DNA from: an uncultured Candidatus Binatia bacterium
GTDB lineage: Bacteria; Desulfobacterota; Binatia; UBA9968; JAJDTQ01
Assembly (NCBI GenBank): GCA_965215605.1
Contig: OZ244070.1
Location: 800,001 to 864,000 of the forward strand
DNA: 64,000 nucleotides
Direction of reading: 5' to 3'
A program made the translations under genes and the position numbers. Under the pieces are notes generated by a model. It saw only the letters and a list, made by a program, of their open reading frames with translations. It did not search any database and had not been told where the DNA came from. Positions 1 to 64,000 of this stretch are shown here, piece after piece; position 1 is the stretch's first letter; every line of letters begins with the position of its first letter.

Positions 1-3
1 TCG

Positions 4-2787
4 TCATTGGCCGGACGTTTTACCCTCGGATCTCTCAACACGAACTTGATCCGCCAGCCCGAGATCATCCAGAATCTGCTGCAGATCGGTGTCCAAGTCT
101 TGTGCAAACTTCGAACTGACGTTCACTGAGAAATCAATGCAGACGCGGAGGTCGTTCCCGGACCGAAGCTTGGGCAGGACTTTGGTTCCGAGCCGATTCC
201 AGACTTCGGGGGGCACGGTTCCGGCAATCCGAATTGTTGTATTCGCTGTAGCGGGAGTCGGTACTGGATCAGTTCCCGGCTCAGGCCGTGGCTCCGGTCC
301 GGGGGGTGGCAACGGTTCCGGTGGTGGCGGATGCGGATCTCCCGGTGTCACTTTGAGTGCTTCGGTTTTGGCCTTGGTCAGCAGGAAGACGTTCGCGTCG
401 AACGCCACTTCTTCGACGCCGATCGACTCTGCGTACCACAGCCGGTCGAAGCCACCATCGTTCTTGGCGCCAGACGCCAGGCCGAAGTCTCCGTTTGACA
501 CGAACTCCACGATCTTGCGGCGAAGGATCGCGTCAGGATCGATCAGGCGCGTTAGTGAGCCGTCGAGGAAGCTCTGACGCAGGCTCGTGAGCGGCCAGGC
601 AGCAGAATCCTTAAACGCCGGTGGCCATTGGCGGTCAATGTAACCGGCGCCCACGCTCTCGTTGAGCAGGGCCTCGGCCTTCAACGCACCGATGATCCGG
701 CCGCAAAGCGTCTCACTTGCACTGGAATGTCCGGCTCCGAGGTCGATGATCTTGAGCCCGTGTTGCTCCTGAGTGTCCGCGAGTGCCGCGAAGCGATAGC
801 TGGCCCATACTTCGTCCTTGGCCGCTTCCTCCGCGTCCTTGGCCTTGGTCTGCACTTCGGCGCGGTCTGTGCGGTCGAACTCGGCGCCCAGGACACCCTC
901 GGCTACTTCCCGCGCAACACGTTGCCAAGCGAGCCACAGCTCGACGCGATCCCGAAGTTCTCGCCCCTGCTTCCTCGCACACCAGACCAGCGAACCCGGG
1001 TACAGTCGTGGCGACGTGCCCCGTTCCTTCGTCCATCGGCCAACGCGCTCGACCAACTGATTGCCGTCCTGCCATTCCGACTCCGGATCGAGGACGATCA
1101 ACTTGAGCCGGGGAGAGTCCTGGATCGTAGCGCTGTCCTCCGGGAAGAACACTATCGGGAGGGTTGTGCCTGATTTGAACGCGCCCTCGACGAGCTTTCG
1201 GATGGCTGGATTGATCTCCGTTTCCTCGTCCAGCGAAGCGCGCCGATCGCTAACCACTTTCTTCAATGTTGCCTGGTGATGGATGCGATAACCGTCTGTG
1301 CCGACCTTACGAACAAAAAACGCAGATGCCTCTAGCGCCATGGCGCCGCTGTCGATGGTGGCGGTATCGACCTCGGGTTCGCCGAGCGCGAAGCGCAATT
1401 CCGGCAGGTGAGCCACCTTGTCCACCTGTCCGCCCGAGGACTCGAACAGGACCGCCGTACCCACGCGGCGGTGGATGTCGCGGAGCGCTCCCTGAGCATC
1501 CACATCCAGGGATTTGGCATGGGCCATCGACCCGGCAAGGTCGGCTTCGATAGCCACGTCAAGCCGGGCCTCTCCCAACTGGCCAAGGACTACAGCGCGG
1601 AATTCGGGCACATCTAAAGGAGCTGAGCCCAGCGTGATCAGGGGCTCGGTTCGCGCCTTTTGGAACTGCTCGCGCGCGGCCCAGGAGATCCACTGCGCCA
1701 GCATGGCGAGCGCACCACGGGTTTGCTGGAACTGGGCGAGAGCCCGCCACTTTCGTTGAAAGACCGACAGCGTCGCAGGGTGGAAGGGATAACACGCCTC
1801 AAATCGGCTCCGTAGAAACTCCCTTGCCTTGGTTTCCGTCGTCGCGGTGTCGACTGCCAACCATTCGGAGGGTAGGCGAGCAGTCCGCTCAAAGCACCAG
1901 TCCGCGTAGGTCTTCGCGACCTTCTTACGAATGCGCTCGCTACCAAGGTCCTCGAACAGCCGGCGACGCACCACTTCGCTGATCTCTGATTCGTCATTGG
2001 CGATCAAGTCCCGGGCGACGCGGCGGACCACTTTGGTGATCCGCTCCTGCCACTGCTGATCCCAATCGGTCATTTCCACTTGGCTGCGCGGCAGGCTGAT
2101 GACCGCCGCAGCCCGGGTGGTACCGGTAGCCGCGACCGTCAGGTTCTGCAGGAAAGCGTGGAAACCATCGGCCATGCTTCTGTGCCGGTTGACGAAGTTG
2201 AGCACCTCGTCGAGCAGCAGCAGCACGGGCGCGTGCGCCGCAGCGAACACTTTGGCCAGTGCCTCCGTTCCCGGCGGAGTGGTTCGTGCAGAGGACCCCA
2301 GCGCCGCGACACCCTGATCGCCTGCAAGTTGACGAGCGAGATCGATCCAGGGCGTCTCTCGACCGTCCGTCGGGTCCCACGCATTACCGACGAAGACGCC
2401 GACGCGCGCGGACGGAACTTCTGCCATCCCGACTTCACTAAGGAGCTCGGCTACGCCAGAAAGCTTGGAGGCGTCCCCACCGGCGTTGGCCAAGTGGTAG
2501 AGCGCGGTGAGGGTGTGCGTCTTCCCGCCGCCGAATTGGGTGATCAGAGTAAGGACTGGTGCGGTGTTCTCGGTTTTGCCGGCAAGACGTCGTAGGACCA
2601 TGCCGGCATGCTCCTTCAATGCTCGCGTGAAACACGTGCGCGCAAAGAACTGGGCCGGATCGCGGTAGTCCACGGGCGCCGTCTCGGCGACCACCTGCTC
2701 AAGAGCGATGGCGAACTCGTCCGGGCTGAACGAACGGCCTTCCCGCACTTCCTTACGAAGCATCACAACCTTGTACCAAGGGTCCAC
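4..2787 (-). CDS. DUF499-family AAA+ ATPase of a restriction-like (Gao RL-type) defence system
   Basis: 927 aa; Walker A TQFGGGKTH, Walker B LLLLDE, YPFHP and FQQTRG motifs typical of DUF499. GGAGG precedes the GTG start. The stop overlaps an ATG (ATGA) of a next gene that leaves the window. Confidence 0.9.
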   Translation of the reverse strand: MDPWYKVVMLRKEVREGRSFSPDEFAIALEQVVAETAPVDYRDPAQFFARTCFTRALKEHAGMVLRRLAGKTENTAPVLTLITQFGGGKTHTLTALYHLANAGGDASKLSGVAELLSEVGMAEVPSARVGVFVGNAWDPTDGRETPWIDLARQLAGDQGVAALGSSARTTPPGTEALAKVFAAAHAPVLLLLDEVLNFVNRHRSMADGFHAFLQNLTVAATGTTRAAAVISLPRSQVEMTDWDQQWQERITKVVRRVARDLIANDESEISEVVRRRLFEDLGSERIRKKVAKTYADWCFERTARLPSEWLAVDTATTETKAREFLRSRFEACYPFHPATLSVFQRKWRALAQFQQTRGALAMLAQWISWAAREQFQKARTEPLITLGSAPLDVPEFRAVVLGQLGEARLDVAIEADLAGSMAHAKSLDVDAQGALRDIHRRVGTAVLFESSGGQVDKVAHLPELRFALGEPEVDTATIDSGAMALEASAFFVRKVGTDGYRIHHQATLKKVVSDRRASLDEETEINPAIRKLVEGAFKSGTTLPIVFFPEDSATIQDSPRLKLIVLDPESEWQDGNQLVERVGRWTKERGTSPRLYPGSLVWCARKQGRELRDRVELWLAWQRVAREVAEGVLGAEFDRTDRAEVQTKAKDAEEAAKDEVWASYRFAALADTQEQHGLKIIDLGAGHSSASETLCGRIIGALKAEALLNESVGAGYIDRQWPPAFKDSAAWPLTSLRQSFLDGSLTRLIDPDAILRRKIVEFVSNGDFGLASGAKNDGGFDRLWYAESIGVEEVAFDANVFLLTKAKTEALKVTPGDPHPPPPEPLPPPGPEPRPEPGTDPVPTPATANTTIRIAGTVPPEVWNRLGTKVLPKLRSGNDLRVCIDFSVNVSSKFAQDLDTDLQQILDDLGLADQVRVERSEGKTSGQ

Positions 2788-2799
2788 GTTTTCCTCCGG

Positions 2800-3744
2800 T
2801 TATGGCCTTCTCATTCGTTCGAACAATTCGAGGGCCGGCTGTTTCAGGCGCGCTAGATTCGCATAGGCGACGGGGGCGAAGTCCTTGCTCGCTTCGTACA
2901 TTCGATAGCGTATGCCATCAGTAACGACCACATCCCGCGGAACGCCAAGGGCCGAGACATACCCAATTGCCTGATCGAGCGCGCCTTCAACGCCTGCGCC
3001 CAGTCGCTTAGCCTCAATCAGGTAGTGGCAGTGCTCCGGGCTTCTAGGCAGCTTGGAGAACACACACACGTCAATGTTGCGCCACTTCACCGCAATCCTC
3101 TCAACAGGCCAGCCCAGGGCGCGCAGGAAAGGAATGACGCAATGCGCAACCAACTCGTCCTCCATCGGTCGCTCCCCGAAGGCATCCTCATCCCAATAGA
3201 GGCTCGAAAGGTCCTGGACTTGAGCGACAATCTCCCGCAAATCACTAGGCGGCGCCTCAAGCTTCGGTTCCTCGGCCGGCAAGACTGGTAAAGCGCGTAT
3301 TTGCCAATCCGTCGGCGGCGACCGAACGAAGCGATTGGCATACTCGACGATGTTCCCAGCTTGGACACGCGACAGCCGAGGGGGATTAGCCCCGAAAACT
3401 GGTCCGCCAAACTCATAGGGCTCCGGCAGCGGACACCATCGCACCCGCCGACCGTGCTGCAAGTCCCAGCCGTTCACGTCATCGAACTGTGGCAGGTACT
3501 GGTACGCGGATGCGACCAATCCAACCGCACGTATAGACGAAAGGCCCGTTCGAAGCAGCAGCACGTCTCCGGTGCACAGCTCGGCGGCGAACCTTCGGAC
3601 AAACCCACCATCGAATTCCTCGTCGGACCGTTCCGAACGCCACGGCCCTGCATCACCAGGACCGATCAGTGCTACGCCGTGGTTCAAGAACTGATCGGCG
3701 TAGGACCGATCGGAAGGGCCAGCGGATACTTGCCAAATCGTCAC
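2800..3744 (-). CDS. EVE/PUA-like N-terminal domain fused to an HsdR_N-type PD-(D/E)xK nuclease
   Basis: GTG at 3744 follows GGAGG (314 aa). The N-terminus (WQVSAG..F...GVALIG..GDVLLLR..VGLV..Y.Y..RRVRW) resembles McrB/Mrr N-terminal reader domains. The C-terminus has IPFLRALGW..ID..IEAKR..QAIGY..VVTDG, typical of HsdR N-terminal nucleases. Confidence 0.7.
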   Translation of the reverse strand: MTIWQVSAGPSDRSYADQFLNHGVALIGPGDAGPWRSERSDEEFDGGFVRRFAAELCTGDVLLLRTGLSSIRAVGLVASAYQYLPQFDDVNGWDLQHGRRVRWCPLPEPYEFGGPVFGANPPRLSRVQAGNIVEYANRFVRSPPTDWQIRALPVLPAEEPKLEAPPSDLREIVAQVQDLSSLYWDEDAFGERPMEDELVAHCVIPFLRALGWPVERIAVKWRNIDVCVFSKLPRSPEHCHYLIEAKRLGAGVEGALDQAIGYVSALGVPRDVVVTDGIRYRMYEASKDFAPVAYANLARLKQPALELFERMRRP

Positions 3745-3769
3745 CGCGTCTCCTCCGAGTGCCACGTCG

Positions 3770-5456
3770 TCACCGCGGTACCGCCAACAGCATGGCGTCG
3801 AGGAGCCGCTTTTCCTGACTGCCGCGCGGATACAGCGCGGAAAGCGCGTTGGCAAGCCGTAGAAATTCGGGACCGCGATCCTGCTCGGCGCCGATGAGCT
3901 TCCGTAGTGCGTTTGCGTGGCCGCTAGCCTGCAGCAGCATGGCCGCATGCACGCGGTCCAGCGTGGTCGCATCGATCGTCTGAAGCTCGGCATCGCCGTC
4001 AAGGATCGATCTCTTTCCCCGACGCCGGTTTCTTGTCTTCGGAGTTGCGTCCAATTCAGGGAAGAGCGTCGCCTGCAGGTTGGCGTTCGGGTCGCTCTCG
4101 ATCCAATCAGCAGCGGCGGTAGCGCCGTCTCCGCCAAAAAGAGAGTTGGCTCTTTCCGCCACCGGCAGTAGGCGTACCAGACCCTTTCTTTGACCGATGA
4201 TGCGGCCGGTCCAGGTGTCGAGGTCAATGCCCATTGGTTGAGCAAAGCGACGCACGACGTCGAAGGGGAGACTGAATCCCTTGGCCGCTACCTTGGCGAC
4301 TGCTTCTTCGTTCTCGTCTATCTTGCCGTTCTCTTCTGAGGTTTCCGTGCTCTGAAGGGTCCAGAGGAACAGCGCGGTCAGGCGAGCGTCCTCTTCCAGC
4401 GCAGTGGCCACGCCGGTTGAGGCTTGGGCTACTGCCGTGCCCAGCACCTGCCGGAGCGCAGCGCGGCCCACGACTTCCCAGACTTTCTCCAAATACTCGG
4501 GCAGCCCAACCTCGCGGCCCTCAGCGGTCTCGACTGCGCGGTAGCGGCTGAACACCTCAAGCGCGGGACCGATACAGGCGAACACCAAGTCGGCGCCGCG
4601 GATGCCTTCGCTTTGAAGTCGAGTCATCCAGTCACCAACGCGCACCGGCAACTCCCGCAGCACATCGCCCCAGTCACCGACTGAGGCGTGCTCAGGCCTT
4701 GGGCGGCACACTAGGTGAACGCTAGTCGCCAGCGCTGCTGAGTCACGGGCACGCATGCGTGCCGCTCGTTCAGTCGCGATCGGCCATGACGCTGTTACGA
4801 CAAGACCCCCTCGAATCATACCTGACAGAAACGCTTCCCAGCCGTCCGTCGTCTTGTGCGCGAAAACCACGCAGCTAACTCCATCCTCGCGAAGTACGCG
4901 TCGGCCCTCAGCAAACGCCTTCGCCATGGTGTTTTCGAACCAAACACCATCTTTCACACCATTGTCGACGCACTTCGACTTGTCCTGCACCGCTTCATCG
5001 ACCTTGGGAGAAAGTGGGTTCTCCGCATCGAACGGATCGGCAAGTAGCGAGTGACCTGGTAATGCACGCTTTAACCACACAAGAAAAAAGTCAGCGAGGT
5101 CCGCATAGGGAACCGCAGCATAATATGGTGGGTCGGTAAACCACACGTGAGCCGATTGATCGGGCAAAGGATTGTCCGTCGCATCTGCAAGCAGGGGAGA
5201 GGACGGACTGGCTTGAGGTATTACAGTTGTTTCGGCATTCCGCGCCGTTGCGGTCACAATCGACGCGATAGAACCGCTTGCTAACGAAAATACATTGCTC
5301 TCCGCGAAATCCCATCCCATTGGCAACTGGTTACCTTTGAACAGGTGATCTGCGCATTCCACGCCGAGGCTCCAATTCACAAGGTTGTTGGACCGGTTGG
5401 CTAACTTCGAACAAACCATCGCCAGAACAGATGCACAGTCTGCGGAGACTGATCCA
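3770..5456 (-). pseudogene. 3' half of a DUF1156-type adenine DNA methyltransferase, truncated by IS3
   Basis: FTDPPYY catalytic motif, YADLADFF, FAHKT and SWPIATE motifs. The frame stays open up to the IS end at 5457; motif I and the N-terminal half are absent. Confidence 0.85.
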
Positions 5457-5523
5457 TGAGGTGGTCCTGGAAAATCGGACAGGTTGCTAAGGTGTATTCC
5501 ACCGACTTAGGGAGGGATACGCA

Positions 5524-5805
5524 ATGAGCACACGACGAAGGTTCAGCGGAGAGTTCAAGGCGAAGGTGGCGCTGGAGGCGCTGCGGGGGGACAAGACGAT
5601 CCAGGAGATCGCTGTGCGGCACAAGGTTCATCCGAACCAGGTGAGCACGTGGAAGCAGCGTGCGGTGGAGGGGATGAAGGAGGTTTTCACGAAGGGTGCG
5701 GAGCGGACGAGGGGCGACCACGAGGGGGAGGTTCGGGACCTGCACGCGAAGATCGGGGAGTTGACGGTGGAGCGGGATTTTTTGGCCAAAGGGCTCAAGT
5801 GGTGA
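5524..5805 (+). CDS. IS3 transposase OrfA (HTH)
   Basis: RRRFSGEFKAKVALEAL...VHPNQVSTWK; coiled-coil end ERDFL over a TTTTTT run, a possible -1 frameshift site. Confidence 0.93.
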   Translation: MSTRRRFSGEFKAKVALEALRGDKTIQEIAVRHKVHPNQVSTWKQRAVEGMKEVFTKGAERTRGDHEGEVRDLHAKIGELTVERDFLAKGLKW

Positions 5806-6725
5806 GCCGGGAGAAGCGCCGGGGGATGATCGAGCCCGGCCATCCCAAGCTCAGCTTGAGCCGTCAATGCCATCTGCTTCGAGTGAGTCGATCCTCCGTG
5901 TACCACAGGCCCAAGGGCGAGAGCGCGGAGAATCTGGCGCTGATGCGCCGGATCGACAAGCTGTTCCTGGAGTACCCCTTCTACGGCAGCCGCCAGATGG
6001 TCCGCCATCTGTGGCGGGAGGGCGACCGTGTGGGTCGTCACCGGGTGCGGCGTCTGATGCGCCTGATGGGTCTCCAGGCCATCTACCAGGCGCCGCGGAC
6101 CACCCGACCGCATCCCGAGCACCGGGTCTACCCCTATCGGCTCAAGGGGGTCGCCATCGAACGGCCCAATCACGCGTGGACCGCAGATATAACCTATATC
6201 CCTGTCCAGAAGGGCTTCCTGTACCTGGTGGCGGTGATGGACTGGGCCACCCGCCGGGTGCTCTCCTGGAGGCTGTCGAACACCCTCGATGCCCGCTTCT
6301 GTGTCGAGGCCCTCTCAGAGGCTCTGGAACGCTACGGCCCTCCCGAGATCTTCAACACCGACCAGGGCAGCCAGTTCACCAGCCTGGAGTTCACCTCCGT
6401 GCTCAAGGACGCCGGCGTCGCCATCTCCATGGACGGCAGGGGCCGGTGCATGGACAACATCTTCATCGAGCGCCTGTGGCGCTCCCTCAAGTACGAGGCC
6501 GTCTACCTGCACGAGCTCTCGGACGGCTTCGCCGCCCAAAGGACCATCGCCAACTGGCTCCACTTCTACAACACCCAAAGGCCTCATTCCGCCCTCGCCG
6601 GCTCCACCCCGGCGGAGGCCTACGAACGAGGACTCCAGAGGCAGGCCGGACCTCACACCCCGCCCGCCCCTCTGCCAGTTCCATCGGAACACGAAGACGT
6701 GATAAACGGCACCTTGGCAGCATGA
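5802..6725 (+). CDS. IS3 transposase OrfB (DDE integrase core)
   Basis: WTADITYI, NTDQGSQF, DNIFIERLWRSLKYE and YN..RPHS motifs. Confidence 0.93.
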   Translation: MSREKRRGMIEPGHPKLSLSRQCHLLRVSRSSVYHRPKGESAENLALMRRIDKLFLEYPFYGSRQMVRHLWREGDRVGRHRVRRLMRLMGLQAIYQAPRTTRPHPEHRVYPYRLKGVAIERPNHAWTADITYIPVQKGFLYLVAVMDWATRRVLSWRLSNTLDARFCVEALSEALERYGPPEIFNTDQGSQFTSLEFTSVLKDAGVAISMDGRGRCMDNIFIERLWRSLKYEAVYLHELSDGFAAQRTIANWLHFYNTQRPHSALAGSTPAEAYERGLQRQAGPHTPPAPLPVPSEHEDVINGTLAA

Positions 6726-6788
6726 TCGAACGTCTGGAATACACCTTATCTCCGCCGCCTACCTGTCCTACAAACCAGGACCACCTCA

Positions 6789-7371
6789 GATTGACGCCAA
6801 ATTGATCGCGAATGTCGCTGCCCTTGAGCACGAGGAACTTTTCGTCGAACTTCTCCTTGAGTTCACGCTGCCACTGAAACGCCAAGTTGGCGGGGCAAAC
6901 GACGAGAACCCTTTCAATGAGTCCCCGCAGCTTGAGTTCACGGATTAGGAGGCCGGCCATGATGGTCTTGCCGGCACCGGCATCGTCGGCGAGCAAGAAA
7001 CGCACACTGGGGAGTTTGAGGAGGTATTCGTAGACCGCTTCAAGCTGGTGGGGCAGCGGGTCCACGCGGGAGATGGAAAGCCCGAAGTAGGGATCGAACT
7101 CGTAGGCGATGCCGAGCGAATAGGCTTGGAGGCCGATCCGCAGAAGCCGCCCGTCGCCGTCGTAGGAAAGAGCGGTATCGGCGATGGTCAGGTTTGAGAT
7201 GTCATCCGAGGTGAGCGTGACGCGGCGGAACTGCTCAGACCGCAGACCAACGAGGCCCGCGATCCAGACGTTGGGACCGTTTGGGCGAACCGTCTCCACC
7301 TGCATTGGCTCGCTGAACAACGGTCCAGTCAGAACTTGACCTTCCCGGATAGTCACTTCAGCACTCAACAT
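6789..7371 (-). pseudogene. 5' fragment (~194 codons) of a SNF2-family helicase, truncated by IS3
   Basis: ATG at 7371 after AAGGAG. Motifs PLPHQLEAV, LLADDAGAGKTIMAG (Walker A) and VVCPANLAFQWQREL. Breaks at the IS right end before the DEAH motif. Confidence 0.88.
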
Positions 7372-7535
7372 TGACTCCTTGTTCCCAGCCGTTCTTGCTG
7401 GCTGCCGGCACGAATCTCCGCCGCCGTCACCGTCGAAACGAAAAGCTCCCACGTCGGCCGCTGCTACAGCCAGGCCAGAGTATCCGAATGCGGGTCATCG
7501 CGCATCAGTTCGGAAGCGGCATTGGTGTCAAGAGG

Positions 7536-8429
7536 CTACCTTGGCTGCGCAGCGAAGAATTCGAAGGTGAATTGATCCTCGGACCGCGCGTCAACAACGG
7601 CTCGGTAGGCACGCGCCATAAAGTTGGGGGCCTCCTCATGATCGCTCGCGTGTAGCATGTAGTACATGATGTTCCCCGAATCATCTTGTTGCCGTATTGC
7701 GTAGGCGTCGACGAAGGTGTATCCGAGGTCGTTTTTCAGCCGGTCGGCAAACGCCTGGCATCTCTGGGGCCGCTGCCACTCAGCGAAGGACGCCCAGTCG
7801 TTTCGACCCCACCAGCGGGCCAACGTCTCTCTTTTTGTGTCTTCGTGCATGGCTGCGACGGCACGCTCAAACCAACTGTTCGGCAGAAAGTAAAACAGCT
7901 CGATTTTTCGGCGTCGCGGGTCCTGATAACGTGCGAGGGCTTCTACCGTGGCCCAGTCGCATTCAAATGTTTGCTGATCCAGAAGGCAAAAGACGGCCTC
8001 TCTCTCCCCGATGTCGCCGGATTCGAGCAAGTGCTGGACACTTCGATTGAAGTCCGTGTGGTAGACCTGAATGTCGCGGTCGGGGTGATCGGCTTTCAGG
8101 GCCTGCAGACGACGGGCTTTGGAGGTGTCGTTGTCAAAGAGGTGAAAGTGGCGGAGCCACTTGGGTTCCATCTCCAAGGCCAACTTTGCCGCCCAACTAT
8201 CAGGATGGTCGATGGCCTGTGGTCCGGCAAACCCGTCCATATACGTGCCGTGCTTCGTAACCATCACGAAGTAATGGAGGTACCGCTCGATCAGCTTGGC
8301 CTTGTTCTCTGTCCAGATAGGTGGTGGAGTGACGCCCCTGCGCTTCCCTCTCGGGGCGTAGGCTGTCTTTGGCGGCGGGATCTCGAAAGGGAGGGTTTCC
8401 GTCTGGCTAGTATGCTTCTTGCGTGCCAT
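7536..8429 (-). CDS. tcmP: Three-Cys-motif partner protein (TcmP family, SAM-dependent methyltransferase-like fold)
   Basis: [26 protein letters not shown] motifs; overlaps the DUF5131 gene, its usual partner. Confidence 0.8.
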
Positions 8430-9168
8430 CCGGAGTTGCTAGTCCATGCTGCATTAGACCAACGCGGGGCATGCCGTTCCACTCTCTGTTGTCAAGCATC
8501 CTGCCGCCGGACTTGGCGGTTCTGCCGCCCCATTGCTTGAAGAAGAAGGGAACCGCCGCAGCGGAGCATTGAAGAACGATATCCCGGACCCACCGAGTCT
8601 CGATGGGGCGGTGGTCAGGCCCGCTTTCGCCACCCACAATCACCCAGTCAATGCCCTCCAGGGGTAGCCGGTCTATCGGCCCGAGTAACGGCTCCAGGGA
8701 CAGGAACTTCACGGCCGCCGGGGTCTTGGCGAGATCCTCAATTCTCCAAAGGTAGTCCTCACTTTCGACGGACACACCCTGCCAGATGTTGGGGGACCAG
8801 GAGAGTTCGCTACACAATTCAGACAGACGCCTTGACCGCTTCGTCAACACCTGAAAGACATGCCACGGAGCCTGCCCCATCGTCTGAAACACGTCCCGGA
8901 TGAATCGGTCCGGTACTAACTCGTGGAAGAGGTCGCTCATGCTGTTGACGAAGATCCGACGCGAACTCTTCCACCTCAGAGGCAACTCCAACTGGTCTCG
9001 ATGCAAGGTAACGGAGAAGCCGTTGGTATAGCGCGGGTTCGCCATCCTTTGGAGGCGCGTGGCCAGCCGCTCGGCGTAGCAGTGCTTGCACCCCGGGCTG
9101 ACTTTCGTGCACCCGGTGACCGGATTCCAGGTTGCGTCTGTCCACTCTATAGGTGAATTCTCGGCCAT
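8407..9168 (-). CDS. DUF5131 / phage Gp37-Gp68 family protein (radical-SAM-like three-Cys motif)
   Basis: [50 protein letters not shown] and FFFKQWGG motifs. Confidence 0.92.
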
Positions 9169-9330
9169 TTCTCCGGAAGGTACTGGGTCAGCGGTCCGAT
9201 TGCAAGGCAGCTACCGGGCCATACTGGAACAGGGGGCCGATGCCCGGAGCCAACATTAGGGGCTTTGCCTAGCGACCCGCATGCCTGAGTATCCGTGCCG
9301 TTGTATGACAGGCAGGGTTCAAACCCGCCC

Positions 9331-10401
9331 CTACCGTTCGTCCTCGTACCAGTCGTCGATGGAGAACTCCTTGCCCAGGCCCCGCTCCCGGGCAAGCGCC
9401 ACGGCTCTGCCTCCCAGCGCCGCGAACTGGGCGCCGAAACCCACGTTGTTGCAGAAGAACGTGATCTCCCGATCGTTTTCGCGGGAACGCGCCTGCCCGG
9501 TTATCACCTCGCCCAGCTCGGCGTAGTCGTCCCAGGGCACGTTCTTTTCGAATGGCGCGAAACGCGGCGCCAGCGTTTCCCGTAGAACCGGGGGCGCGAA
9601 GTTCAGTCCCTCGTTGCAGCGGCCCTCGCGCATGCTCAGCACCGTGTGGTCCGCGCGGGTGAAGCAGGCCTCGTCGATATCGCGTCCGGAAATGGCGTCC
9701 AGATGCACTCCCGGACCGAGCCACTCCCCGAAGAACACCGGATCGATGGTGTTGGTGCAGACGACGACGATGTCGACGCCTCGCGCGGCCGCCACCGGAT
9801 TGTCCACGGCTTCGGCGTCGAGGTGAAGGTTTTGCCTCGCGTTCTCGGCGAACCGTTCCCGGTTCGCCCGGGTGGGGCTGAACACCTTGACGGACTTCAG
9901 CGTGCGGACTACCCCGAGGCCCATCAGCACACCCTCGGCAAGCCAGCCCGAGCCGATGACGCCGACGCGGGACCCATCCGCCGGGGCCAAGTATTCGGCT
10001 GCGACTCCATGCGTGCCGGCGATGCGCAGCTTCTGCAAATACGCATCCTGCACCACCGCCTGGAGGTCGGCCGTCTCCAGGTCGAAGATCAGGTCGAAGG
10101 CGAGGAACTTGCCGTTCTTCTTGGGCACCTTGTCGTACCGCTGGTTTTCGCCGATGCGCGGCCAGCGGTGCAGGTCCGGAAGGATCCGCATGCCCACCGA
10201 GCCCAGGGCGGGGACGATGCCGTCCATGGTCCGCAGCTCCACGAAGGTCCCCGGTTCAGAGGTCTCGGCGAAGGTCTGGCTGCGCGTGCGGGTGACCGCC
10301 GTCCCCGCGGCGAGGCCGCGATAGGTCTCCCTCATCACCTCCACCGCCGTTTCCGCCGAGATCAGTTCCTTGACATCGCTGTTGCTCAAAAGAATCGGCA
10401 T
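9331..10401 (-). CDS. Ornithine cyclodeaminase / mu-crystallin family protein
   Basis: Start MPILLS after GGAGG; LRIAG, GVIGSGWLA, VFSPTRANRE and REITFF..VG motifs. Confidence 0.85.
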   Translation of the reverse strand: MPILLSNSDVKELISAETAVEVMRETYRGLAAGTAVTRTRSQTFAETSEPGTFVELRTMDGIVPALGSVGMRILPDLHRWPRIGENQRYDKVPKKNGKFLAFDLIFDLETADLQAVVQDAYLQKLRIAGTHGVAAEYLAPADGSRVGVIGSGWLAEGVLMGLGVVRTLKSVKVFSPTRANRERFAENARQNLHLDAEAVDNPVAAARGVDIVVVCTNTIDPVFFGEWLGPGVHLDAISGRDIDEACFTRADHTVLSMREGRCNEGLNFAPPVLRETLAPRFAPFEKNVPWDDYAELGEVITGQARSRENDREITFFCNNVGFGAQFAALGGRAVALARERGLGKEFSIDDWYEDER

Positions 10402-10526
10402 GGTCACCTCCGGTCTCTGTCCGCCGTCTTGCCTCCATCCGGACAATTGCGGTATGGCTGCGGTCGTCCCATCGGAACTTTGGATCGTGCCCGGGCATGG
10501 CCCGTTTGATAAGGGAGGACCCTCCG

Positions 10527-11645
10527 ATGATCGTAATCGACGCCGACGCGCACGTGGAAGAGTCTCCGGCCACCTTCGCCGACGCCTACCTGGACCCGGC
10601 CTACCGGAAACGCAGGCCACAGGTGGTCAACTCCGAGGGGCGGCTCTACTGGCGCGTGGAGGACCAGATCTACCCCCGCCTGTTCGGACGCGGCTGCCAC
10701 AACATGGGAACGCCGGCTCACTACGAGGGCCAGCGTTCCTTCTATACCGCCTCCAAGCCGGAAAGCATCGAGAGCATCGAGATCAGCCAGCCGGAGGCCC
10801 GCCTCAAGGACATGGCCGACGAGGACCTGGGGGTGCAGGTCATCTATCCGAGCTTCTTCCTGGTCCATCCGCTGGTGGACGACCCGGAGCTCGGCGCGGC
10901 CCTGTGCGGCTCCTACAACCGCTGGCTCGCGGACGCCACGGGCTCCACCGACCAGCTCCACTGGGCCGCGGTGGTGGATCTGAACAACGTTCCCGCCTCC
11001 GTGGAGCAGGTGCGCGAGGCCAAGCGCCTGGGGGCGGTGGCGGTGATGATCCTCGGCACCGTGGGCGAGCGCACCCTGGACCACCCGAGCCTCTTCCCGT
11101 TCTACGAAGCCCTGGCGGAGGAGGACCTGACGCTGGCCGTCCACGTGGGCTGGTCCTGCCCGCCGCTGAGCAACATGTACGACCACCTGTACCCCGGCAC
11201 CATCATTCCATTCATGGTGCCGTTGCTCATGGGATTCACGGCCATGATCACCGGCGGCGTCCTGGACCGCTTCCCGACCCTGCGGGTGGCGTTCCTGGAA
11301 GCCGGCTGCCTGTGGGTCCACTTCCTCATGGACCGGCTGGAGCACCGCTTCGCCTTCACCAACCGCTTCGGCAAGTCCATACCCGAGGCGGCGCCCCGGG
11401 CCGCCGTATCCCCCGCGGAGTACATGAGCCGCGGCAACCTCTTCCTCAGCACCGAGGTGGAAGACCCGCTGCTGCCGCAGGTGCTGGACCTCGTCGGCGA
11501 AGACCGCATCGTCTTCGGCTCGGACATGCCCCACGGCGACCGGGACCGGTTCGCGGTGCGGGAGTTCCGCGGACGGAACGACATCAGCGAATCGGCCAGG
11601 GAGAAGATCCTCAACGCCAATCCGAAACGGCTCTACGGTATCTGA
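10527..11645 (+). CDS. Amidohydrolase_2 family metal-dependent hydrolase/decarboxylase
   Basis: IDADAHVEE, YNRWLAD, VHVG, GVLDRFPTLRVAFLEAG, FGSDMPHGD and KILNANPKRLY motifs. Confidence 0.9.
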   Translation: MIVIDADAHVEESPATFADAYLDPAYRKRRPQVVNSEGRLYWRVEDQIYPRLFGRGCHNMGTPAHYEGQRSFYTASKPESIESIEISQPEARLKDMADEDLGVQVIYPSFFLVHPLVDDPELGAALCGSYNRWLADATGSTDQLHWAAVVDLNNVPASVEQVREAKRLGAVAVMILGTVGERTLDHPSLFPFYEALAEEDLTLAVHVGWSCPPLSNMYDHLYPGTIIPFMVPLLMGFTAMITGGVLDRFPTLRVAFLEAGCLWVHFLMDRLEHRFAFTNRFGKSIPEAAPRAAVSPAEYMSRGNLFLSTEVEDPLLPQVLDLVGEDRIVFGSDMPHGDRDRFAVREFRGRNDISESAREKILNANPKRLYGI

Positions 11646-11697
11646 CCGAAGGCCGCGGACCCTGGTGTCCTGTCCGTCTATCCGGAACAACGTGGGG

Positions 11698-12135
11698 TCA
11701 CCAGGGCAGCAACAGGCCCCTGTACAATGGGAGGTAAAGGTAGACCACGGCGACATGCAGCAACGCCGCGCACACCACCGCGGCACCCACCGCGGCGGCC
11801 CAGCCGACCCGCGCTTCCAGCCGGTAGTAACCCAACACCGCCAGGGGCAGTCCCCATCGGAAGCCCATCAGCAGGACCAGCGCGAAGAACACTCCGATCC
11901 ATGCGAACGCGGCGCGGGCCCGGGCCGTGTCCTCGGCCCTCGCCCCGTCAGTCCGGGCGGCTGTCGACCTCCAGTGCAACACGTCGCCCGCCAGGCTCCA
12001 AACCGCCAGTCCCAGCCCGGCGGCCCCGATAAGCAACGGGAACGTGGCGGTTTCGGGCTCCCACTGAAGTGTCGTGAGGATGATGCCGGCGAACAAGGCG
12101 GCGACGATGCCGCCCAGGACGATCTCGCGGAGCAC
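11698..12135 (-). CDS. tctB: Tripartite tricarboxylate transporter small membrane subunit TctB
   Basis: About four hydrophobic segments and FPLLIG; GTG start overlaps the tctA stop. Confidence 0.75.
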   Translation of the reverse strand: MLREIVLGGIVAALFAGIILTTLQWEPETATFPLLIGAAGLGLAVWSLAGDVLHWRSTAARTDGARAEDTARARAAFAWIGVFFALVLLMGFRWGLPLAVLGYYRLEARVGWAAAVGAAVVCAALLHVAVVYLYLPLYRGLLLPW

Positions 12136-13604
12136 TAGCGCCCCCTCCCGCGGACCGCCACGAAGACCACCAGCATCATCACGGCGATGCAGACCAGCGG
12201 GATCGGCCGGGTGAGAAACGCCACGCCGTAGCTCGCCAGCGAGATGGCCAGATTGTTCTCGGCCAGCGGACCCAGGATAAAACCCACCAGCAGCGGCGCC
12301 CGGGCCCAATCGAACCGCATCATCAGATACCCCAGCACGCCGAACAACAGGGTGAGGACGAGCGTGTACGGGTGGGGGTAGGCGACATAGGCGCCGAACA
12401 GCACGAACAGCAGCAACGCCGGGATCAACAGGTTGCTCTTGAGGAAGGCGATGCGCGCGGCGGGGCGGGTGACGGCGATGCACACGGCGGTGGCCAGCAG
12501 GTTCGACAGCACCAGCACGAGGACCATGGAAAAGCTGAGGGACAGTTTCTCGCCCAGCATCTCGGGGCCGGGATTGACGCCCAGAATCAGGAACGCCGCC
12601 AGCAGGATGGCGGACGTCGCCCCGCCGGGAACGCCGAACGCCAGCAGCGGCACCAACTCGCCGCCCGCCGAGGCGTTGTTGGCGCTCTCGGGCGCGATGA
12701 CGCCCTTGATCTCGCCCTTGCCGAACCGTTCGCGCTCGGCGCCTTCGGCCCCCTGGACCGCCATGCCATAGGCATAGAAGGCCGCGGCCGTGCCGCCAAT
12801 GCCCGGGATGGCGCCGCCCACCACCCCCACCACCGCGCTCCGCACCACCAGCCACCGGTTGGCGATGCAGGCCCGGAGTCCGGGCCGGAACCCTTCGCCC
12901 ATGTCCACGTGCGTACGTTCCGCGATGCGCCCGCGTATGGCCAGTGACACCACCTCCGGCAACGCGAACAGCCCCATGATGATGGGCACGGTGTGGAGCC
13001 CATCGAGCAGGTAATCCGAGCCGAAGGTAAACCGCGCCACCCCCAGTTGCGGGTCCTGGCCGACGGTGCCGAGCCACAGGCCCAAGGCGCCCGCCATCAG
13101 CCCCTTGATCGGCTTCGCGCCGCTCAGGAAACTGATCATCAGGATACCCAGGACCACCAGCATGAAGCGTTCCGGCGCGGCGAAGGCCAGCACCACCGGC
13201 TGCAGCGCGGGCAACGCCGCCAACAGCACCAGCGCGCCGATGATGCCGCCGACGGCGGAGACCATGAAGGCCGCGGTGAGGCCGCGGGCGGCATCGCCGT
13301 TGCGTGCCATGGGGTAACCGTCCAGGATGGTGGCAGCCGCGCTGGGGCTGCCGGGCACGTTGAAGAAGAACGCGGGGAAGGTGTTGGAGGTATGCACCGC
13401 CGACACCAGTGAGAGCATGATCGCGAACGCCACGAAGGGGGACAGGCTCCAGACGAACGGGAGCAGCAGCACGATGCCGAGGACCGCATTCAGGCCCGGC
13501 ACCGCGCCGAAGACGAGCCCCAGCAGCAACCCCAGCAGAACCCCGCCAAGCACCGGCAGGGTGAAGGTGATGGCGAGGGCCTCGAAGAACGCCTCAAGAG
13601 CCAT
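12135..13604 (-). CDS. tctA: Tripartite tricarboxylate transporter permease TctA
   Basis: GAVPGL, NVPGSPSAAATILDGYPMA, APESANNA and LAFGVPG motifs. Confidence 0.93.
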   Translation of the reverse strand: MALEAFFEALAITFTLPVLGGVLLGLLLGLVFGAVPGLNAVLGIVLLLPFVWSLSPFVAFAIMLSLVSAVHTSNTFPAFFFNVPGSPSAAATILDGYPMARNGDAARGLTAAFMVSAVGGIIGALVLLAALPALQPVVLAFAAPERFMLVVLGILMISFLSGAKPIKGLMAGALGLWLGTVGQDPQLGVARFTFGSDYLLDGLHTVPIIMGLFALPEVVSLAIRGRIAERTHVDMGEGFRPGLRACIANRWLVVRSAVVGVVGGAIPGIGGTAAAFYAYGMAVQGAEGAERERFGKGEIKGVIAPESANNASAGGELVPLLAFGVPGGATSAILLAAFLILGVNPGPEMLGEKLSLSFSMVLVLVLSNLLATAVCIAVTRPAARIAFLKSNLLIPALLLFVLFGAYVAYPHPYTLVLTLLFGVLGYLMMRFDWARAPLLVGFILGPLAENNLAISLASYGVAFLTRPIPLVCIAVMMLVVFVAVRGRGR

Positions 13605-13656
13605 TGCGTGGAAGCGCGCCGCGCGCTACGGACGCGGGCCGCTCATTTCCATGGCG

Positions 13657-14703
13657 CTATTTCAACAGCGTCTTCAACCGGTCCTGGATGTCCACGGGGA
13701 GGTTGAAGACCGAGAGGATAAGCTTCTCCGCCTCCTGGGCATTCAGGGTGTTCAGCACGAACCCTTGGTCGGTGGCGGTCTTCCTGAACTCGGGATCGGC
13801 CATCATGTCCGCCATGGCCTTCTTGAGGATGGCGGCCCGCTCCGCCGGCAGTCCCGGCGTGGCCCCGAACGGCCGGCTGGCGCTCAGGAGCCCCGAGAAC
13901 GCCACCCAGGCGTCACGGTCCTTGGGATCGTCGATGCCGTCGACGAACTTCGGAAGCGCCGCAACCTCCGCCTTGAGGGGGTCCGGAGGCGGGGCGCCGC
14001 CCATGGACAGGACCAGCTTGATGGTGCCGTCCTTCTGCATCTCCCGGGTCGCAGAATTGACCATGACGGCGGACCCGGCCGTCGACACGGCGTCCACCTC
14101 GTTCTGCTTCATGGCCAGCGCCATGGGGTTGTAGCCCTTGTAGCCCGCCACCAGCCGGATGTTGAACTTGCCGGCGCGTTGCAGGAACTTGGGCGCCTGG
14201 GTGAGCAGCGAACTCGGCCCCGACGCGCCGACACGGATGGGCGTCTTGGCGTTCTTGAAGTCCGCGATGGTGCGCTCGGGCCGGTTCGACCGAAGCGCGA
14301 AGATGTAGTGCGCGCCGCCCACGCTGCCGAGCCACGTCAGCTTCTTGAAGTCGATGTCCTTGATGCCGCCGGTGAGGCTTCGCACCACCATGGGACTGGT
14401 GAAGTGGATCAGCGACAGGCCGTCGGGCTCGGCCCTGTAAACGGACCGCAGCCCGATGACGCCGCCGGCGCCGGGGCGGTTGTGCACGATGGCGGCCGGA
14501 TTTCCGGGAATGTGCCTGGGCAGGAACTTCGCCGCCAGCCGCGACATGCGATCGTAGGTGCCGCCCGTGGAATAGGGACAAACGATGGTGATGGTCTTGC
14601 CGGCGTAGAAGTCCGCCGCTCCCGCCAGGGAGCCGGCGAACATCAAGGCGGCAACGGCGGCGACAAACGTGATCCCGCGAATGGTTCGATAAGTCTTCAT
14701 CAT
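13657..14703 (-). CDS. tctC: Tripartite tricarboxylate transporter substrate-binding protein TctC (Bug family)
   Basis: Signal peptide; FYAGKTITIVCPYSTGGTYD, NRPGAGG and GYKG motifs. Confidence 0.9.
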   Translation of the reverse strand: MMKTYRTIRGITFVAAVAALMFAGSLAGAADFYAGKTITIVCPYSTGGTYDRMSRLAAKFLPRHIPGNPAAIVHNRPGAGGVIGLRSVYRAEPDGLSLIHFTSPMVVRSLTGGIKDIDFKKLTWLGSVGGAHYIFALRSNRPERTIADFKNAKTPIRVGASGPSSLLTQAPKFLQRAGKFNIRLVAGYKGYNPMALAMKQNEVDAVSTAGSAVMVNSATREMQKDGTIKLVLSMGGAPPPDPLKAEVAALPKFVDGIDDPKDRDAWVAFSGLLSASRPFGATPGLPAERAAILKKAMADMMADPEFRKTATDQGFVLNTLNAQEAEKLILSVFNLPVDIQDRLKTLLK

Positions 14704-14816
14704 GCCCTCCTGTGTGTGAAGTTCACGAAGTTGGTGGGACACGACATAGGCCTATCCCACCGGCAGGTGAACCGCAACCACCGGCCGCCCACGCCGCGGC
14801 ATCCATGTCTTCTTGG

Positions 14817-16664
14817 TCAGGATCGGGCGGGCGGGCGCCCGCGGTCCAGCGGAACGTACCGGGGCCAGCCGCCCGACACGACGGTATCGAGGGAACGGGT
14901 GGGCTGTCCGAACCGGATCCGGTAGATCCACAGGTTGGTCAGCACCCGCTCGATGAAGATGCGGGTTTCCCGGCTGGGGATGCTTTCGATGAACAGCAGC
15001 GGATCGTCGCGGTAGTCGACCTTGCGCTGCCATTTCCGGAGCCTCGCGGGGCCGCTGTTGTACGCCGACAACGCGTAGAAGAGGTTGCCTTCGATGCCCT
15101 CCCGCGACAGCAGGTAGCGAAGATACTTCTGGCCCAGGGTGAGGTTGAGCACCGGGTCCATCAGCTCCTGGCTATGCGCGCCCCGATAGCGCCGTCCCGC
15201 CATGACAGCCGCGGTCCGGGGCATGAGCTGCATCAACCCGTGGGCGCCGCGGGGGCTCCGGGCCCAGGCCCGGAAATTGGACTCCTGCCGCATCACCGCG
15301 AACAGGAAGGCCCGGTCCAGGGTATAACCGCCGTCGGGCTCCCAGATGGGCAACGGGTAGAGCGCCGAGTCCACCGGGATGCCGGTCCGCGACAGCAGGC
15401 TTTCGGCCGTGCGGTAGGACAGGTCCGCCAATCCCGATTCGGAGGCCAGCGACAGCATCACCAAGGCCAAACGGGGGGACAGACGGTGGGCGAACCGGCG
15501 GAGTTCGGCCCCCGCCCGGACGTGTTCGCCCACCTGACTCAGGGCCACGGAGCGGCGCACCGGCTTCATCGCCATCAACGCTTCAAGGTCGGCGGCGCTG
15601 AGCCGGCGCATGCCGAAATCGAGGGACGGCTGTTTGCCCAGAGCGGTGATGGCCAACAGCCCGTAGAACGTACGCGGATGGCGCGCGGCCGCGTGCAGCA
15701 TCAGGGCCGCCCGGCGGGAGTCGCCGGCGGCCCGGTAAGCGCGGCTGGCCCAGTAGCCCCCCGCCGATACCAGCCAAGGCGTCACGGACTTCGACTCCGC
15801 CAGCACGCCGAAGAGCCCCGCGGCACGGCGATACTCACCCAGACGCCACGCGGCGAGACCACCCCACCAGTATCCCAGTGGGACCCGTTCGCCCGACCCG
15901 GCCGCCACCCGGACCGCCGCCTTCAGCGCCTCACGGTCCTTGTTCCAGAAGAAGTAGCCCCTGGCCACCCATGCGAGGCTCTCATCGAAGCTCGTGGCGT
16001 CCAAAAGACCGTCCCGGCGCCGTCCTTCCAGGAACTCGATGGCCTCGGTCACATGGCCTTCCGACACCAACTCCCGGACCCGCTGCTGGATCTCGCGCAC
16101 ATCTGGCGACCGGGACCTGGAGCGACCCTCCGGATCCGGAACGATCCGCCGCCGGCCGTTGCTGCGCGGATGCAACACCGCCGGCAACGGGTCGGATTTG
16201 ACCTCGGACACCAGCACGCCCCGGGCGGGAGCCCGTGGCGACTTCCAGCCGTCGGGTTGGCGCCGCTTCGCCAGCCGGAAGATTCGCCGTGCGCCGGGAT
16301 GGTCGGCGTACTGCTCCATCCACGTCCACAGCTCCCCATAGGAAGAACGGTATAGAGTCGGGTGCATCAAGCGCTGAAACCGGACGTGACCCATGAGGAT
16401 ACGATCCTGTATCCGCTTGATCAGCGAGTCGGCCTCGTCCCAGCGCCCTTCCTTCTGCAGCACGAACACGCTCCGGTAGAAGGCGGCGTCGCGCTTCGAC
16501 AGAAGCTTCGGCACGTTGGACTGCGGGCGCGTTTGGACGCCCGGCACCCGTAGCGATGCCGTGTTGACTCCCGAACGCGATTGCGCGGCCGCGGTCCAGG
16601 CACCAAAGGCACTCGCCCCCAGCGCCAAGGCCATGGCCGTCGCGACTGTCTTCTTGTGCTCCAC
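14817..16664 (-). CDS. Soluble lytic murein transglycosylase (SLT domain)
   Basis: Signal peptide; C-terminal RQES, GLMQLMPRTA, AYNSGP and FIESIPSRETR motifs. Confidence 0.9.
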   Translation of the reverse strand: MEHKKTVATAMALALGASAFGAWTAAAQSRSGVNTASLRVPGVQTRPQSNVPKLLSKRDAAFYRSVFVLQKEGRWDEADSLIKRIQDRILMGHVRFQRLMHPTLYRSSYGELWTWMEQYADHPGARRIFRLAKRRQPDGWKSPRAPARGVLVSEVKSDPLPAVLHPRSNGRRRIVPDPEGRSRSRSPDVREIQQRVRELVSEGHVTEAIEFLEGRRRDGLLDATSFDESLAWVARGYFFWNKDREALKAAVRVAAGSGERVPLGYWWGGLAAWRLGEYRRAAGLFGVLAESKSVTPWLVSAGGYWASRAYRAAGDSRRAALMLHAAARHPRTFYGLLAITALGKQPSLDFGMRRLSAADLEALMAMKPVRRSVALSQVGEHVRAGAELRRFAHRLSPRLALVMLSLASESGLADLSYRTAESLLSRTGIPVDSALYPLPIWEPDGGYTLDRAFLFAVMRQESNFRAWARSPRGAHGLMQLMPRTAAVMAGRRYRGAHSQELMDPVLNLTLGQKYLRYLLSREGIEGNLFYALSAYNSGPARLRKWQRKVDYRDDPLLFIESIPSRETRIFIERVLTNLWIYRIRFGQPTRSLDTVVSGGWPRYVPLDRGRPPARS

Positions 16665-16856
16665 GTTTCCTCTTCCGAACGTAAACGGCCACAGGGCCGT
16701 GTCCTGACTATTGCAAATGTACACCAGTTTCAAGCGATTTCCGAATTATCTCCAGCCGGGTCGAGGGCATGCTTTCGCGGGAATGACGTTCGTAGAAATG
16801 CGTTGGATCACTCTTCACCGTCCTTTTTGCAACATTGGGGTTGACCAGGCAGGACA

Positions 16857-18386
16857 CTAGCGGAGGGAGCGCAACCGGCCTTCCACCCGCGGCGAGACGA
16901 CGCCCCGGGCGGCGATGAAGTCCATCACCTGGGTGGCCACCAGCCTTGCGGCTCGGGCCTCGACGAGCGGCTTTCCGCCGGCAAGCGCGCGGTAACCATC
17001 CCCGCCGCCCGCCATGAAGTCATTGGTAGCCACGGTGTAGGTTGCCTCCGGATCGAGCGTCGCGCCGTCGCGGCGGATCTCGACGACCCGCTCGCCCGGG
17101 GACCGGCGGGGATCGTAGACCACCTGGAGGCCCGAGACCTGGGGGAACCGGCCGCCTCTCTTCTCAATGGCGCTGAAGCCGTTTTCGAGGGCCGCCCGAA
17201 GCTCACGGCCGGTCAACTCCAGCAACACCGTCCGGTCGCCGAAGGGCAGCTCGCTCAGAATGTCCCGGCGGGTCAACTTCGTGCCCGGCGGATAGACCTT
17301 GTCGGCGCGAATCCCGCCCCCGTTGGTCAGGGCGACGTCGGCGCCCACCGCATGGCGCATGGCATCCGCGACCAGGTTCCCGATGGCCGTCTCCCGCGTG
17401 CGGACCATGGCCCGGCGGCTGTCGATCTCTGTCTCGGTGGCGCCGATCTCGACGTCAAGCTCCCGCGACAGACGGGAGCCATAGGCCCGCACCGCCGCGG
17501 CCAGTTCCGGATCCGGGGCTACGCGGCCGGTATGGACGGCGCGAAACGCCGGACTCCACGCAAACCGCTTTCCGCGCCCGGACATCACCTCGTCCAGCGT
17601 GAGCTCGATGACCGTGACCCAGTCCGCCTGCTGCCCCGATTCGGCGAACAGCACCCGGCCGTCGTAGTCCAGCCGCAGCCGGTGGTCGTCCCCGCTCAGC
17701 AGAATATCCACCGCTCCCTGCTCCAGCAACGCCTCGTCTTCCTCCAAGTCGGTATGGGCCAGCGCAATCACCAGGTGCGCGCCCGCCGCCCGCAGCGCCG
17801 CCGCCTGGGCCGCGGCCGTCTCGAGGACCGGGATAAAGGTGACCGCGCCCGGGCTCGACTTGACCGCGGTGTCCGCGGTGGTGAGACCGAAGAGGCCCAC
17901 CCTGAACCGCCCTGCGTCCACCATGATCGCCGCCCGGGCTCCGTCGACGATCTCGCCGTCGGCATCGATGTTGTTGGCGCCCAGGATCGGGAAGGCGGCC
18001 TCGGAGAAGCGCTGCCTGGCCACCTCCGGCCCGAAGTCGTACTCGTGATTGCCGACGGCCATGGCCGTGAGACCGATCCGGTTGAGGAGATCGATCATGT
18101 GGGCGCCCTTGTCGAAGGCCGACATCAGCGAAGGCGAGATGGCGTCGCCGGCGAAGGTCACCACGACGTTGGCGCGACGCGCGCGTTCCGCCCGCACCAC
18201 CGCCGCCAGACGGGCGATGCCGCCTTGGCCACCCTCTTCTTCCATGCGGTCCAGGTCGTTGAAGTGAACGATGGTAAGTTCCACCGGCTCAGCGTGGGCC
18301 AAGCTCGCGGCAGACACGACCACGGACAGCACCAGGCCGGCCCATGCGGGGAAGACCCGTCTCGGTTCCGGTTTCATGGGGGTCAT
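16857..18386 (-). CDS. Periplasmic 5'-nucleotidase / metallophosphatase (UshA-like)
   Basis: HFND, AGDAISPS, GNHEYDFG, NGGGIR, LPFGD and FPQVSG motifs; signal peptide. Confidence 0.9.
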   Translation of the reverse strand: MTPMKPEPRRVFPAWAGLVLSVVVSAASLAHAEPVELTIVHFNDLDRMEEEGGQGGIARLAAVVRAERARRANVVVTFAGDAISPSLMSAFDKGAHMIDLLNRIGLTAMAVGNHEYDFGPEVARQRFSEAAFPILGANNIDADGEIVDGARAAIMVDAGRFRVGLFGLTTADTAVKSSPGAVTFIPVLETAAAQAAALRAAGAHLVIALAHTDLEEDEALLEQGAVDILLSGDDHRLRLDYDGRVLFAESGQQADWVTVIELTLDEVMSGRGKRFAWSPAFRAVHTGRVAPDPELAAAVRAYGSRLSRELDVEIGATETEIDSRRAMVRTRETAIGNLVADAMRHAVGADVALTNGGGIRADKVYPPGTKLTRRDILSELPFGDRTVLLELTGRELRAALENGFSAIEKRGGRFPQVSGLQVVYDPRRSPGERVVEIRRDGATLDPEATYTVATNDFMAGGGDGYRALAGGKPLVEARAARLVATQVMDFIAARGVVSPRVEGRLRSLR

Positions 18387-18390
18387 TCCC

Positions 18391-19578
18391 TCACGGCTGA
18401 CCCTGAAGCTCGTCAAAAGCGCGGGATTCGTGCCAGCGCCGGCTTACGATCAGCTTGCCTTCCCGGGACAGCCGCTTGCGAAAACCCAGCAAGTGGAACA
18501 GCTCGACCACGAACCACCGGGCGACGCGCGGGTCCACGACAAGGGTTCCCGGCGTGTCCTGGTATCTCCGCACCCCCGGCAACGCCGGCAGCAGTCGCTC
18601 GATACGCAGGCGGCGCAGCCAACTGGCGAGCCGCAACCAGAACGGCCGGACCCGTCTCACGAGGAAGAAACCGTCGGTCCCTTGTCCCTGGTAGAGCGGC
18701 ATGAGGATCTGTCCGGATTCGCCGGCGCGGATCGGCCCCCGGCGATCGCGGGCCAGGATCTGACCGCGCTCGACGGGCTGGAAGTTCGTGAACCCGGGCT
18801 CCATGACGAATTCGTCGTCTTTCCGGATCACATGATGATAGCGGATCTCCACCACCGGCGAAGGCGCGTCCGAGTCCGGGTTTTCGCTGCCGGGGACCGG
18901 CAGCGGCAGGTCTTCGGCGCGGATGCAGCCCGCGGTCGCCAGCATCGTCCGGATGGCTTCCATGTGGATGGACACCGCCGACGGCGAGTCGTTCTGCCCC
19001 CCTTCGAAGCCCACGGCCACGTGCCCCTCTTCGCCCAGATGGTTCAGGATGGTGCTCTCCAGACGCTCTTCGAGGCCCAGCACCACCGGGGCGCGGAGGC
19101 GGAAGGCGAACCGGCGATTCAGCAGCGTGTCGCCGATGACCACGAACGGGGTGCCGGCGGCCGAGGTGGTGTGCAGATCCAGGCACACCACCGGTCCCCG
19201 GCGCCGCGCCAGCTCCGCGTCCAGGGACGCCAGCAGGTCGCGCTGCTCGAGCTCCTCGGAGGTGGCGTCCGGGGCTGCGCGGCGGCCGCTCACCCGGATG
19301 ACGCGTTCGCGCGACCACGCGCGATTGAAGTCTTCGTCGATGTAACGGCAACCGCGGGCCAAGGCCGCGCGGTTGCCGGCAAGCCCGACGAAGGAGCCCC
19401 GGAACGGCGCCTCGGCCGCGCGCAGGGCCTGCAGCACCTGTTGGAGCGCCAGCGCGCCCGCCGGTTCGTTGCCGTGCATGCCGCCGATCCCGATCACGAG
19501 GGGGCCCGGGGCATCGCCGCCGTAGCTGCCCAGAACCCGCGGGAAAACGTGCCCGGCGCCAGGGGAATCAGCCGCCAT
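18391..19578 (-). CDS. Succinylglutamate desuccinylase / aspartoacylase family (M14-like) protein
   Basis: GGMHGNEPAG, DFNR, LDLHTTS and FEGGQ motifs. Confidence 0.88.
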   Translation of the reverse strand: MAADSPGAGHVFPRVLGSYGGDAPGPLVIGIGGMHGNEPAGALALQQVLQALRAAEAPFRGSFVGLAGNRAALARGCRYIDEDFNRAWSRERVIRVSGRRAAPDATSEELEQRDLLASLDAELARRRGPVVCLDLHTTSAAGTPFVVIGDTLLNRRFAFRLRAPVVLGLEERLESTILNHLGEEGHVAVGFEGGQNDSPSAVSIHMEAIRTMLATAGCIRAEDLPLPVPGSENPDSDAPSPVVEIRYHHVIRKDDEFVMEPGFTNFQPVERGQILARDRRGPIRAGESGQILMPLYQGQGTDGFFLVRRVRPFWLRLASWLRRLRIERLLPALPGVRRYQDTPGTLVVDPRVARWFVVELFHLLGFRKRLSREGKLIVSRRWHESRAFDELQGQP

Positions 19579-21499
19579 CCGCACCGTCCTCGCCGGCGAG
19601 CTGCTCGAGCAGGCGCGCCGTAAGCTGGAGGATGTCGCTCTCGGTCACGATCCCCACCAGCCGCTCTTCCTTGACCACCAGCAGATAATCGCTCTGTGCC
19701 TCCCGCATCCGGGCCACCGCCTCCGTGACCGTGGCCTCCGGCGCGATGGTCACCGGATCCGGCTGCATGACCGCCCGCACCGGCACCGGCTCACCGTCCG
19801 CGTCCGGCCCTGCCGGAGCCCACTGCCCAAGAGCCTCGAAGCACGAGATCAGACCAGCCACCTTGCCGTCCTCATCCTCCACCGGCACGTGACGAATGCG
19901 TCGCCAATCCATGAGCCTGATCACGAGGTCCATCGGTTCGTCGGGGTGGACCGTGATGAGGTCCGTGGTCATGAACTCCTCGATACGCAGGGCATGGGGT
20001 TTCCCGCCGCGGCCCTCCTCGACTCCAGCCAATGGCCATTCGTGCACGGGCTTTCCCTCCCATTGCCGCGCGGCGGTCGCCGCCGTGAGGGCGCTCAACA
20101 GGGCGTCCTGCGTGTCCGCGCCCTGCATGCCGGCGAGCGAGCGCAGCAGCCAGGACGCCCCGTTCCGGCGCGTCGCCACCCGCTGCTCGATGACCCCCAG
20201 GTAGCGGTCCACGTCCGCGGAGTCGAGGCCGGCGGCGCGCAGCCCCTGCCATGCCAGCGGCAGCAACTCCCGGCGGATGAGATCGTCCGCGGGCGCCGTC
20301 ATGCCATCCACCCAGGTGAACTGGGCGCTGAGCCCGCGCTGCGCCGCCGCCAGGAAATTGGCCTCGGCGTCGTGGAAGGGCATGGAGGCGCCCACGTCGC
20401 CGTACGCCTCTTGTCCGCCCCGGAGCATGCCCAGGAAGAAGGCGGCGTTGGCCACCTCGTCCAGGATCGTGGGGCCCGAAGGCAGCACCCGGTTCTCGAT
20501 GCGGATATGCGCCCGGCCCTCGCCGACGCCGAAACAGGCGCGGTTCCAGCGGTAGACCGTGCCGTTGTGGGTGCGCAGGGCCGGCAACGTCGGCAGCCCG
20601 CCGCGCGCCAGCACATCCAGGGAATCCTCGTCCAGGGGCGCTCCCAGCAGCACCCGGAAGCGCGCCAGGTCTTCCCGGATCAGCTCCAGGATGGACTCGC
20701 GCACCCAGTCCTGGCCGAAGCTCACCCGGGCGGCGCGCTCGCGCATGTGATGGCCCGCCCGGCGCGTGTCGATGGACTGCTGAAACAGCGGGATGCGCGT
20801 CTCGCGCCACAGGCGGCGTCCGAACAGGAGCGGCGAGTTGGCCGCCGCCGCCACCAGCGGGGCGGTCACGAGCTGGGCGAGGTTGTAGCACTGGGCGAAC
20901 TCCGCCGGCTCCACCTGGTAGTGCACCTGAAAGCTGGTGCAGCCGGATTCCAGCATCACCGAGTCATGCCGGATGTCCAACTCATCGGCCCCCTTGAGCC
21001 GGAACTCGTAGTCGCCGCCGCGGAGCTGGGTGAGCACCCGGTTGAGCGCCCGATAACGCGGCCGCGGGGCCATGTGGGCCAGCGCAAGGTCGGACTTGCG
21101 CAAGGTCGGGAGGATACCGACCAGCACCACCTCGGCGCCGCGCTCGTGCGCGGCCTCCCTCAGCCGCCGCAACGCGGATTGGAGCTGCTCCTCGAGCCGG
21201 CTCAGGCAGTTACCGCCGAACACCAGCGGATCGAGGTTGATCTCCAGGTTGAAGAGCCCCAGCTCGTTGGTATAGTGGGAGTCCGCCACCCGCTCCAGCA
21301 ACTCCATGGCCAACATCGCCGGCCGCCGGGCGGCGTCCACCAGGAACAGCTCCTGCTCCGCGCCGATGCGGTGCACCCCGGACTCGATCATGCCCTGGGC
21401 CAGCATCCGCTCCAGCGCCTGCACGTCCCGCAGCAAGTGCGAGATGAAGGAGCGCAGCTCGGCGGCGTCCTTTTCGCGTTCTACGTCCTGAGATCCCAT
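19568..21499 (-). CDS. Glutamate--cysteine ligase family (GCS2) protein with a C-terminal CBS pair
   Basis: IGAEQELFLVD, ELGLFNLEINL, TSFQVH, ANSPLLFG..ETRI and RIENR motifs; two CBS domains at the C-terminus. Confidence 0.88.
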   Translation of the reverse strand: MGSQDVEREKDAAELRSFISHLLRDVQALERMLAQGMIESGVHRIGAEQELFLVDAARRPAMLAMELLERVADSHYTNELGLFNLEINLDPLVFGGNCLSRLEEQLQSALRRLREAAHERGAEVVLVGILPTLRKSDLALAHMAPRPRYRALNRVLTQLRGGDYEFRLKGADELDIRHDSVMLESGCTSFQVHYQVEPAEFAQCYNLAQLVTAPLVAAAANSPLLFGRRLWRETRIPLFQQSIDTRRAGHHMRERAARVSFGQDWVRESILELIREDLARFRVLLGAPLDEDSLDVLARGGLPTLPALRTHNGTVYRWNRACFGVGEGRAHIRIENRVLPSGPTILDEVANAAFFLGMLRGGQEAYGDVGASMPFHDAEANFLAAAQRGLSAQFTWVDGMTAPADDLIRRELLPLAWQGLRAAGLDSADVDRYLGVIEQRVATRRNGASWLLRSLAGMQGADTQDALLSALTAATAARQWEGKPVHEWPLAGVEEGRGGKPHALRIEEFMTTDLITVHPDEPMDLVIRLMDWRRIRHVPVEDEDGKVAGLISCFEALGQWAPAGPDADGEPVPVRAVMQPDPVTIAPEATVTEAVARMREAQSDYLLVVKEERLVGIVTESDILQLTARLLEQLAGEDGADGG

Positions 21500-21548
21500 G
21501 GGCTGGCTTCGGTTTGCCCGTTCTCCCCGAAAGCGGGCCGGGCATGGG

Positions 21549-22616
21549 TCACAGCAGGCTCTTACCGCCGAAGCGGCTCTTCCACTGGTCGATGACCTCC
21601 TTGTTGTAGACGTTGTCGGGCACCTCGCCGCGGAGCGCGGTCAGGACCGAGCTGGTGGCCCAGACCACGCCGGGGTGGAGGCCGCTGCCCTTGTTGGAAG
21701 AGACCATGTGGGGCGACATGATCACCTTGTCGCCGAGCTGCCGGAGCGGGCTGTCCATGGACAGGGGCTCGTCCTCGAAGACGTCAAGGACCGCGCCCGA
21801 GATGACGTCGTTTTCCAGCGCCTCGGTGAGTTCCGGCTCGTTGACGCAGTAGCCGCGGGAGGTGTTGATGAAGATGGCATCCTTCTTCATCTGCGCGAAC
21901 TCTTCCTTGCCCATCATGTGGCGGGTCTCCTTGGTGAGGACCACGTGGAGGGTGACCACGTCGGACTCCCGCAGCAGCGTCGCCAGATCCACCTTCTCGA
22001 CGCCCGCCTCCGCGAACTTCTCGTCGGGCACGTAGGGATCGCAGGCGATCATGCGCATGCCCCAGGGCTTCATCAGCTTGGCCACGCGGGTGCCGATGCG
22101 CCCCAACCCGATGATGCCCAGCACGATGCCGGGGTAGCCGTCCATCTCGCGGGACCCTACGTAAGTGCCCTGGTGGCTCAGGTCGCGCCACTCGCCGCCG
22201 CTCTTCAGGTGACGGTCACGCTCCCGCGTGCGTTTGAGCATGGTCAGCATGCCGGTGATGGTGCCCTCGGCGACCCCGCCCCAATTGGACTCCGTGGGGG
22301 CGTGGCACACCATGATGCCCATCTCCGTGGCCGCGTCCACGTCCACGTCGTCCACGCCGATGGTGTACTTGGCCACCACCCGGAGTTCCTTGGAGGCCTT
22401 CATGATCTCCTGGCTGATGGGAGAGCTTCGGATGGAGGTCCCCACCAGCGCATGGGCGCCCTGGGCCATGGCGACCATCTCCGCCTCGTTGTCTCCCTGG
22501 GGGTTGTGCCAACCGGCCTTGCCCAGGACCAGCTCGCAGCCGTTGTCCTCGAGCTTCCTGTGGGAGTCGCCCTTTTCGTCGTTGGGAGCGAATATGAACA
22601 CCTTGGCGTTGGCCAT
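21549..22616 (-). CDS. D-isomer-specific 2-hydroxyacid dehydrogenase (SerA-like)
   Basis: GIIGLGRIG, INTSRG, LDVFEDEP and SPH motifs. Confidence 0.9.
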   Translation of the reverse strand: MANAKVFIFAPNDEKGDSHRKLEDNGCELVLGKAGWHNPQGDNEAEMVAMAQGAHALVGTSIRSSPISQEIMKASKELRVVAKYTIGVDDVDVDAATEMGIMVCHAPTESNWGGVAEGTITGMLTMLKRTRERDRHLKSGGEWRDLSHQGTYVGSREMDGYPGIVLGIIGLGRIGTRVAKLMKPWGMRMIACDPYVPDEKFAEAGVEKVDLATLLRESDVVTLHVVLTKETRHMMGKEEFAQMKKDAIFINTSRGYCVNEPELTEALENDVISGAVLDVFEDEPLSMDSPLRQLGDKVIMSPHMVSSNKGSGLHPGVVWATSSVLTALRGEVPDNVYNKEVIDQWKSRFGGKSLL

Positions 22617-22747
22617 TGGTTTCCTCCTGTACCGTCGCGCGGTCCTGACATGTCCTGACATGCCGTCGTTGTGTGTATGAGCCACGAACGTTAATATGAC
22701 CCGGCCGGGCAGGTCAACCAGCGGCCGGCCCCGCGGAAATCCCCCGC

Positions 22748-23407
22748 ATGCTCCTGAACACCGACATATCCCGGCGCGTGGCCATCGACACGGAAGAGAT
22801 GCCCTGGATCGACTCCCCCCTGCCCGGGGTCCGGCGGCGCATGCTGGAGCGGGATGGCGGCGAGGTGGCGCGGGCCACCAGCATCGTCCGCTACGCCCCG
22901 GAAAGCCGCTTCGCGGAACACTCCCACGGGCTCGGCGAGGAGTTCCTCGTGCTCGAGGGCGTGTTCTCCGACGAGCACGGCGACTACCCCGCCGGCACCT
23001 ACGTGAGAAACCCGCCGGGCTCCAGTCACCGGCCCCACAGCCGCGGCGGCTGCACCCTGTTCGTGAAGCTCCGCCAGATGGACCCGGAGGACCGGCGGTT
23101 CGCGCGAATCGATACCGCGGGCGCGCCGTGGTCCCCCGGGAACGAACGAGGCCTTCTCGTCATGCCGCTCCACGCCGACGAGAAAGAGTCCGTGGAGCTG
23201 GTGAGGCTGGAGCCGGGGGCGCTTCTGGAACGGCATCCGCATCCCGCGGGCGAGGAGATCTGGGTGCTCGAAGGCGTTCTCGAGGACGACGACGGCGTCT
23301 ACCGCAAGGGCGTCTGGCTACGGAACCCTCCGGGCAGTTCCCATGCGCCGCGCAGCCGGGCGGGCTGCATCTTCTACAGCAAGACCGGACACCTGGCGGC
23401 CGGGTGA
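22748..23407 (+). CDS. ChrR-like double cupin protein
   Basis: Two repeats of H.H..GEE..VLEG...D..G.Y..G...RNPPGSSH.P.S..GC. Confidence 0.9.
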   Translation: MLLNTDISRRVAIDTEEMPWIDSPLPGVRRRMLERDGGEVARATSIVRYAPESRFAEHSHGLGEEFLVLEGVFSDEHGDYPAGTYVRNPPGSSHRPHSRGGCTLFVKLRQMDPEDRRFARIDTAGAPWSPGNERGLLVMPLHADEKESVELVRLEPGALLERHPHPAGEEIWVLEGVLEDDDGVYRKGVWLRNPPGSSHAPRSRAGCIFYSKTGHLAAG

Positions 23408-23769
23408 CCGGCGCCGGCGGGCCTCCGCGGCAGACTAGTGTCCTGTCCGGTTAGTTCGCATAATAATCTGCGGGTCTGTTCTGCGTTGAGATCGTTTTTT
23501 GTATTGTTTATCAATATGTTAGGAATACTCTCAATTGAGCCGTAATCGATATGTAACCCCATTCAACCAATACTCAGTCCCTGCAAGCGCGCGTATGTCC
23601 TCAAGTCAGTTTGGTGCCTCGGAGAAAGTCACCGTAGCGCCCCGCCGGGCCGGGGTCAATCGTCGGTTTCGTGTCCAGCTGATGCTAGAGAGTTCGACCG
23701 GGGGACGGTCGGGAAATCCGCCTGTCAATTGACGGAACCGATGCTCAGAGTTTCGTTCTGAGCGCCAAC

Positions 23770-23970
23770 TAAACCGCCCCGGGTTTACGGGAGACGGATT
23801 AGTGTGAGTCAGGCCACCAGGGTGGACTCTTTGCACTGCTGATAGTACGTGTCTTCGAGTTCTGCCGGCGGCACATAGCTGATGCCTTCCAGGAGTCGGC
23901 GGCGGTTGAACCAGTCGACCCATTCGAGGGTGGCGAACTCGACCGCTTCGAGGTGGCGCCAGGGGCCGCC
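23770..23970 (-). mobile_element. IS3-family remnant (transposase C-terminus and right end)
   Basis: Peptide GPWRHLEAVEFATLEWVDWFNRRRLLEGISYVPPAELE is an IS3 OrfB C-terminus. The end T(A)AACCGCCCCGGGTTT resembles IS3-type termini. Confidence 0.8.
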
Positions 23971-24092
23971 GCCCGCTATGGGCGTGGGGGTGATCGACCT
24001 GACCGACAGCGTCTCAATGGCCGTAGCCGCACGGACACGGGGTGCTCGCAGGCAGGTCCGACGGGACGGCGTATCGCAAGCCATTTTGGAGG

Positions 24093-27000
24093 TCACCAGT
24101 TGAGGGCGACGTTGAAGCGGAGGATATGTTCGGGTTTGGTGTGAGGCGCCTTTCTTCGGGTGGCCTTGAGGCCGAGTTGGAGATCGTGGGCGTTGTTGCG
24201 GGCGAGGGGGTTGAAGCGCCATCCCAGGGTGTAGTCGCGGGCGCCGGCGGCGAAGCCGAAGCCGACATGGGGGCTGGCGGCGAAGCGGCGGTCGAGGACC
24301 GGGAAGCCGTAGGCGGCCTCGGCCAGCCAGCGGCTCTCGGCTGTACCGCCCGCGCCGCCGCGGGTGTCCAGCGGGTCGGGAGCGAACAGGGCGTCGATGC
24401 CGTCTTTGGCCTGTCCGCCCCAGTCCTGACGAAGAGTCAGGGAGGGGCCGAGAGTGGTTGCCGGGTCGGGGTTGTAGGCCAGGGAGGCGGCAAAGCCCCG
24501 GTCCTTCAGATCGTCGGACCGGTGGGCCAGCAGGGTGCGGCCCTCGACATCGAGGCGGAGGCCCAGGGCGGGGTCGCTCCAGGCAATGCCGCCGCCGAGT
24601 TCGATGCCGGAGCCGGTCTCGGCATCGCCGCCGTCATGGCGCGCGCCCACTTCGAGCCTGGGCGTCAGAAGGCCGTTTTGGTCCAGGGCGATCTTCCAGC
24701 TTCCCTCCAGACCGAGCCTGAGCCGGGTCACATCGGAGTCCGAGGCCGCGAGGTCCCGGGTCTTCTCCGAAGAGGTGCGCGCCCAGAGCGCGTCCGACTC
24801 AAGCGCCAGCGCCGGCCCGGAGCGTTGCTTCTGCGGGGACCACAGGTCCCCACGGAGCCCCAACGCCGCCATGGTCCAGGAAACGTCCGACTTGAGCACG
24901 CCGCCAACCTCCGGCTTGAGCGTCACCGCGCCGGCGCCGTAGCCTGCCGCGCCCCAGAGCTTCAGCCGCTCGGTGGCCTGGAAAGAGGCGTAGGGTATGG
25001 CCGCGGTCAGCGACGCGTCGAGGCTGCCGTCGCCCTCGCGCACGGCGCCTTCGCACAGAACCTTCCTGGCATCGTCGCTCATGTGGTCCGCGCCGGCTCC
25101 GGCGCAGGGTTCGGGGGCCGTATCCGTATCCGCATAGGCGCCCTCCCCCTCGCTGTGGGTGAGGGCCAGGCCCGCCATCCATCGGTTCCGGGCGTAGTCC
25201 GCCCCGAGCATGCCGGTGGTGGCGTCGCCGTCAAGGGAGAAGGTACCCTCCCTGCCGTCGAAGTGGGCCTGCGCGGCCCGGCCCCAGAAGGCCAGGCTGC
25301 CGCCCTTGGCGTCCTTGCCGCCGGTGGCGGTGAAGCGGCTCTGGAGCATGAGTTCCCGCAAGCTCAGGGCTCTCCATGTTGAAGCGGTCCCTGGCTCGGC
25401 GCCGCCACCCGTAAAGCCCGTGGCCCGGGCTCCGGGCGCCGCGTGGTCATGGGCCGCGGTCTGCCATCCGGACCCGGTTCCCTGGGAAGCGGTGCTGCCG
25501 TCCGGGAGCGCCTGTCCGGCCAGGGCGCCCTGCACGCCCGCCTCCCGCGGCGCCCTCATCCGGCTCTCGATGCCGTCCAGCGCCTGCTGCGCCACCGTGC
25601 GGCCGAACCGACTCAGCCACGCCTTGGGCATCGGGTCGTTATTGACGATGGTGCCCACCGCAACCCCGTCGCCGATCATCGCGCCCCCCGTCGGCCGCGA
25701 CAGCGCCACCTCGAAGGTCTCCGGGTCCTCGTCGTGATTGTCGTTGTAGACGTAGACCCACATCCGCTTCTCGGTCTGGCCCGGATGGAAGGTGAGCGCA
25801 ATGCCGTCCGGCCACCACCAGAACCAGTCCTCGCCCTGCCGGGCGGAGACCGGGCTCGCCTCGCGCGCCGTGAAGGTCACCTTCACCGTCCGCTGCACGG
25901 CCCGGTCGAGCCGCACCGTGAAATACATCAGCCCGACATCCTCATTCGCGGTCTCGTCGCCCACCGAGAAGGTCGGAGCCGTCGCCGCCGCATCGTCGTC
26001 GGTCACCTTCACCGAGGCCGCATTGTCCGGCGCCGCCGCCACCGTGTAGCGCAGTCCCTTGTCGCCGTCCCCGGCAAGGGTGGCGGTCACCGACCCGTGG
26101 GGCTCGTCCGCCGTGTCGTTCACCGTCGGCACCGTAAAGGTGGCCTCGGTCTCGCCCTTGGGGATGGTCGCCGTGGCGGACCCTTCATGCTCGGCTGCCA
26201 CGAAGTCGCTGCCGTCGGCCTCCGAGACCGTGAGGTTGACCGTCAGGTCCGCGCCGGGGGCCCGGCTCGCCGTCAGGGTGAAGGCGGCGTCCGCGCCCTC
26301 CGCCACGGTCCCGGTCTTCGCCGCGATGGCGATCTCCGGCGGCGGCTCCAGGATGGCGAAGCCGGCCGCGCCCGAGGCCGCCGCCCCGCCGCCGAGGCCG
26401 GTGGCGACCGGCGTGCCTAGCTTCACCGTCACCGTCTCCTTCTCGCCCTCGGCCACGCTGTCCGCCACCGTCGCCAGCACCAGCGTCGCCGCTGTCGCCG
26501 ACTTGCGCCCCGCGGCGCCGGCGAAGGTCACCGCCGGCGGGTTCTTGGGATCGGTTCCCGCGAGGTTGGCATAAGTCACGCCCGCGGGCGCCGTCTCCGG
26601 CGCGGCCAGCGCGTAGTCGGTCCCGAGCGTCGCCGTGCCGGCGAAGGCCAGCGGCACCGCGAGGCTCTCGCCCTCCACCAGCGCGCGTCCGAGCGTCAGC
26701 GTCAGCGTCTTCGAGCCCGACGCCTCGGGCAGGTCGCCCGCCGGCGCTGTCAGCACCACTCCTGTGGCATCGTCGTCCGCCACGGCCACGCTTGCGCTCT
26801 TGCCCTGGTCGTCCACCGTATAGCCGGCGCCGTCCGGCACCGTCGCCACCACAGCGCCTGCCGGCTCGTCGGTCTCGTCGGCCAGCGTCGCCACCGTGAA
26901 GGCCGTCTCGGCCTGCCCGGCCGGGATCGTCACCATGCGCTCGCCCAGCGCCGAGGCGTCGGCAATGGCGCCGGTCTGCGCGACCGCCACCGTCACCGCG

Positions 27001-30000
27001 AGCTCTTCCGCCGGCGCCGGATCGGCCTTGAGCGTGAAGCCCGCCGCCGTGCCTTCCGTCACCCCCGCACCGGCGGTTACGGTGATCGCGGGAACCGCCT
27101 GTTGCGCCTCTGCCTGTACCTCCGCCTGCGCCGGCTCCTTCTCCAGGCATTCCAGCGCCGGCGCCACGGGCACCCAGCGCTGAAGGCCGCGATCCGCCTG
27201 CGCCTCTGCCTCGGCGATGGTCATCGGGTTGTTGCTCCAGGCGTTGCTCTCCCCGAAGGCGGCAAGCACCCGGCTCCAGCGCTCGACATGGCCCGGCGAG
27301 GTCCGCCAGGTCTCGCCCGCAGCCTTCCGGGCGTCGGCAAGCAGGGCGTCGGAGACGCAGGAAGGCGCCTGGCTGTCCGTACTCTGCGCGCTGGCGCTCA
27401 AGGCATCGCTGCCCGGTCCCACCGCCAGGGTTGCCGTGCCGGCGAGGCTGTCCAATTGCTGCGTGTCGCCGTTCTTGTCGACATATTCCGGCGTCACCGT
27501 GACCGTCAGTGTCATCGGCACCGAGGCGCCGTGGTCGATGGTGGTCGTGGTGCCTGTCACGCCGGGCAAGTCACCGGCGGAAGCATTCAGCGAGTCGCCG
27601 CTCTCGGCGCTCCACGACACGTCATAGGAGGTAGCATGCTCCACCGCGTCCCAGGTGACACTGGCGCTGACATCGTCCACCGCCGTCACCTGCAGGTTGG
27701 TCACCGGATCGGTGGGCGCAGGGGCGGCCTCCGCGGGTGCGGAGCGGCCGGTGCGGAGTTCCTCGGTGATGAGGGGACAATCGCGACCCGGGGCGCTGTA
27801 GGGGGCAAAGACGGTGCCGGCAACGGCGTGCGCGCGGATCGTCCCGATGTCCGTGCTGCGCAGGCCGCCGCCCGAGGCCGTGTGGGTGATGTTGGCACAA
27901 CCCTTTTCGAAGGTCGCATATTGCTGCGTGCTGATGACCCAGATCTGGCGATAGCACGCCCAGGACGCGTCCGGGTTCGACGTGTTAACGTCAAACAAAG
28001 AGCTGTGCCCCCCATTGAAGCAGACCCGGTCGGCCGGGCGGTCCTCGAAGGTCACCGTCAGCGATGCCTGCGGCGTACCCCCCGAGGTCAGGGACAGGCC
28101 GAACTTGCTGATGTCGCTCGATGTTGCCGTCACCGTCACCGTTTCGCCGGTCGCCGGGCGGTTCGACAGACGCAATTGGTAACGGAGCGGGTAAATTGGC
28201 GTCATGTCATTCTGGAAGTACCTGAACCCCCGCGTCGCCTTGACGGTGTTCGGGCGCTGTTTGGCAGCGTAGTCATTGATGTTCATTACCGCCAGATCCC
28301 ACGCCTCCAGCTCGGGCGCGTCGTCCACCGCCACCGAAACCCAGCCCAGTCCCTGGTTCGAGTAGCCGCCGCCGTTGGCCGCGTGGGTCAGCGACAGCGT
28401 GCGGTTGAGATGGAGGGACGTCTGGTCCACGCCGGTCACCGTTACCGGCTGCGGATTCATGTAGTTCGATGCCGTGAATGTGAGTGTTGTTGTGCTTGCG
28501 GTCGCGGCCCCGGTGTATCTGCCAGTCGTGCCGATGGTGACGGTGGTATCGCCACCGGAAGGCGCGGTGGGAAGCCGCACGCAATAGGTCGCCATGCCGC
28601 CGTTTTCGAGAACGCGAACACTGTTTACGCTGAGGTTGTTGCTCTGGGCAGGGCATGCCGCCGGCGCGGCCTCGTCGTCCTCCAGCGTCAGGGTCGCCGC
28701 GTCGTTCATCGAATGCGCCGCCACGCCGCTCACCGTGGTGTCCAACAGGCCGAGCGAGGACAGCGTCGCGGTGATCGTCTCGTCGATCGCATCCCCGTCG
28801 TCGCGGCTCGCCACCGGGGTCAGCGTCACCGTCGCCGTCTGCACCGTGTTCGTGTCGTGGCCGGTGAAGACCACCCGCGGGTTGGCCGTCAATGCGTTCG
28901 CCAGCGTCACCCCGCTGTGCATGCTCGCCGCCGCGGCCGAGACCGTGAAGTCGTGATTGGCGGTGCTGCCGCCGTCCACGCTCCCCGGCAGCCGCGCCCC
29001 AGTCGTCGTCGCAAGAGCGATCGGCACGCCGATGGTCTCTCCGCCATAAAGCCGGCGGGACAGCGAAACCGTGAGGGTCGCCGTGTCCGAGGCGTCGCCC
29101 TCGGTCATGGTCATATCCGTACTCGTGAGCGAGACCGTGGTGTCCTCGTCGTCCTGGATGAGGATCTCGTCCCAGGGGTGATCAGTGGATACCGCGTAGC
29201 TGCCGCTGGTGGCCGTGCATTCCGTCAATTCCGGCGGCGCTACCTGGACACGGACGGTGCTGTCCGGGTCGTCGGCGGCGGTGTCGGTCCAGTTGACCGT
29301 GTAGGTGCCTGATCCGTTGCTGGTTCCGCTGGCCAACAGCGTCACCGTCTTGAGACCCTTGTCGACCGCCGCGACCCGGTTGCCGCCTTCCTCGGTCACC
29401 CACACGCACACCGTCAGATTGTTCGGCAGCGGCTCGTCGGCGCTCAGGGGGAATGCAACGCTGCCCGTGCTCTCCTCGTGGGGCTGCTTGCTGTCGACGC
29501 GGCGCACGCCCTCCTGGTCGGGCAGCGACACCCCGATCCTCACCGGTGGATCGTTGATCGTCATCGTGAAGGAAAGGGTGTTCGCCGGCGTCGACGAGTC
29601 GGTCAGCGTCACCGTGAACGTCTCGCCCGAATCCGAGTGGGTATCGATGCTCGCCCTGAGGTCGATTCGGTAGCTGTTGTCGTCCGCATCGTGGCCGGGG
29701 CCCTCATCGTCGCACACGTCGTATGTGTCGACCGCGAAACCAAACTGGTCTGAAGTGCGGCAATTGAGAGTGGTTAACGTCGCGTGGCCGGTGCCGGTGC
29801 CGGTGGTCGTCAGCGCATGGTTGACCGGAGCAACCCAACTCGACGGGATATTGCTGACAGTCACAGCGGTCCCAACACGACCCTCGATCAGCGTCGATGG
29901 GGAGATTGTCGGTGTCGTCTGCGCGGCGGCCGGGGCGGCAAGGCCGAACAGCAGCGGCAGGCAGAGCAGGGCCGGCAGCAGGCCGCGCCGCGGATTGCGG

Positions 30001-30456
30001 GCGGCGGGACGGGCGCCCGCCGCGGCGCGGGCGGGAGAGGGATCGAAGCTGTCAGGGGAAGAAGCGGGCCGGCGGGTGTCGGAACGCCCGCTGGCGGATG
30101 CGGAAGATTCAGGCCGGGAGGCGGAGCGCCTTAGGCGGCGCCACCATGAAGACGCAGGAAGCGCGATCCGGCGATCCGGCGATCCGGCGATCCGGCGATC
30201 CGGCGATCCGGCGATCCGGCGATCCGGCGATCCGGCGATCCGGCGATCCGGCGATCCGGCGATCCGGCGATCCGGCGATCCGGCGATCCGGCGATCCGGC
30301 GATCCGGCGATCCGGCGATCCGGCGATCCGGCGATTATGGGTTGACTCAGGCCTTGTCAAGCCCTGCGCCAAACTATTTTCCGTGCGCCCCGCTATCCCC
30401 CCATGCCTCCTGCCCAACGCCCGGTTCCCATCTCGTCCTTCGTTCACCATGACCAT
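24093..30456 (-). CDS. Large autotransporter-like surface protein/adhesin (Calx-beta, FN3-like, C-terminal beta-barrel); 5' end frameshifted within an 8-bp repeat
   Basis: The frame is open from 30356 to 24093. A signal-peptide-like RRGLLPALLCLPLLLFGLAAPAAA|Q lies at ~29920-29995. Multiple Calx-beta-like units end in DDD/DDE. PMPKAWLSRFGRTVA linker, and a barrel ending in an aromatic residue (..NVALNW). The plausible start (ATG 30456 after GGAGG) is in a different frame. Confidence 0.8.
30163..30335. repeat. Simple sequence repeat (GCGATCCG)x21 plus GCGAT
   Basis: Perfect 8-bp tandem repeat counted from the sequence; no spacers; no stop codon in any frame. Confidence 0.97.
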
Positions 30457-30636
30457 CGCATCGCCTCCGAAAACTGTCGCCCGACCCGCTGGCCCGCGCT
30501 GCCCACACCTCTGCCGGGCATTGCCTGTCCCGTTTGGCGTACATTACGCCGAGTCCGGTGGAAATTCAATACGCGCGTGTTTGCTTCCTAGCGACGACGG
30601 CAAGCCGGTATCGGCCGCTACGGGACCGCCGGCCCG

Positions 30637-31437
30637 TTACACCCGCCTCACTACCCATACAACCTTGCCGAGGATGTGCGCGTCCTGGACAAGGCACGAA
30701 TACGGAGCATAGTCCGGGTTGGCGGAGACGAGCCTGAGGCGTGGCGGCTCGTTCCCGTCGTCGTCGGCGCCATGCAGGACCTCGACGTGCTTGACCACCA
30801 GCCCGATGCCGTCCCAGAGCACGAAGGTCTCGCCGGTGGCGGGCAGGCGGCGCGAGAGGTCGACGACGATGCGGTCGCCGTCGCGCATGTCGGGTTCCAT
30901 GGAATCGCCGCGGACCCTGAGGATGCGCAGGTTTGCGGGGTCGGCGCCGGCCTCGTGGCGGACCATGTTCTCGGGCCAGTGCCAGCGCGCGGTCTCGGAC
31001 ACGACCTCCTCGGCCGCGGCGCCCGCCCCGGCGGAGACGACGACGGTCACTTCGGAAATGACGGCAACGGGCGCGCCGGGAAGCGCAGCGGTTGACCGGG
31101 AGCGGCTTTGCCGCGCGGGCCTGCGTCTGGGCACGACTTCGTGCCGGAGTTCGGAGGGCTGGCACCCAAGCGCCCTGGCCAGGGACTTGCTGTCGCGATA
31201 CGTGAGGACGGCGGGGCTGCCGCGTTCCACGAACTGTTGCAGATAGGTCTTGTTGCGGCCGATGGCGAGGGATGCGGCGGCGAGGGTGAGGTCGTTCCGC
31301 CGGAGCAGTTCCTTCAGCCGGAGCCGCACGGGGTCGCGCCGGAGCGCTTCTCTGGGGTCGGTCGCCGGGTCCGCGGTCATTCGAGTTCCCCTGATTCCCT
31401 TCCCTTGGGCCCGCGCCCAAACCGTGTGGTTGTCCAT
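30637..31437 (-). CDS. S24-family (LexA/CI-like) repressor of the conjugative element
   Basis: N-terminal HTH (LAAASLAIGRNKTYLQQF), SAGAG cleavage-like site, catalytic Ser in VRGDSMEP and Lys in VVK. The start could alternatively be 31380. Confidence 0.88.
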   Translation of the reverse strand: MDNHTVWARAQGKGIRGTRMTADPATDPREALRRDPVRLRLKELLRRNDLTLAAASLAIGRNKTYLQQFVERGSPAVLTYRDSKSLARALGCQPSELRHEVVPRRRPARQSRSRSTAALPGAPVAVISEVTVVVSAGAGAAAEEVVSETARWHWPENMVRHEAGADPANLRILRVRGDSMEPDMRDGDRIVVDLSRRLPATGETFVLWDGIGLVVKHVEVLHGADDDGNEPPRLRLVSANPDYAPYSCLVQDAHILGKVVWVVRRV

Positions 31438-31486
31438 CCTGTTTTTTTCGCGTCCCTGCGCAATACAGCACAGGTGTGTGCGTGAA

Positions 31487-31530
31487 AATAGGTAAGTGTA
31501 GGATACACACTACTTAATCCTATTGTCAAG
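31487..31530. promoter_or_regulatory. Divergent promoter/operator region between repressor and tra operon
   Basis: AT-rich island with an imperfect inverted repeat AATAGG-TAAGT...ACTTA-ATCCTATT; minus-strand TTGACA-N18-TATCCT. Confidence 0.55.
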
Positions 31531-31558
31531 CGCCGCGCTGTCCTTTATGTTCCGGCGC

Positions 31559-32329
31559 ATGACAGCGCTCGAAACCCCTGTCGGAATACCTCTGGACGAG
31601 CTCTTGCGCCGGACTGTCGCGGCCTGGCGGCAACGCCGCGGCGTGAGCGCCCGGCGTTTCGGCGTGGAAGCGGTGGGCGATCCGGTGTTCGTGTTCTCGC
31701 AGGAACGGGGCCGCCCGGTGCGGCTGGCGACGGCGGACCGGGTGCTGGCGCACATGGGGCGTCCGCCCCTGGGTCGGGCGTTCCGCCAGGAGGTGGAAGT
31801 GTTCCTGGCGGTGACCGGCACCAAGGTGTCGGTGCTGGGGGAAGAGGCGGCGGGGAACCCGTCCTTCGTGGGAAGGCTTCGCCGGGGAGCGTCGCCGCGG
31901 CTCAGGACGGTGGACCGGGTGCGGGCGTGGATGGCGGCCCAAGCCAGCGCGGAGGAGGCCGCGGCGATCCGGCGGAGGCTCGACTGCGAGGACCCGTTCG
32001 CCGGGGTCATGACGCGAAGTTCAACCTGTGTCCCGCTCCTGAGCGGGTGGGCTGCGAGTACGGCAGAGAAAGGAGAGAGGCATATGAACGGGAACGGAGA
32101 TTTGAACGGGAACGGCGGGAAGTACCTCAACACGCGGGAGGCGGCCGCGTGGCTGAACCTCTCGCCGCGGACGCTGGACCGCTACCGGGTGAGCGGCGCC
32201 GGTCCGGCGTTCCACCGGTTCGGGGGCCGGGTGCGCTACCTTGTGGCGGACCTGGAGGCGTGGGCGTCCGAGCGCCGGCGGGTTTCCACGTCGGACGACG
32301 GGACGGCGTTGAGGAGGGCTGCGCGATGA
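31559..32329 (+). CDS. Tandem XRE/Cro-like HTH domains fused to an AlpA/excisionase-type HTH
   Basis: Two repeats of ..FG.EA.GDP.FV..L.RG..PRL.T.DRV.A.M, then YLNTREAAAWLNLSPRTLDRYR..G.GP.F. Internal in-frame ATG at 32084 with an AAAGGAG RBS. Confidence 0.8.
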   Translation: MTALETPVGIPLDELLRRTVAAWRQRRGVSARRFGVEAVGDPVFVFSQERGRPVRLATADRVLAHMGRPPLGRAFRQEVEVFLAVTGTKVSVLGEEAAGNPSFVGRLRRGASPRLRTVDRVRAWMAAQASAEEAAAIRRRLDCEDPFAGVMTRSSTCVPLLSGWAASTAEKGERHMNGNGDLNGNGGKYLNTREAAAWLNLSPRTLDRYRVSGAGPAFHRFGGRVRYLVADLEAWASERRRVSTSDDGTALRRAAR

Positions 32330-32631
32330 GGACGGGATTTCTGACCGGATGGATGCCGCGGCTGCTTTCGGCGCTCGTCTGGGCGCTGTGCGGGGCGGAC
32401 GCGGCGTGGGCCACGACGGACACGACGTTTGCGGGTCCGTTGGGCACGGTGACGGGCATCGTGTCGGGGACGGGCGGGCAGTTGGCGGCCACGCTGGCGG
32501 TGGGGGCGGCGTTGGTGGGGTCGGTGCTGCGGTTCAACGCCGCGCAGTTGGCGGGGGCCGTGGGGGTGGGGATCGCGGCCGGGGCGGGCACGGGCGTGGT
32601 GACCGGGCTTGTGGGCACGGCGATCGTATGA
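32326..32631 (+). CDS. traA: Conjugative pilin (TraA-like)
   Basis: Small protein with a leader and two hydrophobic segments; first gene before traL. Confidence 0.7.
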   Translation: MRTGFLTGWMPRLLSALVWALCGADAAWATTDTTFAGPLGTVTGIVSGTGGQLAATLAVGAALVGSVLRFNAAQLAGAVGVGIAAGAGTGVVTGLVGTAIV

Positions 32632-32640
32632 GGGCGGGAG

Positions 32641-32934
32641 ATGAACGAGCAGGCGAGGCATGCGATCCCGTCGCGTCTGGACGATCCGGAGCGGTGGCTT
32701 TTCTGGACGCTGGACGAGGCGGCGGTGCTCTTGGGTCCGGCGGTGCTGGGGCTTGCAGCCAACGCGTTCGTGACCGGCATGGCGGCCGGGGTGGCGGCGT
32801 GGGGGCTGCTGCGCAAGATGAAGCGCGGGGGCGGGGCGGACCTGGCGATCTGCGCGCTCTACTGGTTCCTGCCGGGGTTCGCGTTGGGGTTTCGGGGAGC
32901 GCCGCCGAGCCACGCGCGGCGGTTCATCGGATGA
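32641..32934 (+). CDS. traL: F-type T4SS protein TraL
   Basis: IPSRLDDPERWLFWTLDE..YWFLP..PPSH.R.F.G motif; gene order. Confidence 0.9.
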   Translation: MNEQARHAIPSRLDDPERWLFWTLDEAAVLLGPAVLGLAANAFVTGMAAGVAAWGLLRKMKRGGGADLAICALYWFLPGFALGFRGAPPSHARRFIG

Positions 32935-32944
32935 GGGGGCCGGG

Positions 32945-33499
32945 ATGAGACGGGAGTTTCTGGAGGCGGAGAAGCGCCGGGTGCGGGACGGGCGGGCGGT
33001 GTTGGCCGGGCTGTTGGGGCTCTCGCTCCTGGCGAACCTGGGGTTGAGCGCGGGGCTGGCGTCGGTGGAGCGCATGGCGGTGCTGATCCCGGCGGTGGCC
33101 GGGCCGTCGTGGGAGGTGGGGGCGAGCCGGGCCGGGCGCCGGTACCTGGAGGACATGGGGCGGACGGTGGCGGTGACGCTGCTGACGCTCACGCCGGAGA
33201 ACGCCGGGCCCGTGCGGGAGGCGGCGGCGCGGCTGAGCCACGCGTCGGCCCGGGGCGCCATCGGGGCCTGGGTGGCGGCCGAGGCCGCGAGGATGGAGAG
33301 GCGGGACCTGGCGACGGCGTTCTATCCGGAAGGGATCGAAGCGGACGCGGAGAGGTTGACGGCGGTGGTGTCGGGCGAGCTTGCCACCTGGATCGGCCGC
33401 GAGCCCGTGTCGCGCGAACGCAAGCGCTACCGGATGGCGTTCCGCGTGGACGCGGGCCGGATCGGGCTGGTGCGTTTCGAGGAACTGGAGGAACGGTGA
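32945..33499 (+). CDS. traE: F-type T4SS protein TraE
   Basis: N-terminal TM, YLEDM..LTLTPEN and V.G.L.TWIG motifs; position after traL. Confidence 0.85.
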   Translation: MRREFLEAEKRRVRDGRAVLAGLLGLSLLANLGLSAGLASVERMAVLIPAVAGPSWEVGASRAGRRYLEDMGRTVAVTLLTLTPENAGPVREAAARLSHASARGAIGAWVAAEAARMERRDLATAFYPEGIEADAERLTAVVSGELATWIGREPVSRERKRYRMAFRVDAGRIGLVRFEELEER

Positions 33500-34314
33500 T
33501 GCGGCAGGGGACTGGAATGCGGAGTGCGATGGAACGGGTTGAAGGCTGGGCGCGGAAGACCCTGCGGCGCGCGCCGATGCCTGCGCTGATCTGGGCGGCG
33601 CTGTTTTCCTGCATGCCGGCGTCCGCGCCGGCAATGCAGATCCTGGAGGCGGTGGACCACGCGGAGCTCGAGGCGGAGATCTCGAACCGCGCGGTGAGCC
33701 GGGTGGCGCTCGCGGGCGACCGGATCGCGCGTGTGATCCGCGGGCCGGACGGCTTTGTGGTCGAGCACGACGCCTCGCGCGGGGACGTCTACCTGCGTCC
33801 GGCGGATGCGTCCGTGGTCCTCCCGGGCGGGACCGCGCCTCCCGGGCCGTTGACGCTGTTCGTGGGGACGGCGGCGGGCTTCACCTACCGGCTTTCGTTG
33901 ACGGTGGCCGAGCGCGGCTCGGCGCAGATTCTGATTCGGAACGCCGCGGCCTCGCCGGGGGGAGAGATCGCCGCGCCGGCGGGCGGGCGCGTGGGGGCGC
34001 TGGCGGCGCTGGTCCGGGCCGTGGTCCGCCGCGAGCCGCTTCCGGGGTACGTGATCGAGGGAGCGGGCGCGGCGCGGGACGCCGGGGGCCTGGCGGTCAT
34101 CGAGACCTGGCGCGGGCCGCGGTTCGACGCGCGGGTGCTGGAGGCGGAGGCTGGATCGGATACGGACGCCGCCGGGTTGGCGGACCGTCTGGGTCCGCGG
34201 GCGGCGGCCGCGGTGTGGATGGGGCCGGCGGGAAGCGGTCCCGGGGGAGGACGGCTGGTGGTGGCGGTGGCGGACCGCGGCGCCGGGAGCGGCCCCGTGG
34301 GGAGGCAGCCGTGA
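33499..34314 (+). CDS. traK: F-type T4SS secretin-like TraK
   Basis: Signal peptide; ISNRAVSRVALAGDRI..GDVYL..LFVGT..TY.L.L motifs; position. Confidence 0.8.
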   Translation: MRQGTGMRSAMERVEGWARKTLRRAPMPALIWAALFSCMPASAPAMQILEAVDHAELEAEISNRAVSRVALAGDRIARVIRGPDGFVVEHDASRGDVYLRPADASVVLPGGTAPPGPLTLFVGTAAGFTYRLSLTVAERGSAQILIRNAAASPGGEIAAPAGGRVGALAALVRAVVRREPLPGYVIEGAGAARDAGGLAVIETWRGPRFDARVLEAEAGSDTDAAGLADRLGPRAAAAVWMGPAGSGPGGGRLVVAVADRGAGSGPVGRQP

Positions 34315-35525
34315 CGGGCGGAGAGAGGACGCGAACGGACCCGGAGACCCGCCGGAACCGCCAGAGGCAGTTGCTGCTGTTCTCGGGGCTGGCCGGGGCC
34401 GGACTGATCGTGTTCGCGGTGTGGCTCTCGGCCGGCAAGGGCGGCGGGCCGGCGGCGCCGGGCGGGATCGAGGCGAACCTCGTGGCGGACGATACGGCGG
34501 AGGCGAGTTGGGTGCGCCGCTCCGAGGCGCGGATCGGGGAGTTGGAAATGCGGCTGCGGGAGATGGAGACGCAGCGGCGGCGGACCGAGGAAGAGAACGC
34601 GCGGCTTCGCGAGAGCCTCGTGCGCGACGCCGAGGACGGGCGGATGGTGATCGACCGGCAGGCGGCGGCGATCGAGGAACTGCGGAGCCGTCTCGACGCT
34701 CCGGGGTTCACGGGGGCGGTTCGGGCAACGGGTCCGGGTCCCCGCGGCCCGCGTTCGGGTTCGGCGGCCCCGGCGGTTCCGGCGGCGTCCATGATCCAGG
34801 AGTTCGCGAGCGCGGCGCCTCCGGGGGCGCTGCCGGGTCCGCGGCGGCTCAAGTCCTGGCTTCCGGCCGGGTCCTACGCGGACGCCCTGGTGTTGGCGGG
34901 GGTGGACGCTTCGGCGGGAGTGAGCTCGCAGGGAGACCCGCGCCCGGTGCTGCTGAGGCTCACCAGCGCGGCCCGGAGCGCGGCCGAAGACGGCGAAGCG
35001 CTGGAAGTGGACCTCGAGGGCTGCACGCTCACGGGGGCGGCGCACGGGGATCTCTCCTCGGAGAAGGTCTATGTGCGGCTCAGGACCCTGACCTGCGCGG
35101 GACCGGAGCGGGAGACGGTGATCGAGACCGAGGTGGCGGGGTTCGTGGCGGGGAGCGGCAAGGCCGGGGTGCGGGGCCCGGTGGTGAGCCGGGAGGGGGC
35201 GCTGGTGGAGAAGGCGTTCCTTGCTGGGCTGGTTTCGGGCGCGGGGGAATCGGCGTCCAGCCTGCTCCAGGCCCGGGCCGTGAATGCGGGCGGGGACGGC
35301 GGCGGCGCGAGTCTGGCGGACGTGGGCCGGGCCGGTCTCGGGGCGGGCGCGGGCTCGGCCGGGCGCAGGGTTGCGGACTACCTCATCCGCCGGGCCGAAC
35401 AGTACCAGCCGGTGATCCAGTTGCAGACGGGCACGCGGGTGACGGTGGTGTTCATAGAAGGCGCCCGGATCGACGGGCGCGGGGATGTCCGGACCGGAAA
35501 GCCCAAGAGAAAGGCCGGAGAATGA
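34311..35525 (+). CDS. traB: F-type T4SS TraB (VirB10-like)
   Basis: TM plus coiled coil; LPAGS, GDLSSEKVYVR, GKAGVRGPVVSREG and YLIRRAEQYQPVI motifs. Confidence 0.9.
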   Translation: MTGGERTRTDPETRRNRQRQLLLFSGLAGAGLIVFAVWLSAGKGGGPAAPGGIEANLVADDTAEASWVRRSEARIGELEMRLREMETQRRRTEEENARLRESLVRDAEDGRMVIDRQAAAIEELRSRLDAPGFTGAVRATGPGPRGPRSGSAAPAVPAASMIQEFASAAPPGALPGPRRLKSWLPAGSYADALVLAGVDASAGVSSQGDPRPVLLRLTSAARSAAEDGEALEVDLEGCTLTGAAHGDLSSEKVYVRLRTLTCAGPERETVIETEVAGFVAGSGKAGVRGPVVSREGALVEKAFLAGLVSGAGESASSLLQARAVNAGGDGGGASLADVGRAGLGAGAGSAGRRVADYLIRRAEQYQPVIQLQTGTRVTVVFIEGARIDGRGDVRTGKPKRKAGE

Positions 35526-36115
35526 GAAGGCAGACGACAGACACTTGGCGAACCGCCGGAGGGCTTCTGGCGGCGGCGCTGTTCCTGGGAGGCTGCTCGG
35601 CGACGCATGTAGGCGACGCCTGGCAATGCCCGGTGGCGCAGGGCGCGGCGTGCGCGGACGTGGCGGAGGCCGATCCGGCGGTGGCGGCTTCGGACAAGGC
35701 CCGGGACTCCGCGGTTCCCGAACCGCTGGCGCCGCTCAAGCCGCCGGCGCCCGCGGCAGCAACGGAGTCCGCGGTAGCCGGCGATGGCCGCGGGTCCTGG
35801 CCCGCGTGCGCGGGGAACTGCGATCCTCTCGCGTGGCTGGCCGCATGGTTCGATTCCCTCAAGGGGCCGGCGGACCCCGGGTTTCCCATGGAGCCGGCAT
35901 CCGCGCCGCCGCCTGGGGAGCCGCCGGCGCCGGAGAATCCGGGCAGCGAAGATCCGGACGCGTCCGCCGAGGGGCCGCGGACGGAGGAGACGCTTCGGAC
36001 GGAGGAGAGGATCGGGCGCATCTGGATCGCTCCGTTCGTGGACGGCGGCGGGGTGTACCGGGAGGGCCATTGGGTGCGGACGGTGCTGGAGCCGGCGCGC
36101 TGGAGGGTCCGGTGA
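35522..36115 (+). CDS. traV: F-type T4SS lipoprotein TraV
   Basis: Lipobox LGGC, C..G..C, and C-terminal R..E...RIWIAPFVD..G.Y. Confidence 0.85.
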   Translation: MRRQTTDTWRTAGGLLAAALFLGGCSATHVGDAWQCPVAQGAACADVAEADPAVAASDKARDSAVPEPLAPLKPPAPAAATESAVAGDGRGSWPACAGNCDPLAWLAAWFDSLKGPADPGFPMEPASAPPPGEPPAPENPGSEDPDASAEGPRTEETLRTEERIGRIWIAPFVDGGGVYREGHWVRTVLEPARWRVR

Positions 36116-38628
36116 TCGAGCGGCTGAAGGACCTTCTCGGGGGGCCGGACGCGCTGGCGCCCTGGAGGCTGCCGGCGCTTCCGGCCTCGCTCACGGACCT
36201 GCTGCCCTGGCGGGCGTGGGACGAGGCGGGCGAGTTCTACGTCAACGCCGGAAGCTGCGGCTTCCTGCTGGAGCTTCCGCCGTTCGTGGGGATCGACGAC
36301 GGGGCGCTGGAGGCGCTGGCCGGGACCCTGGCCGACGCCGCGCCCGAGCGCTCGCTGGTTCAGTTCCTGCACTGGACGAGTCCGCGCTACGGCGCGGCGG
36401 TCCGGAGCTGGGCCGAGCCGCGGCAGCGGACGGGCGGAGTGCAGGCCGGAATGGCCGCGCGGCGCCGCGCCCTCTTCACCCATGCGGGTTGGCGTCCGCT
36501 CCACGCGGGCGGGCCTCCGTTCACGCTCAAGGACTGCCGGGTGTTCCTGGCCGCGTGCGTGGCGGGACAGCCGGGGCCCGTGGCCGAGACCGCGCTCGGG
36601 GGCTTCCGCCGGGCGCTGGAGGGGACCCTGGCGTCGGCCGGGGCCGAGGCGCGGCGGGTGGACCCGGACACCCTCCTGTCGCTGGCCGCCGAGCTCACGG
36701 CGCCGGACCCCGAGGGGGTGTTCGACGGGGACCTCGACCGGCCCCGGCGGCGCTGGTCGCCGCGGGACCCGCTGCACCTCCAGTGCGCGGCGCCCGGGCG
36801 CGCCCTGTCGGTGGCGCCCGCGGGGCTGGTGTTCCACCACCCGGACGGAACCGACGTGGCGGTGCGCGTTCTCTCGGCGCGGGCTTTTCCGGAGGTGTGG
36901 CCGGGCTGGCGCGGCAACGCGTTGATCGGCGACTTCCACCGGGACTTCCTTCAGCCGGGCGCCCCGGTGCTGACCGCGCTCACGGTGATGATGGGCGACG
37001 CCGCGGACGGCGAGCGCGCCTTCCTGAAATCCGCCCGCGCCACGCAGCAGGCGAGCACCGGGATCGCCCGCTACCTGCCGGGACTGCCCGAGAAGGCGCA
37101 GGACTGGCGCTTCGTCACCGAGCGGCTCAAGGAGGGCGAGCGGCTGGTGAAGGCCTGCTACACGGTGGCGGTCTACGCGCCCCTGGGCGCCATCGACGAG
37201 GCCGAGCAGGCGGTGCGGGCCATCTATCACGGCCAGGGCTGGCGCCTGGGAGCCGAGCGCTACGCGCATCTGCCGGCGTGGCTCGCGTGCCTGCCCATGG
37301 TCCCGGCCGGCGGGCTCGACTCGGACCTGGCCCGGATGGGACGGATGAAGACGCTCCTCACGTCGTCGGCCGTGAACCTGGCGCCGGTGCACGGCGAGTG
37401 GCGCGGCCAGGAGGGCTCGCCCGACGCCCCGCCCGCGCTGTTGCTCATCGGCAGGCGGGGCCAGCCCGCGGTCTGGTCGCCCTTCGCCAACGAGGCCGGG
37501 AACTACAACGTGGCGGTGACCGGGAAGTCGGGGTCGGGGAAGTCGGTGCTGATGCAGGAACTCGTGTCAGGGATCGCGGGGGCGGGCGGCGAGGCCGTGG
37601 TGATCGACGACGGGCGCTCCTTCCAGCACACGGCGGAGGCCCTGGGCGGGGCGTTCATTGCCTTCGGCAAGGACCCGGCGCGGCTGAACCCCTTCGCCAT
37701 GATCGACGCGGAGGCCGCGGCCCGGGACAGCGACTACCGCGAGGAGTGCTTCGCCATGCTGGCGTCGGTGATCGGGCGCATGTGCCGGCGGCGCGGGCGC
37801 ATCGACGACATCGAGGCCGCGCTCATCGACGAGGCCATAGCGGCCGCCTGGGAGGAGGCCGGGAACGGCGCCGACCTGGGAACCGTTCAGCGGAGGCTTG
37901 AGCAGGCGGGCGACCGGCGGGCGTCGGACATGGCCCTGGCCCTGGGGCCGTGGCGGCCGGGGGGCGCTTTCGGACGGCTCTTCGAGGGGGCGGACACCCC
38001 TGCCCTGGACGCCGCCCTCACCGTGTTCGAGTTGGCCGAGCTGAAGGGGCGGGGCGACCTCCAGGGCGTGGTGCTGATGCTGGTGATCTTCCTCGCCACC
38101 CAGCGCATGTACCACGGCCCGCGCACGCGCCCCAAGGCCATCGTCATCGACGAGGCGTGGGACCTCCTTTCCGGAGAGGACAGCAAGGCCTTCCTTGAGG
38201 GCGCGGCCCGGCGGGCGCGGAAGTACCGCGGCGCGCTGGTGACCGGCACCCAGAGCGTCAACGACTACTACGCCAACCCCGCGGCCCGCGCCGCCTGGGA
38301 GAACTCGGACTGGGTGATCTTCCTGGCCCAGAAGGAAGAGTCGGTGGAGCTTCTGAAGCAGGAGAAGCGCATCCACTGCGATCCGGGCATGGAGCGGGCG
38401 CTCAAGAGCCTGGCCACCGTGGACGGACGGCACGCCGAGCTGCTGCTGCACGGCCCGGACGGCTGGCGGGTGGCGCGGCTGGCGCTGGACCGCTGGTCCA
38501 CGGCGCTCTACTCCTCGCGCGGCCCGGCGTTCGCCGCGGTGGAGCGGCTCAAGGAGGAGGAAGGCCTGGCAACCGCGCAGGCCATCGACCGCATTGCCGC
38601 CGGCGGCGGCGCGGACGACGCGCCGTGA
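36112..38628 (+). CDS. traC: F-type T4SS ATPase TraC (VirB4-like)
   Basis: NYNVAVTGKSGSGKS, IDDGRS, IDEAW and RRARKY motifs. Confidence 0.93.
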   Translation: MIERLKDLLGGPDALAPWRLPALPASLTDLLPWRAWDEAGEFYVNAGSCGFLLELPPFVGIDDGALEALAGTLADAAPERSLVQFLHWTSPRYGAAVRSWAEPRQRTGGVQAGMAARRRALFTHAGWRPLHAGGPPFTLKDCRVFLAACVAGQPGPVAETALGGFRRALEGTLASAGAEARRVDPDTLLSLAAELTAPDPEGVFDGDLDRPRRRWSPRDPLHLQCAAPGRALSVAPAGLVFHHPDGTDVAVRVLSARAFPEVWPGWRGNALIGDFHRDFLQPGAPVLTALTVMMGDAADGERAFLKSARATQQASTGIARYLPGLPEKAQDWRFVTERLKEGERLVKACYTVAVYAPLGAIDEAEQAVRAIYHGQGWRLGAERYAHLPAWLACLPMVPAGGLDSDLARMGRMKTLLTSSAVNLAPVHGEWRGQEGSPDAPPALLLIGRRGQPAVWSPFANEAGNYNVAVTGKSGSGKSVLMQELVSGIAGAGGEAVVIDDGRSFQHTAEALGGAFIAFGKDPARLNPFAMIDAEAAARDSDYREECFAMLASVIGRMCRRRGRIDDIEAALIDEAIAAAWEEAGNGADLGTVQRRLEQAGDRRASDMALALGPWRPGGAFGRLFEGADTPALDAALTVFELAELKGRGDLQGVVLMLVIFLATQRMYHGPRTRPKAIVIDEAWDLLSGEDSKAFLEGAARRARKYRGALVTGTQSVNDYYANPAARAAWENSDWVIFLAQKEESVELLKQEKRIHCDPGMERALKSLATVDGRHAELLLHGPDGWRVARLALDRWSTALYSSRGPAFAAVERLKEEEGLATAQAIDRIAAGGGADDAP

Positions 38629-38654
38629 CGGCCTGCCTGGGATTTGGAGAACGA

Positions 38655-39425
38655 ATGAGCGGCGGCGAGGACAAAGGAGACGCCATGGACGCACGCAAGA
38701 GCAGACGGCCGCGAGCCGCAGCCCGCAAGGATCGCTCCGGAGAACGTCCCCTCGACTGGCCGGGAGATCCGGAATTGCTGACCGCGGAAGCCGTTGACTT
38801 CGAGGCCCTGGCCTGCGTGCTGGCCAACACCTGCCGCCGCGGCGGAAGGCTCAGGCGGTTCCACTCCCTGGCGGCACACGCGGTGCTCTTGAGCGAGGCG
38901 ATCGAGAACCTGGGGGAGTCCGGCGCCGGGGACGGCCGGATCGTGGCGCTGCACGCGCTTTTGGCCGACGCCAGCGTCGCGTGGCTGGGCGCCGGGGCTG
39001 TTGCATCTCAACGCGGTGCGGAGCGTTTCAAGCGGCTGCGGGAGACCGTGGACCGGGCCGTGCGCGAAGCGGCCGGACTCCGGGGAGAGCCCTCCCCGGA
39101 ACAGTCGGAACTGCTTCGTTTCGTGGCCCGCATGGGCGAGGCCGCGGAGAATCGGGATCTTCCGGGAGCGGGCGACGGCGCGGCTCCGGCGATCGCCTTC
39201 CCGCCGCTCCCCAGCCGGATACGGGCCGTGGAGCCCGGCCGGGCCGCCAGGCTCTGGCTGGACCGCCTGCGGAATTTGAGAGGAGGTTCGGAGTTGGAAC
39301 GGAGCGTCACGGCGCCCTCGCCCGGGGAGTCCCGGAACGGGAGTGACTCCGCTTCACGGGATGAACCGCAGCCAACGGGCGTCCACGGCCTGCGAACGGC
39401 TGGAGGTTCGGGTGATGAGGCATGA
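38655..39425 (+). CDS. YfdR/YfbR-like HD-fold protein with degenerate HD motif
   Basis: LACVLANTCR.GG...HSLAAHA..LHALLADAS aligns by eye to IAHALSNICRFAG..YSVAQHS..ALLHDAAEAY, but with HD changed to AD. Start uncertain (38625, 38655 or 38685). Confidence 0.6.
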   Translation: MSGGEDKGDAMDARKSRRPRAAARKDRSGERPLDWPGDPELLTAEAVDFEALACVLANTCRRGGRLRRFHSLAAHAVLLSEAIENLGESGAGDGRIVALHALLADASVAWLGAGAVASQRGAERFKRLRETVDRAVREAAGLRGEPSPEQSELLRFVARMGEAAENRDLPGAGDGAAPAIAFPPLPSRIRAVEPGRAARLWLDRLRNLRGGSELERSVTAPSPGESRNGSDSASRDEPQPTGVHGLRTAGGSGDEA

Positions 39426-39837
39426 GTTGCGGCGGAACGGGGACGGAGGCCCGGTCATGAGCGCATACGCGACGCTTGGGGCCGCGATGCTGCTCGCGAC
39501 AGGCGTGGCCGCGTCAGTGTCGGCCGTGACGGCGCGTGTCGTCCTGGAGCGGGTTCCGCTCACAGGGAGCGTGCGGCTTGCCGAGCTTGCAGCCGACTAT
39601 ATGGCGAGGGCCGCGCGGGAACACGGAGACCGGACAGATGCGGCCGAGGCCGCGCGCAGCTGGGCCAGACGGCTTGACGAGGCGCTGGTCCGGACGGCGG
39701 CGCGCCATCGCGTGGTGCTGCTTCCCGCTCGGGCGGTCGCCGCGGGCGCGGAGGATTTCACCGCCGAGGTGAAGGCTGCGATGCGAGAGGCCGCGCGGAA
39801 AGACGATCTTCAGGCCGGCCAGGAGGCGAAACGATGA
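39415..39837 (+). CDS. trbI: F-type conjugal transfer protein TrbI
   Basis: TM, then ..VVLLPARAVAAGAEDFT; position before peptidase and traW. Confidence 0.7.
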   Translation: MRHELRRNGDGGPVMSAYATLGAAMLLATGVAASVSAVTARVVLERVPLTGSVRLAELAADYMARAAREHGDRTDAAEAARSWARRLDEALVRTAARHRVVLLPARAVAAGAEDFTAEVKAAMREAARKDDLQAGQEAKR

Positions 39838-40382
39838 GAGCGGGCGATGTCCTGGAAGGCCGGCCGCGACGGGGCAACAGGCTTGTCTTCTGGGCCGCGG
39901 CGGCGGCCCTGGCGTGGCTTGCCCTGACCTCGCGGGTCTACGTCAATGCGAGCTGGTCGGACGGGGCCTGGGGCTATGTCGTGCTGCCCCTCCTGGGCGC
40001 GCCCGGCAGAGGGGAAGTGGTCGTCTTCGACCCTCCGGAGGCGGTGGGTTCGCCGGTCCCGTATCTCAAGACCGTGCGCGGCCTGCCGGGAGACCATGTC
40101 GAAGTGGACGACGATAGCCGCGTCCGGGTGAATGGCAAGGCCGTGGGCATCGCCAAGACCCATGCCCGTGACGGGCGTCCGCTGAAGATGGCCCGGCCGG
40201 GGGTGATTCCGCCCGGCCGCTACTACGTACACGCCGATCACGTGGACAGCCACGACAGCCGCTACGCGGAGATCGGGCTCGTGCCGCGGGAGCGCATTCG
40301 CGGGCGCGCCGTGGCGTTGCCGGACATTCCGTGGCTGGGGCTGGAAGGCCCTCTGGCCAAACCCGGGGAGACGCGGCCGTGA
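39834..40382 (+). CDS. S26-family conjugative pilin-processing peptidase (TrhF-like)
   Basis: NAS.S, LK.V.G.PGD and SHDSRY..IG.V motifs. Confidence 0.85.
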   Translation: MRAGDVLEGRPRRGNRLVFWAAAAALAWLALTSRVYVNASWSDGAWGYVVLPLLGAPGRGEVVVFDPPEAVGSPVPYLKTVRGLPGDHVEVDDDSRVRVNGKAVGIAKTHARDGRPLKMARPGVIPPGRYYVHADHVDSHDSRYAEIGLVPRERIRGRAVALPDIPWLGLEGPLAKPGETRP

Positions 40383-41050
40383 CGGGGCGGCGTTCGCACG
40401 CCCGTTGCCTGCTCGCCGCGGCCGGCTGCGCGCTGACGCTCGCGGCGCAACCCGGTGCGGCAAGGGATCTCGGGGTCCGCGGCGCTGTGTGGCCGGTAGC
40501 CGAGCCCGACCTCCTCGCGGAGATCGGGGACCGGCTTGGAGAGCTGGAGGCGTCCGGTGAAATGGCCCGCATGCGCGTCGAGGCCGTGGAGCGGGCGCGG
40601 CGGCGGATCGAGGCCCCGGGACGCGTCGCAGGCATCGCGGCGGCGCGCGTTCACCGCACCCGGCTCTTCGATCCTTCCATGACTCTGGACCGGGACATCC
40701 GGGCGGCGGACGGGACCCTGATCGCGGCCCGCGGCGCGCGGGTCAACCCGCTCGACGCGCGCCCGCTCACGCGCGACCTGCTGTTCATCGACGGGGCGCG
40801 GCCCGTGGAGGTCGCCTGGGCGCTCAGGCATGGACGGCCCGCGAGGATCGTGCTCGTGGGGGGCCGTCCGCTGGAGCTCATGCGCGCCCACGGCCGGCCG
40901 TTCTACTTCGACCAGGGCGGCCGGCTGTCGAGGCGGCTGGGGCTCCGCGCCACCCCGTCGGTGATCGCGGCCGAGGGACCGGTGCTTCGAATCACCGAGG
41001 TGCCGCTCGAAGACGAAACGGACCCGGCAACTGCGGGAGAACGGCCATGA
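40379..41050 (+). CDS. traW: F-type T4SS TraW
   Basis: DLGVRGAVWPVAEPDLL, VNPLD, FIDG and YFDQGG motifs. Confidence 0.9.
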   Translation: MTGRRSHARCLLAAAGCALTLAAQPGAARDLGVRGAVWPVAEPDLLAEIGDRLGELEASGEMARMRVEAVERARRRIEAPGRVAGIAAARVHRTRLFDPSMTLDRDIRAADGTLIAARGARVNPLDARPLTRDLLFIDGARPVEVAWALRHGRPARIVLVGGRPLELMRAHGRPFYFDQGGRLSRRLGLRATPSVIAAEGPVLRITEVPLEDETDPATAGERP

Positions 41051-42048
41051 GGTTCCTGACGGCCATCGGCGCGGCGCTCGTGCTCGCCGGCTTTCTGTCT
41101 GCGGGGACCGCGCACGCGCAGTCGTGCACAGGCCGCTTCGTGAACCCGGTGACGGACGTGTGCTGGGAGTGCCTGTTCCCGATCTCCATCGGGCCGATCC
41201 GCATGGGGAGCGCCGCGGGGGCGCCGGACACGCCCAATCCCGGATCGCCGATCTGCGCCTGCGGCAGCCCGGTCCCCCGCATAGGGCTCTCGCTCGGCGT
41301 GTGGGAGCCGGCGCGGCTCATCGACGCCACCCGCGCGCCCTGGTGCTTCCCCAACCTGGGCGGCATGACCGTGGACCCGGGCCTGCCGGCCGGGCGGGGA
41401 CGCACGGCGTCGTCGGGCGGCGACGGAGCGTCGGGGTCGGTGTGGCACGCCCACTACTACGTCTACCCGCTGCTTTCGTGGATCGGGGCGCTGCTCGACC
41501 TCGGCTGCCTCGAAGGCGGCGGTCCGGACATCGCCTGGGTCTCGGAGCTCGACCCGGCTTGGCGGGACGACGAGCTGTCGTTCCTGATGAACCCGGAGGC
41601 TGCGCTGTTCGCGGACCTCCCGGCCCAGGCGGCCTGCGCCGCGGACTGCGCGGCCGCCTCCGCCGGGCTGCCGCTCGATCCGCTCTTCTGGTGCGCGGGC
41701 TGCCAGGGCGGCATGTATCCCCTGACCGGCAACGTGGCCGCCCACGTGGGCGGGGTCCAGGCGTCTCTTCTCGCGGCCGAGCGGCTCGTGTTCCGCCTGC
41801 ACCGGCTGCTGCTCGCCCAGGGCACCTCCGGTTCGGCGGCGCTCTGCGGGCGATACCCGATGCCGATCATGAAGAAGTCGCAGTACCGCTGGCAGATGAC
41901 GCAGCCGGTGCCGGCCACATCGCCGCTCACGGGCTGCAACCCCACGGGACGGTCCTCCGTGCTGTGGGAGGCGCTCCGGGAGCTTCCGGCGGCTGGCGAG
42001 AATTTCGGGTACCTGCTCTGGCGCAAGCGCAACTGCTGTCTTCTGTGA
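41047..42048 (+). CDS. traU: F-type T4SS TraU
   Basis: CTGRFVNPVTDVCWECLFP, FWCAGCQG and WRKRNCC motifs. Confidence 0.93.
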   Translation: MRFLTAIGAALVLAGFLSAGTAHAQSCTGRFVNPVTDVCWECLFPISIGPIRMGSAAGAPDTPNPGSPICACGSPVPRIGLSLGVWEPARLIDATRAPWCFPNLGGMTVDPGLPAGRGRTASSGGDGASGSVWHAHYYVYPLLSWIGALLDLGCLEGGGPDIAWVSELDPAWRDDELSFLMNPEAALFADLPAQAACAADCAAASAGLPLDPLFWCAGCQGGMYPLTGNVAAHVGGVQASLLAAERLVFRLHRLLLAQGTSGSAALCGRYPMPIMKKSQYRWQMTQPVPATSPLTGCNPTGRSSVLWEALRELPAAGENFGYLLWRKRNCCLL

Positions 42049-42058
42049 GGACGCGGGC

Positions 42059-42772
42059 ATGAACGACAAACGATTTTCCATCGCCGCCGCCGCAGTGGTC
42101 TGCGCGTTCCTTTTGGCGGGCGGGTCCGGCTCGGGACGCGCGCAGGGAACGCCCAAGGACCTGGCGCGGGAGATGGTGGATCAGGTGCTGCGCGGGGCCG
42201 GGCCGCACCGCCGCCGCAACCTGGAAAGCTGGTCGCGTTCGGTGATCGAGCGCGCGCTGGAACGCACGGGGCGGAAGGCCTCCGGCGGGTCCGCTCCCCT
42301 CCCGGCCGAGGGTCATGCGGGCCGCTTGCCGGCGAGCCTTTCCCGCCGCGCCGGAGGTCCCGAGGTGATCGTCTTCATGAGCCTTTCAGCGCCCGCGGCG
42401 AGCTGGCGGCAGTGGAGCCGGGAGGCCGCGCGCACCGGCGCGCCGCTGGTGCTGCGCGGGGTTGGTCCGGACGGGCTTCAGGCCACGGTGAAGCGCATCG
42501 GCGCGCGCCTGGACCGCGGCGGCGCTGCCGCCATCGATCCGCGCCTGTTCCGTCTGTTCCGCGTCTCGGTGATTCCCGCGGTCGTGGTGGTTCCCGGCGG
42601 GGTCCCGCCGTGCGAGAGCCGGGGCTGCCTTTCGGACGCGGTCCCGCCCCACGACCGGATCGCCGGGAACATCGGCCTCGGGGCCGCGCTCGAAGCCATC
42701 GTTGCCGAGGGCGGACCCGGCCGCGCGGCCGCCGCCCGCCATCTGGCGAAGCTGAGAGGGAGTCTTCCATGA
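42059..42772 (+). CDS. trbC: F-type pilus assembly protein TrbC
   Basis: VFMSLS.P, LVLRG, IDPRLF..F....PA.V and D...GN motifs. Confidence 0.88.
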   Translation: MNDKRFSIAAAAVVCAFLLAGGSGSGRAQGTPKDLAREMVDQVLRGAGPHRRRNLESWSRSVIERALERTGRKASGGSAPLPAEGHAGRLPASLSRRAGGPEVIVFMSLSAPAASWRQWSREAARTGAPLVLRGVGPDGLQATVKRIGARLDRGGAAAIDPRLFRLFRVSVIPAVVVVPGGVPPCESRGCLSDAVPPHDRIAGNIGLGAALEAIVAEGGPGRAAAARHLAKLRGSLP

Positions 42773-43845
42773 AACGCCCCTGGGGAATGAAGGCAACCAT
42801 CGCAAGCATTCTTCTGGCGGGGCAACTCGCCGCTGTCGGCGCCGGCGCGGAAGACCCCAAGGCCGCGGCGCGCGCCGTGGGACAGGCGGGAGGGGCCCGG
42901 GCGGGCGCCGTTGCGAGGGACCCGGGCTCCGCCGCGCGCGTGCCGGGCTACGCGGGCACGAATCCGCCCGAAAGGGGCATCGGCGCCGGCGAGCTGGAAA
43001 CGGCCGCCGCGCGGGCGCTGGCCGATCCCTCCGATCCCGGCGGCAGGGCCGGGCGGGCGGTGATCGAGGGCTCGGCCCTGCGTCCGGCGGCGAAGGTCGA
43101 GCCGGACGATCCGATGGTGCGGCGCGGGGACGGAATCGAGGCCGGCGCGCAATCGCCGGCATGGCGGGCGGACGGGCTCGCTTCGGGCTCGGTCGCGGCT
43201 TGCGGGGCCGGGGTGGAGGCCGCCGGGTCGGGCGGGGGATGCGGGTCCGTGTCGTGGTGCGTGGGGGCGGATTGCCAGACCGCGGAGCCGCAGGCCAACA
43301 CGGGGTTCGTGGAGTCGACGGCGCGGCTCAACATGGCGCTTGAGCTGGGCGGCGAGGAGTTCGACCGCGAGAACCTCCGGTTCTTCAACGGCGATCGGCG
43401 CTCGTGCCGCATCCGCTGGGGAGGGCTCGCCAACTGCTGCAAGGACTCGGGCGTGCTGGTGGGCCTCGGGAACTGCACGGAGGCGGAGCGGCTCCTGGCC
43501 GAGGAGCGCCACGCCGGCAACACGCACTACCTGGGGAAGCGTTGCACAAGGCGCGTCTTCGGGGTGTGCACGCGCCGGGAGCGTTCCTGGTGCGTGTTCG
43601 GCTCGAAGCTCGGACGGATCCTCCAGCAAGCGGCCCGGAGCCAGCTCGGGATCGGCTGGGGAAACTGCCGGGGCTTCACGGTCGCGGAGATGGAGCGCAT
43701 CGACTTCGAGGCGGTGGACCTCTCGGAGTTCGCCGAGGACCTTGTGGACGGGTCGCGCGAGCCGTCCATCGACCTCCCGGAAGCGGACCGGGCGGGCGCG
43801 GTGATGCGTGCGCGCATCGAGGACTTCTACGGGAGGACCAAGTGA
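42769..43845 (+). CDS. traN: Mating-pair stabilisation protein TraN (short form, 358 aa)
   Basis: Signal peptide; Cys-rich C-terminus NCCK..C..HYLG..C..C...WCVFGSKLGRILQQ..R.QL..CRGFT..E...IDF..VDLSEF. Confidence 0.85.
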   Translation: MKRPWGMKATIASILLAGQLAAVGAGAEDPKAAARAVGQAGGARAGAVARDPGSAARVPGYAGTNPPERGIGAGELETAAARALADPSDPGGRAGRAVIEGSALRPAAKVEPDDPMVRRGDGIEAGAQSPAWRADGLASGSVAACGAGVEAAGSGGGCGSVSWCVGADCQTAEPQANTGFVESTARLNMALELGGEEFDRENLRFFNGDRRSCRIRWGGLANCCKDSGVLVGLGNCTEAERLLAEERHAGNTHYLGKRCTRRVFGVCTRRERSWCVFGSKLGRILQQAARSQLGIGWGNCRGFTVAEMERIDFEAVDLSEFAEDLVDGSREPSIDLPEADRAGAVMRARIEDFYGRTK

Positions 43846-44678
43846 CGGGCGCGGCCGTGAACGGGGCATTGGCGGGGGCCCTCGCCTGCGTCCTGGGGGC
43901 GGGGGCGGCGTTGCCCGCGGACGCGCGGGAATGGCGGCCGTGGTGCGGTCCGCGGGAAGGCGTGGAAGAAGGCCCATCCCGGTCCCTCGGCTGGCATTTC
44001 TACTGCGACCGGGACAGGGAGGAGCCGGAGGACGGCGCTTCGATGCCCGAGTCCCCGCCCGTCCGGCCCGGGAGCGCGATGGAGCGGGTTCTCGAAATGC
44101 GCCGGAACCTGGAGGAGGCCCGGGCCAGGGCCGTCCTCGATCCGGGCGCGGAGAACGTTTCGGCCTACCTCCGGCTTCAACAGGAAACCCTTCAGCGGGC
44201 CGCGTCCTTCTCGGACGCGTTCCGCCGCACGGTGTGGGGAAACCCGGAACTCGACTACACGCTCAGGCGTCCGGTGGGCGCGCTCGCCAAGAGGCTCTGG
44301 TCGGACGAACGGCGCGCCGAGCGCGCCGCGGCGCTGGCCCGGCTGGGCGAGCGCTACGGTCTCATCTACCTCGGCAGTGCGCAATGTCCGGGATGCCGCG
44401 TATTCGGCCCGCTGCTGCGCGCCTTCGCGCTCCGCTACGGGCTGGACGTGCTTGCGGTGTCGCTTACCGGCGAGCCGCTCGAAGGCTGGCCCGAGGCGTC
44501 GCCGGACCATGGGCGCGCGGCGCGGCTGGGGCTCGGGACCCGGGTCGTCCCGGCCGTGTTCCTCTACGACACGCAAAGGTCGAAGGCGCTGGCGGTGTCG
44601 TTCGGGGTGGTGGCCGAGGACCAGCTCGCCGAGCGCATCTTCGCGCTCACCGCGCGGGAGGTGGGAAGTGACTATTAG
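43842..44678 (+). CDS. traF: F-type TraF (thioredoxin-like fold)
   Basis: GWHFYCD, A...P..EN..Y, PELDY, CPGC and VS..G motifs. Confidence 0.88.
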   Translation: MTGAAVNGALAGALACVLGAGAALPADAREWRPWCGPREGVEEGPSRSLGWHFYCDRDREEPEDGASMPESPPVRPGSAMERVLEMRRNLEEARARAVLDPGAENVSAYLRLQQETLQRAASFSDAFRRTVWGNPELDYTLRRPVGALAKRLWSDERRAERAAALARLGERYGLIYLGSAQCPGCRVFGPLLRAFALRYGLDVLAVSLTGEPLEGWPEASPDHGRAARLGLGTRVVPAVFLYDTQRSKALAVSFGVVAEDQLAERIFALTAREVGSDY

Positions 44679-46080
44679 ACGCAGACTCGCGGCGGCGCTG
44701 ACGGCGTTGGGACTCGGCCTCGCGCCGTCCGCCCATGCGGACGTCCTCTCGGAGATGGAGAACTTCTGGAGGGGCGCGGCGGTGAACACCACCGGGCCGA
44801 CCGCGTTCGACGGCCAGGCCTCCGGCCACTGGACCCTCGGCAACCTCTACCTTCGCGCGCCGGTGCGCCAGGAGTCCATCGCGACGGTGAGCCTGCCGTC
44901 GTTCCGCGCGGGCTGCGGCGGCATCGACGCGTTCGCGGGGTCGTTCTCGTTCATCGACTCCGACCAGTTGATCGCCTTCGGCCGCGCCGTGGCCCAGAAC
45001 GCCGCGGGCTTCGCCTTCGAGCTGGCCCTGGAGACCATCTCGCCGGTGATCGCCGAGACCATGTCCAAGCTCCGGGCCCTGGCCCAGTGGGTGAACAACC
45101 AGAACCTCGACTCCTGCGAGACCGCGCAGGCCCTGGTGGGGGCGGTGTGGTCGCGGAACGACCGGGCGAGCGCGGCCATCTGCGCGGCGGTGGGCGCGCG
45201 GCAGGGGATCTTCTCGGACTACGCCGCCGCCCGCCACGGCTGCGGCGCGGACGGCAAGCGGAACTCGACCCTGGCCGCCGCCTCGGGGCCGCTCAAGGAA
45301 CAGGTCCCGGTGAACGTCAACTACGGCTGGCGCGCGGTGAAGGCGTCGAGCTTCCTGGGCGCGGACCGGGACCTGGGGGAGTTCGCCATGACGGTCTCCG
45401 GGACCGTGATCGTCACCGCGCCGGTCTCGGACGGCGACGCTTCGGGCCCGCGGGTGCGAATCCTGGAGCCTCTGGCGCTGGACCGCCGGGTGACCGAGGT
45501 CCTGATGGAGGGCGGCGGGGAGCTTCCGGTCTACCGCTGCGACACCGCCACGGACTGCCTGAACCCCGCCCTGGGGCGGCTTTCGGTGCCCGCGGGACGG
45601 GGCTTCCGGAACCGGGTGGCGGACCTGCTGAGGCGTCTCATCGAGGCGGTGCGCACGGACACGGCGCCGCCGGCCGACGCCCTGGGGCTCGTGAACCTCA
45701 CCACCCTGCCGGTCTACCGGATCGTGAACACGGCCGCGGCCTACCGCGGCGCGGTGGTGGAGCAGGAGGTGGACTCCCTGGCCGAGGCCGTGGCTCTGGA
45801 CGTGCTCCAGGTGTGGATCTCGGACCTTCACCGGACGGTGGAGGAGCGCGCGGGCGCCCTTGACATCGCCGACGGCGACCAACTGGAGCGCTGGCGGGAG
45901 GGGCTTCGCCGGAACCGGGCGGCGCTGGCGCGCCACCGCCACGAGGGGCTCCAGCGGTTCAACACCGCTCTGGCCGTGGTGGAGAAGCTGAGGCTCATCG
46001 AGACCGAACTCGCCGGAGCGCTCTCCGCCGACCTCCGCGCCGCGCTCGCCTTCTCCCGCGGCGCCGCGGGGTCCCGTTAG
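44668..46080 (+). CDS. traH: F-type T4SS TraH
   Basis: N.TGP..F.GQ..G, LPSFRAGCGGIDAFAGSFSFI and FELAL motifs. Confidence 0.92.
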   Translation: MTIRRRLAAALTALGLGLAPSAHADVLSEMENFWRGAAVNTTGPTAFDGQASGHWTLGNLYLRAPVRQESIATVSLPSFRAGCGGIDAFAGSFSFIDSDQLIAFGRAVAQNAAGFAFELALETISPVIAETMSKLRALAQWVNNQNLDSCETAQALVGAVWSRNDRASAAICAAVGARQGIFSDYAAARHGCGADGKRNSTLAAASGPLKEQVPVNVNYGWRAVKASSFLGADRDLGEFAMTVSGTVIVTAPVSDGDASGPRVRILEPLALDRRVTEVLMEGGGELPVYRCDTATDCLNPALGRLSVPAGRGFRNRVADLLRRLIEAVRTDTAPPADALGLVNLTTLPVYRIVNTAAAYRGAVVEQEVDSLAEAVALDVLQVWISDLHRTVEERAGALDIADGDQLERWREGLRRNRAALARHRHEGLQRFNTALAVVEKLRLIETELAGALSADLRAALAFSRGAAGSR

Positions 46081-46113
46081 AGCCGGGCGCAGAGGCGTTC
46101 AGGAAAGGCGGCC

Positions 46114-48975
46114 GTGTACGAACTCTTCACCCTGGGGGGCGGAACCTACCTGGTGGACCTCCTGAACGCGGTCGCCGCCATCACCGGCGGGGGGGCCTTC
46201 GTGACGCTGGCGCAGTTGGCGGGCGTGGCCGGCCTTGCCTGGGCGCTCTTCCGCACGGCCTTCGGCGGCTCGTGGAAGGACAACGCCAGATGGCTGCTGC
46301 TCTTCATGACGGTGTGGGGCGCCATGGTGGCGCCCAAGACCACGGTCCGGGTGGTGGACCGGCTCGACCCGGCGCTGGCCCCGGCCGTGGTCGCCAACGT
46401 CCCCATCGGCCTGGCGCTCTTCGCGGCTCTCACCAGCCAGGTGGGCGACGGGCTCACGCGGCTCACCGAGCAGGCCTTCTCGCTTCCCAACGACCTCACC
46501 TACCGCCGCCACGGGCTGATCTTCGGCGCGCGGCTCGCGGCCGAGGCCACGCGCATGGAGGTCACCGACGCGGTGTTCGCCCGGAACCTCCGGGCCTACG
46601 CGCGCCAATGCGTGTTCCACGCGCTCCTTCTGGGCCACATCTCGGCGGACGATCTCCGGGAGAGCACGGACATCTGGGGGCTGGTCACGGCCACGGGCTC
46701 GCCGTCGGCCGGAGCGTCGCCCGCGCGCATGGTCGAGTACGCGACCCGCGGCGCTCCGTCGGGCACGGGCGCCACCCCGGTGGACCGGGTCATCGTCACC
46801 TGCGCCGAGGCCGCGGCGCGGCTGAACGCGCTGTGGGCGGCGGAAATCGCCCGGGCGTCGGGCATCTTCGGGCGTCGGCTCTTTCCCGGAGCGCGGACCG
46901 AGGCCCTGGCCCGGGCCGAACTCATGGCGGCGCTGCCCGCGGCCCACGGCTACCTGATCGGCGCCTCGCGGAGCGCGGCCGAGATCCTCCGCCAGCAGAT
47001 GGTGCTGAACGCCGTCCACGACGCCGGCGAGCAGTGGGCGTCCGAGGCCGGCAACGCCGCCGCGCTCCGGTCCTACACCGAAGCCCGGGCCGAGACCCAG
47101 ACCGTCTCCGCCTACCGGGCCATCGGCCGACAGGCCGAGACCTGGGTGCCCATGCTCCGCATCGTGTTCGAGTGCCTCTACGTGGGCGCCTTCCCCATGG
47201 CCGTGCTGCTCATGCTCACACCGGCGGGGGCGGGCATCGTCCGTTCCTACTTCTCCGGGCTCGTGTGGCTTCAGAGCTGGGGGCCGCTCTACGCCATCCT
47301 CCACCGCATCGCCATGGGCGAGGCGGCCGAGCGCATGAGCGCGGGGGCGCTCATGCCCGGAGGCGACATCGGCGTGTCGCTCGTGGCCCAGGCCGGGATA
47401 CAGGCGGTGGCCGCGGACGTGGCCGTCATGTCGGGCTACCTGTCGATGTCGGTGCCGTTCCTGGCCGCGGGGCTGGCCTACGGCGTGGGACGGGCCACCG
47501 CGCTGGCCACCTCGGTGCTCGCCGTGGGCCAGGAAGCGGCGTCCTCGGCGGCGCAGGAGGGCACCACGGGGAACGTGTCGCTTGCCAACACCGCGTCCGA
47601 CACCCACCGCTTCGCGAGTGTCGAGGGAAACCAGCTCCGCACCTCCCCGCACGTCGACACCGGCCGCTACACCGGGTTCGCCCCCGGGGGCGCGGGCTTC
47701 ACCGTGACCGGGGACGGCACCGCGGTGGTGGACGCCGGCTCCGCCACGAGCCGGATTCCGGCGGCCGGGATAAGGCTCTCGGAGTCCCTTGCGGCGAGCC
47801 ACGAGAACCGGGCCGGGGCCGCCCAGGAGCAGGCCCGGCACTGGTCGGCCGAGGCCGCGCAGGCGCGCACCGCGGCCGCCACCGATTCCGCGGCCATGGT
47901 GGAGCGGTTCTCCCGCGACGTCAACACCGGCGTCGCGCATTCGAGGGGCGTGACCGAAAGCGAGGGCCGGACGGTCCAGACCCTCGAGTCCCACTTCGAG
48001 AGGCTGTCCGAGGCGGGCGGCATCACCAGGGAGCAGGCCGCGGCCCTCACGAGCGAGGCCCGGGCCGGCGGGGGCTTCAACTTCATCGTGAAGGCAGGCG
48101 CGGACGGGTCGGTGAACTGGCGCAAGCAGACCTTCAGCCGGGAAGCCTGGAACCGGATGACGGACTACGCCGAGCAGAACAACCTGCTGGACCTCTGGTC
48201 CCGGGCCGCGGAGGCGTCGAGGCGCTACTCCACGGCGTCGGGCGAGAGCGAGCTCAAGAGCCTGGAGGAGAGCTTCGGCGCCAATCTGACGCGCATGCGC
48301 CGCTACGGCGAGCAGGAGACCCTGAGCCGCCGCGAGGCCGAGAGCTGGAGCCGGCAGGCGGCCGAGGTGCGGAGCGAGGCCCAAGCCATCGACCGGGAAC
48401 TCGGCCAGCCCTTCTTCGCCTGGCTCGCCGCGCGCACGGGCGCGGACGGACGCGGGATCGGCGTGGCGGGCGCGGCGCGCCTGGCCTCCCCCCAGACCCC
48501 GGAGGACGCCGAGGAGCTGCGCGCCCACGCCGCGGCCTTCATCTCGGAGCGGTTCCCCGCGCCCAGGGGGCCGGACCCCGCGTCCGCGCCGGATATGGAG
48601 GACTTCGAGCGGAACCGCGAAGAGCTGCGGGAGTTGCGGCGGCCCGCGCCCGCGGAGGCCTGGGCGGAATGGTCGGGCTGGGCCCGGGACCACGGCCGCG
48701 GCCACGGGACGCACCCGCGGGGAAGCGTCGGGACGCGGGCGGAGCGCGTGCGCGCCGAGACCGACACCGAACTGGACATCCGCGGGGCGGAACGCGAGGC
48801 GCGGAGCGGGGCCGCGGACGAGCGGAACGAGGAAGGCCGCGCCAGGGTGGCCGCGGAAACCGATCAGCCCTTCGGGGAGCACGCCGCGGAGTCGGTTCCG
48901 CTCGTGGGCGAGTGGCTGGGCGGCAAGCTGTACGGCACGGCCCGGAACGCGCCGCCCGGTCAGTCCGGGAAGTAG
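46114..48975 (+). CDS. traG: F-type TraG (VirB6-like N-terminus plus C-terminal extension)
   Basis: LNAVAA, VANVPIGLA, multiple TM segments and WLQSWGPLYAIL. Confidence 0.9.
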   Translation: MYELFTLGGGTYLVDLLNAVAAITGGGAFVTLAQLAGVAGLAWALFRTAFGGSWKDNARWLLLFMTVWGAMVAPKTTVRVVDRLDPALAPAVVANVPIGLALFAALTSQVGDGLTRLTEQAFSLPNDLTYRRHGLIFGARLAAEATRMEVTDAVFARNLRAYARQCVFHALLLGHISADDLRESTDIWGLVTATGSPSAGASPARMVEYATRGAPSGTGATPVDRVIVTCAEAAARLNALWAAEIARASGIFGRRLFPGARTEALARAELMAALPAAHGYLIGASRSAAEILRQQMVLNAVHDAGEQWASEAGNAAALRSYTEARAETQTVSAYRAIGRQAETWVPMLRIVFECLYVGAFPMAVLLMLTPAGAGIVRSYFSGLVWLQSWGPLYAILHRIAMGEAAERMSAGALMPGGDIGVSLVAQAGIQAVAADVAVMSGYLSMSVPFLAAGLAYGVGRATALATSVLAVGQEAASSAAQEGTTGNVSLANTASDTHRFASVEGNQLRTSPHVDTGRYTGFAPGGAGFTVTGDGTAVVDAGSATSRIPAAGIRLSESLAASHENRAGAAQEQARHWSAEAAQARTAAATDSAAMVERFSRDVNTGVAHSRGVTESEGRTVQTLESHFERLSEAGGITREQAAALTSEARAGGGFNFIVKAGADGSVNWRKQTFSREAWNRMTDYAEQNNLLDLWSRAAEASRRYSTASGESELKSLEESFGANLTRMRRYGEQETLSRREAESWSRQAAEVRSEAQAIDRELGQPFFAWLAARTGADGRGIGVAGAARLASPQTPEDAEELRAHAAAFISERFPAPRGPDPASAPDMEDFERNREELRELRRPAPAEAWAEWSGWARDHGRGHGTHPRGSVGTRAERVRAETDTELDIRGAEREARSGAADERNEEGRARVAAETDQPFGEHAAESVPLVGEWLGGKLYGTARNAPPGQSGK

Positions 48976-49014
48976 GCGTCCGGCGGTCCCTCGCGGCGGA
49001 AGGAGGATACGGTC

Positions 49015-50988
49015 ATGTTCGGCAAGGCGACGCTCAGGGGAGGCCAGACCCTGCTCCACGACGTGCACATGTGGGGGCAACTGGTGCGCTGGGAGATCCT
49101 GGGCTTCATGGCGGTGGTGGTTCTTCTCCCCGCGGTGTCGCTCTTCCGCGCCACCACGGCCTACGAGTGGCGCATCGTGGGCATGGGAACCATGGCGGAG
49201 CTCAAGCTGTCCCTCGGGTACGCGCCCCACGCGGGCCAGTTCCACGAGTGGCGCGAAGGCGAGAAGACCGCCACGAAGCTCGTGGACATCGTGGCGGACC
49301 GGAGAATCGAGAGGATACGCAAACGCATCCTCGATACGCTCCGCGCCAGGGCCTGGGCGGGCGCCGGATGGGGCGCGGCCGGGATGGCGCTCTCGACCCT
49401 GGCGTTCTGGATCGCGGGGCGGCGCCTGGCGCGGACCAGGCGCCTGCGCGGCGCGGAGCTCGTGACCGCGGGCCAGCTCCGGAGGCGCGTGCAGCCGTTC
49501 TCCGGGCGCCTGGCCGAGGCCCTGTTCCCGGCCGCGCGGCGGGCTTCCTGCCGCATCGCCGGCATCCCCTGGCCCGAGCGCGCCGAGACCCAGCACACCA
49601 TCGTCTCGGGCACCACGGGCTCGGGCAAGACCGTGCTGATCTCCGACCTGGTGGCCCAGGTCCGGGCGCGGGGCGAGCGCTGCATCGTCTACGACAAGAT
49701 GGGGACGTACACGCGGTCCTTCTTCGATCCCGCCGCCGACGTCCTGATGAATCCCCTCGACGCACGCGCTCCGCGCTGGTCGCCCTTCTACGAGGCCAGG
49801 ACGCCGCGGGACTTCGACATGATGGCAGCCGCCCTGATCCCGCAACAGAAGGACACCGTGGACCCGTTCTGGGTGACCGCCGCAAGGCAGCTCTTCGCCA
49901 ACGGAGCGGGAGTGCTCTGGTCGCAGGGCGAGACCGAGAACCGGAAACTCGTCGAGGACCTGCTCAAGACCGAGCTGTCGGAGTTGGCCCAAGCCATGGA
50001 GGGCACCGTGGCCCAGTCCATCGTGAGCCCCGACAACCCCAAGACCGCGCTCTCGGTGCGCGCCATGCTGACCGCGCACCTGGGCGCCCTGGAGTTCCTG
50101 CCGGACACCGGTACGCCCTTTTCGATCCGCGAGTGGGTCGGCCGGGAGGACGGGACGGGGTTCCTGTTCCTGACCTCCAGGGGAGACCAGCACGCGAGCC
50201 TCCGGGGGCTTATCTCGACCTGGCTCGAGATCGCGGTCAACGCGCTGCTCTCGCTCCACCAGGACGGAGCGCGCCGGATCTGGGTGGTCCTGGACGAGCT
50301 TCCCACCCTCCACCAGGTGCCGAGCCTCCAGCCGGGTCTTGCCGAGTCCAGACAGTTTGGCGGCTGCTTCGTGCTGGGCATCCAGGTGTTCTCGGCCCTC
50401 CGCGACATCTACGGGAAGAACGGCGCGGAGACCATCTCCGGGCTCTGCGGGACGCGGGTGGTGCTGTCCGCGCCCGACCAGGAGACCGCGCAGTGGTCGG
50501 CCGAGAGCCTCGGCCGCGGCGAGGTGGAGGAGTACACCCACGGCATGAGCTACGGCGCCAGCACCATGCGCGACGGGGTCTCGCTGACCCAGCACCGCCA
50601 GTTGCGCCCCCTGGCGCTGCCCTCGGAAATCATGCGGCTCGAGAACCTGCACGGGTTCCTGAAATTCCCCGGCCCCTTCCCGGTCGCCGGGATCAAGCTC
50701 CGGTACGTCGACCGCCCGGCTTCCGCCGAACGGTTCGTGCCGCGGAGGGCCGAGCCGGCCGCGGACCCGGACGCCGGCGGGCCGCCGCCGGAGGTGGAAT
50801 TGAAAGGCGACGATGCGGACCCGGTGGACGAACCGGTGAACGTCGACGGTCAGGCGGCGGCGGTTGAGGCGCCGGAGCCTTGCGGGGACGAGGACCGTGG
50901 CGACAACCGCTCCGGCGCGGACCCGCCGCCTTCAGCGCCGGACCCACCCCCGGCATCGGACTCCTCCCCGGCGCGGGACTGGGCCTGA
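49015..50988 (+). CDS. traD: Type IV coupling protein TraD
   Basis: Two TM segments; GTTGSGKT, VYDKMG, NPLDAR..W, LDELPTL and ESRQFGG motifs. Confidence 0.93.
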   Translation: MFGKATLRGGQTLLHDVHMWGQLVRWEILGFMAVVVLLPAVSLFRATTAYEWRIVGMGTMAELKLSLGYAPHAGQFHEWREGEKTATKLVDIVADRRIERIRKRILDTLRARAWAGAGWGAAGMALSTLAFWIAGRRLARTRRLRGAELVTAGQLRRRVQPFSGRLAEALFPAARRASCRIAGIPWPERAETQHTIVSGTTGSGKTVLISDLVAQVRARGERCIVYDKMGTYTRSFFDPAADVLMNPLDARAPRWSPFYEARTPRDFDMMAAALIPQQKDTVDPFWVTAARQLFANGAGVLWSQGETENRKLVEDLLKTELSELAQAMEGTVAQSIVSPDNPKTALSVRAMLTAHLGALEFLPDTGTPFSIREWVGREDGTGFLFLTSRGDQHASLRGLISTWLEIAVNALLSLHQDGARRIWVVLDELPTLHQVPSLQPGLAESRQFGGCFVLGIQVFSALRDIYGKNGAETISGLCGTRVVLSAPDQETAQWSAESLGRGEVEEYTHGMSYGASTMRDGVSLTQHRQLRPLALPSEIMRLENLHGFLKFPGPFPVAGIKLRYVDRPASAERFVPRRAEPAADPDAGGPPPEVELKGDDADPVDEPVNVDGQAAAVEAPEPCGDEDRGDNRSGADPPPSAPDPPPASDSSPARDWA

Positions 50989-50989
50989 G

Positions 50990-53884
50990 ATGCTCTCGAT
51001 CGGCGCCTCGCCCGCCCAGGGCTCGGCCTACTACGAGGAAGACGGCTACTACGCGAAGGACGACCCCAGGCACAAGTCCGCGAGCGCCTGGGCGGGCAAG
51101 GGAGCGGCGGAGCTGGGGCTCGAAGGCCCGGTCGACGCGGGCGTCTTCGGGGCCGTTCTGGAGGGCGTGGTGCCGGACGGCTCGGGCCGGCGCCTCGGCC
51201 GCAGGGGCAAGGACGGGGAGATCGTCCACCGTCCCGGGCGGGACCTCACCTTCTCCGCACCCAAGTCGGTCTCCATTGCCGCGCTCATCGGCGGCGACGA
51301 GCGAGTCGTCGATGCCCACGACCGCGCGGTGAAGGCCACGCTCGCCTGGGTCGAGGGGAACGCCGCGGAGACCCGCTTGTGGGACCCGAATACGGGGAGG
51401 ATGGCGCGGGCGCGCGGCCAGGAGATCGTCGCCGCCACGTTCCGCCACGACACCTCCCGGAACCTCGACCCGCAGCTCCACACCCACGCCGTCCTGGCCA
51501 ACATGGTCCGGGGCGGAGACGGCAAGTGGCGCGCCATGGCCAACGAGGGCCTCTACGAGCGGCAGAAGCTCATCGGGATGCTCTACCGCAGCGAGCTGGC
51601 GCGGAACCTTGGGGAGTTGGGCTACGGCATCGAGAAGACCCACGCGGACGGGCGCTTCGAGATCGCCGGCGTCCCGCGCGGGGTGATCGAGGCCTTCTCG
51701 ACCCGCAGGGCCGAGATCGAGGCCGCGATGGAGGAGCGCGGCCTCGGCGCCACCGCGGAGAACCCACGCATTGCCGAGCGCGCGGCGCTCATGACCCGCG
51801 CCGCCAAGCGCGACGTCGACCGGGACGCGCTCCGGGAAGTATGGGAGAGGCAGGCGACGGACCTGGGGCTCGACGCCAGGGCGCTCTCTCAAGAGGCGGC
51901 GTCGAGGGCCGCAGCGGCCCCGATGCACGCGGCGCCGGAAAGGGGCGCGGCGGCCGCGGAGGCAGTTGCCTGGGCGATGGAGCACCTTTCGGAGCGCGAG
52001 GCCGTGTTCGCCCGCGCCGATCTCTTCGCCGCCGCGCTCGCGGAGGCGCCAGGCAGGGTCACCATCGCCGAGGCCGAGCGGGAGGCGGCGGGCCTGGAAA
52101 AGGCGGGCGTTTTGCATCCGGTGAGCCTGCCGTCCGCGAAGGACGCGCTCGCCACGGACCGGACCGTGGCCGAGGAGCGCGAGACCATCGCGCTGATGCG
52201 CTCCGGCGAGGGCCAGGGCCGCCCCCCGATGCGGGGCTGGGCCGTGCAGGGCCACCTTCACCGGGGGCGGCTCACGGCCGGACAGAAGGATGCGGTGAAG
52301 CTCATCCTGTCCGCTACAGACCGCGTGGTCGGCGTGCAGGGCTATGCCGGCACGGGCAAGACCACGATGCTCGACCGGGTGCGGACCCTCGCGGAGAGGA
52401 AGGGATGGAACGTTGCAGGCCTGGCGCCGTCCGCATCCGCGGTCAAGACGCTCGCGTCCGAGGCCGGCATCGAGTCCGAAACCCTGCAGCGGTTCCTGGC
52501 CCGGAACGCCGGGGTCGCCGAGGGCAGGCTCACGGAAAAGGGCGAGAAGGCGATGCGGGCGGCGTTCGACAGGACCATCCTGGTGGTCGACGAGGGCTCG
52601 CTCGCCTCGACCGTTCAGGCCCGGGACCTTCTGCGCATCGCCAACGCGTTCCGCATCCCGCGCGTGGTGCTGGTGGGCGACGCGAAGCAGCTCGACGCGG
52701 TCGATGCCGGGAAACCCTTCGCCCAACTCCAGGCCGCGGGCATGAAGACCGCGGTCATGGACGAGATCATGCGGCAGCGCGACCCGGAGCTCAGGGAAGC
52801 GGTGGAGGCGAGCCTCAAAGGGGAGATCGCACGCGCCTTCGAGAAACTGGGCTCCAACGTCGCCGAGGTGAAGCCGGACAACATCGCGGGCGCGGTCGCG
52901 GCCCGCTGGCTCGCGCTCCCGCCCGAGGCGCGCGGGAACACCGGCGTCATGGCGCCGAGCCACAAGCTCCGCCAAGCGATCAACGGCCACATCCGCGAGC
53001 GTCTGGTCCGGGAGGGGCGAATCCGGGGCCCGGCGATTGTTTCCGGGCGGCTCGTGTCGAAGGGCTACACCAACGCCGAAAAGGCCGTCGCCGGCAACTA
53101 CTCGGTTGGAGACGTGGTCGCGTTCCATCGTCCGTACAAACGCCTCGGCGTCGGGAAGGGCGACGAGCGCGTCGTCGTGGGCGTCGACCACGAGGCCCGC
53201 TCGGTGACGCTCGAAGGCGGGGAAGGCGGGACCGTGGCCTGGAAGCCCGCGGAAGTGGGCGGCCGCAAGGGCGGGACCGAGGTCTACAGGACCGAGGGGA
53301 TCGAGCTTCGTGCGGGAGACCGCATCCGCTGGACCCGCAACGATGCGGGGCTCGGGCTCGTCAACAGCCGCACCGCGGAGGTTTTCGAGGTGGGGAACGG
53401 GCGGGTGACGTTCCGTCTCGAGGAGGGGCGGAACCTGGAGCTCGGGCGAAACGCTCCGCAGCTTCGCCATCTCGACCATGCCTGGGCCTCGACCGTTCAC
53501 GCGTTCCAGGGCCGGACGGTGGACAACGTGATCGCCGCCATGGAGGCGCGGCACCCGCACCTGACGACGCAGAAGTCGTTCTACGTCGAGATCAGCCGGG
53601 CACGGGACCGCGCCGAGCTGGTCACCGACGACGCGGAGAAACTTTGCGCCCAACTCCAGGCCGTGACCGGGGAGCGCATCGCCGCGCTGGAGGGCGTCGG
53701 CGAGACGGTAGCGGCCGAAAGGGACAGGGCTGTCGATGCCGTGAGGCCGGACGGAAGATCGCCGGATCAGGGCCCCAAGGCGCCCGCCGCGAAGGAGGCC
53801 GATGGCCGCGCATCGCAGGAGAAGGCTCCAGAGCCGCCCGCGCCGGAACGGAGCCGGGAGTCCGGGATGGACCTGGGGTTGTGA
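50990..53884 (+). CDS. traI: MOBF relaxase-helicase (TrwC/TraI-like)
   Basis: YY..DGYY, DLTFSAPKSVS, HDTSRNLDPQLHTH and FSTRR motifs; helicase GYAGTGKT, VDEGS and QGRTVD. Confidence 0.95.
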   Translation: MLSIGASPAQGSAYYEEDGYYAKDDPRHKSASAWAGKGAAELGLEGPVDAGVFGAVLEGVVPDGSGRRLGRRGKDGEIVHRPGRDLTFSAPKSVSIAALIGGDERVVDAHDRAVKATLAWVEGNAAETRLWDPNTGRMARARGQEIVAATFRHDTSRNLDPQLHTHAVLANMVRGGDGKWRAMANEGLYERQKLIGMLYRSELARNLGELGYGIEKTHADGRFEIAGVPRGVIEAFSTRRAEIEAAMEERGLGATAENPRIAERAALMTRAAKRDVDRDALREVWERQATDLGLDARALSQEAASRAAAAPMHAAPERGAAAAEAVAWAMEHLSEREAVFARADLFAAALAEAPGRVTIAEAEREAAGLEKAGVLHPVSLPSAKDALATDRTVAEERETIALMRSGEGQGRPPMRGWAVQGHLHRGRLTAGQKDAVKLILSATDRVVGVQGYAGTGKTTMLDRVRTLAERKGWNVAGLAPSASAVKTLASEAGIESETLQRFLARNAGVAEGRLTEKGEKAMRAAFDRTILVVDEGSLASTVQARDLLRIANAFRIPRVVLVGDAKQLDAVDAGKPFAQLQAAGMKTAVMDEIMRQRDPELREAVEASLKGEIARAFEKLGSNVAEVKPDNIAGAVAARWLALPPEARGNTGVMAPSHKLRQAINGHIRERLVREGRIRGPAIVSGRLVSKGYTNAEKAVAGNYSVGDVVAFHRPYKRLGVGKGDERVVVGVDHEARSVTLEGGEGGTVAWKPAEVGGRKGGTEVYRTEGIELRAGDRIRWTRNDAGLGLVNSRTAEVFEVGNGRVTFRLEEGRNLELGRNAPQLRHLDHAWASTVHAFQGRTVDNVIAAMEARHPHLTTQKSFYVEISRARDRAELVTDDAEKLCAQLQAVTGERIAALEGVGETVAAERDRAVDAVRPDGRSPDQGPKAPAAKEADGRASQEKAPEPPAPERSRESGMDLGL

Positions 53885-54134
53885 CGGTACGGAAGCCGGT
53901 GAGAAAGAGGCGGGTGCGGACCGCTGGCTGCGCGGGATGGTTGCGAGAGGGCGCGGGGACATGTGCGGCGGCGGGAGACAGTGCCGCTCTTCGGTCTGGC
54001 TGACGGGCAGCGTCGAGCCCCGGGAAATACGCGGAGTTTGAAGTTGTCCCTGTATCATGGTTGTTAGCCATCTATACAGAGTTTCGATGAAACATCACCT
54101 TGAGTTGTTTCGAGACTGTGCTATTTTGATGGTT

Positions 54135-54971
54135 ATGCGCCATCAAAGAACGCCACGTCTGAAACCACTCCTGGATGCGGTCCCCCCCGGCTTCATGGTG
54201 GATACGCGGTGGCTCAGGGCCCAGGGCATCGACCCCAAGTCCATCCACGACTATGTCGCCCGCGGATGGCTTGAGCGGGTTGTCCGCGGGGTCTACCGCC
54301 GTCCGCTGCCGGAAGGCGCACGGGGCGCCTACGGAGAATCCTGGGAAGTCCCCCTTCTGTCCTTGCAACGGCTCCTGAAGTACGCCGTGCATCTGGGCGG
54401 GGAGAGCGCCCTCGACGTGCTCGGCTACACGCACTACCTGAGCCTCGGAGGAAAGCCGCGCGTCTGGTTCTACGGCGAGGCGCCGTCCTGGATCAAGCGG
54501 CTGCCGATCGGGACGCAGATCGTGATGCGCCGGCGCACGCTCTTCGGCGACGACCCGCTGGGCATCGAGGATGCCGGTTCCGCGGCGGGCGGACCGGCGG
54601 TCGGCGTGTGGCGCTGGCCCCTCAAGGCGTCGTCTCCGGAGCGGGCCATCCTGGAGGCCCTTGACGAGCTGCCGCGGCGCGCGGGCTTCGAGAACCTGGA
54701 CAAGGTATTCGAGGGGCTGGCGTCGCTCCGGCCCGGGCGGCTCATGGCGCTCTTGACGGCTTGCCGCAGCGTAAAGGTGCGCCGGCTGTTCTTCGTCTTC
54801 GCGGACAGGCACGGGCACGAATGGCGCAAGCACCTGGACGCATCGAGCATCGACTTCGGGTCGGGGCCGCGGGCCCTGGTGGAGGGCGGCAGGCTTCATC
54901 CGGCCTACCGCATCTACGTGCCCCGGGCACTGGCGCCCGGGAAACCTGCGGCGGCGGACGGCGATGCTTGA
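54135..54971 (+). CDS. abiEi: Type IV TA antitoxin, AbiEi family
   Basis: wHTH GWLERVVRGVY, HLGGESAL, SSPERAILEAL and L..C.SVKVRRLF motifs; coupled to the nucleotidyltransferase gene. Confidence 0.88.
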   Translation: MRHQRTPRLKPLLDAVPPGFMVDTRWLRAQGIDPKSIHDYVARGWLERVVRGVYRRPLPEGARGAYGESWEVPLLSLQRLLKYAVHLGGESALDVLGYTHYLSLGGKPRVWFYGEAPSWIKRLPIGTQIVMRRRTLFGDDPLGIEDAGSAAGGPAVGVWRWPLKASSPERAILEALDELPRRAGFENLDKVFEGLASLRPGRLMALLTACRSVKVRRLFFVFADRHGHEWRKHLDASSIDFGSGPRALVEGGRLHPAYRIYVPRALAPGKPAAADGDA

Positions 54972-55878
54972 GCGGTACATGGCGCAGGTCCGCCTGCTGC
55001 TGAGGGCGCTGCCGGACGTTGCGGGGGAGGCCGTGTTCGCGCTCAAGGGCGGCACCGCCATCAACCTTTTCTACCGGGACATGCCGAGGCTGTCCGTAGA
55101 CGTCGACCTGACCTACCTGCCGGTCGCGGACCGCCGGTCGTCGCTTGAAGCAATCGACAGTGCGCTCGACCGCATCGCGGCGGCGGTCACCGCCCGCAAT
55201 CTGCGGCTCAGGGCGCGCCGCATCGCGGGCGGCGGGGACGGCGGCACGCGCATCATGGTGAGCGACGGCCGGGTGCGGATCAAGATCGAGACTTCCCCGG
55301 TGATGCGGGGAGCGGTGCATCCGGCAAGGCCGATGGCCGTGTGCGAGAGAGTCACGGAGCAATTCGGATTCGCCGAAGCGAACGTGCTGGCCTTCGAGGA
55401 CCTGTACGGCGGGAAGATCCATGCGGCGCTCGACCGCCAGCATCCGCGCGACCTCTTCGACGTGAGGCTCCTGTACGACAACGAAGGCCTGACGGACGGC
55501 CTCTTCCGCACGTTCATGGTCTATGTGGCGAGCTCGAACCGTCCGATGCATGAGATCCTGGCGCCGGCGGCGCTTCCCGGAGAGGATCTGTACTACGAAG
55601 AGTTCGCCGGGATGACGCGCGAGGCGGTATCCAGGGATGAGCTGGCCGACGCGCGCGGCCGTCTGCACGCCGACATCGGATCGCGGTTGAAGGGCGACAT
55701 CGCGGCGTTCCTGCTCTCCCTCCACGATGCGGAGCCCGACTTCGGCCTGATCGGCTTGCCCGAGGCCGTGAACCTGCCGGCCGTTCGCTGGAAGCTGGTG
55801 AACCTGGAGAAGCTCAAGCGGGAAAATCCGCACAAGCACGCGGTGGAGCGCGAAGCGCTCGAAAGCCTCTTCCGGTGA
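54964..55878 (+). CDS. abiEii: Type IV TA toxin, AbiEii/AbiGii nucleotidyltransferase
   Basis: FALKGGTAINLF..RLSVDVDL and GK..AALDRQHPRDLFD motifs. Confidence 0.92.
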   Translation: MLERYMAQVRLLLRALPDVAGEAVFALKGGTAINLFYRDMPRLSVDVDLTYLPVADRRSSLEAIDSALDRIAAAVTARNLRLRARRIAGGGDGGTRIMVSDGRVRIKIETSPVMRGAVHPARPMAVCERVTEQFGFAEANVLAFEDLYGGKIHAALDRQHPRDLFDVRLLYDNEGLTDGLFRTFMVYVASSNRPMHEILAPAALPGEDLYYEEFAGMTREAVSRDELADARGRLHADIGSRLKGDIAAFLLSLHDAEPDFGLIGLPEAVNLPAVRWKLVNLEKLKRENPHKHAVEREALESLFR

Positions 55879-55930
55879 GGGCGAATCCCTGCCCGATAGG
55901 GGATGGTAATGGGGGTTCGGGCGTTCGACC

Positions 55931-56019
55931 TGGCAACAGGGTGTGTGGAAACCCTGTACATGGGGTTGGGATGGACATGAGATGACCCGGTTCATCCCCG
56001 GTCCAGCGGAATGCGCAGT
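55931..56019. repeat. Structured ~90-bp repeat, copy 1
   Basis: About 80% identical by hand alignment to 56610-56699; ACAGGGT..ACCCTGT hairpin and GGATG..CATCC stem. Confidence 0.8.
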
Positions 56020-56063
56020 TCTGTGCAGCGGTCTCTCTGCCCGTCCGGACGCCTTGCGCGCCG

Positions 56064-56300
56064 TTACTTTCCAAACCTTCCGAAGGTCCCGCGGTCTACC
56101 CGGCGTTGGATTGCCTTGCGAAGATCACGCAACCTGTACTCCCGCAGCTCGCCATGCTCGGCGTACGGGAAGAAGGTCCAGGGCCTGCGGCGCATGGGCA
56201 AGGCGCTCCGCATGACGGTTCCTATTCGGCTCTCGCCCACGTACACCCCGTAGGCCGGGACCGGACCGCGGACCTTGCCGCGCCTAAACCGGATCTTCAT
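56064..56300 (-). CDS. Small basic hypothetical protein (78 aa)
   Basis: GGGAGG RBS before ATG 56300; overlaps the upstream small ORF. Confidence 0.55.
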   Translation of the reverse strand: MKIRFRRGKVRGPVPAYGVYVGESRIGTVMRSALPMRRRPWTFFPYAEHGELREYRLRDLRKAIQRRVDRGTFGRFGK

Positions 56301-56586
56301 GGCGGCTTCCTCCCTGCGGCTTCGCAAGCTCCTGGCGGTGTCGCCGCATCAGGGCATCCATCGCATTGAGCACGGTCGGCTCGTTGATTCTTCCGGCGGG
56401 CCTCCTTCCCGCCCGCTGCCGCCGGATTTCTTCCCACAACTCGTCCGGGTCGAACCCGGCCAACAGCGTCGCGATCATCCATATGTCCCGGGCGGGCCTG
56501 GACATGAAGGTGTCGGCCCGCAAACGGTGGAACTCCTGGCTCCGCACGTCGACCGAGCCGTCAGGATTGCGCGGAAGTTCGGTCAT
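56284..56586 (-). CDS. Hypothetical protein (100 aa)
   Basis: AAGGGAG RBS before ATG 56586, directly downstream of repeat copy 2. Confidence 0.55.
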   Translation of the reverse strand: MTELPRNPDGSVDVRSQEFHRLRADTFMSRPARDIWMIATLLAGFDPDELWEEIRRQRAGRRPAGRINEPTVLNAMDALMRRHRQELAKPQGGSRHEDPV

Positions 56587-56609
56587 GTCGCGTCCAGCTC
56601 CCTTCAGGT

Positions 56610-56699
56610 TGGCCACAGGGTCTGTGGAAAACCCTGTGCATATCGCCGGGATGTGCATGAAATGGCCCTGTTCATCCGGGGTCCAGCGGAATGCACAGC
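56610..56699. repeat. Structured ~90-bp repeat, copy 2
   Basis: Direct repeat of 55931-56019; CACAGGGT..ACCCTGTG hairpin. Confidence 0.8.
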
Positions 56700-56865
56700 T
56701 TCCCGGCAGCGATCCCGCCATGAAAATCAGCCCTTTACGAAGACGGGGCTCGGAAGGCCCGGGGCATCCGGCGATCGGCCCATCCGGCGCGGTCCGGACC
56801 GGGCGGCCGCTCAAGGGGGCGGGGTCAATGCGTTTCCGCCTGGGGCTCGCGGTTGCAGCCGGCGT

Positions 56866-58212
56866 TCAGGGGGAGATGTCGATGCGCTCGCCCCAAGGCT
56901 CGCGGTTCCACTCTGACGGGACCGGGCCCCAATTGATCCAGGCGACGGGGAACCCGGGCTCTGCCTCCGGGTAGGTCGAGCAGTCCATGTCCGTGAAGTA
57001 GAGGCACACGCCCGGCTGTATCCCCTGCTCGTCGAGCCACTCGAAGCCCGGGCGGAAGTCGGTGCCGCCCCGGCCCGTGAGGGCGATCTCGTCGGGGAGT
57101 TCGTCGGGCGAGTACTCGGCCGCGTCGTGCAATGCGGTGTCGACCTGCAGCACGATGACCCTCCCGGGGCGGATCTCGGCCGCGACCTCGCGCAGTTCCG
57201 TCCAGAACCCGGCGAGGGTCTGGGCCGGGACAGAGCCCGAGGTGTCGATGATGACGACGATCGTGTCGATGCCTTCGGAGCGGATCGACGGCAGGTAGAT
57301 GCCTGAGTCGATGAAGCGCCGGTTGGGAACGCTCCAGCTATAGTCACACTTGGCGGCATCGGTCATGTAGCGGCGCAGGAGCGTGCGCCAGTCAAGCGTG
57401 CCCGCATGGGCGTTGCGGACCGTCTCGGCGACGAGGCCAGGCGTCTTGCCCTCGGCCCTGGCGATGTTCAGGGCCTGGTGCATGGCCTCGTCCCACGCCT
57501 GCTCCTCGGCGACGGCGTCCACGGGCGCCTCGCCGGGATCGGAGTCGTCGTCCGCGCCTGCGCCGGCGTCCATGACCTCGCCGGTGCCGGAAGGATCGTG
57601 GCTCGGCGGCGCATCGGATGCGCCGTCCCCGTCCTGGCTGTCCGCTTCGTCACCGCCGTTCTCGTCGTCCTCGCCCTGATCGTCGCCGTCTCCGGCGGGA
57701 TCGGAAGGATCGCTGGATGCATCGCTGTCGCCTCCGGGAGGCGGCTGGCCGTCCGCGTCCGCGCGTTGTGGCGCGGTTCCGTCGTCGCTGTCGCCCTCGT
57801 CCCGGGGCTCCGGCAGGCGGTCGTATGCCTGCTCGACGCTCAGGTCCTCCCAAGCTTCGGCGTCGGGCGGGAGGGTAAAGCCGGCATCGCGCAACAATGC
57901 GTGGGTGACGAGCTGCGAGGCCGTCTGCCAGCGTTCCGGATCCCGTTCTCCCCGGCGGGTGTGGTGCTTGAGTACGCACGCCATCACCACCCGCGCCATC
58001 GCAGTCTCGATGAGGTGGGCATCGGTCTCCGCCACCCAGCCTGGCGAATAGCGGATCTCCTGTCCGTCGGTGGCGAGCGTCTTGCGCGTGGGGTCGGCGC
58101 GAAGCGGGAGCCTCAGCACGAGGCTCCCGAAGAAAGGCTGCTTACGCAGGAGTTCGGTGACGCAGTCGCTCACGCGGAGCGCGGACTCAAGGAACACGCC
58201 GGGAGCCATCAC
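56866..58212 (-). CDS. DUF2201-like metallopeptidase-fold plus VWA domain protein
   Basis: PFFGSL..TLATDG N-terminus, acidic linker, DWR..LRR, PNRRF..YLPS, MIDAS DTSGS, GRGGTDF and YFTD motifs. Confidence 0.88.
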   Translation of the reverse strand: MMAPGVFLESALRVSDCVTELLRKQPFFGSLVLRLPLRADPTRKTLATDGQEIRYSPGWVAETDAHLIETAMARVVMACVLKHHTRRGERDPERWQTASQLVTHALLRDAGFTLPPDAEAWEDLSVEQAYDRLPEPRDEGDSDDGTAPQRADADGQPPPGGDSDASSDPSDPAGDGDDQGEDDENGGDEADSQDGDGASDAPPSHDPSGTGEVMDAGAGADDDSDPGEAPVDAVAEEQAWDEAMHQALNIARAEGKTPGLVAETVRNAHAGTLDWRTLLRRYMTDAAKCDYSWSVPNRRFIDSGIYLPSIRSEGIDTIVVIIDTSGSVPAQTLAGFWTELREVAAEIRPGRVIVLQVDTALHDAAEYSPDELPDEIALTGRGGTDFRPGFEWLDEQGIQPGVCLYFTDMDCSTYPEAEPGFPVAWINWGPVPSEWNREPWGERIDISP

Positions 58213-59105
58213 GCCACCTCCCGGACCGGCTCGGCCGGGGAGAAGTAGCCCGCGAACTGTTCCATCAAGGCGTCGGCGTCGCGCTTCACCCGGGCCCGGG
58301 CCTCGGGATCGAAGCTCTTCGAGGGACGGAGCGAATCCGGCCCGACGCAGGCGATCTTCTCCTTCACGTCCTCGCAGAGGCGCGCGAGCCTCTGGTCGCC
58401 GAAGATGTTGAGCCGGGGAACCACGTCCACCAGGTCCCGGATGTTCGAGATCATGGTGTCGCGGAACACCAGGGGCTTGCCGTTCTCGTCCTCGTTGAGA
58501 CGCTCCGAGACCCGCTCCACCGCTTCCGCGAGACGCCGGTAGAGGTCGCCCACGGCGTCGTGGAGCTGCTCCTCGACGTGGCGCTCGATGTCGCGCTTCA
58601 CCCGCTCGGTATCGTCGGAGGCGAGCTTGGCGATGAAGTGGTCGGCGTCCGGGACCGGCGTGATGCGGTAGCTGATGGAGAACCTGTCCTGAAGCGTCTC
58701 CTTCGAGGGGTACTCCTCGATGCGGAAGAGCTTGCCCAGGTCGAGCCGGGCCTGGGCGACGTAGTGATCGTAGTCCTCGATGAAGCGGACGCGCTGGCGC
58801 ACCACGCGCTCGCGGAGCCCGTCCATGAGCCCGGTGTAGCGCTCGTAGTTGGCGACGGTGAGAAGCCGCGAGCCCTTGTCGTCCCAGGGGAGCGAATTGG
58901 CGTAGTGCCGGGCGCGCGCCTCGCTCATGGTCGAGGTGAGCGCGGCGAAGGCGGCCTTGGGCAGTAGCCGCTTGTTGTAGCGCCCTGCGCTCGCGCTGGC
59001 GTCGTGGTGGACGGCGACGTGGTCGCTCGCCTCGCGGTCGTAGAGCCGGCCGGACCAGGCGGTGATGCGCAGCCCGACCAGCATGGCGTCGCGGTTAAGG
59101 TCCAT
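58209..59105 (-). CDS. DUF3150-like phage/ICE protein
   Basis: L.I..WSGR..D...K.LLP...LPW...R.L..YPS motifs; AAGGAGG RBS; typical neighbour of MoxR/VWA pairs in mobile elements. Confidence 0.6.
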   Translation of the reverse strand: MDLNRDAMLVGLRITAWSGRLYDREASDHVAVHHDASASAGRYNKRLLPKAAFAALTSTMSEARARHYANSLPWDDKGSRLLTVANYERYTGLMDGLRERVVRQRVRFIEDYDHYVAQARLDLGKLFRIEEYPSKETLQDRFSISYRITPVPDADHFIAKLASDDTERVKRDIERHVEEQLHDAVGDLYRRLAEAVERVSERLNEDENGKPLVFRDTMISNIRDLVDVVPRLNIFGDQRLARLCEDVKEKIACVGPDSLRPSKSFDPEARARVKRDADALMEQFAGYFSPAEPVREVA

Positions 59106-59402
59106 GGATTCCTCCTTCGGGGTTACCTGAGGGTCCACACGGGGACGTTCAGGGCGGCGGCCAGCTTGCGTTTGGCGGCCTCGAGGGTGCGCGCCCGCAC
59201 GACGTAGTCGACCGAGGGAGCGTCGCCGGCGGGGTAGTTAATGTTGCGTGCAACATTAACTACCGAATGTTGCGTACCGGACTATGTTGCGGTGTCCGTG
59301 GATCTTGCTGTTTTGCCGCGCAGATGACCCCGCACACCGCAACATAATTTCTGAGTCTGATGCTACTCATGATCGCTATCCCCAACGAAAGGAGACGCGA
59401 TC

Positions 59403-60656
59403 ATGTTCGAACGTCTATTCACATGTATGGCAGCGATTGAAAGGCACCAGGCGGCGCCCCTAGTCGAGGAGCGGACACGGTACCTCGAGCACTTCGAGAA
59501 ACTGGGTGTCCAACGTCATAACTTGCGCAAACAGGCGGCCAACCTCCTGCGGCTGATACGGCTTCTTGAACTGGTCGAGGGCAGACCGGTAAGCGTTGCC
59601 GAGGTCCAAGCGGCGGCCAATGAGTGGTGGCAACCGGGGATGCCGGGATACCTCAAGCGTGGGACGGTCCACACCCGATCAAAGTTCGTTGCGGATTCCC
59701 TGCGTTGGCTGCGCTTCCTGGGCTGGCTCGAGGAACGCGAGAAGCTGCCGCGCCACCCACACACCGCGGAGGTTGCCGCCTTCGCGGCGTGGGCGCGCCG
59801 GGAGCGCGGATATGCGGAAGAGACCGTGGAGGGCTGCTGCCAGGTAACCGACCGGTTCTTCGCCTTCCTGGCCGAGGGCAAGACGGCGCTCCGTTCGGTG
59901 ACCATCGTGGACGTCGACCGGGCGATTGCGGCGATGTCCGCGCGCGGGGACCTCAGCCGAAGAACCATAGAGAGCTTCGCCACGCGTCTGAAAGTGTTCT
60001 TCCGATTTGCCGAAGACCGCCGCTGGTGCAGGCCCGGCATCGCGACCGCGATCATCGTTCCACGGATCTATGTAAACGAAAATCTGCCGGCCAGGCTCAA
60101 GCGCGAAGACGTGGTGCGCCTGCTGGCGACCACCGAGGGCGACCGTCGCGTCGACAAGCGGGACCGCGCCATCCTATTGCTGCTCGCGGTCTACGGCCTG
60201 CGCAGCGGCGAGTTGCGCGGGTTGCAGCTCGATGACATCGACTGGGAGCGGGAGACGTTGCGTGTACGGCGCCCCAAGCCGGGACGAACGCACGTCTACC
60301 CCCTGTCGCAGGGCGTGGGACAGGCCATCCTCCGGTATCTCCGGGATGTCCGTCCCGTGCGGTCCGACCGCACGCTGTTCCTTACCGTCCCGCCGCCGTG
60401 GCAGCCGCTCAGCAAGCGGACGTTGGGCGATATCGTCTGTGGCCGCCTTCGCGTCCTCGGCATCGTCACGGGGCGCCGGGGACCTCACGCCCTACGGCAT
60501 GCCGCCGCCCAGCACCTTCTCGACGAGGGCATGACGATGAAGGTGATCGGCGACTTCCTCGGGCACCGTAGCGTGTCCTCGACCACGGTGTACGCCAAGG
60601 TCAATCTCAACGCGCTACGCGAAGTAGCGACCTTCGACCTGGAGGGACTGGCATGA
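59403..60656 (+). CDS. Tyrosine recombinase RitA
   Basis: YGLRSGE, HALRH and LGH...TTVY motifs; long N-terminus typical of the first RIT gene. Confidence 0.9.
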   Translation: MFERLFTCMAAIERHQAAPLVEERTRYLEHFEKLGVQRHNLRKQAANLLRLIRLLELVEGRPVSVAEVQAAANEWWQPGMPGYLKRGTVHTRSKFVADSLRWLRFLGWLEEREKLPRHPHTAEVAAFAAWARRERGYAEETVEGCCQVTDRFFAFLAEGKTALRSVTIVDVDRAIAAMSARGDLSRRTIESFATRLKVFFRFAEDRRWCRPGIATAIIVPRIYVNENLPARLKREDVVRLLATTEGDRRVDKRDRAILLLLAVYGLRSGELRGLQLDDIDWERETLRVRRPKPGRTHVYPLSQGVGQAILRYLRDVRPVRSDRTLFLTVPPPWQPLSKRTLGDIVCGRLRVLGIVTGRRGPHALRHAAAQHLLDEGMTMKVIGDFLGHRSVSSTTVYAKVNLNALREVATFDLEGLA

Positions 60657-61594
60657 CCATACGCGACGCAATCGAGCAGTTCATCCTCTGGCGAAAGAGC
60701 CTTGGCGCGAAGTTTGTCACGAGCTCAGCCGTCCTTCGGCACTTCCTCAAGTGCATCGACGGCAGCGTCGGCTGTGACGAGGTCACGCGCGAACAGGTCC
60801 GCTCCTTCATCGCGGGCACCGGTCCCCTGACCCAATATCGCATCCGCAAGTACTCGGTGCTGGCCGGCTTCTACCGCTACGCCATCAGCCGCGGCTACGC
60901 GACCCGGTGGCCATTGCCCGACAACGAGCCGAAGAGGCCGCCGTCGACGCCGCCCTACGTATACTCCCGTGAGGAAGTGCGGTGTCTTCTCGACGGCCTT
61001 GAGCGCCCCGTCAGGCGCGCGCTGCAGCTCGACGCCGACACCATGCGCACGCTGATCCTTCTCCTCTACGGCGCCGGTCTGCGGACCTGCGAGGCCAGAG
61101 GTCTCACACTAACCGACGTCGACATCAGGGAGTCGGTGCTGACCGTGCGCCGCTCGAAGTTCTTCAAGACCCGGCTCGTTCCGGTCGGGCCGCAACTCGC
61201 CGGCGTTCTCGCAGGCTACGCCGGACGGCGTGCCGGCCGGCCGCTCCCGGAGGGCCGCAACTCGTCGTTCCTTGCGAACCGGGACGGAACGCCCCTGGTC
61301 AGGATAACGACGCAACACAGCTTCGCCCGGCTGCGCCGCCGCGTGGGAATCCATGGCGCCGAAGGTCGCCTGACTCCGGGCCTGCACTCGCTCAGGCACA
61401 CCTTCGCCGTCCACCGGGTCACCGCGTGGTACCGCGAGGGTGCCGACGTGCAACGGTTCTTACCGATGCTCTCCACGTACCTGGGCCACGCCCAGTTGTC
61501 CGACACGCAGGTCTACCTGTCGATGACGCCGGAACTTCTGCAGGAGGCGTCCCTGCGGCTGGAGCGCTATGCGCGGGGAGGCAACCATGCGTGA
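60653..61594 (+). CDS. Tyrosine recombinase RitB
   Basis: PYVYS, GLR..EA, SKFFKTR, HSLRHTFAV and LSTYLGH..T.VY motifs. Confidence 0.9.
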   Translation: MTIRDAIEQFILWRKSLGAKFVTSSAVLRHFLKCIDGSVGCDEVTREQVRSFIAGTGPLTQYRIRKYSVLAGFYRYAISRGYATRWPLPDNEPKRPPSTPPYVYSREEVRCLLDGLERPVRRALQLDADTMRTLILLLYGAGLRTCEARGLTLTDVDIRESVLTVRRSKFFKTRLVPVGPQLAGVLAGYAGRRAGRPLPEGRNSSFLANRDGTPLVRITTQHSFARLRRRVGIHGAEGRLTPGLHSLRHTFAVHRVTAWYREGADVQRFLPMLSTYLGHAQLSDTQVYLSMTPELLQEASLRLERYARGGNHA

Positions 61595-62582
61595 CATCAA
61601 CACCCTCGGTCCGTGGCTGGAGCGCTTCTTACTGGAGCACATCGTCACCGAGCGCAACCTAGCTCGCAACACACAGAAGAGCTACCGGGACACCTTCGCG
61701 TTGCTGGTGCCGTTCCTCGGCGGCAAGGCCCGGAAACCCGCCGACCGCTTGGCCGTGCGCGACCTCACGTCGGGGCACGTGCTGCAGTTCCTCGCCCACC
61801 TTGAGGAGGACCGCGGCTGCTCCGCGCAGACCCGCAACGTGCGGCTGACTGCAATCCGCGGGTTCGCCCGCTTCGTCGCCAGCCGCGATCCGACGCAGCT
61901 CGGATGGTGCGGGCAGATCCGCGCCATCCGCACCAAAAAGGCGATGCCGCAGCCAATCGCGTGGCTGACCCGGGAGGAAGTGGATGCAATGCTCGCGACA
62001 CCGGATCGCAAGACGTTGCGTGGACGAACGGAGCACGCCCTTCTCCTGTTTCTTTACAACACCGGAGCGCGCGTCTCGGAAGCCGCGCAGTTGACTGCCG
62101 GTGATCTGCAGATCGGCCGCGGCAACGGCCGCCACGCATTAGCGACGCTCTACGGCAAGGGCGGAAAGACCCGCCAGTGCCCGCTGTTGCCGGAGACCGA
62201 GCGCGTCCTCACTGACCTGATCCGCGGTTCGCTGGCCGACGATTCCGTGTTCCTCAGCAGGCACCGCAAGCCGTACACCCGGTTCGGGATCTACCGGCTC
62301 GTCGAGCGTTGTGCGGCGCAGATCCCGAGTCTGGCCGGCAGCAAGGTCACGCCTCACATGCTGAGGCACAGCATCGCCTGCCATTTGCTCCACGCAGGCG
62401 TGGACATCAACACCATACGCGCCTGGCTCGGCCACGCCCGCATCGACACCACCAACGTCTACGCCGAAATCGACGTGAACATGAAGGCCCGCGCCATCGC
62501 CCTGTGCGACCTGGTCGAACCGGGTCCGAGCCGGCCGTGGCGGGAAAACAAGGGCCTGATGGCCTTCCTACGGTCGTTATAG
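61587..62582 (+). CDS. Tyrosine recombinase RitC
   Basis: NT..SYRDTF, TRN.RL, YNTGARVSE, GKGGK.R, PHMLRHS and WLGH..DTTNVY motifs. Confidence 0.9.
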   Translation: MRDINTLGPWLERFLLEHIVTERNLARNTQKSYRDTFALLVPFLGGKARKPADRLAVRDLTSGHVLQFLAHLEEDRGCSAQTRNVRLTAIRGFARFVASRDPTQLGWCGQIRAIRTKKAMPQPIAWLTREEVDAMLATPDRKTLRGRTEHALLLFLYNTGARVSEAAQLTAGDLQIGRGNGRHALATLYGKGGKTRQCPLLPETERVLTDLIRGSLADDSVFLSRHRKPYTRFGIYRLVERCAAQIPSLAGSKVTPHMLRHSIACHLLHAGVDINTIRAWLGHARIDTTNVYAEIDVNMKARAIALCDLVEPGPSRPWRENKGLMAFLRSL

Positions 62583-62711
62583 AAGTCGGAAATTATGTTG
62601 CGGTGTGCGGGGTCATCTGCGCGGCAAAACAGCAAGATCCACGGACACCGCAACATAGTCCGGTACGCAACATTCGGTAGTGGGTGATTCTCCAGTGCAT
62701 GGCGTTCTTCC

Positions 62712-63746
62712 CTAATGCGTTTTGGCGGCGGCCCAGCGGATGAAGGCGGGCGAGTGTTGGAGCGTTGGGTTGCGGCGGGCGCACGCGCCGACCAGCGATT
62801 CGCCGACTTCCCGGCGAAGCCGCTGCGCGAAGGTGACGATGGCGTCCATGTTGACGTCGGAGGCGAGGCGGTAGAGAGAGCCGCAGAGGGCCATCAAGGC
62901 GCTTGCGTTGTCCGGAACCTCGGCGTTCTCCGGGTCGTTCAGGACCGCCCTCGGATGGGGCAACTCGCGCCAAACTTTCAGGAACGCCGAGAACTCGACG
63001 GCCGCGGCTTCGCCGACCGTGCCCCGGAACAGGGCAAGTTCGACCGCCGGACGGAGGCCGTTGTGGTTCTTGATGAGCTTGACGATGTTGCTGGCGAACT
63101 CCCAGGACCTCGGACACGGAAAGGCGCGCTCCCTGGACTGCGGGTCGAACTGGTGCAGGAGGTCCGGCCTGTACGTGATGAAGAACATCACCTCGGGCTC
63201 GATGCCGTTGGCCGCTCCCCATTCGCACCAGTCTGCCGCGTCCACGCGGACGTCGAGGTGGATGAAGCGGGAGGCCAGGGGCGTGGGCATGCGGTGCACG
63301 ACCCCGCGGTCCGTCTCCCGGTTGCCGCAGGCGATCAGCGACGCGCCTTCGGGCAGCTTGTAGTCACCGATCTTGCGGTCGAGCACGAACTGGTAGAGCG
63401 CCGCCTGGACCATCGGGACCGCGGACGGCAACTCTTCGAGGTTGATGAGCCAGCGCCCGGGATCGTCGGACGGCGGCAGGAAATTGGGCGTGGCCCAGCG
63501 CGTGCGGTCGGTGTTGTCGCGCCAGGGGATGCCGCGGAGATCGACGGGTTCGAGCAGCAACGCCCGGATGTCGACGTATTGGCGGTTGGATGCCGCGGCG
63601 ACCTGCCGGGCGATCTGGCTCTTGGCGGCCCCGGGCGGTCCCCAGACGATGGACGGTTGGCGGGCCTCGACCAGGAGAGCGAGCGTCTCGGCGAGATCGT
63701 TCGGGGGCAGCGTGTAGTCGGCGGACATCTTGTCGGGAACGGTCAT
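62712..63746 (-). CDS. MoxR-like AAA+ ATPase
   Basis: WGPPGAAKS, DLRGIP, LEEL, AALYQ..LDR, ACGNR..D and RF..PRSW motifs; GGAGG RBS before ATG 63746. Confidence 0.88.
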   Translation of the reverse strand: MTVPDKMSADYTLPPNDLAETLALLVEARQPSIVWGPPGAAKSQIARQVAAASNRQYVDIRALLLEPVDLRGIPWRDNTDRTRWATPNFLPPSDDPGRWLINLEELPSAVPMVQAALYQFVLDRKIGDYKLPEGASLIACGNRETDRGVVHRMPTPLASRFIHLDVRVDAADWCEWGAANGIEPEVMFFITYRPDLLHQFDPQSRERAFPCPRSWEFASNIVKLIKNHNGLRPAVELALFRGTVGEAAAVEFSAFLKVWRELPHPRAVLNDPENAEVPDNASALMALCGSLYRLASDVNMDAIVTFAQRLRREVGESLVGACARRNPTLQHSPAFIRWAAAKTH

Positions 63747-64000
63747 GGACAACCTCCGTGTGGCGGGAAATCGGAGCGGCGCGGACGCCCTCGAAGACCG
63801 CCGGCCGCGCCCTCGCCGGTCGCCGGCCTCGAACTCCATGGGCTGGACCGCAGGTTGCCGTGAGGGTGTAGGGGTGGTGGCGGAACCGCCGTCAGGCGGT
63901 CTCTCGGGCGGCGCTGGCGCCGCCGGGGAGGTAGGCCAACCGGCCGACGCGGACCCGGTCGAGCCAGGCGCCGGAGCGGGCCGCGGGGTCGCCGTCGCGA

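Follow-up and report, generated by a model that had tools for sequence, protein, structure and literature searches.

Neisseria opa genes carry CTCTT repeats in the region encoding their signal peptide, genes of the lic/lgtC type in Haemophilus influenzae are switched by tetranucleotide repeats, and the autotransporter genes autA and autB of Neisseria meningitidis contain AAGC repeats. The locus described here, part of a 64,000-nucleotide stretch of DNA (the window), shares with opa and lic/lgtC a perfect simple sequence repeat (SSR) with a unit that is no multiple of three, apparently separating the start codon of a surface-protein gene from its body, as well as several paralogous loci per genome that have individual repeat numbers and are mostly out of frame at any one time. 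With autA/autB it shares a probable SSR frame switch in the gene of a protein with a C-terminal outer-membrane barrel, but the two are unlike in the lengths of unit and array, in where the repeat lies with respect to the signal peptide and in the predicted size of the barrel (~16 strands here). It is also distinct from opa and lic/lgtC in its 8-bp unit, its arrays of up to 45 units, the invariant TTGACA/TATAAT boxes inside the coding stretch, a whole 5' cassette common to bacteria labelled as different phyla, and hosts that appear to be uncultured symbionts and not pathogens; unlike in opa, the SSR precedes the signal peptide, in a long N-terminal extension, instead of lying within that peptide. 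For large H. influenzae adhesins, two reports describe a heptanucleotide (ATCTTTC)n SSR in the 5' UTR of hmw1A/hmw2A (PMC12721329) and, in biogroup aegyptius, 12 to 15 copies of the octanucleotide GCATCATC upstream of hmwA (PMC3309571). The hmw arrays resemble ours in being long (>10 units of 7 or 8 bp), in preceding the gene of a very large secreted (in our case putative) adhesin and in having a promoter-like element just upstream, but the hmw array stays untranslated, folds with a G-rich arm into a long RNase III hairpin and gives graded expression, whereas the window array has no predicted hairpin, is read into from a Shine-Dalgarno sequence and ATG, and is followed by no start codon.

It seems likely, at a probability of roughly 0.6, that the locus is a slipped-strand contingency switch acting on translation. 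The first-pass annotation had proposed such an ON/OFF role, which is now supported by variation in unit number, the occurrence of both fused and unfused alleles, homology of the upstream ATG to the codon at which a repeat-less paralogue starts, and selection. The array itself had been described as (CGGATCGC)x21, and TRF indeed recovers it as the single array of the window (period 8, 21.6 copies, 100% matches, no indels), far beyond chance. No second run of three consecutive CGGATCGC units occurs elsewhere in the 4,057,781-bp genome (19 of 19 overlapping matches fall inside the array), and genome-wide TRF finds no further perfect short-period array of similar length except one of 12 bp. All three forward frames of the octamer yield the identical stop-free octapeptide RIAGSPDR, so the stop-free passage of the main frame through the repeat, pointed out earlier, is real but carries no information.

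Table 1. Coordinates of the features of the locus in the window.
Feature	Position	Strand	Basis
Candidate true promoter, TTGAAT (30569-30564)-17 nt-TAATGT (30546-30541)	30541..30569	-	Suggested by conservation; ~85 nt before ATG
Shine-Dalgarno GGAGG, 7 nt upstream of ATG	30464..30468	-	GGAG-type Shine-Dalgarno before homologous ATG in nearly all cassette loci
Proposed genuine start codon ATG; second ATG at 30450	30454..30456	-	Homologous to PAR1 start; fused in frame at 5/30 related loci
Pre-repeat coding stretch, MVMVNEGRDG...QGLTRPESTHN	30336..30453	-	Open into array in all loci
TTGACA (30360-30355) and CATAAT (30339-30334) boxes within coding stretch	30334..30360	-	Invariant boxes at 35 loci
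SSR, proposed slippage site, (CGGATCGC)x21 plus partial unit	30163..30335	-	TRF; variable number at homologous loci
Post-repeat leader, main frame, LPASSWWRRLRRSASRPESS...	30000..30162	-	Without any ATG/GTG/TTG
TGA ending ATG-30456 frame at n = 21, OFF product 115 aa	30109..30111	-	Frame translation
Sec-type signal peptide, RNPRR / hydrophobic core / AAA/Q	29922..29999	-	Inspection of translation
Passenger, ~1,570 aa, Calx-beta, LapA-like and fn3-like modules	25200..29921	-	Pfam
C-terminal outer-membrane beta-barrel domain (368 aa) and stop codon	24093..25199	-	Pfam, ESM Atlas, AF2

On the minus strand, the main frame is open from a TGA at 30359-30357 to the stop at 24095-24093 and specifies a putative secreted protein of ~2,000 aa. 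As claimed before and borne out by translation, it has no ATG, GTG or TTG between this TGA and the signal peptide; the first such codon is GTG 29864, after the signal-peptide-like RNPRRGLLPALLCLPLLFGLAAPAAA/Q (29999-29922). ATG 30456, with its Shine-Dalgarno sequence, and TTG 30360 were likewise correctly placed in a second frame, which they share through the array until it ends at TGA 30111-30109; the third forward frame would end at TAA 30133-30131. By our recount the distance from ATG 30456 to GTG 29864 is 592 = 3x197+1, so that one additional unit (22) or two fewer (19) joins start to body, just as had been calculated. Transcription most likely begins upstream of the Shine-Dalgarno sequence, and ribosomes would initiate at ATG 30456 on the presumed transcript, read ~42 codons and then the array as (RIAGSPDR)n; only with n = 1 mod 3 (19, 22, 25 ...) would they continue into the leader, signal peptide, Calx-beta passenger and C-terminal barrel. 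At the assembled n = 21 they would stop at 30109, and since the big frame has no start of its own, this allele can be taken as OFF. If replication slippage adds or removes 8-bp units, the surface protein would be switched stochastically and reversibly.

One indication that ATG 30456 is the start codon comes from PAR1, a repeat-less paralogue in the same genome with a homologous 5' region, in which the homologous ATG is the start codon and leads straight into a ~55-aa extension followed by a signal peptide and a protein of 1,600 aa. Judged from this comparison, the repeat appears to be part of a reading frame and to separate the start codon from the functional body. Between the upstream ATG and the TTGACA box, indels come in multiples of three (the distance is 96, 93, 87 or 72 nt in homologous class-A loci, without exception divisible by 3). 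The encoded peptide is unconstrained in sequence, with variable sites distributed 20/22/21 over the codon positions and no codon-position signature of selection on the upstream peptide. Past the array, the motif W(R/L)RR..AS(R/P)PE(S/P)S and the signal peptide hold one frame across ~20 loci despite length differences of 15 to 40 codons, which argues that the leader is translated. The lack of a predicted stable array hairpin (the 491-nt 5' region folds worse than 100 of 100 shuffles, z = +4.1) fits a translated linker.

Our final table comprises 73 sequences, i.e., the window and 72 others fetched by junction pattern from public genomes and metagenomes. The switch cassette is found in 35 of these, in MAGs of several phyla, and consists of Shine-Dalgarno-ATG, TTGACA box, TATAAT, array, leader and signal peptide. 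Counting units across relatives, a check suggested by the first-pass annotation, shows that their number is not invariant: it ranges from 5 to 45 over the 35 loci, and the orthologue in the sister species G021 (84% identical protein) has 32 units between the same flanks versus 21 in the window, with 45 and 11 units at two G021 paralogues. Every sequence class has a GGAG-type Shine-Dalgarno sequence, and the upstream frame is always open into the array. Fifteen loci (the window and 14 others) are cleanly start-less, with no ATG, GTG or TTG in the 100 nt past the array and, in the translations inspected, no start codon ahead of the signal peptide either; their frames stay open for up to 2,023 aa, some of them cut by the fetched stretch. 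In this subfamily, genes that are intact but start-less are the rule.

Alleles are found both in and out of frame. At 5 of the 30 loci whose sequence extends far enough past the array, the upstream ATG is joined in frame to the body, and fused loci L053 and L106 are open to the gene end. The first-pass annotation had suggested testing homologues for in-frame unit counts; fused alleles exist but are not enriched, 5 against 10 expected by chance (2 of 15 among start-less loci). Relative to the upstream ATG, the loci seem to be spread over the frames at random, which would also be the case if the frame were of no importance. Of the two start-less alleles that are fused, the n = 45 paralogue G021 b has a frameshift ~1,050 nt downstream. 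Among the best 120 database homologues, 7 begin with the upstream peptide and octapeptide repeats, (IAGSPDRR)n, such as P0055, which reads MTIFNEGRH..(IAGSPDRR)4..LPASSWWRR. The annotated start lies inside or after the signal peptide in at least 25 of these 120 (counted by eye), including the window's own product P0002, as would be expected of gene callers faced with OFF alleles.

The TTGACA-15 nt-CATAAT that adjoins the array in the window had been noticed before, with the caveat that it might place the repeat in a 5' UTR. In such a promoter-proximal rheostat similar to hmw1A/hmw2A, the boxes would be the promoter and array length would tune mRNA or translation instead of frame, and the random look of the frames agrees with it, as does the precedent of the hmw 7-bp SSR (PMC12721329) and the octanucleotide upstream of hmwA (PMC3309571). 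We nevertheless consider this explanation unlikely. The boxes are invariant at all 35 very divergent loci amid unrelated intervening and surrounding sequence, with TATAAT adjoining the array, so that this half of the caveat holds; their spacers, however, measure 23 nt at 20 loci, 20 at 6, 15 at 3, 26 at 2, 27 at 2 and 21 at 1, and the 17 nt found at 1 of the 35 belong to a doubtful locus; spacers of 15 to 27 nt, mostly 23, do not fit a sigma-70 promoter. The spacer length is never 1 mod 3, which would place a TAA in the frame of the upstream ATG. Transcription starting at the boxes would leave that ATG out of the mRNA, but with a transcript beginning there, the window gene would be left without a start codon, as would 14 other loci. 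At 12 related loci an own ATG, GTG or TTG does follow 4 to 57 nt after the array (mostly ATGA, 'MSAFAW'), and the array could be a 5' leader there; these starts lack a Shine-Dalgarno sequence whereas that of the upstream ATG is strong, and the main frame of the window has no such start before the signal peptide. Further points against a rheostat are the status of the upstream ATG as start codon in PAR1 and array RNA without the long hairpin that hmw needs. As to the candidate promoter upstream of the ATG (Table 1), an alignment of divergent class-A loci shows TTGNNT-N17-TANNGT retained at its position with varying spacer sequence; in the window it scores below the threshold of a consensus scan.

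A functionless unstable array in a gene that lost its start by deletion, be it a young pseudogene or a silent recombination donor, could account for the window-type leader being ~20 to 25 nt shorter than that of MSAFAW-starting relatives, including the orthologue-like P0079, by a segment that holds their ATG. The several paralogues per genome have common 5' and 3' ends, which would favour recombination, and the frameshift of G021 b points the same way. This explanation is very unlikely, though, because start-less loci in at least 5 genomes keep their frames of up to 2,023 aa (the probability of ~2,000 stop-free codons by chance at this GC content is negligible) and all loci keep the Shine-Dalgarno sequence, the ATG and the open upstream frame. 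The start-less gene is under purifying selection, with a dN/dS of 0.106/0.209 (~0.5) overall and 0.16 to 0.32 in the C-terminal (barrel) half when the window is compared with the G021 orthologue.

Hardly any probability remains for a protein made at any n through a non-canonical start codon or ribosomal frameshifting within the array. An in-frame AUC occurs in every third unit per frame and would leave a main-frame AUC within 24 nt of the array end at any n; the only other near-cognate codon in the main frame before the signal peptide is one AGG. Yet the unit has no Shine-Dalgarno-like sequence beyond GGA, AUC initiates translation very poorly in those bacteria in which it has been tested, and the conserved Shine-Dalgarno sequence, ATG and open upstream frame would be left unexplained. 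Every CGGATCGC unit also contains GATC, which puts 21 such sites just after the -10-like box, and Ag43 is an autotransporter switched through GATC sites. An agn43-type (Dam/OxyR) epigenetic switch with methylated or protected sites is still the least probable explanation of all, since it leaves the variable unit number and the start-less frame unexplained and no protein of the genome exceeds the cut-off of 22 for Dam-family methylases (PF02086; best match 21.4 bits).

If the slipped-strand switch is real, the ON product would carry ~175 aa before the signal-peptide core, far more than usual. An extension of ~150 aa had been raised as a concern, much of which is removed by the normal occurrence of long N-terminal extensions before the signal peptide in this family, though ~175 aa is still unusually long; export of the extended precursor is presumed. 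Pfam matches in the passenger are Calx-beta (4.9e-12), LapA (9.4e-5) and fn3 (1.7e-3), the latter two below cut-off. The barrel domain reaches 25.5 bits against Autotransporter PF03797 (cut-off 26, E 1.4e-5), the only 1 of 18 members matched in a PF03797 scan was the window fragment, and 28 of 30 named ESM Atlas matches share the family set of the first match, PF03797 (top score 0.97). Its AF2 model (pLDDT 79.7) has ~16 strands and one helix at residues 42-54; classical (type Va) autotransporters have a 12-stranded barrel and a pore-filling helix. The best fold match is the 16-stranded CdiB (Z 16.2, rmsd 4.1, 275 aligned), but generic barrels score alike; FhaC and TamA, also 16-stranded, reach Z 16.1 and 15.8, and AIDA-I Z 11.1 over 194 residues. 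We regard the domain as probably autotransporter-like, though modelled with ~16 strands.

A broader and rather doubtful reading is that the array might lie at the heart of a portable switch cassette that has spread between host-associated bacteria of unrelated groups and governs a family of thousands of giant barrel-anchored surface proteins. Its parts would be the Shine-Dalgarno-ATG, a short unconstrained coding spacer with invariant TTGACA/TATAAT, the octamer SSR and a leader with signal peptide, and the boxes would in that case serve the switch as an internal promoter or as some other DNA or RNA signal. Record titles of cassette carriers name Alphaproteobacteria, Gammaproteobacteria, Nitrospira, Gemmatimonadota and Binatia. 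The cassette may have three states instead of two: the upstream ATG fused in frame to the body, the upstream frame terminating on a downstream ATG for coupled translation, and run-through in the third frame that would mask the downstream ATG. An ATGA overlap of upstream-frame stop and downstream ATG is seen at L093 and L117. As a rule, each genome would have a single locus in frame, and exactly one fused locus is present in 5 of the 6 genomes with at least two loci (a post hoc count). In the sister species G021, the cassette has other upstream neighbours than in the window, where F-type TraC/TraU/TrbC/TraF/TraH genes at 35485-46080 agree with the earlier placement of the locus beside a conjugative element.

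The gene under study, on the minus strand at 24093-30470, carries at its 5' end the perfect octamer array described in the first-pass annotation, which was recovered as such by TRF. Three consecutive units were found at no further site of the 4.06-Mb genome in a genome-wide pattern search, and TRF returned no comparable short-period array genome-wide with the exception of one 12-bp repeat. The big frame, i.e., that of the giant surface protein, begins behind TGA 30359-30357 and meets no stop until 24095-24093, and its first ATG, GTG or TTG is GTG 29864, confirming that no such codon precedes the signal peptide. Also as first described, an ATG at 30456, 7 nt 3' of a GGAGG, runs through the array in another frame and terminates at TGA 30111-30109 (115 aa). 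The distance from 30456 to 29864 is 592 nt (1 mod 3), so that one extra unit or two fewer would indeed fuse the upstream ATG frame with the big frame. That the latter passes through the repeat without a stop is true but uninformative, since any forward frame of the 8-mer array yields the octapeptide RIAGSPDR. We consider it somewhat probable (roughly 0.6) that the locus switches translation ON and OFF by strand slippage and was assembled in its OFF state. Such a switch would be distinguished by its octamer unit, very long arrays, a site ahead of the signal peptide in a long leader, a conserved cassette common to distant lineages, and invariant boxes that lack an explanation.

Features of the repeat-bearing cassette, its gene product, the repeat-less paralogue and the neighboring conjugation genes (window positions unless a contig is named; G000, genome of the window; SD, Shine-Dalgarno)
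Feature	Position	Strand	Remarks
Promoter-like pair TTGNNT-N17-TANNGT	30569-30541	minus	weak; position conserved
Gap between promoter-like pair and SD			~70-85 nt
Strong SD and ATG			followed by 25-55 codons to TTGACA box
(C)TTGACA box			invariant; 15-27 nt before TATAAT
TATAAT box (window: CATAAT)			invariant; adjoins array
Perfect tandem array	30163-30335	minus	unit CGGATCGC (minus strand); period 8, 21.6 copies, 100% matches (TRF)
Leader 3' of array			motif W(R/L)RR..AS(R/P)PE(S/P)S, then signal peptide
Signal peptide	29999-29922	minus	RNPRR-GLLPALLCLPLLFGLAAP-AAA/Q; typical
Passenger			~1,570 aa; Calx-beta E 4.9e-12; LapA and fn3 matches sub-threshold
C-terminal domain			368 aa; ends ...RFNVALNW
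Repeat-less paralogue PAR1	G000:C1 ~1071973-1077084		no array; 5' region aligns with window sequence upstream of array
F-type conjugation / type IV secretion block	35485-46080	plus	TraC, TraF-like S26 peptidase, TraU, TrbC, TraF, TraH

The order of the cassette parts was read from alignments of homologous loci, and the frame opened by the SD-ATG crosses them in a regular manner. It reads the boxes as TTG-ACA and ATA-ATC (or CAT-AAT) and meets no stop before the array in any locus, and the distance from ATG to TTGACA is 96, 93, 87 or 72 nt, all multiples of 3, in the 13 homologous class A loci. The spacers between the boxes (23, 20, 15, 26, 27, 21 and one doubtful 17 nt) are never 1 mod 3, a length that would put a TAA into the upstream ATG frame. 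Variable sites of the upstream peptide fall on the 3 codon positions without periodicity (20/22/21), which speaks neither for nor against translation. In these alignments, the stretch before the array retains its frame but not its peptide sequence. A consensus promoter scan flagged neither candidate promoter on the strand of the gene. Two further ideas, the TTGACA box as a sigma-32-like or FNR-like site and the GGA-rich array as a CsrA sponge, were dropped by eye as the motifs were inconsistent across loci.

Two types of leader follow the array. Twelve loci have an ATG, GTG or TTG 4-57 nt 3' of the array, usually as ATGA... (MSAFAW...) and with no SD recognizable by eye. The window and 14 other loci lack the ~20-25 nt that hold this downstream ATG; no canonical start occurs in their first 100 nt 3' of the array nor, on inspection, anywhere ahead of the signal peptide. 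These start-less genes nonetheless show no decay: their frames extend to as much as 2,023 aa without a stop (some ended only by the fetched stretch), and dN/dS is 0.106/0.209 (0.16-0.32 in the C-terminal thirds) between the window gene and its orthologue in the sister species G021. Leaders between array and signal peptide differ by 15-40 codons in length among loci, but in all of them the motif is in frame with the signal peptide, so translation must enter upstream of the motif. The deciding evidence comes from PAR1. Its alignment with the window covers SD, ATG and initial codons, and translation from the PAR1 ATG would run straight into an extension of ~55 aa, then the signal peptide and a protein of 1,600 aa. 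From this homology, ATG 30456 is most probably the start codon of the family and the array part of the 5' coding region. The earlier reservation that an ON product would have an over-long extension before its signal peptide is thereby weakened, as a long extension is normal for the family.

The first-pass annotation had also cautioned that the TTGACA/CATAAT pair might place the repeat in a 5' UTR, and the TATAAT position does suggest a transcript beginning in the array, comparable to the rheostat of hmw1A/hmw2A. These Haemophilus influenzae genes are described with a 7-bp repeat in the 5' UTR that acts via a long RNase III hairpin (PMC12721329), and biogroup aegyptius with an octanucleotide unit at the same hmw position (PMC3309571). 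The window locus shares a promoter-like box before the array, but its array is without a predicted hairpin, and its RNA is predicted to have less structure than any of 100 shuffles (z = +4.1). Both boxes are invariant although the intervening and flanking sequences are unrelated, pointing to a function at the DNA or RNA level, and in loci with a downstream ATG they could be an internal promoter that matters there. However, their spacing, mostly 23 nt and within 16-18 nt only in one doubtful locus, fits no sigma-70 promoter, the window locus has no start codon 3' of the transcript start that a rheostat needs, and PAR1 attests the upstream ATG as a genuine start. The caution therefore keeps its basis in the invariant boxes, but at the window locus the evidence opposes it. 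A Dam/OxyR-like switch at 21 GATC sites has no support either, as the genome encodes no Dam-family methylase over the cut-off.

A translational switch by slippage implies that unit numbers vary, as they do at homologous sites. Of 41 genomes searched within the order, G000 among them, 26 have relatives of the protein, and the closest, the G021 orthologue (84% identical), shares its array flanks with the window but has 32 units in place of 21. Among 28 genomes of the genus, the unit pattern is confined to G000 and G021, the latter with arrays of 45, 32 and 11 units that each precede a paralogue. A search with the junction pattern yielded 67 stretches from one genome per prokaryote species and 5 from a metagenome collection; together with the window, these 72 fetched stretches made up a final table of 73 sequences, 38 of which were dropped as short chance-like matches (n < 5 units, or without box). 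In the remaining 35, including 3 of the 5 metagenome stretches, the cassette is complete and has 5-45 units. By record titles, the metagenome-assembled genomes with cassettes belong to Alphaproteobacteria (7 loci on a single chromosome), Thalassobaculaceae (5), Paracoccaceae, Rhodobacter, Rhodospirillales, Arenicellales, Gammaproteobacteria, Nitrospira, Gemmatimonadota and "Candidatus Binatia", though some short contigs may be mis-binned; several bin names resemble those of sponge-microbiome series. Several octamers are used (CGGATCGC, CGGGTCGC, AGCCGCCG), and fused homologues have VAGSPGRR (implying CGGGTCGC) or SRRAAEPP (implying AGCCGCCG); such other units at the same position are seen in proteins P0088, P0092, P0102 and P0040 and in the arrays of loci L089 and L099. 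Many Logan contigs matching the array flank are variant leader copies, and none spans the array or reveals a transcript end or a distribution of lengths; one loose end has a 5-bp (GCTCG)n at the array position, and a 38-nt contig from an RNA library is pure repeat and uninformative on expression. No description of the cassette was found in the literature searched (for the unit, octanucleotide repeats, phase variation, and sponge or symbiont contingency; main texts).

Frame states were scored in the 30 loci whose sequence continues for 330 nt or more beyond the array. In 5 of them, the upstream frame is fused to the big ORF (L053, n = 9; L064, n = 45; L065; L074; L106, n = 13), and in L053 and L106 the fused frame is open to the gene end. 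In 24 loci, the upstream frame differs from that of the big ORF. In the last, L093 (an 11-unit G021 paralogue), the upstream stop overlaps the downstream ATG (..GCATGAGT..), as it does in L117 (n = 8; ..TCATGAGC..), which fell below the length filter and outside the 30. Such overlap is classically found where translation is coupled, and these two loci suggest a third expression state via coupling in the leader type with its own start. The proposed check of homologue frames thus turned up fused alleles but no excess over the 10 expected by chance, so consensus assemblies show no visible selection for the in-frame state, the main weak point of a translational switch as the explanation. By analogy, the low fused share would also match multi-copy contingency families with most copies off. 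Exactly one locus is fused in 5 of 6 genomes with at least 2 cassette loci (7, 5, 3, 2 and 2 loci), none in the sixth (2 loci) and two in no genome, a count made post hoc on related loci (L053, L065, L064, L106 and L074 versus the rest). The 45-unit G021 paralogue (L044, G021:C1:797800-802300, minus strand) is fused at the array and has a frameshift ~1,050 nt downstream near ...CACTACAAACAGTAACATCGGC..., and database protein P0003 was called from the part behind it. Among the best 120 barrel homologues, 7 have the upstream peptide at their N-terminus and octapeptide repeats directly behind it (P0040, P0046, P0055, P0088, P0091, P0092 and P0102), 21 have the leader motif as their starting point, P0046 included, and at least 25 by eye have their called start inside or after the signal peptide, as does the product of the window gene.

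The C-terminal domain that defines these homologues falls just short of the Pfam Autotransporter beta-domain (25.5 bits, cut-off 26), and the one Autotransporter match among 18 scanned members is the window fragment itself. In the ESM Atlas, 28 of 30 named matches have the family set of the first match, PF03797. An AF2 model from 53 sequences (pLDDT 79.7) shows one helix and ~16 strands; one from an 18-sequence alignment (pLDDT 48.7) was too poor for use. VIA-align placed 16-stranded barrels on top (CdiB, Z 16.2; FhaC, 16.1; TamA, 15.8) and AIDA-I at Z 11.1, with generic barrels scoring alike, and Foldseek against the PDB retrieved only generic outer-membrane barrels (TM ~0.4). Against PDB sequences, a profile search returned only Calx-beta of Na/Ca exchangers and a single-sequence search no match. 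As modeled, the product is probably barrel-anchored and autotransporter-like, with type Va membership unproven. The barrel family comprises 6,585 representative clusters at 50% identity (E <= 1e-3).

The proposed position beside a conjugative element was borne out by the F-type genes, which lie on the opposite strand to the adhesin gene. Neither Pfam nor NCBIfam has a match for the ORFs between this block and the cassette, and Pfam has none for the two long minus-strand ORFs 46099-50652 and 50693-54058. In G021, the upstream neighbors of the cassette differ from ~290 nt before the array.

Contingency loci are a textbook trait of host-adapted pathogens, for instance Neisseria, Haemophilus and Campylobacter. 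Here the same logic would stand at the head of giant surface proteins that form a very large family, in bacteria that are uncultured and probably symbionts. If true, stochastic surface variation would be a general tool of host association beyond immune evasion in vertebrates, automatic annotation would miss the starts of many such genes, and unit counts from long reads would report the adhesins switched on in a symbiont population.

Other repeats were seen elsewhere in G000. A paralogue of 6,743 aa that shares the barrel domain of the window gene has a G13 tract (C1:3311211-3311223) ~35 nt into its open frame or upstream region, more G12-G14 tracts lie at C1:433995, 1251730 and 3648790, and all could possibly be additional slippage switches. 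A near-perfect 12-bp array (GGATCGGGGCAG x11.8, C1:1396786-1396926) adjoins a G9 run and is overlapped by open frames. Ankyrin-type repeats and CRISPR arrays are often reported for host-associated symbionts; G000:C1 has many arrays of 99-bp period, by length candidate ankyrin repeats (e.g., 155002-155902, 866617-867929 and 1908617-1909820), and CRISPR-like 61-bp arrays at ~1957032-1960343 and ~2317200-2320512.
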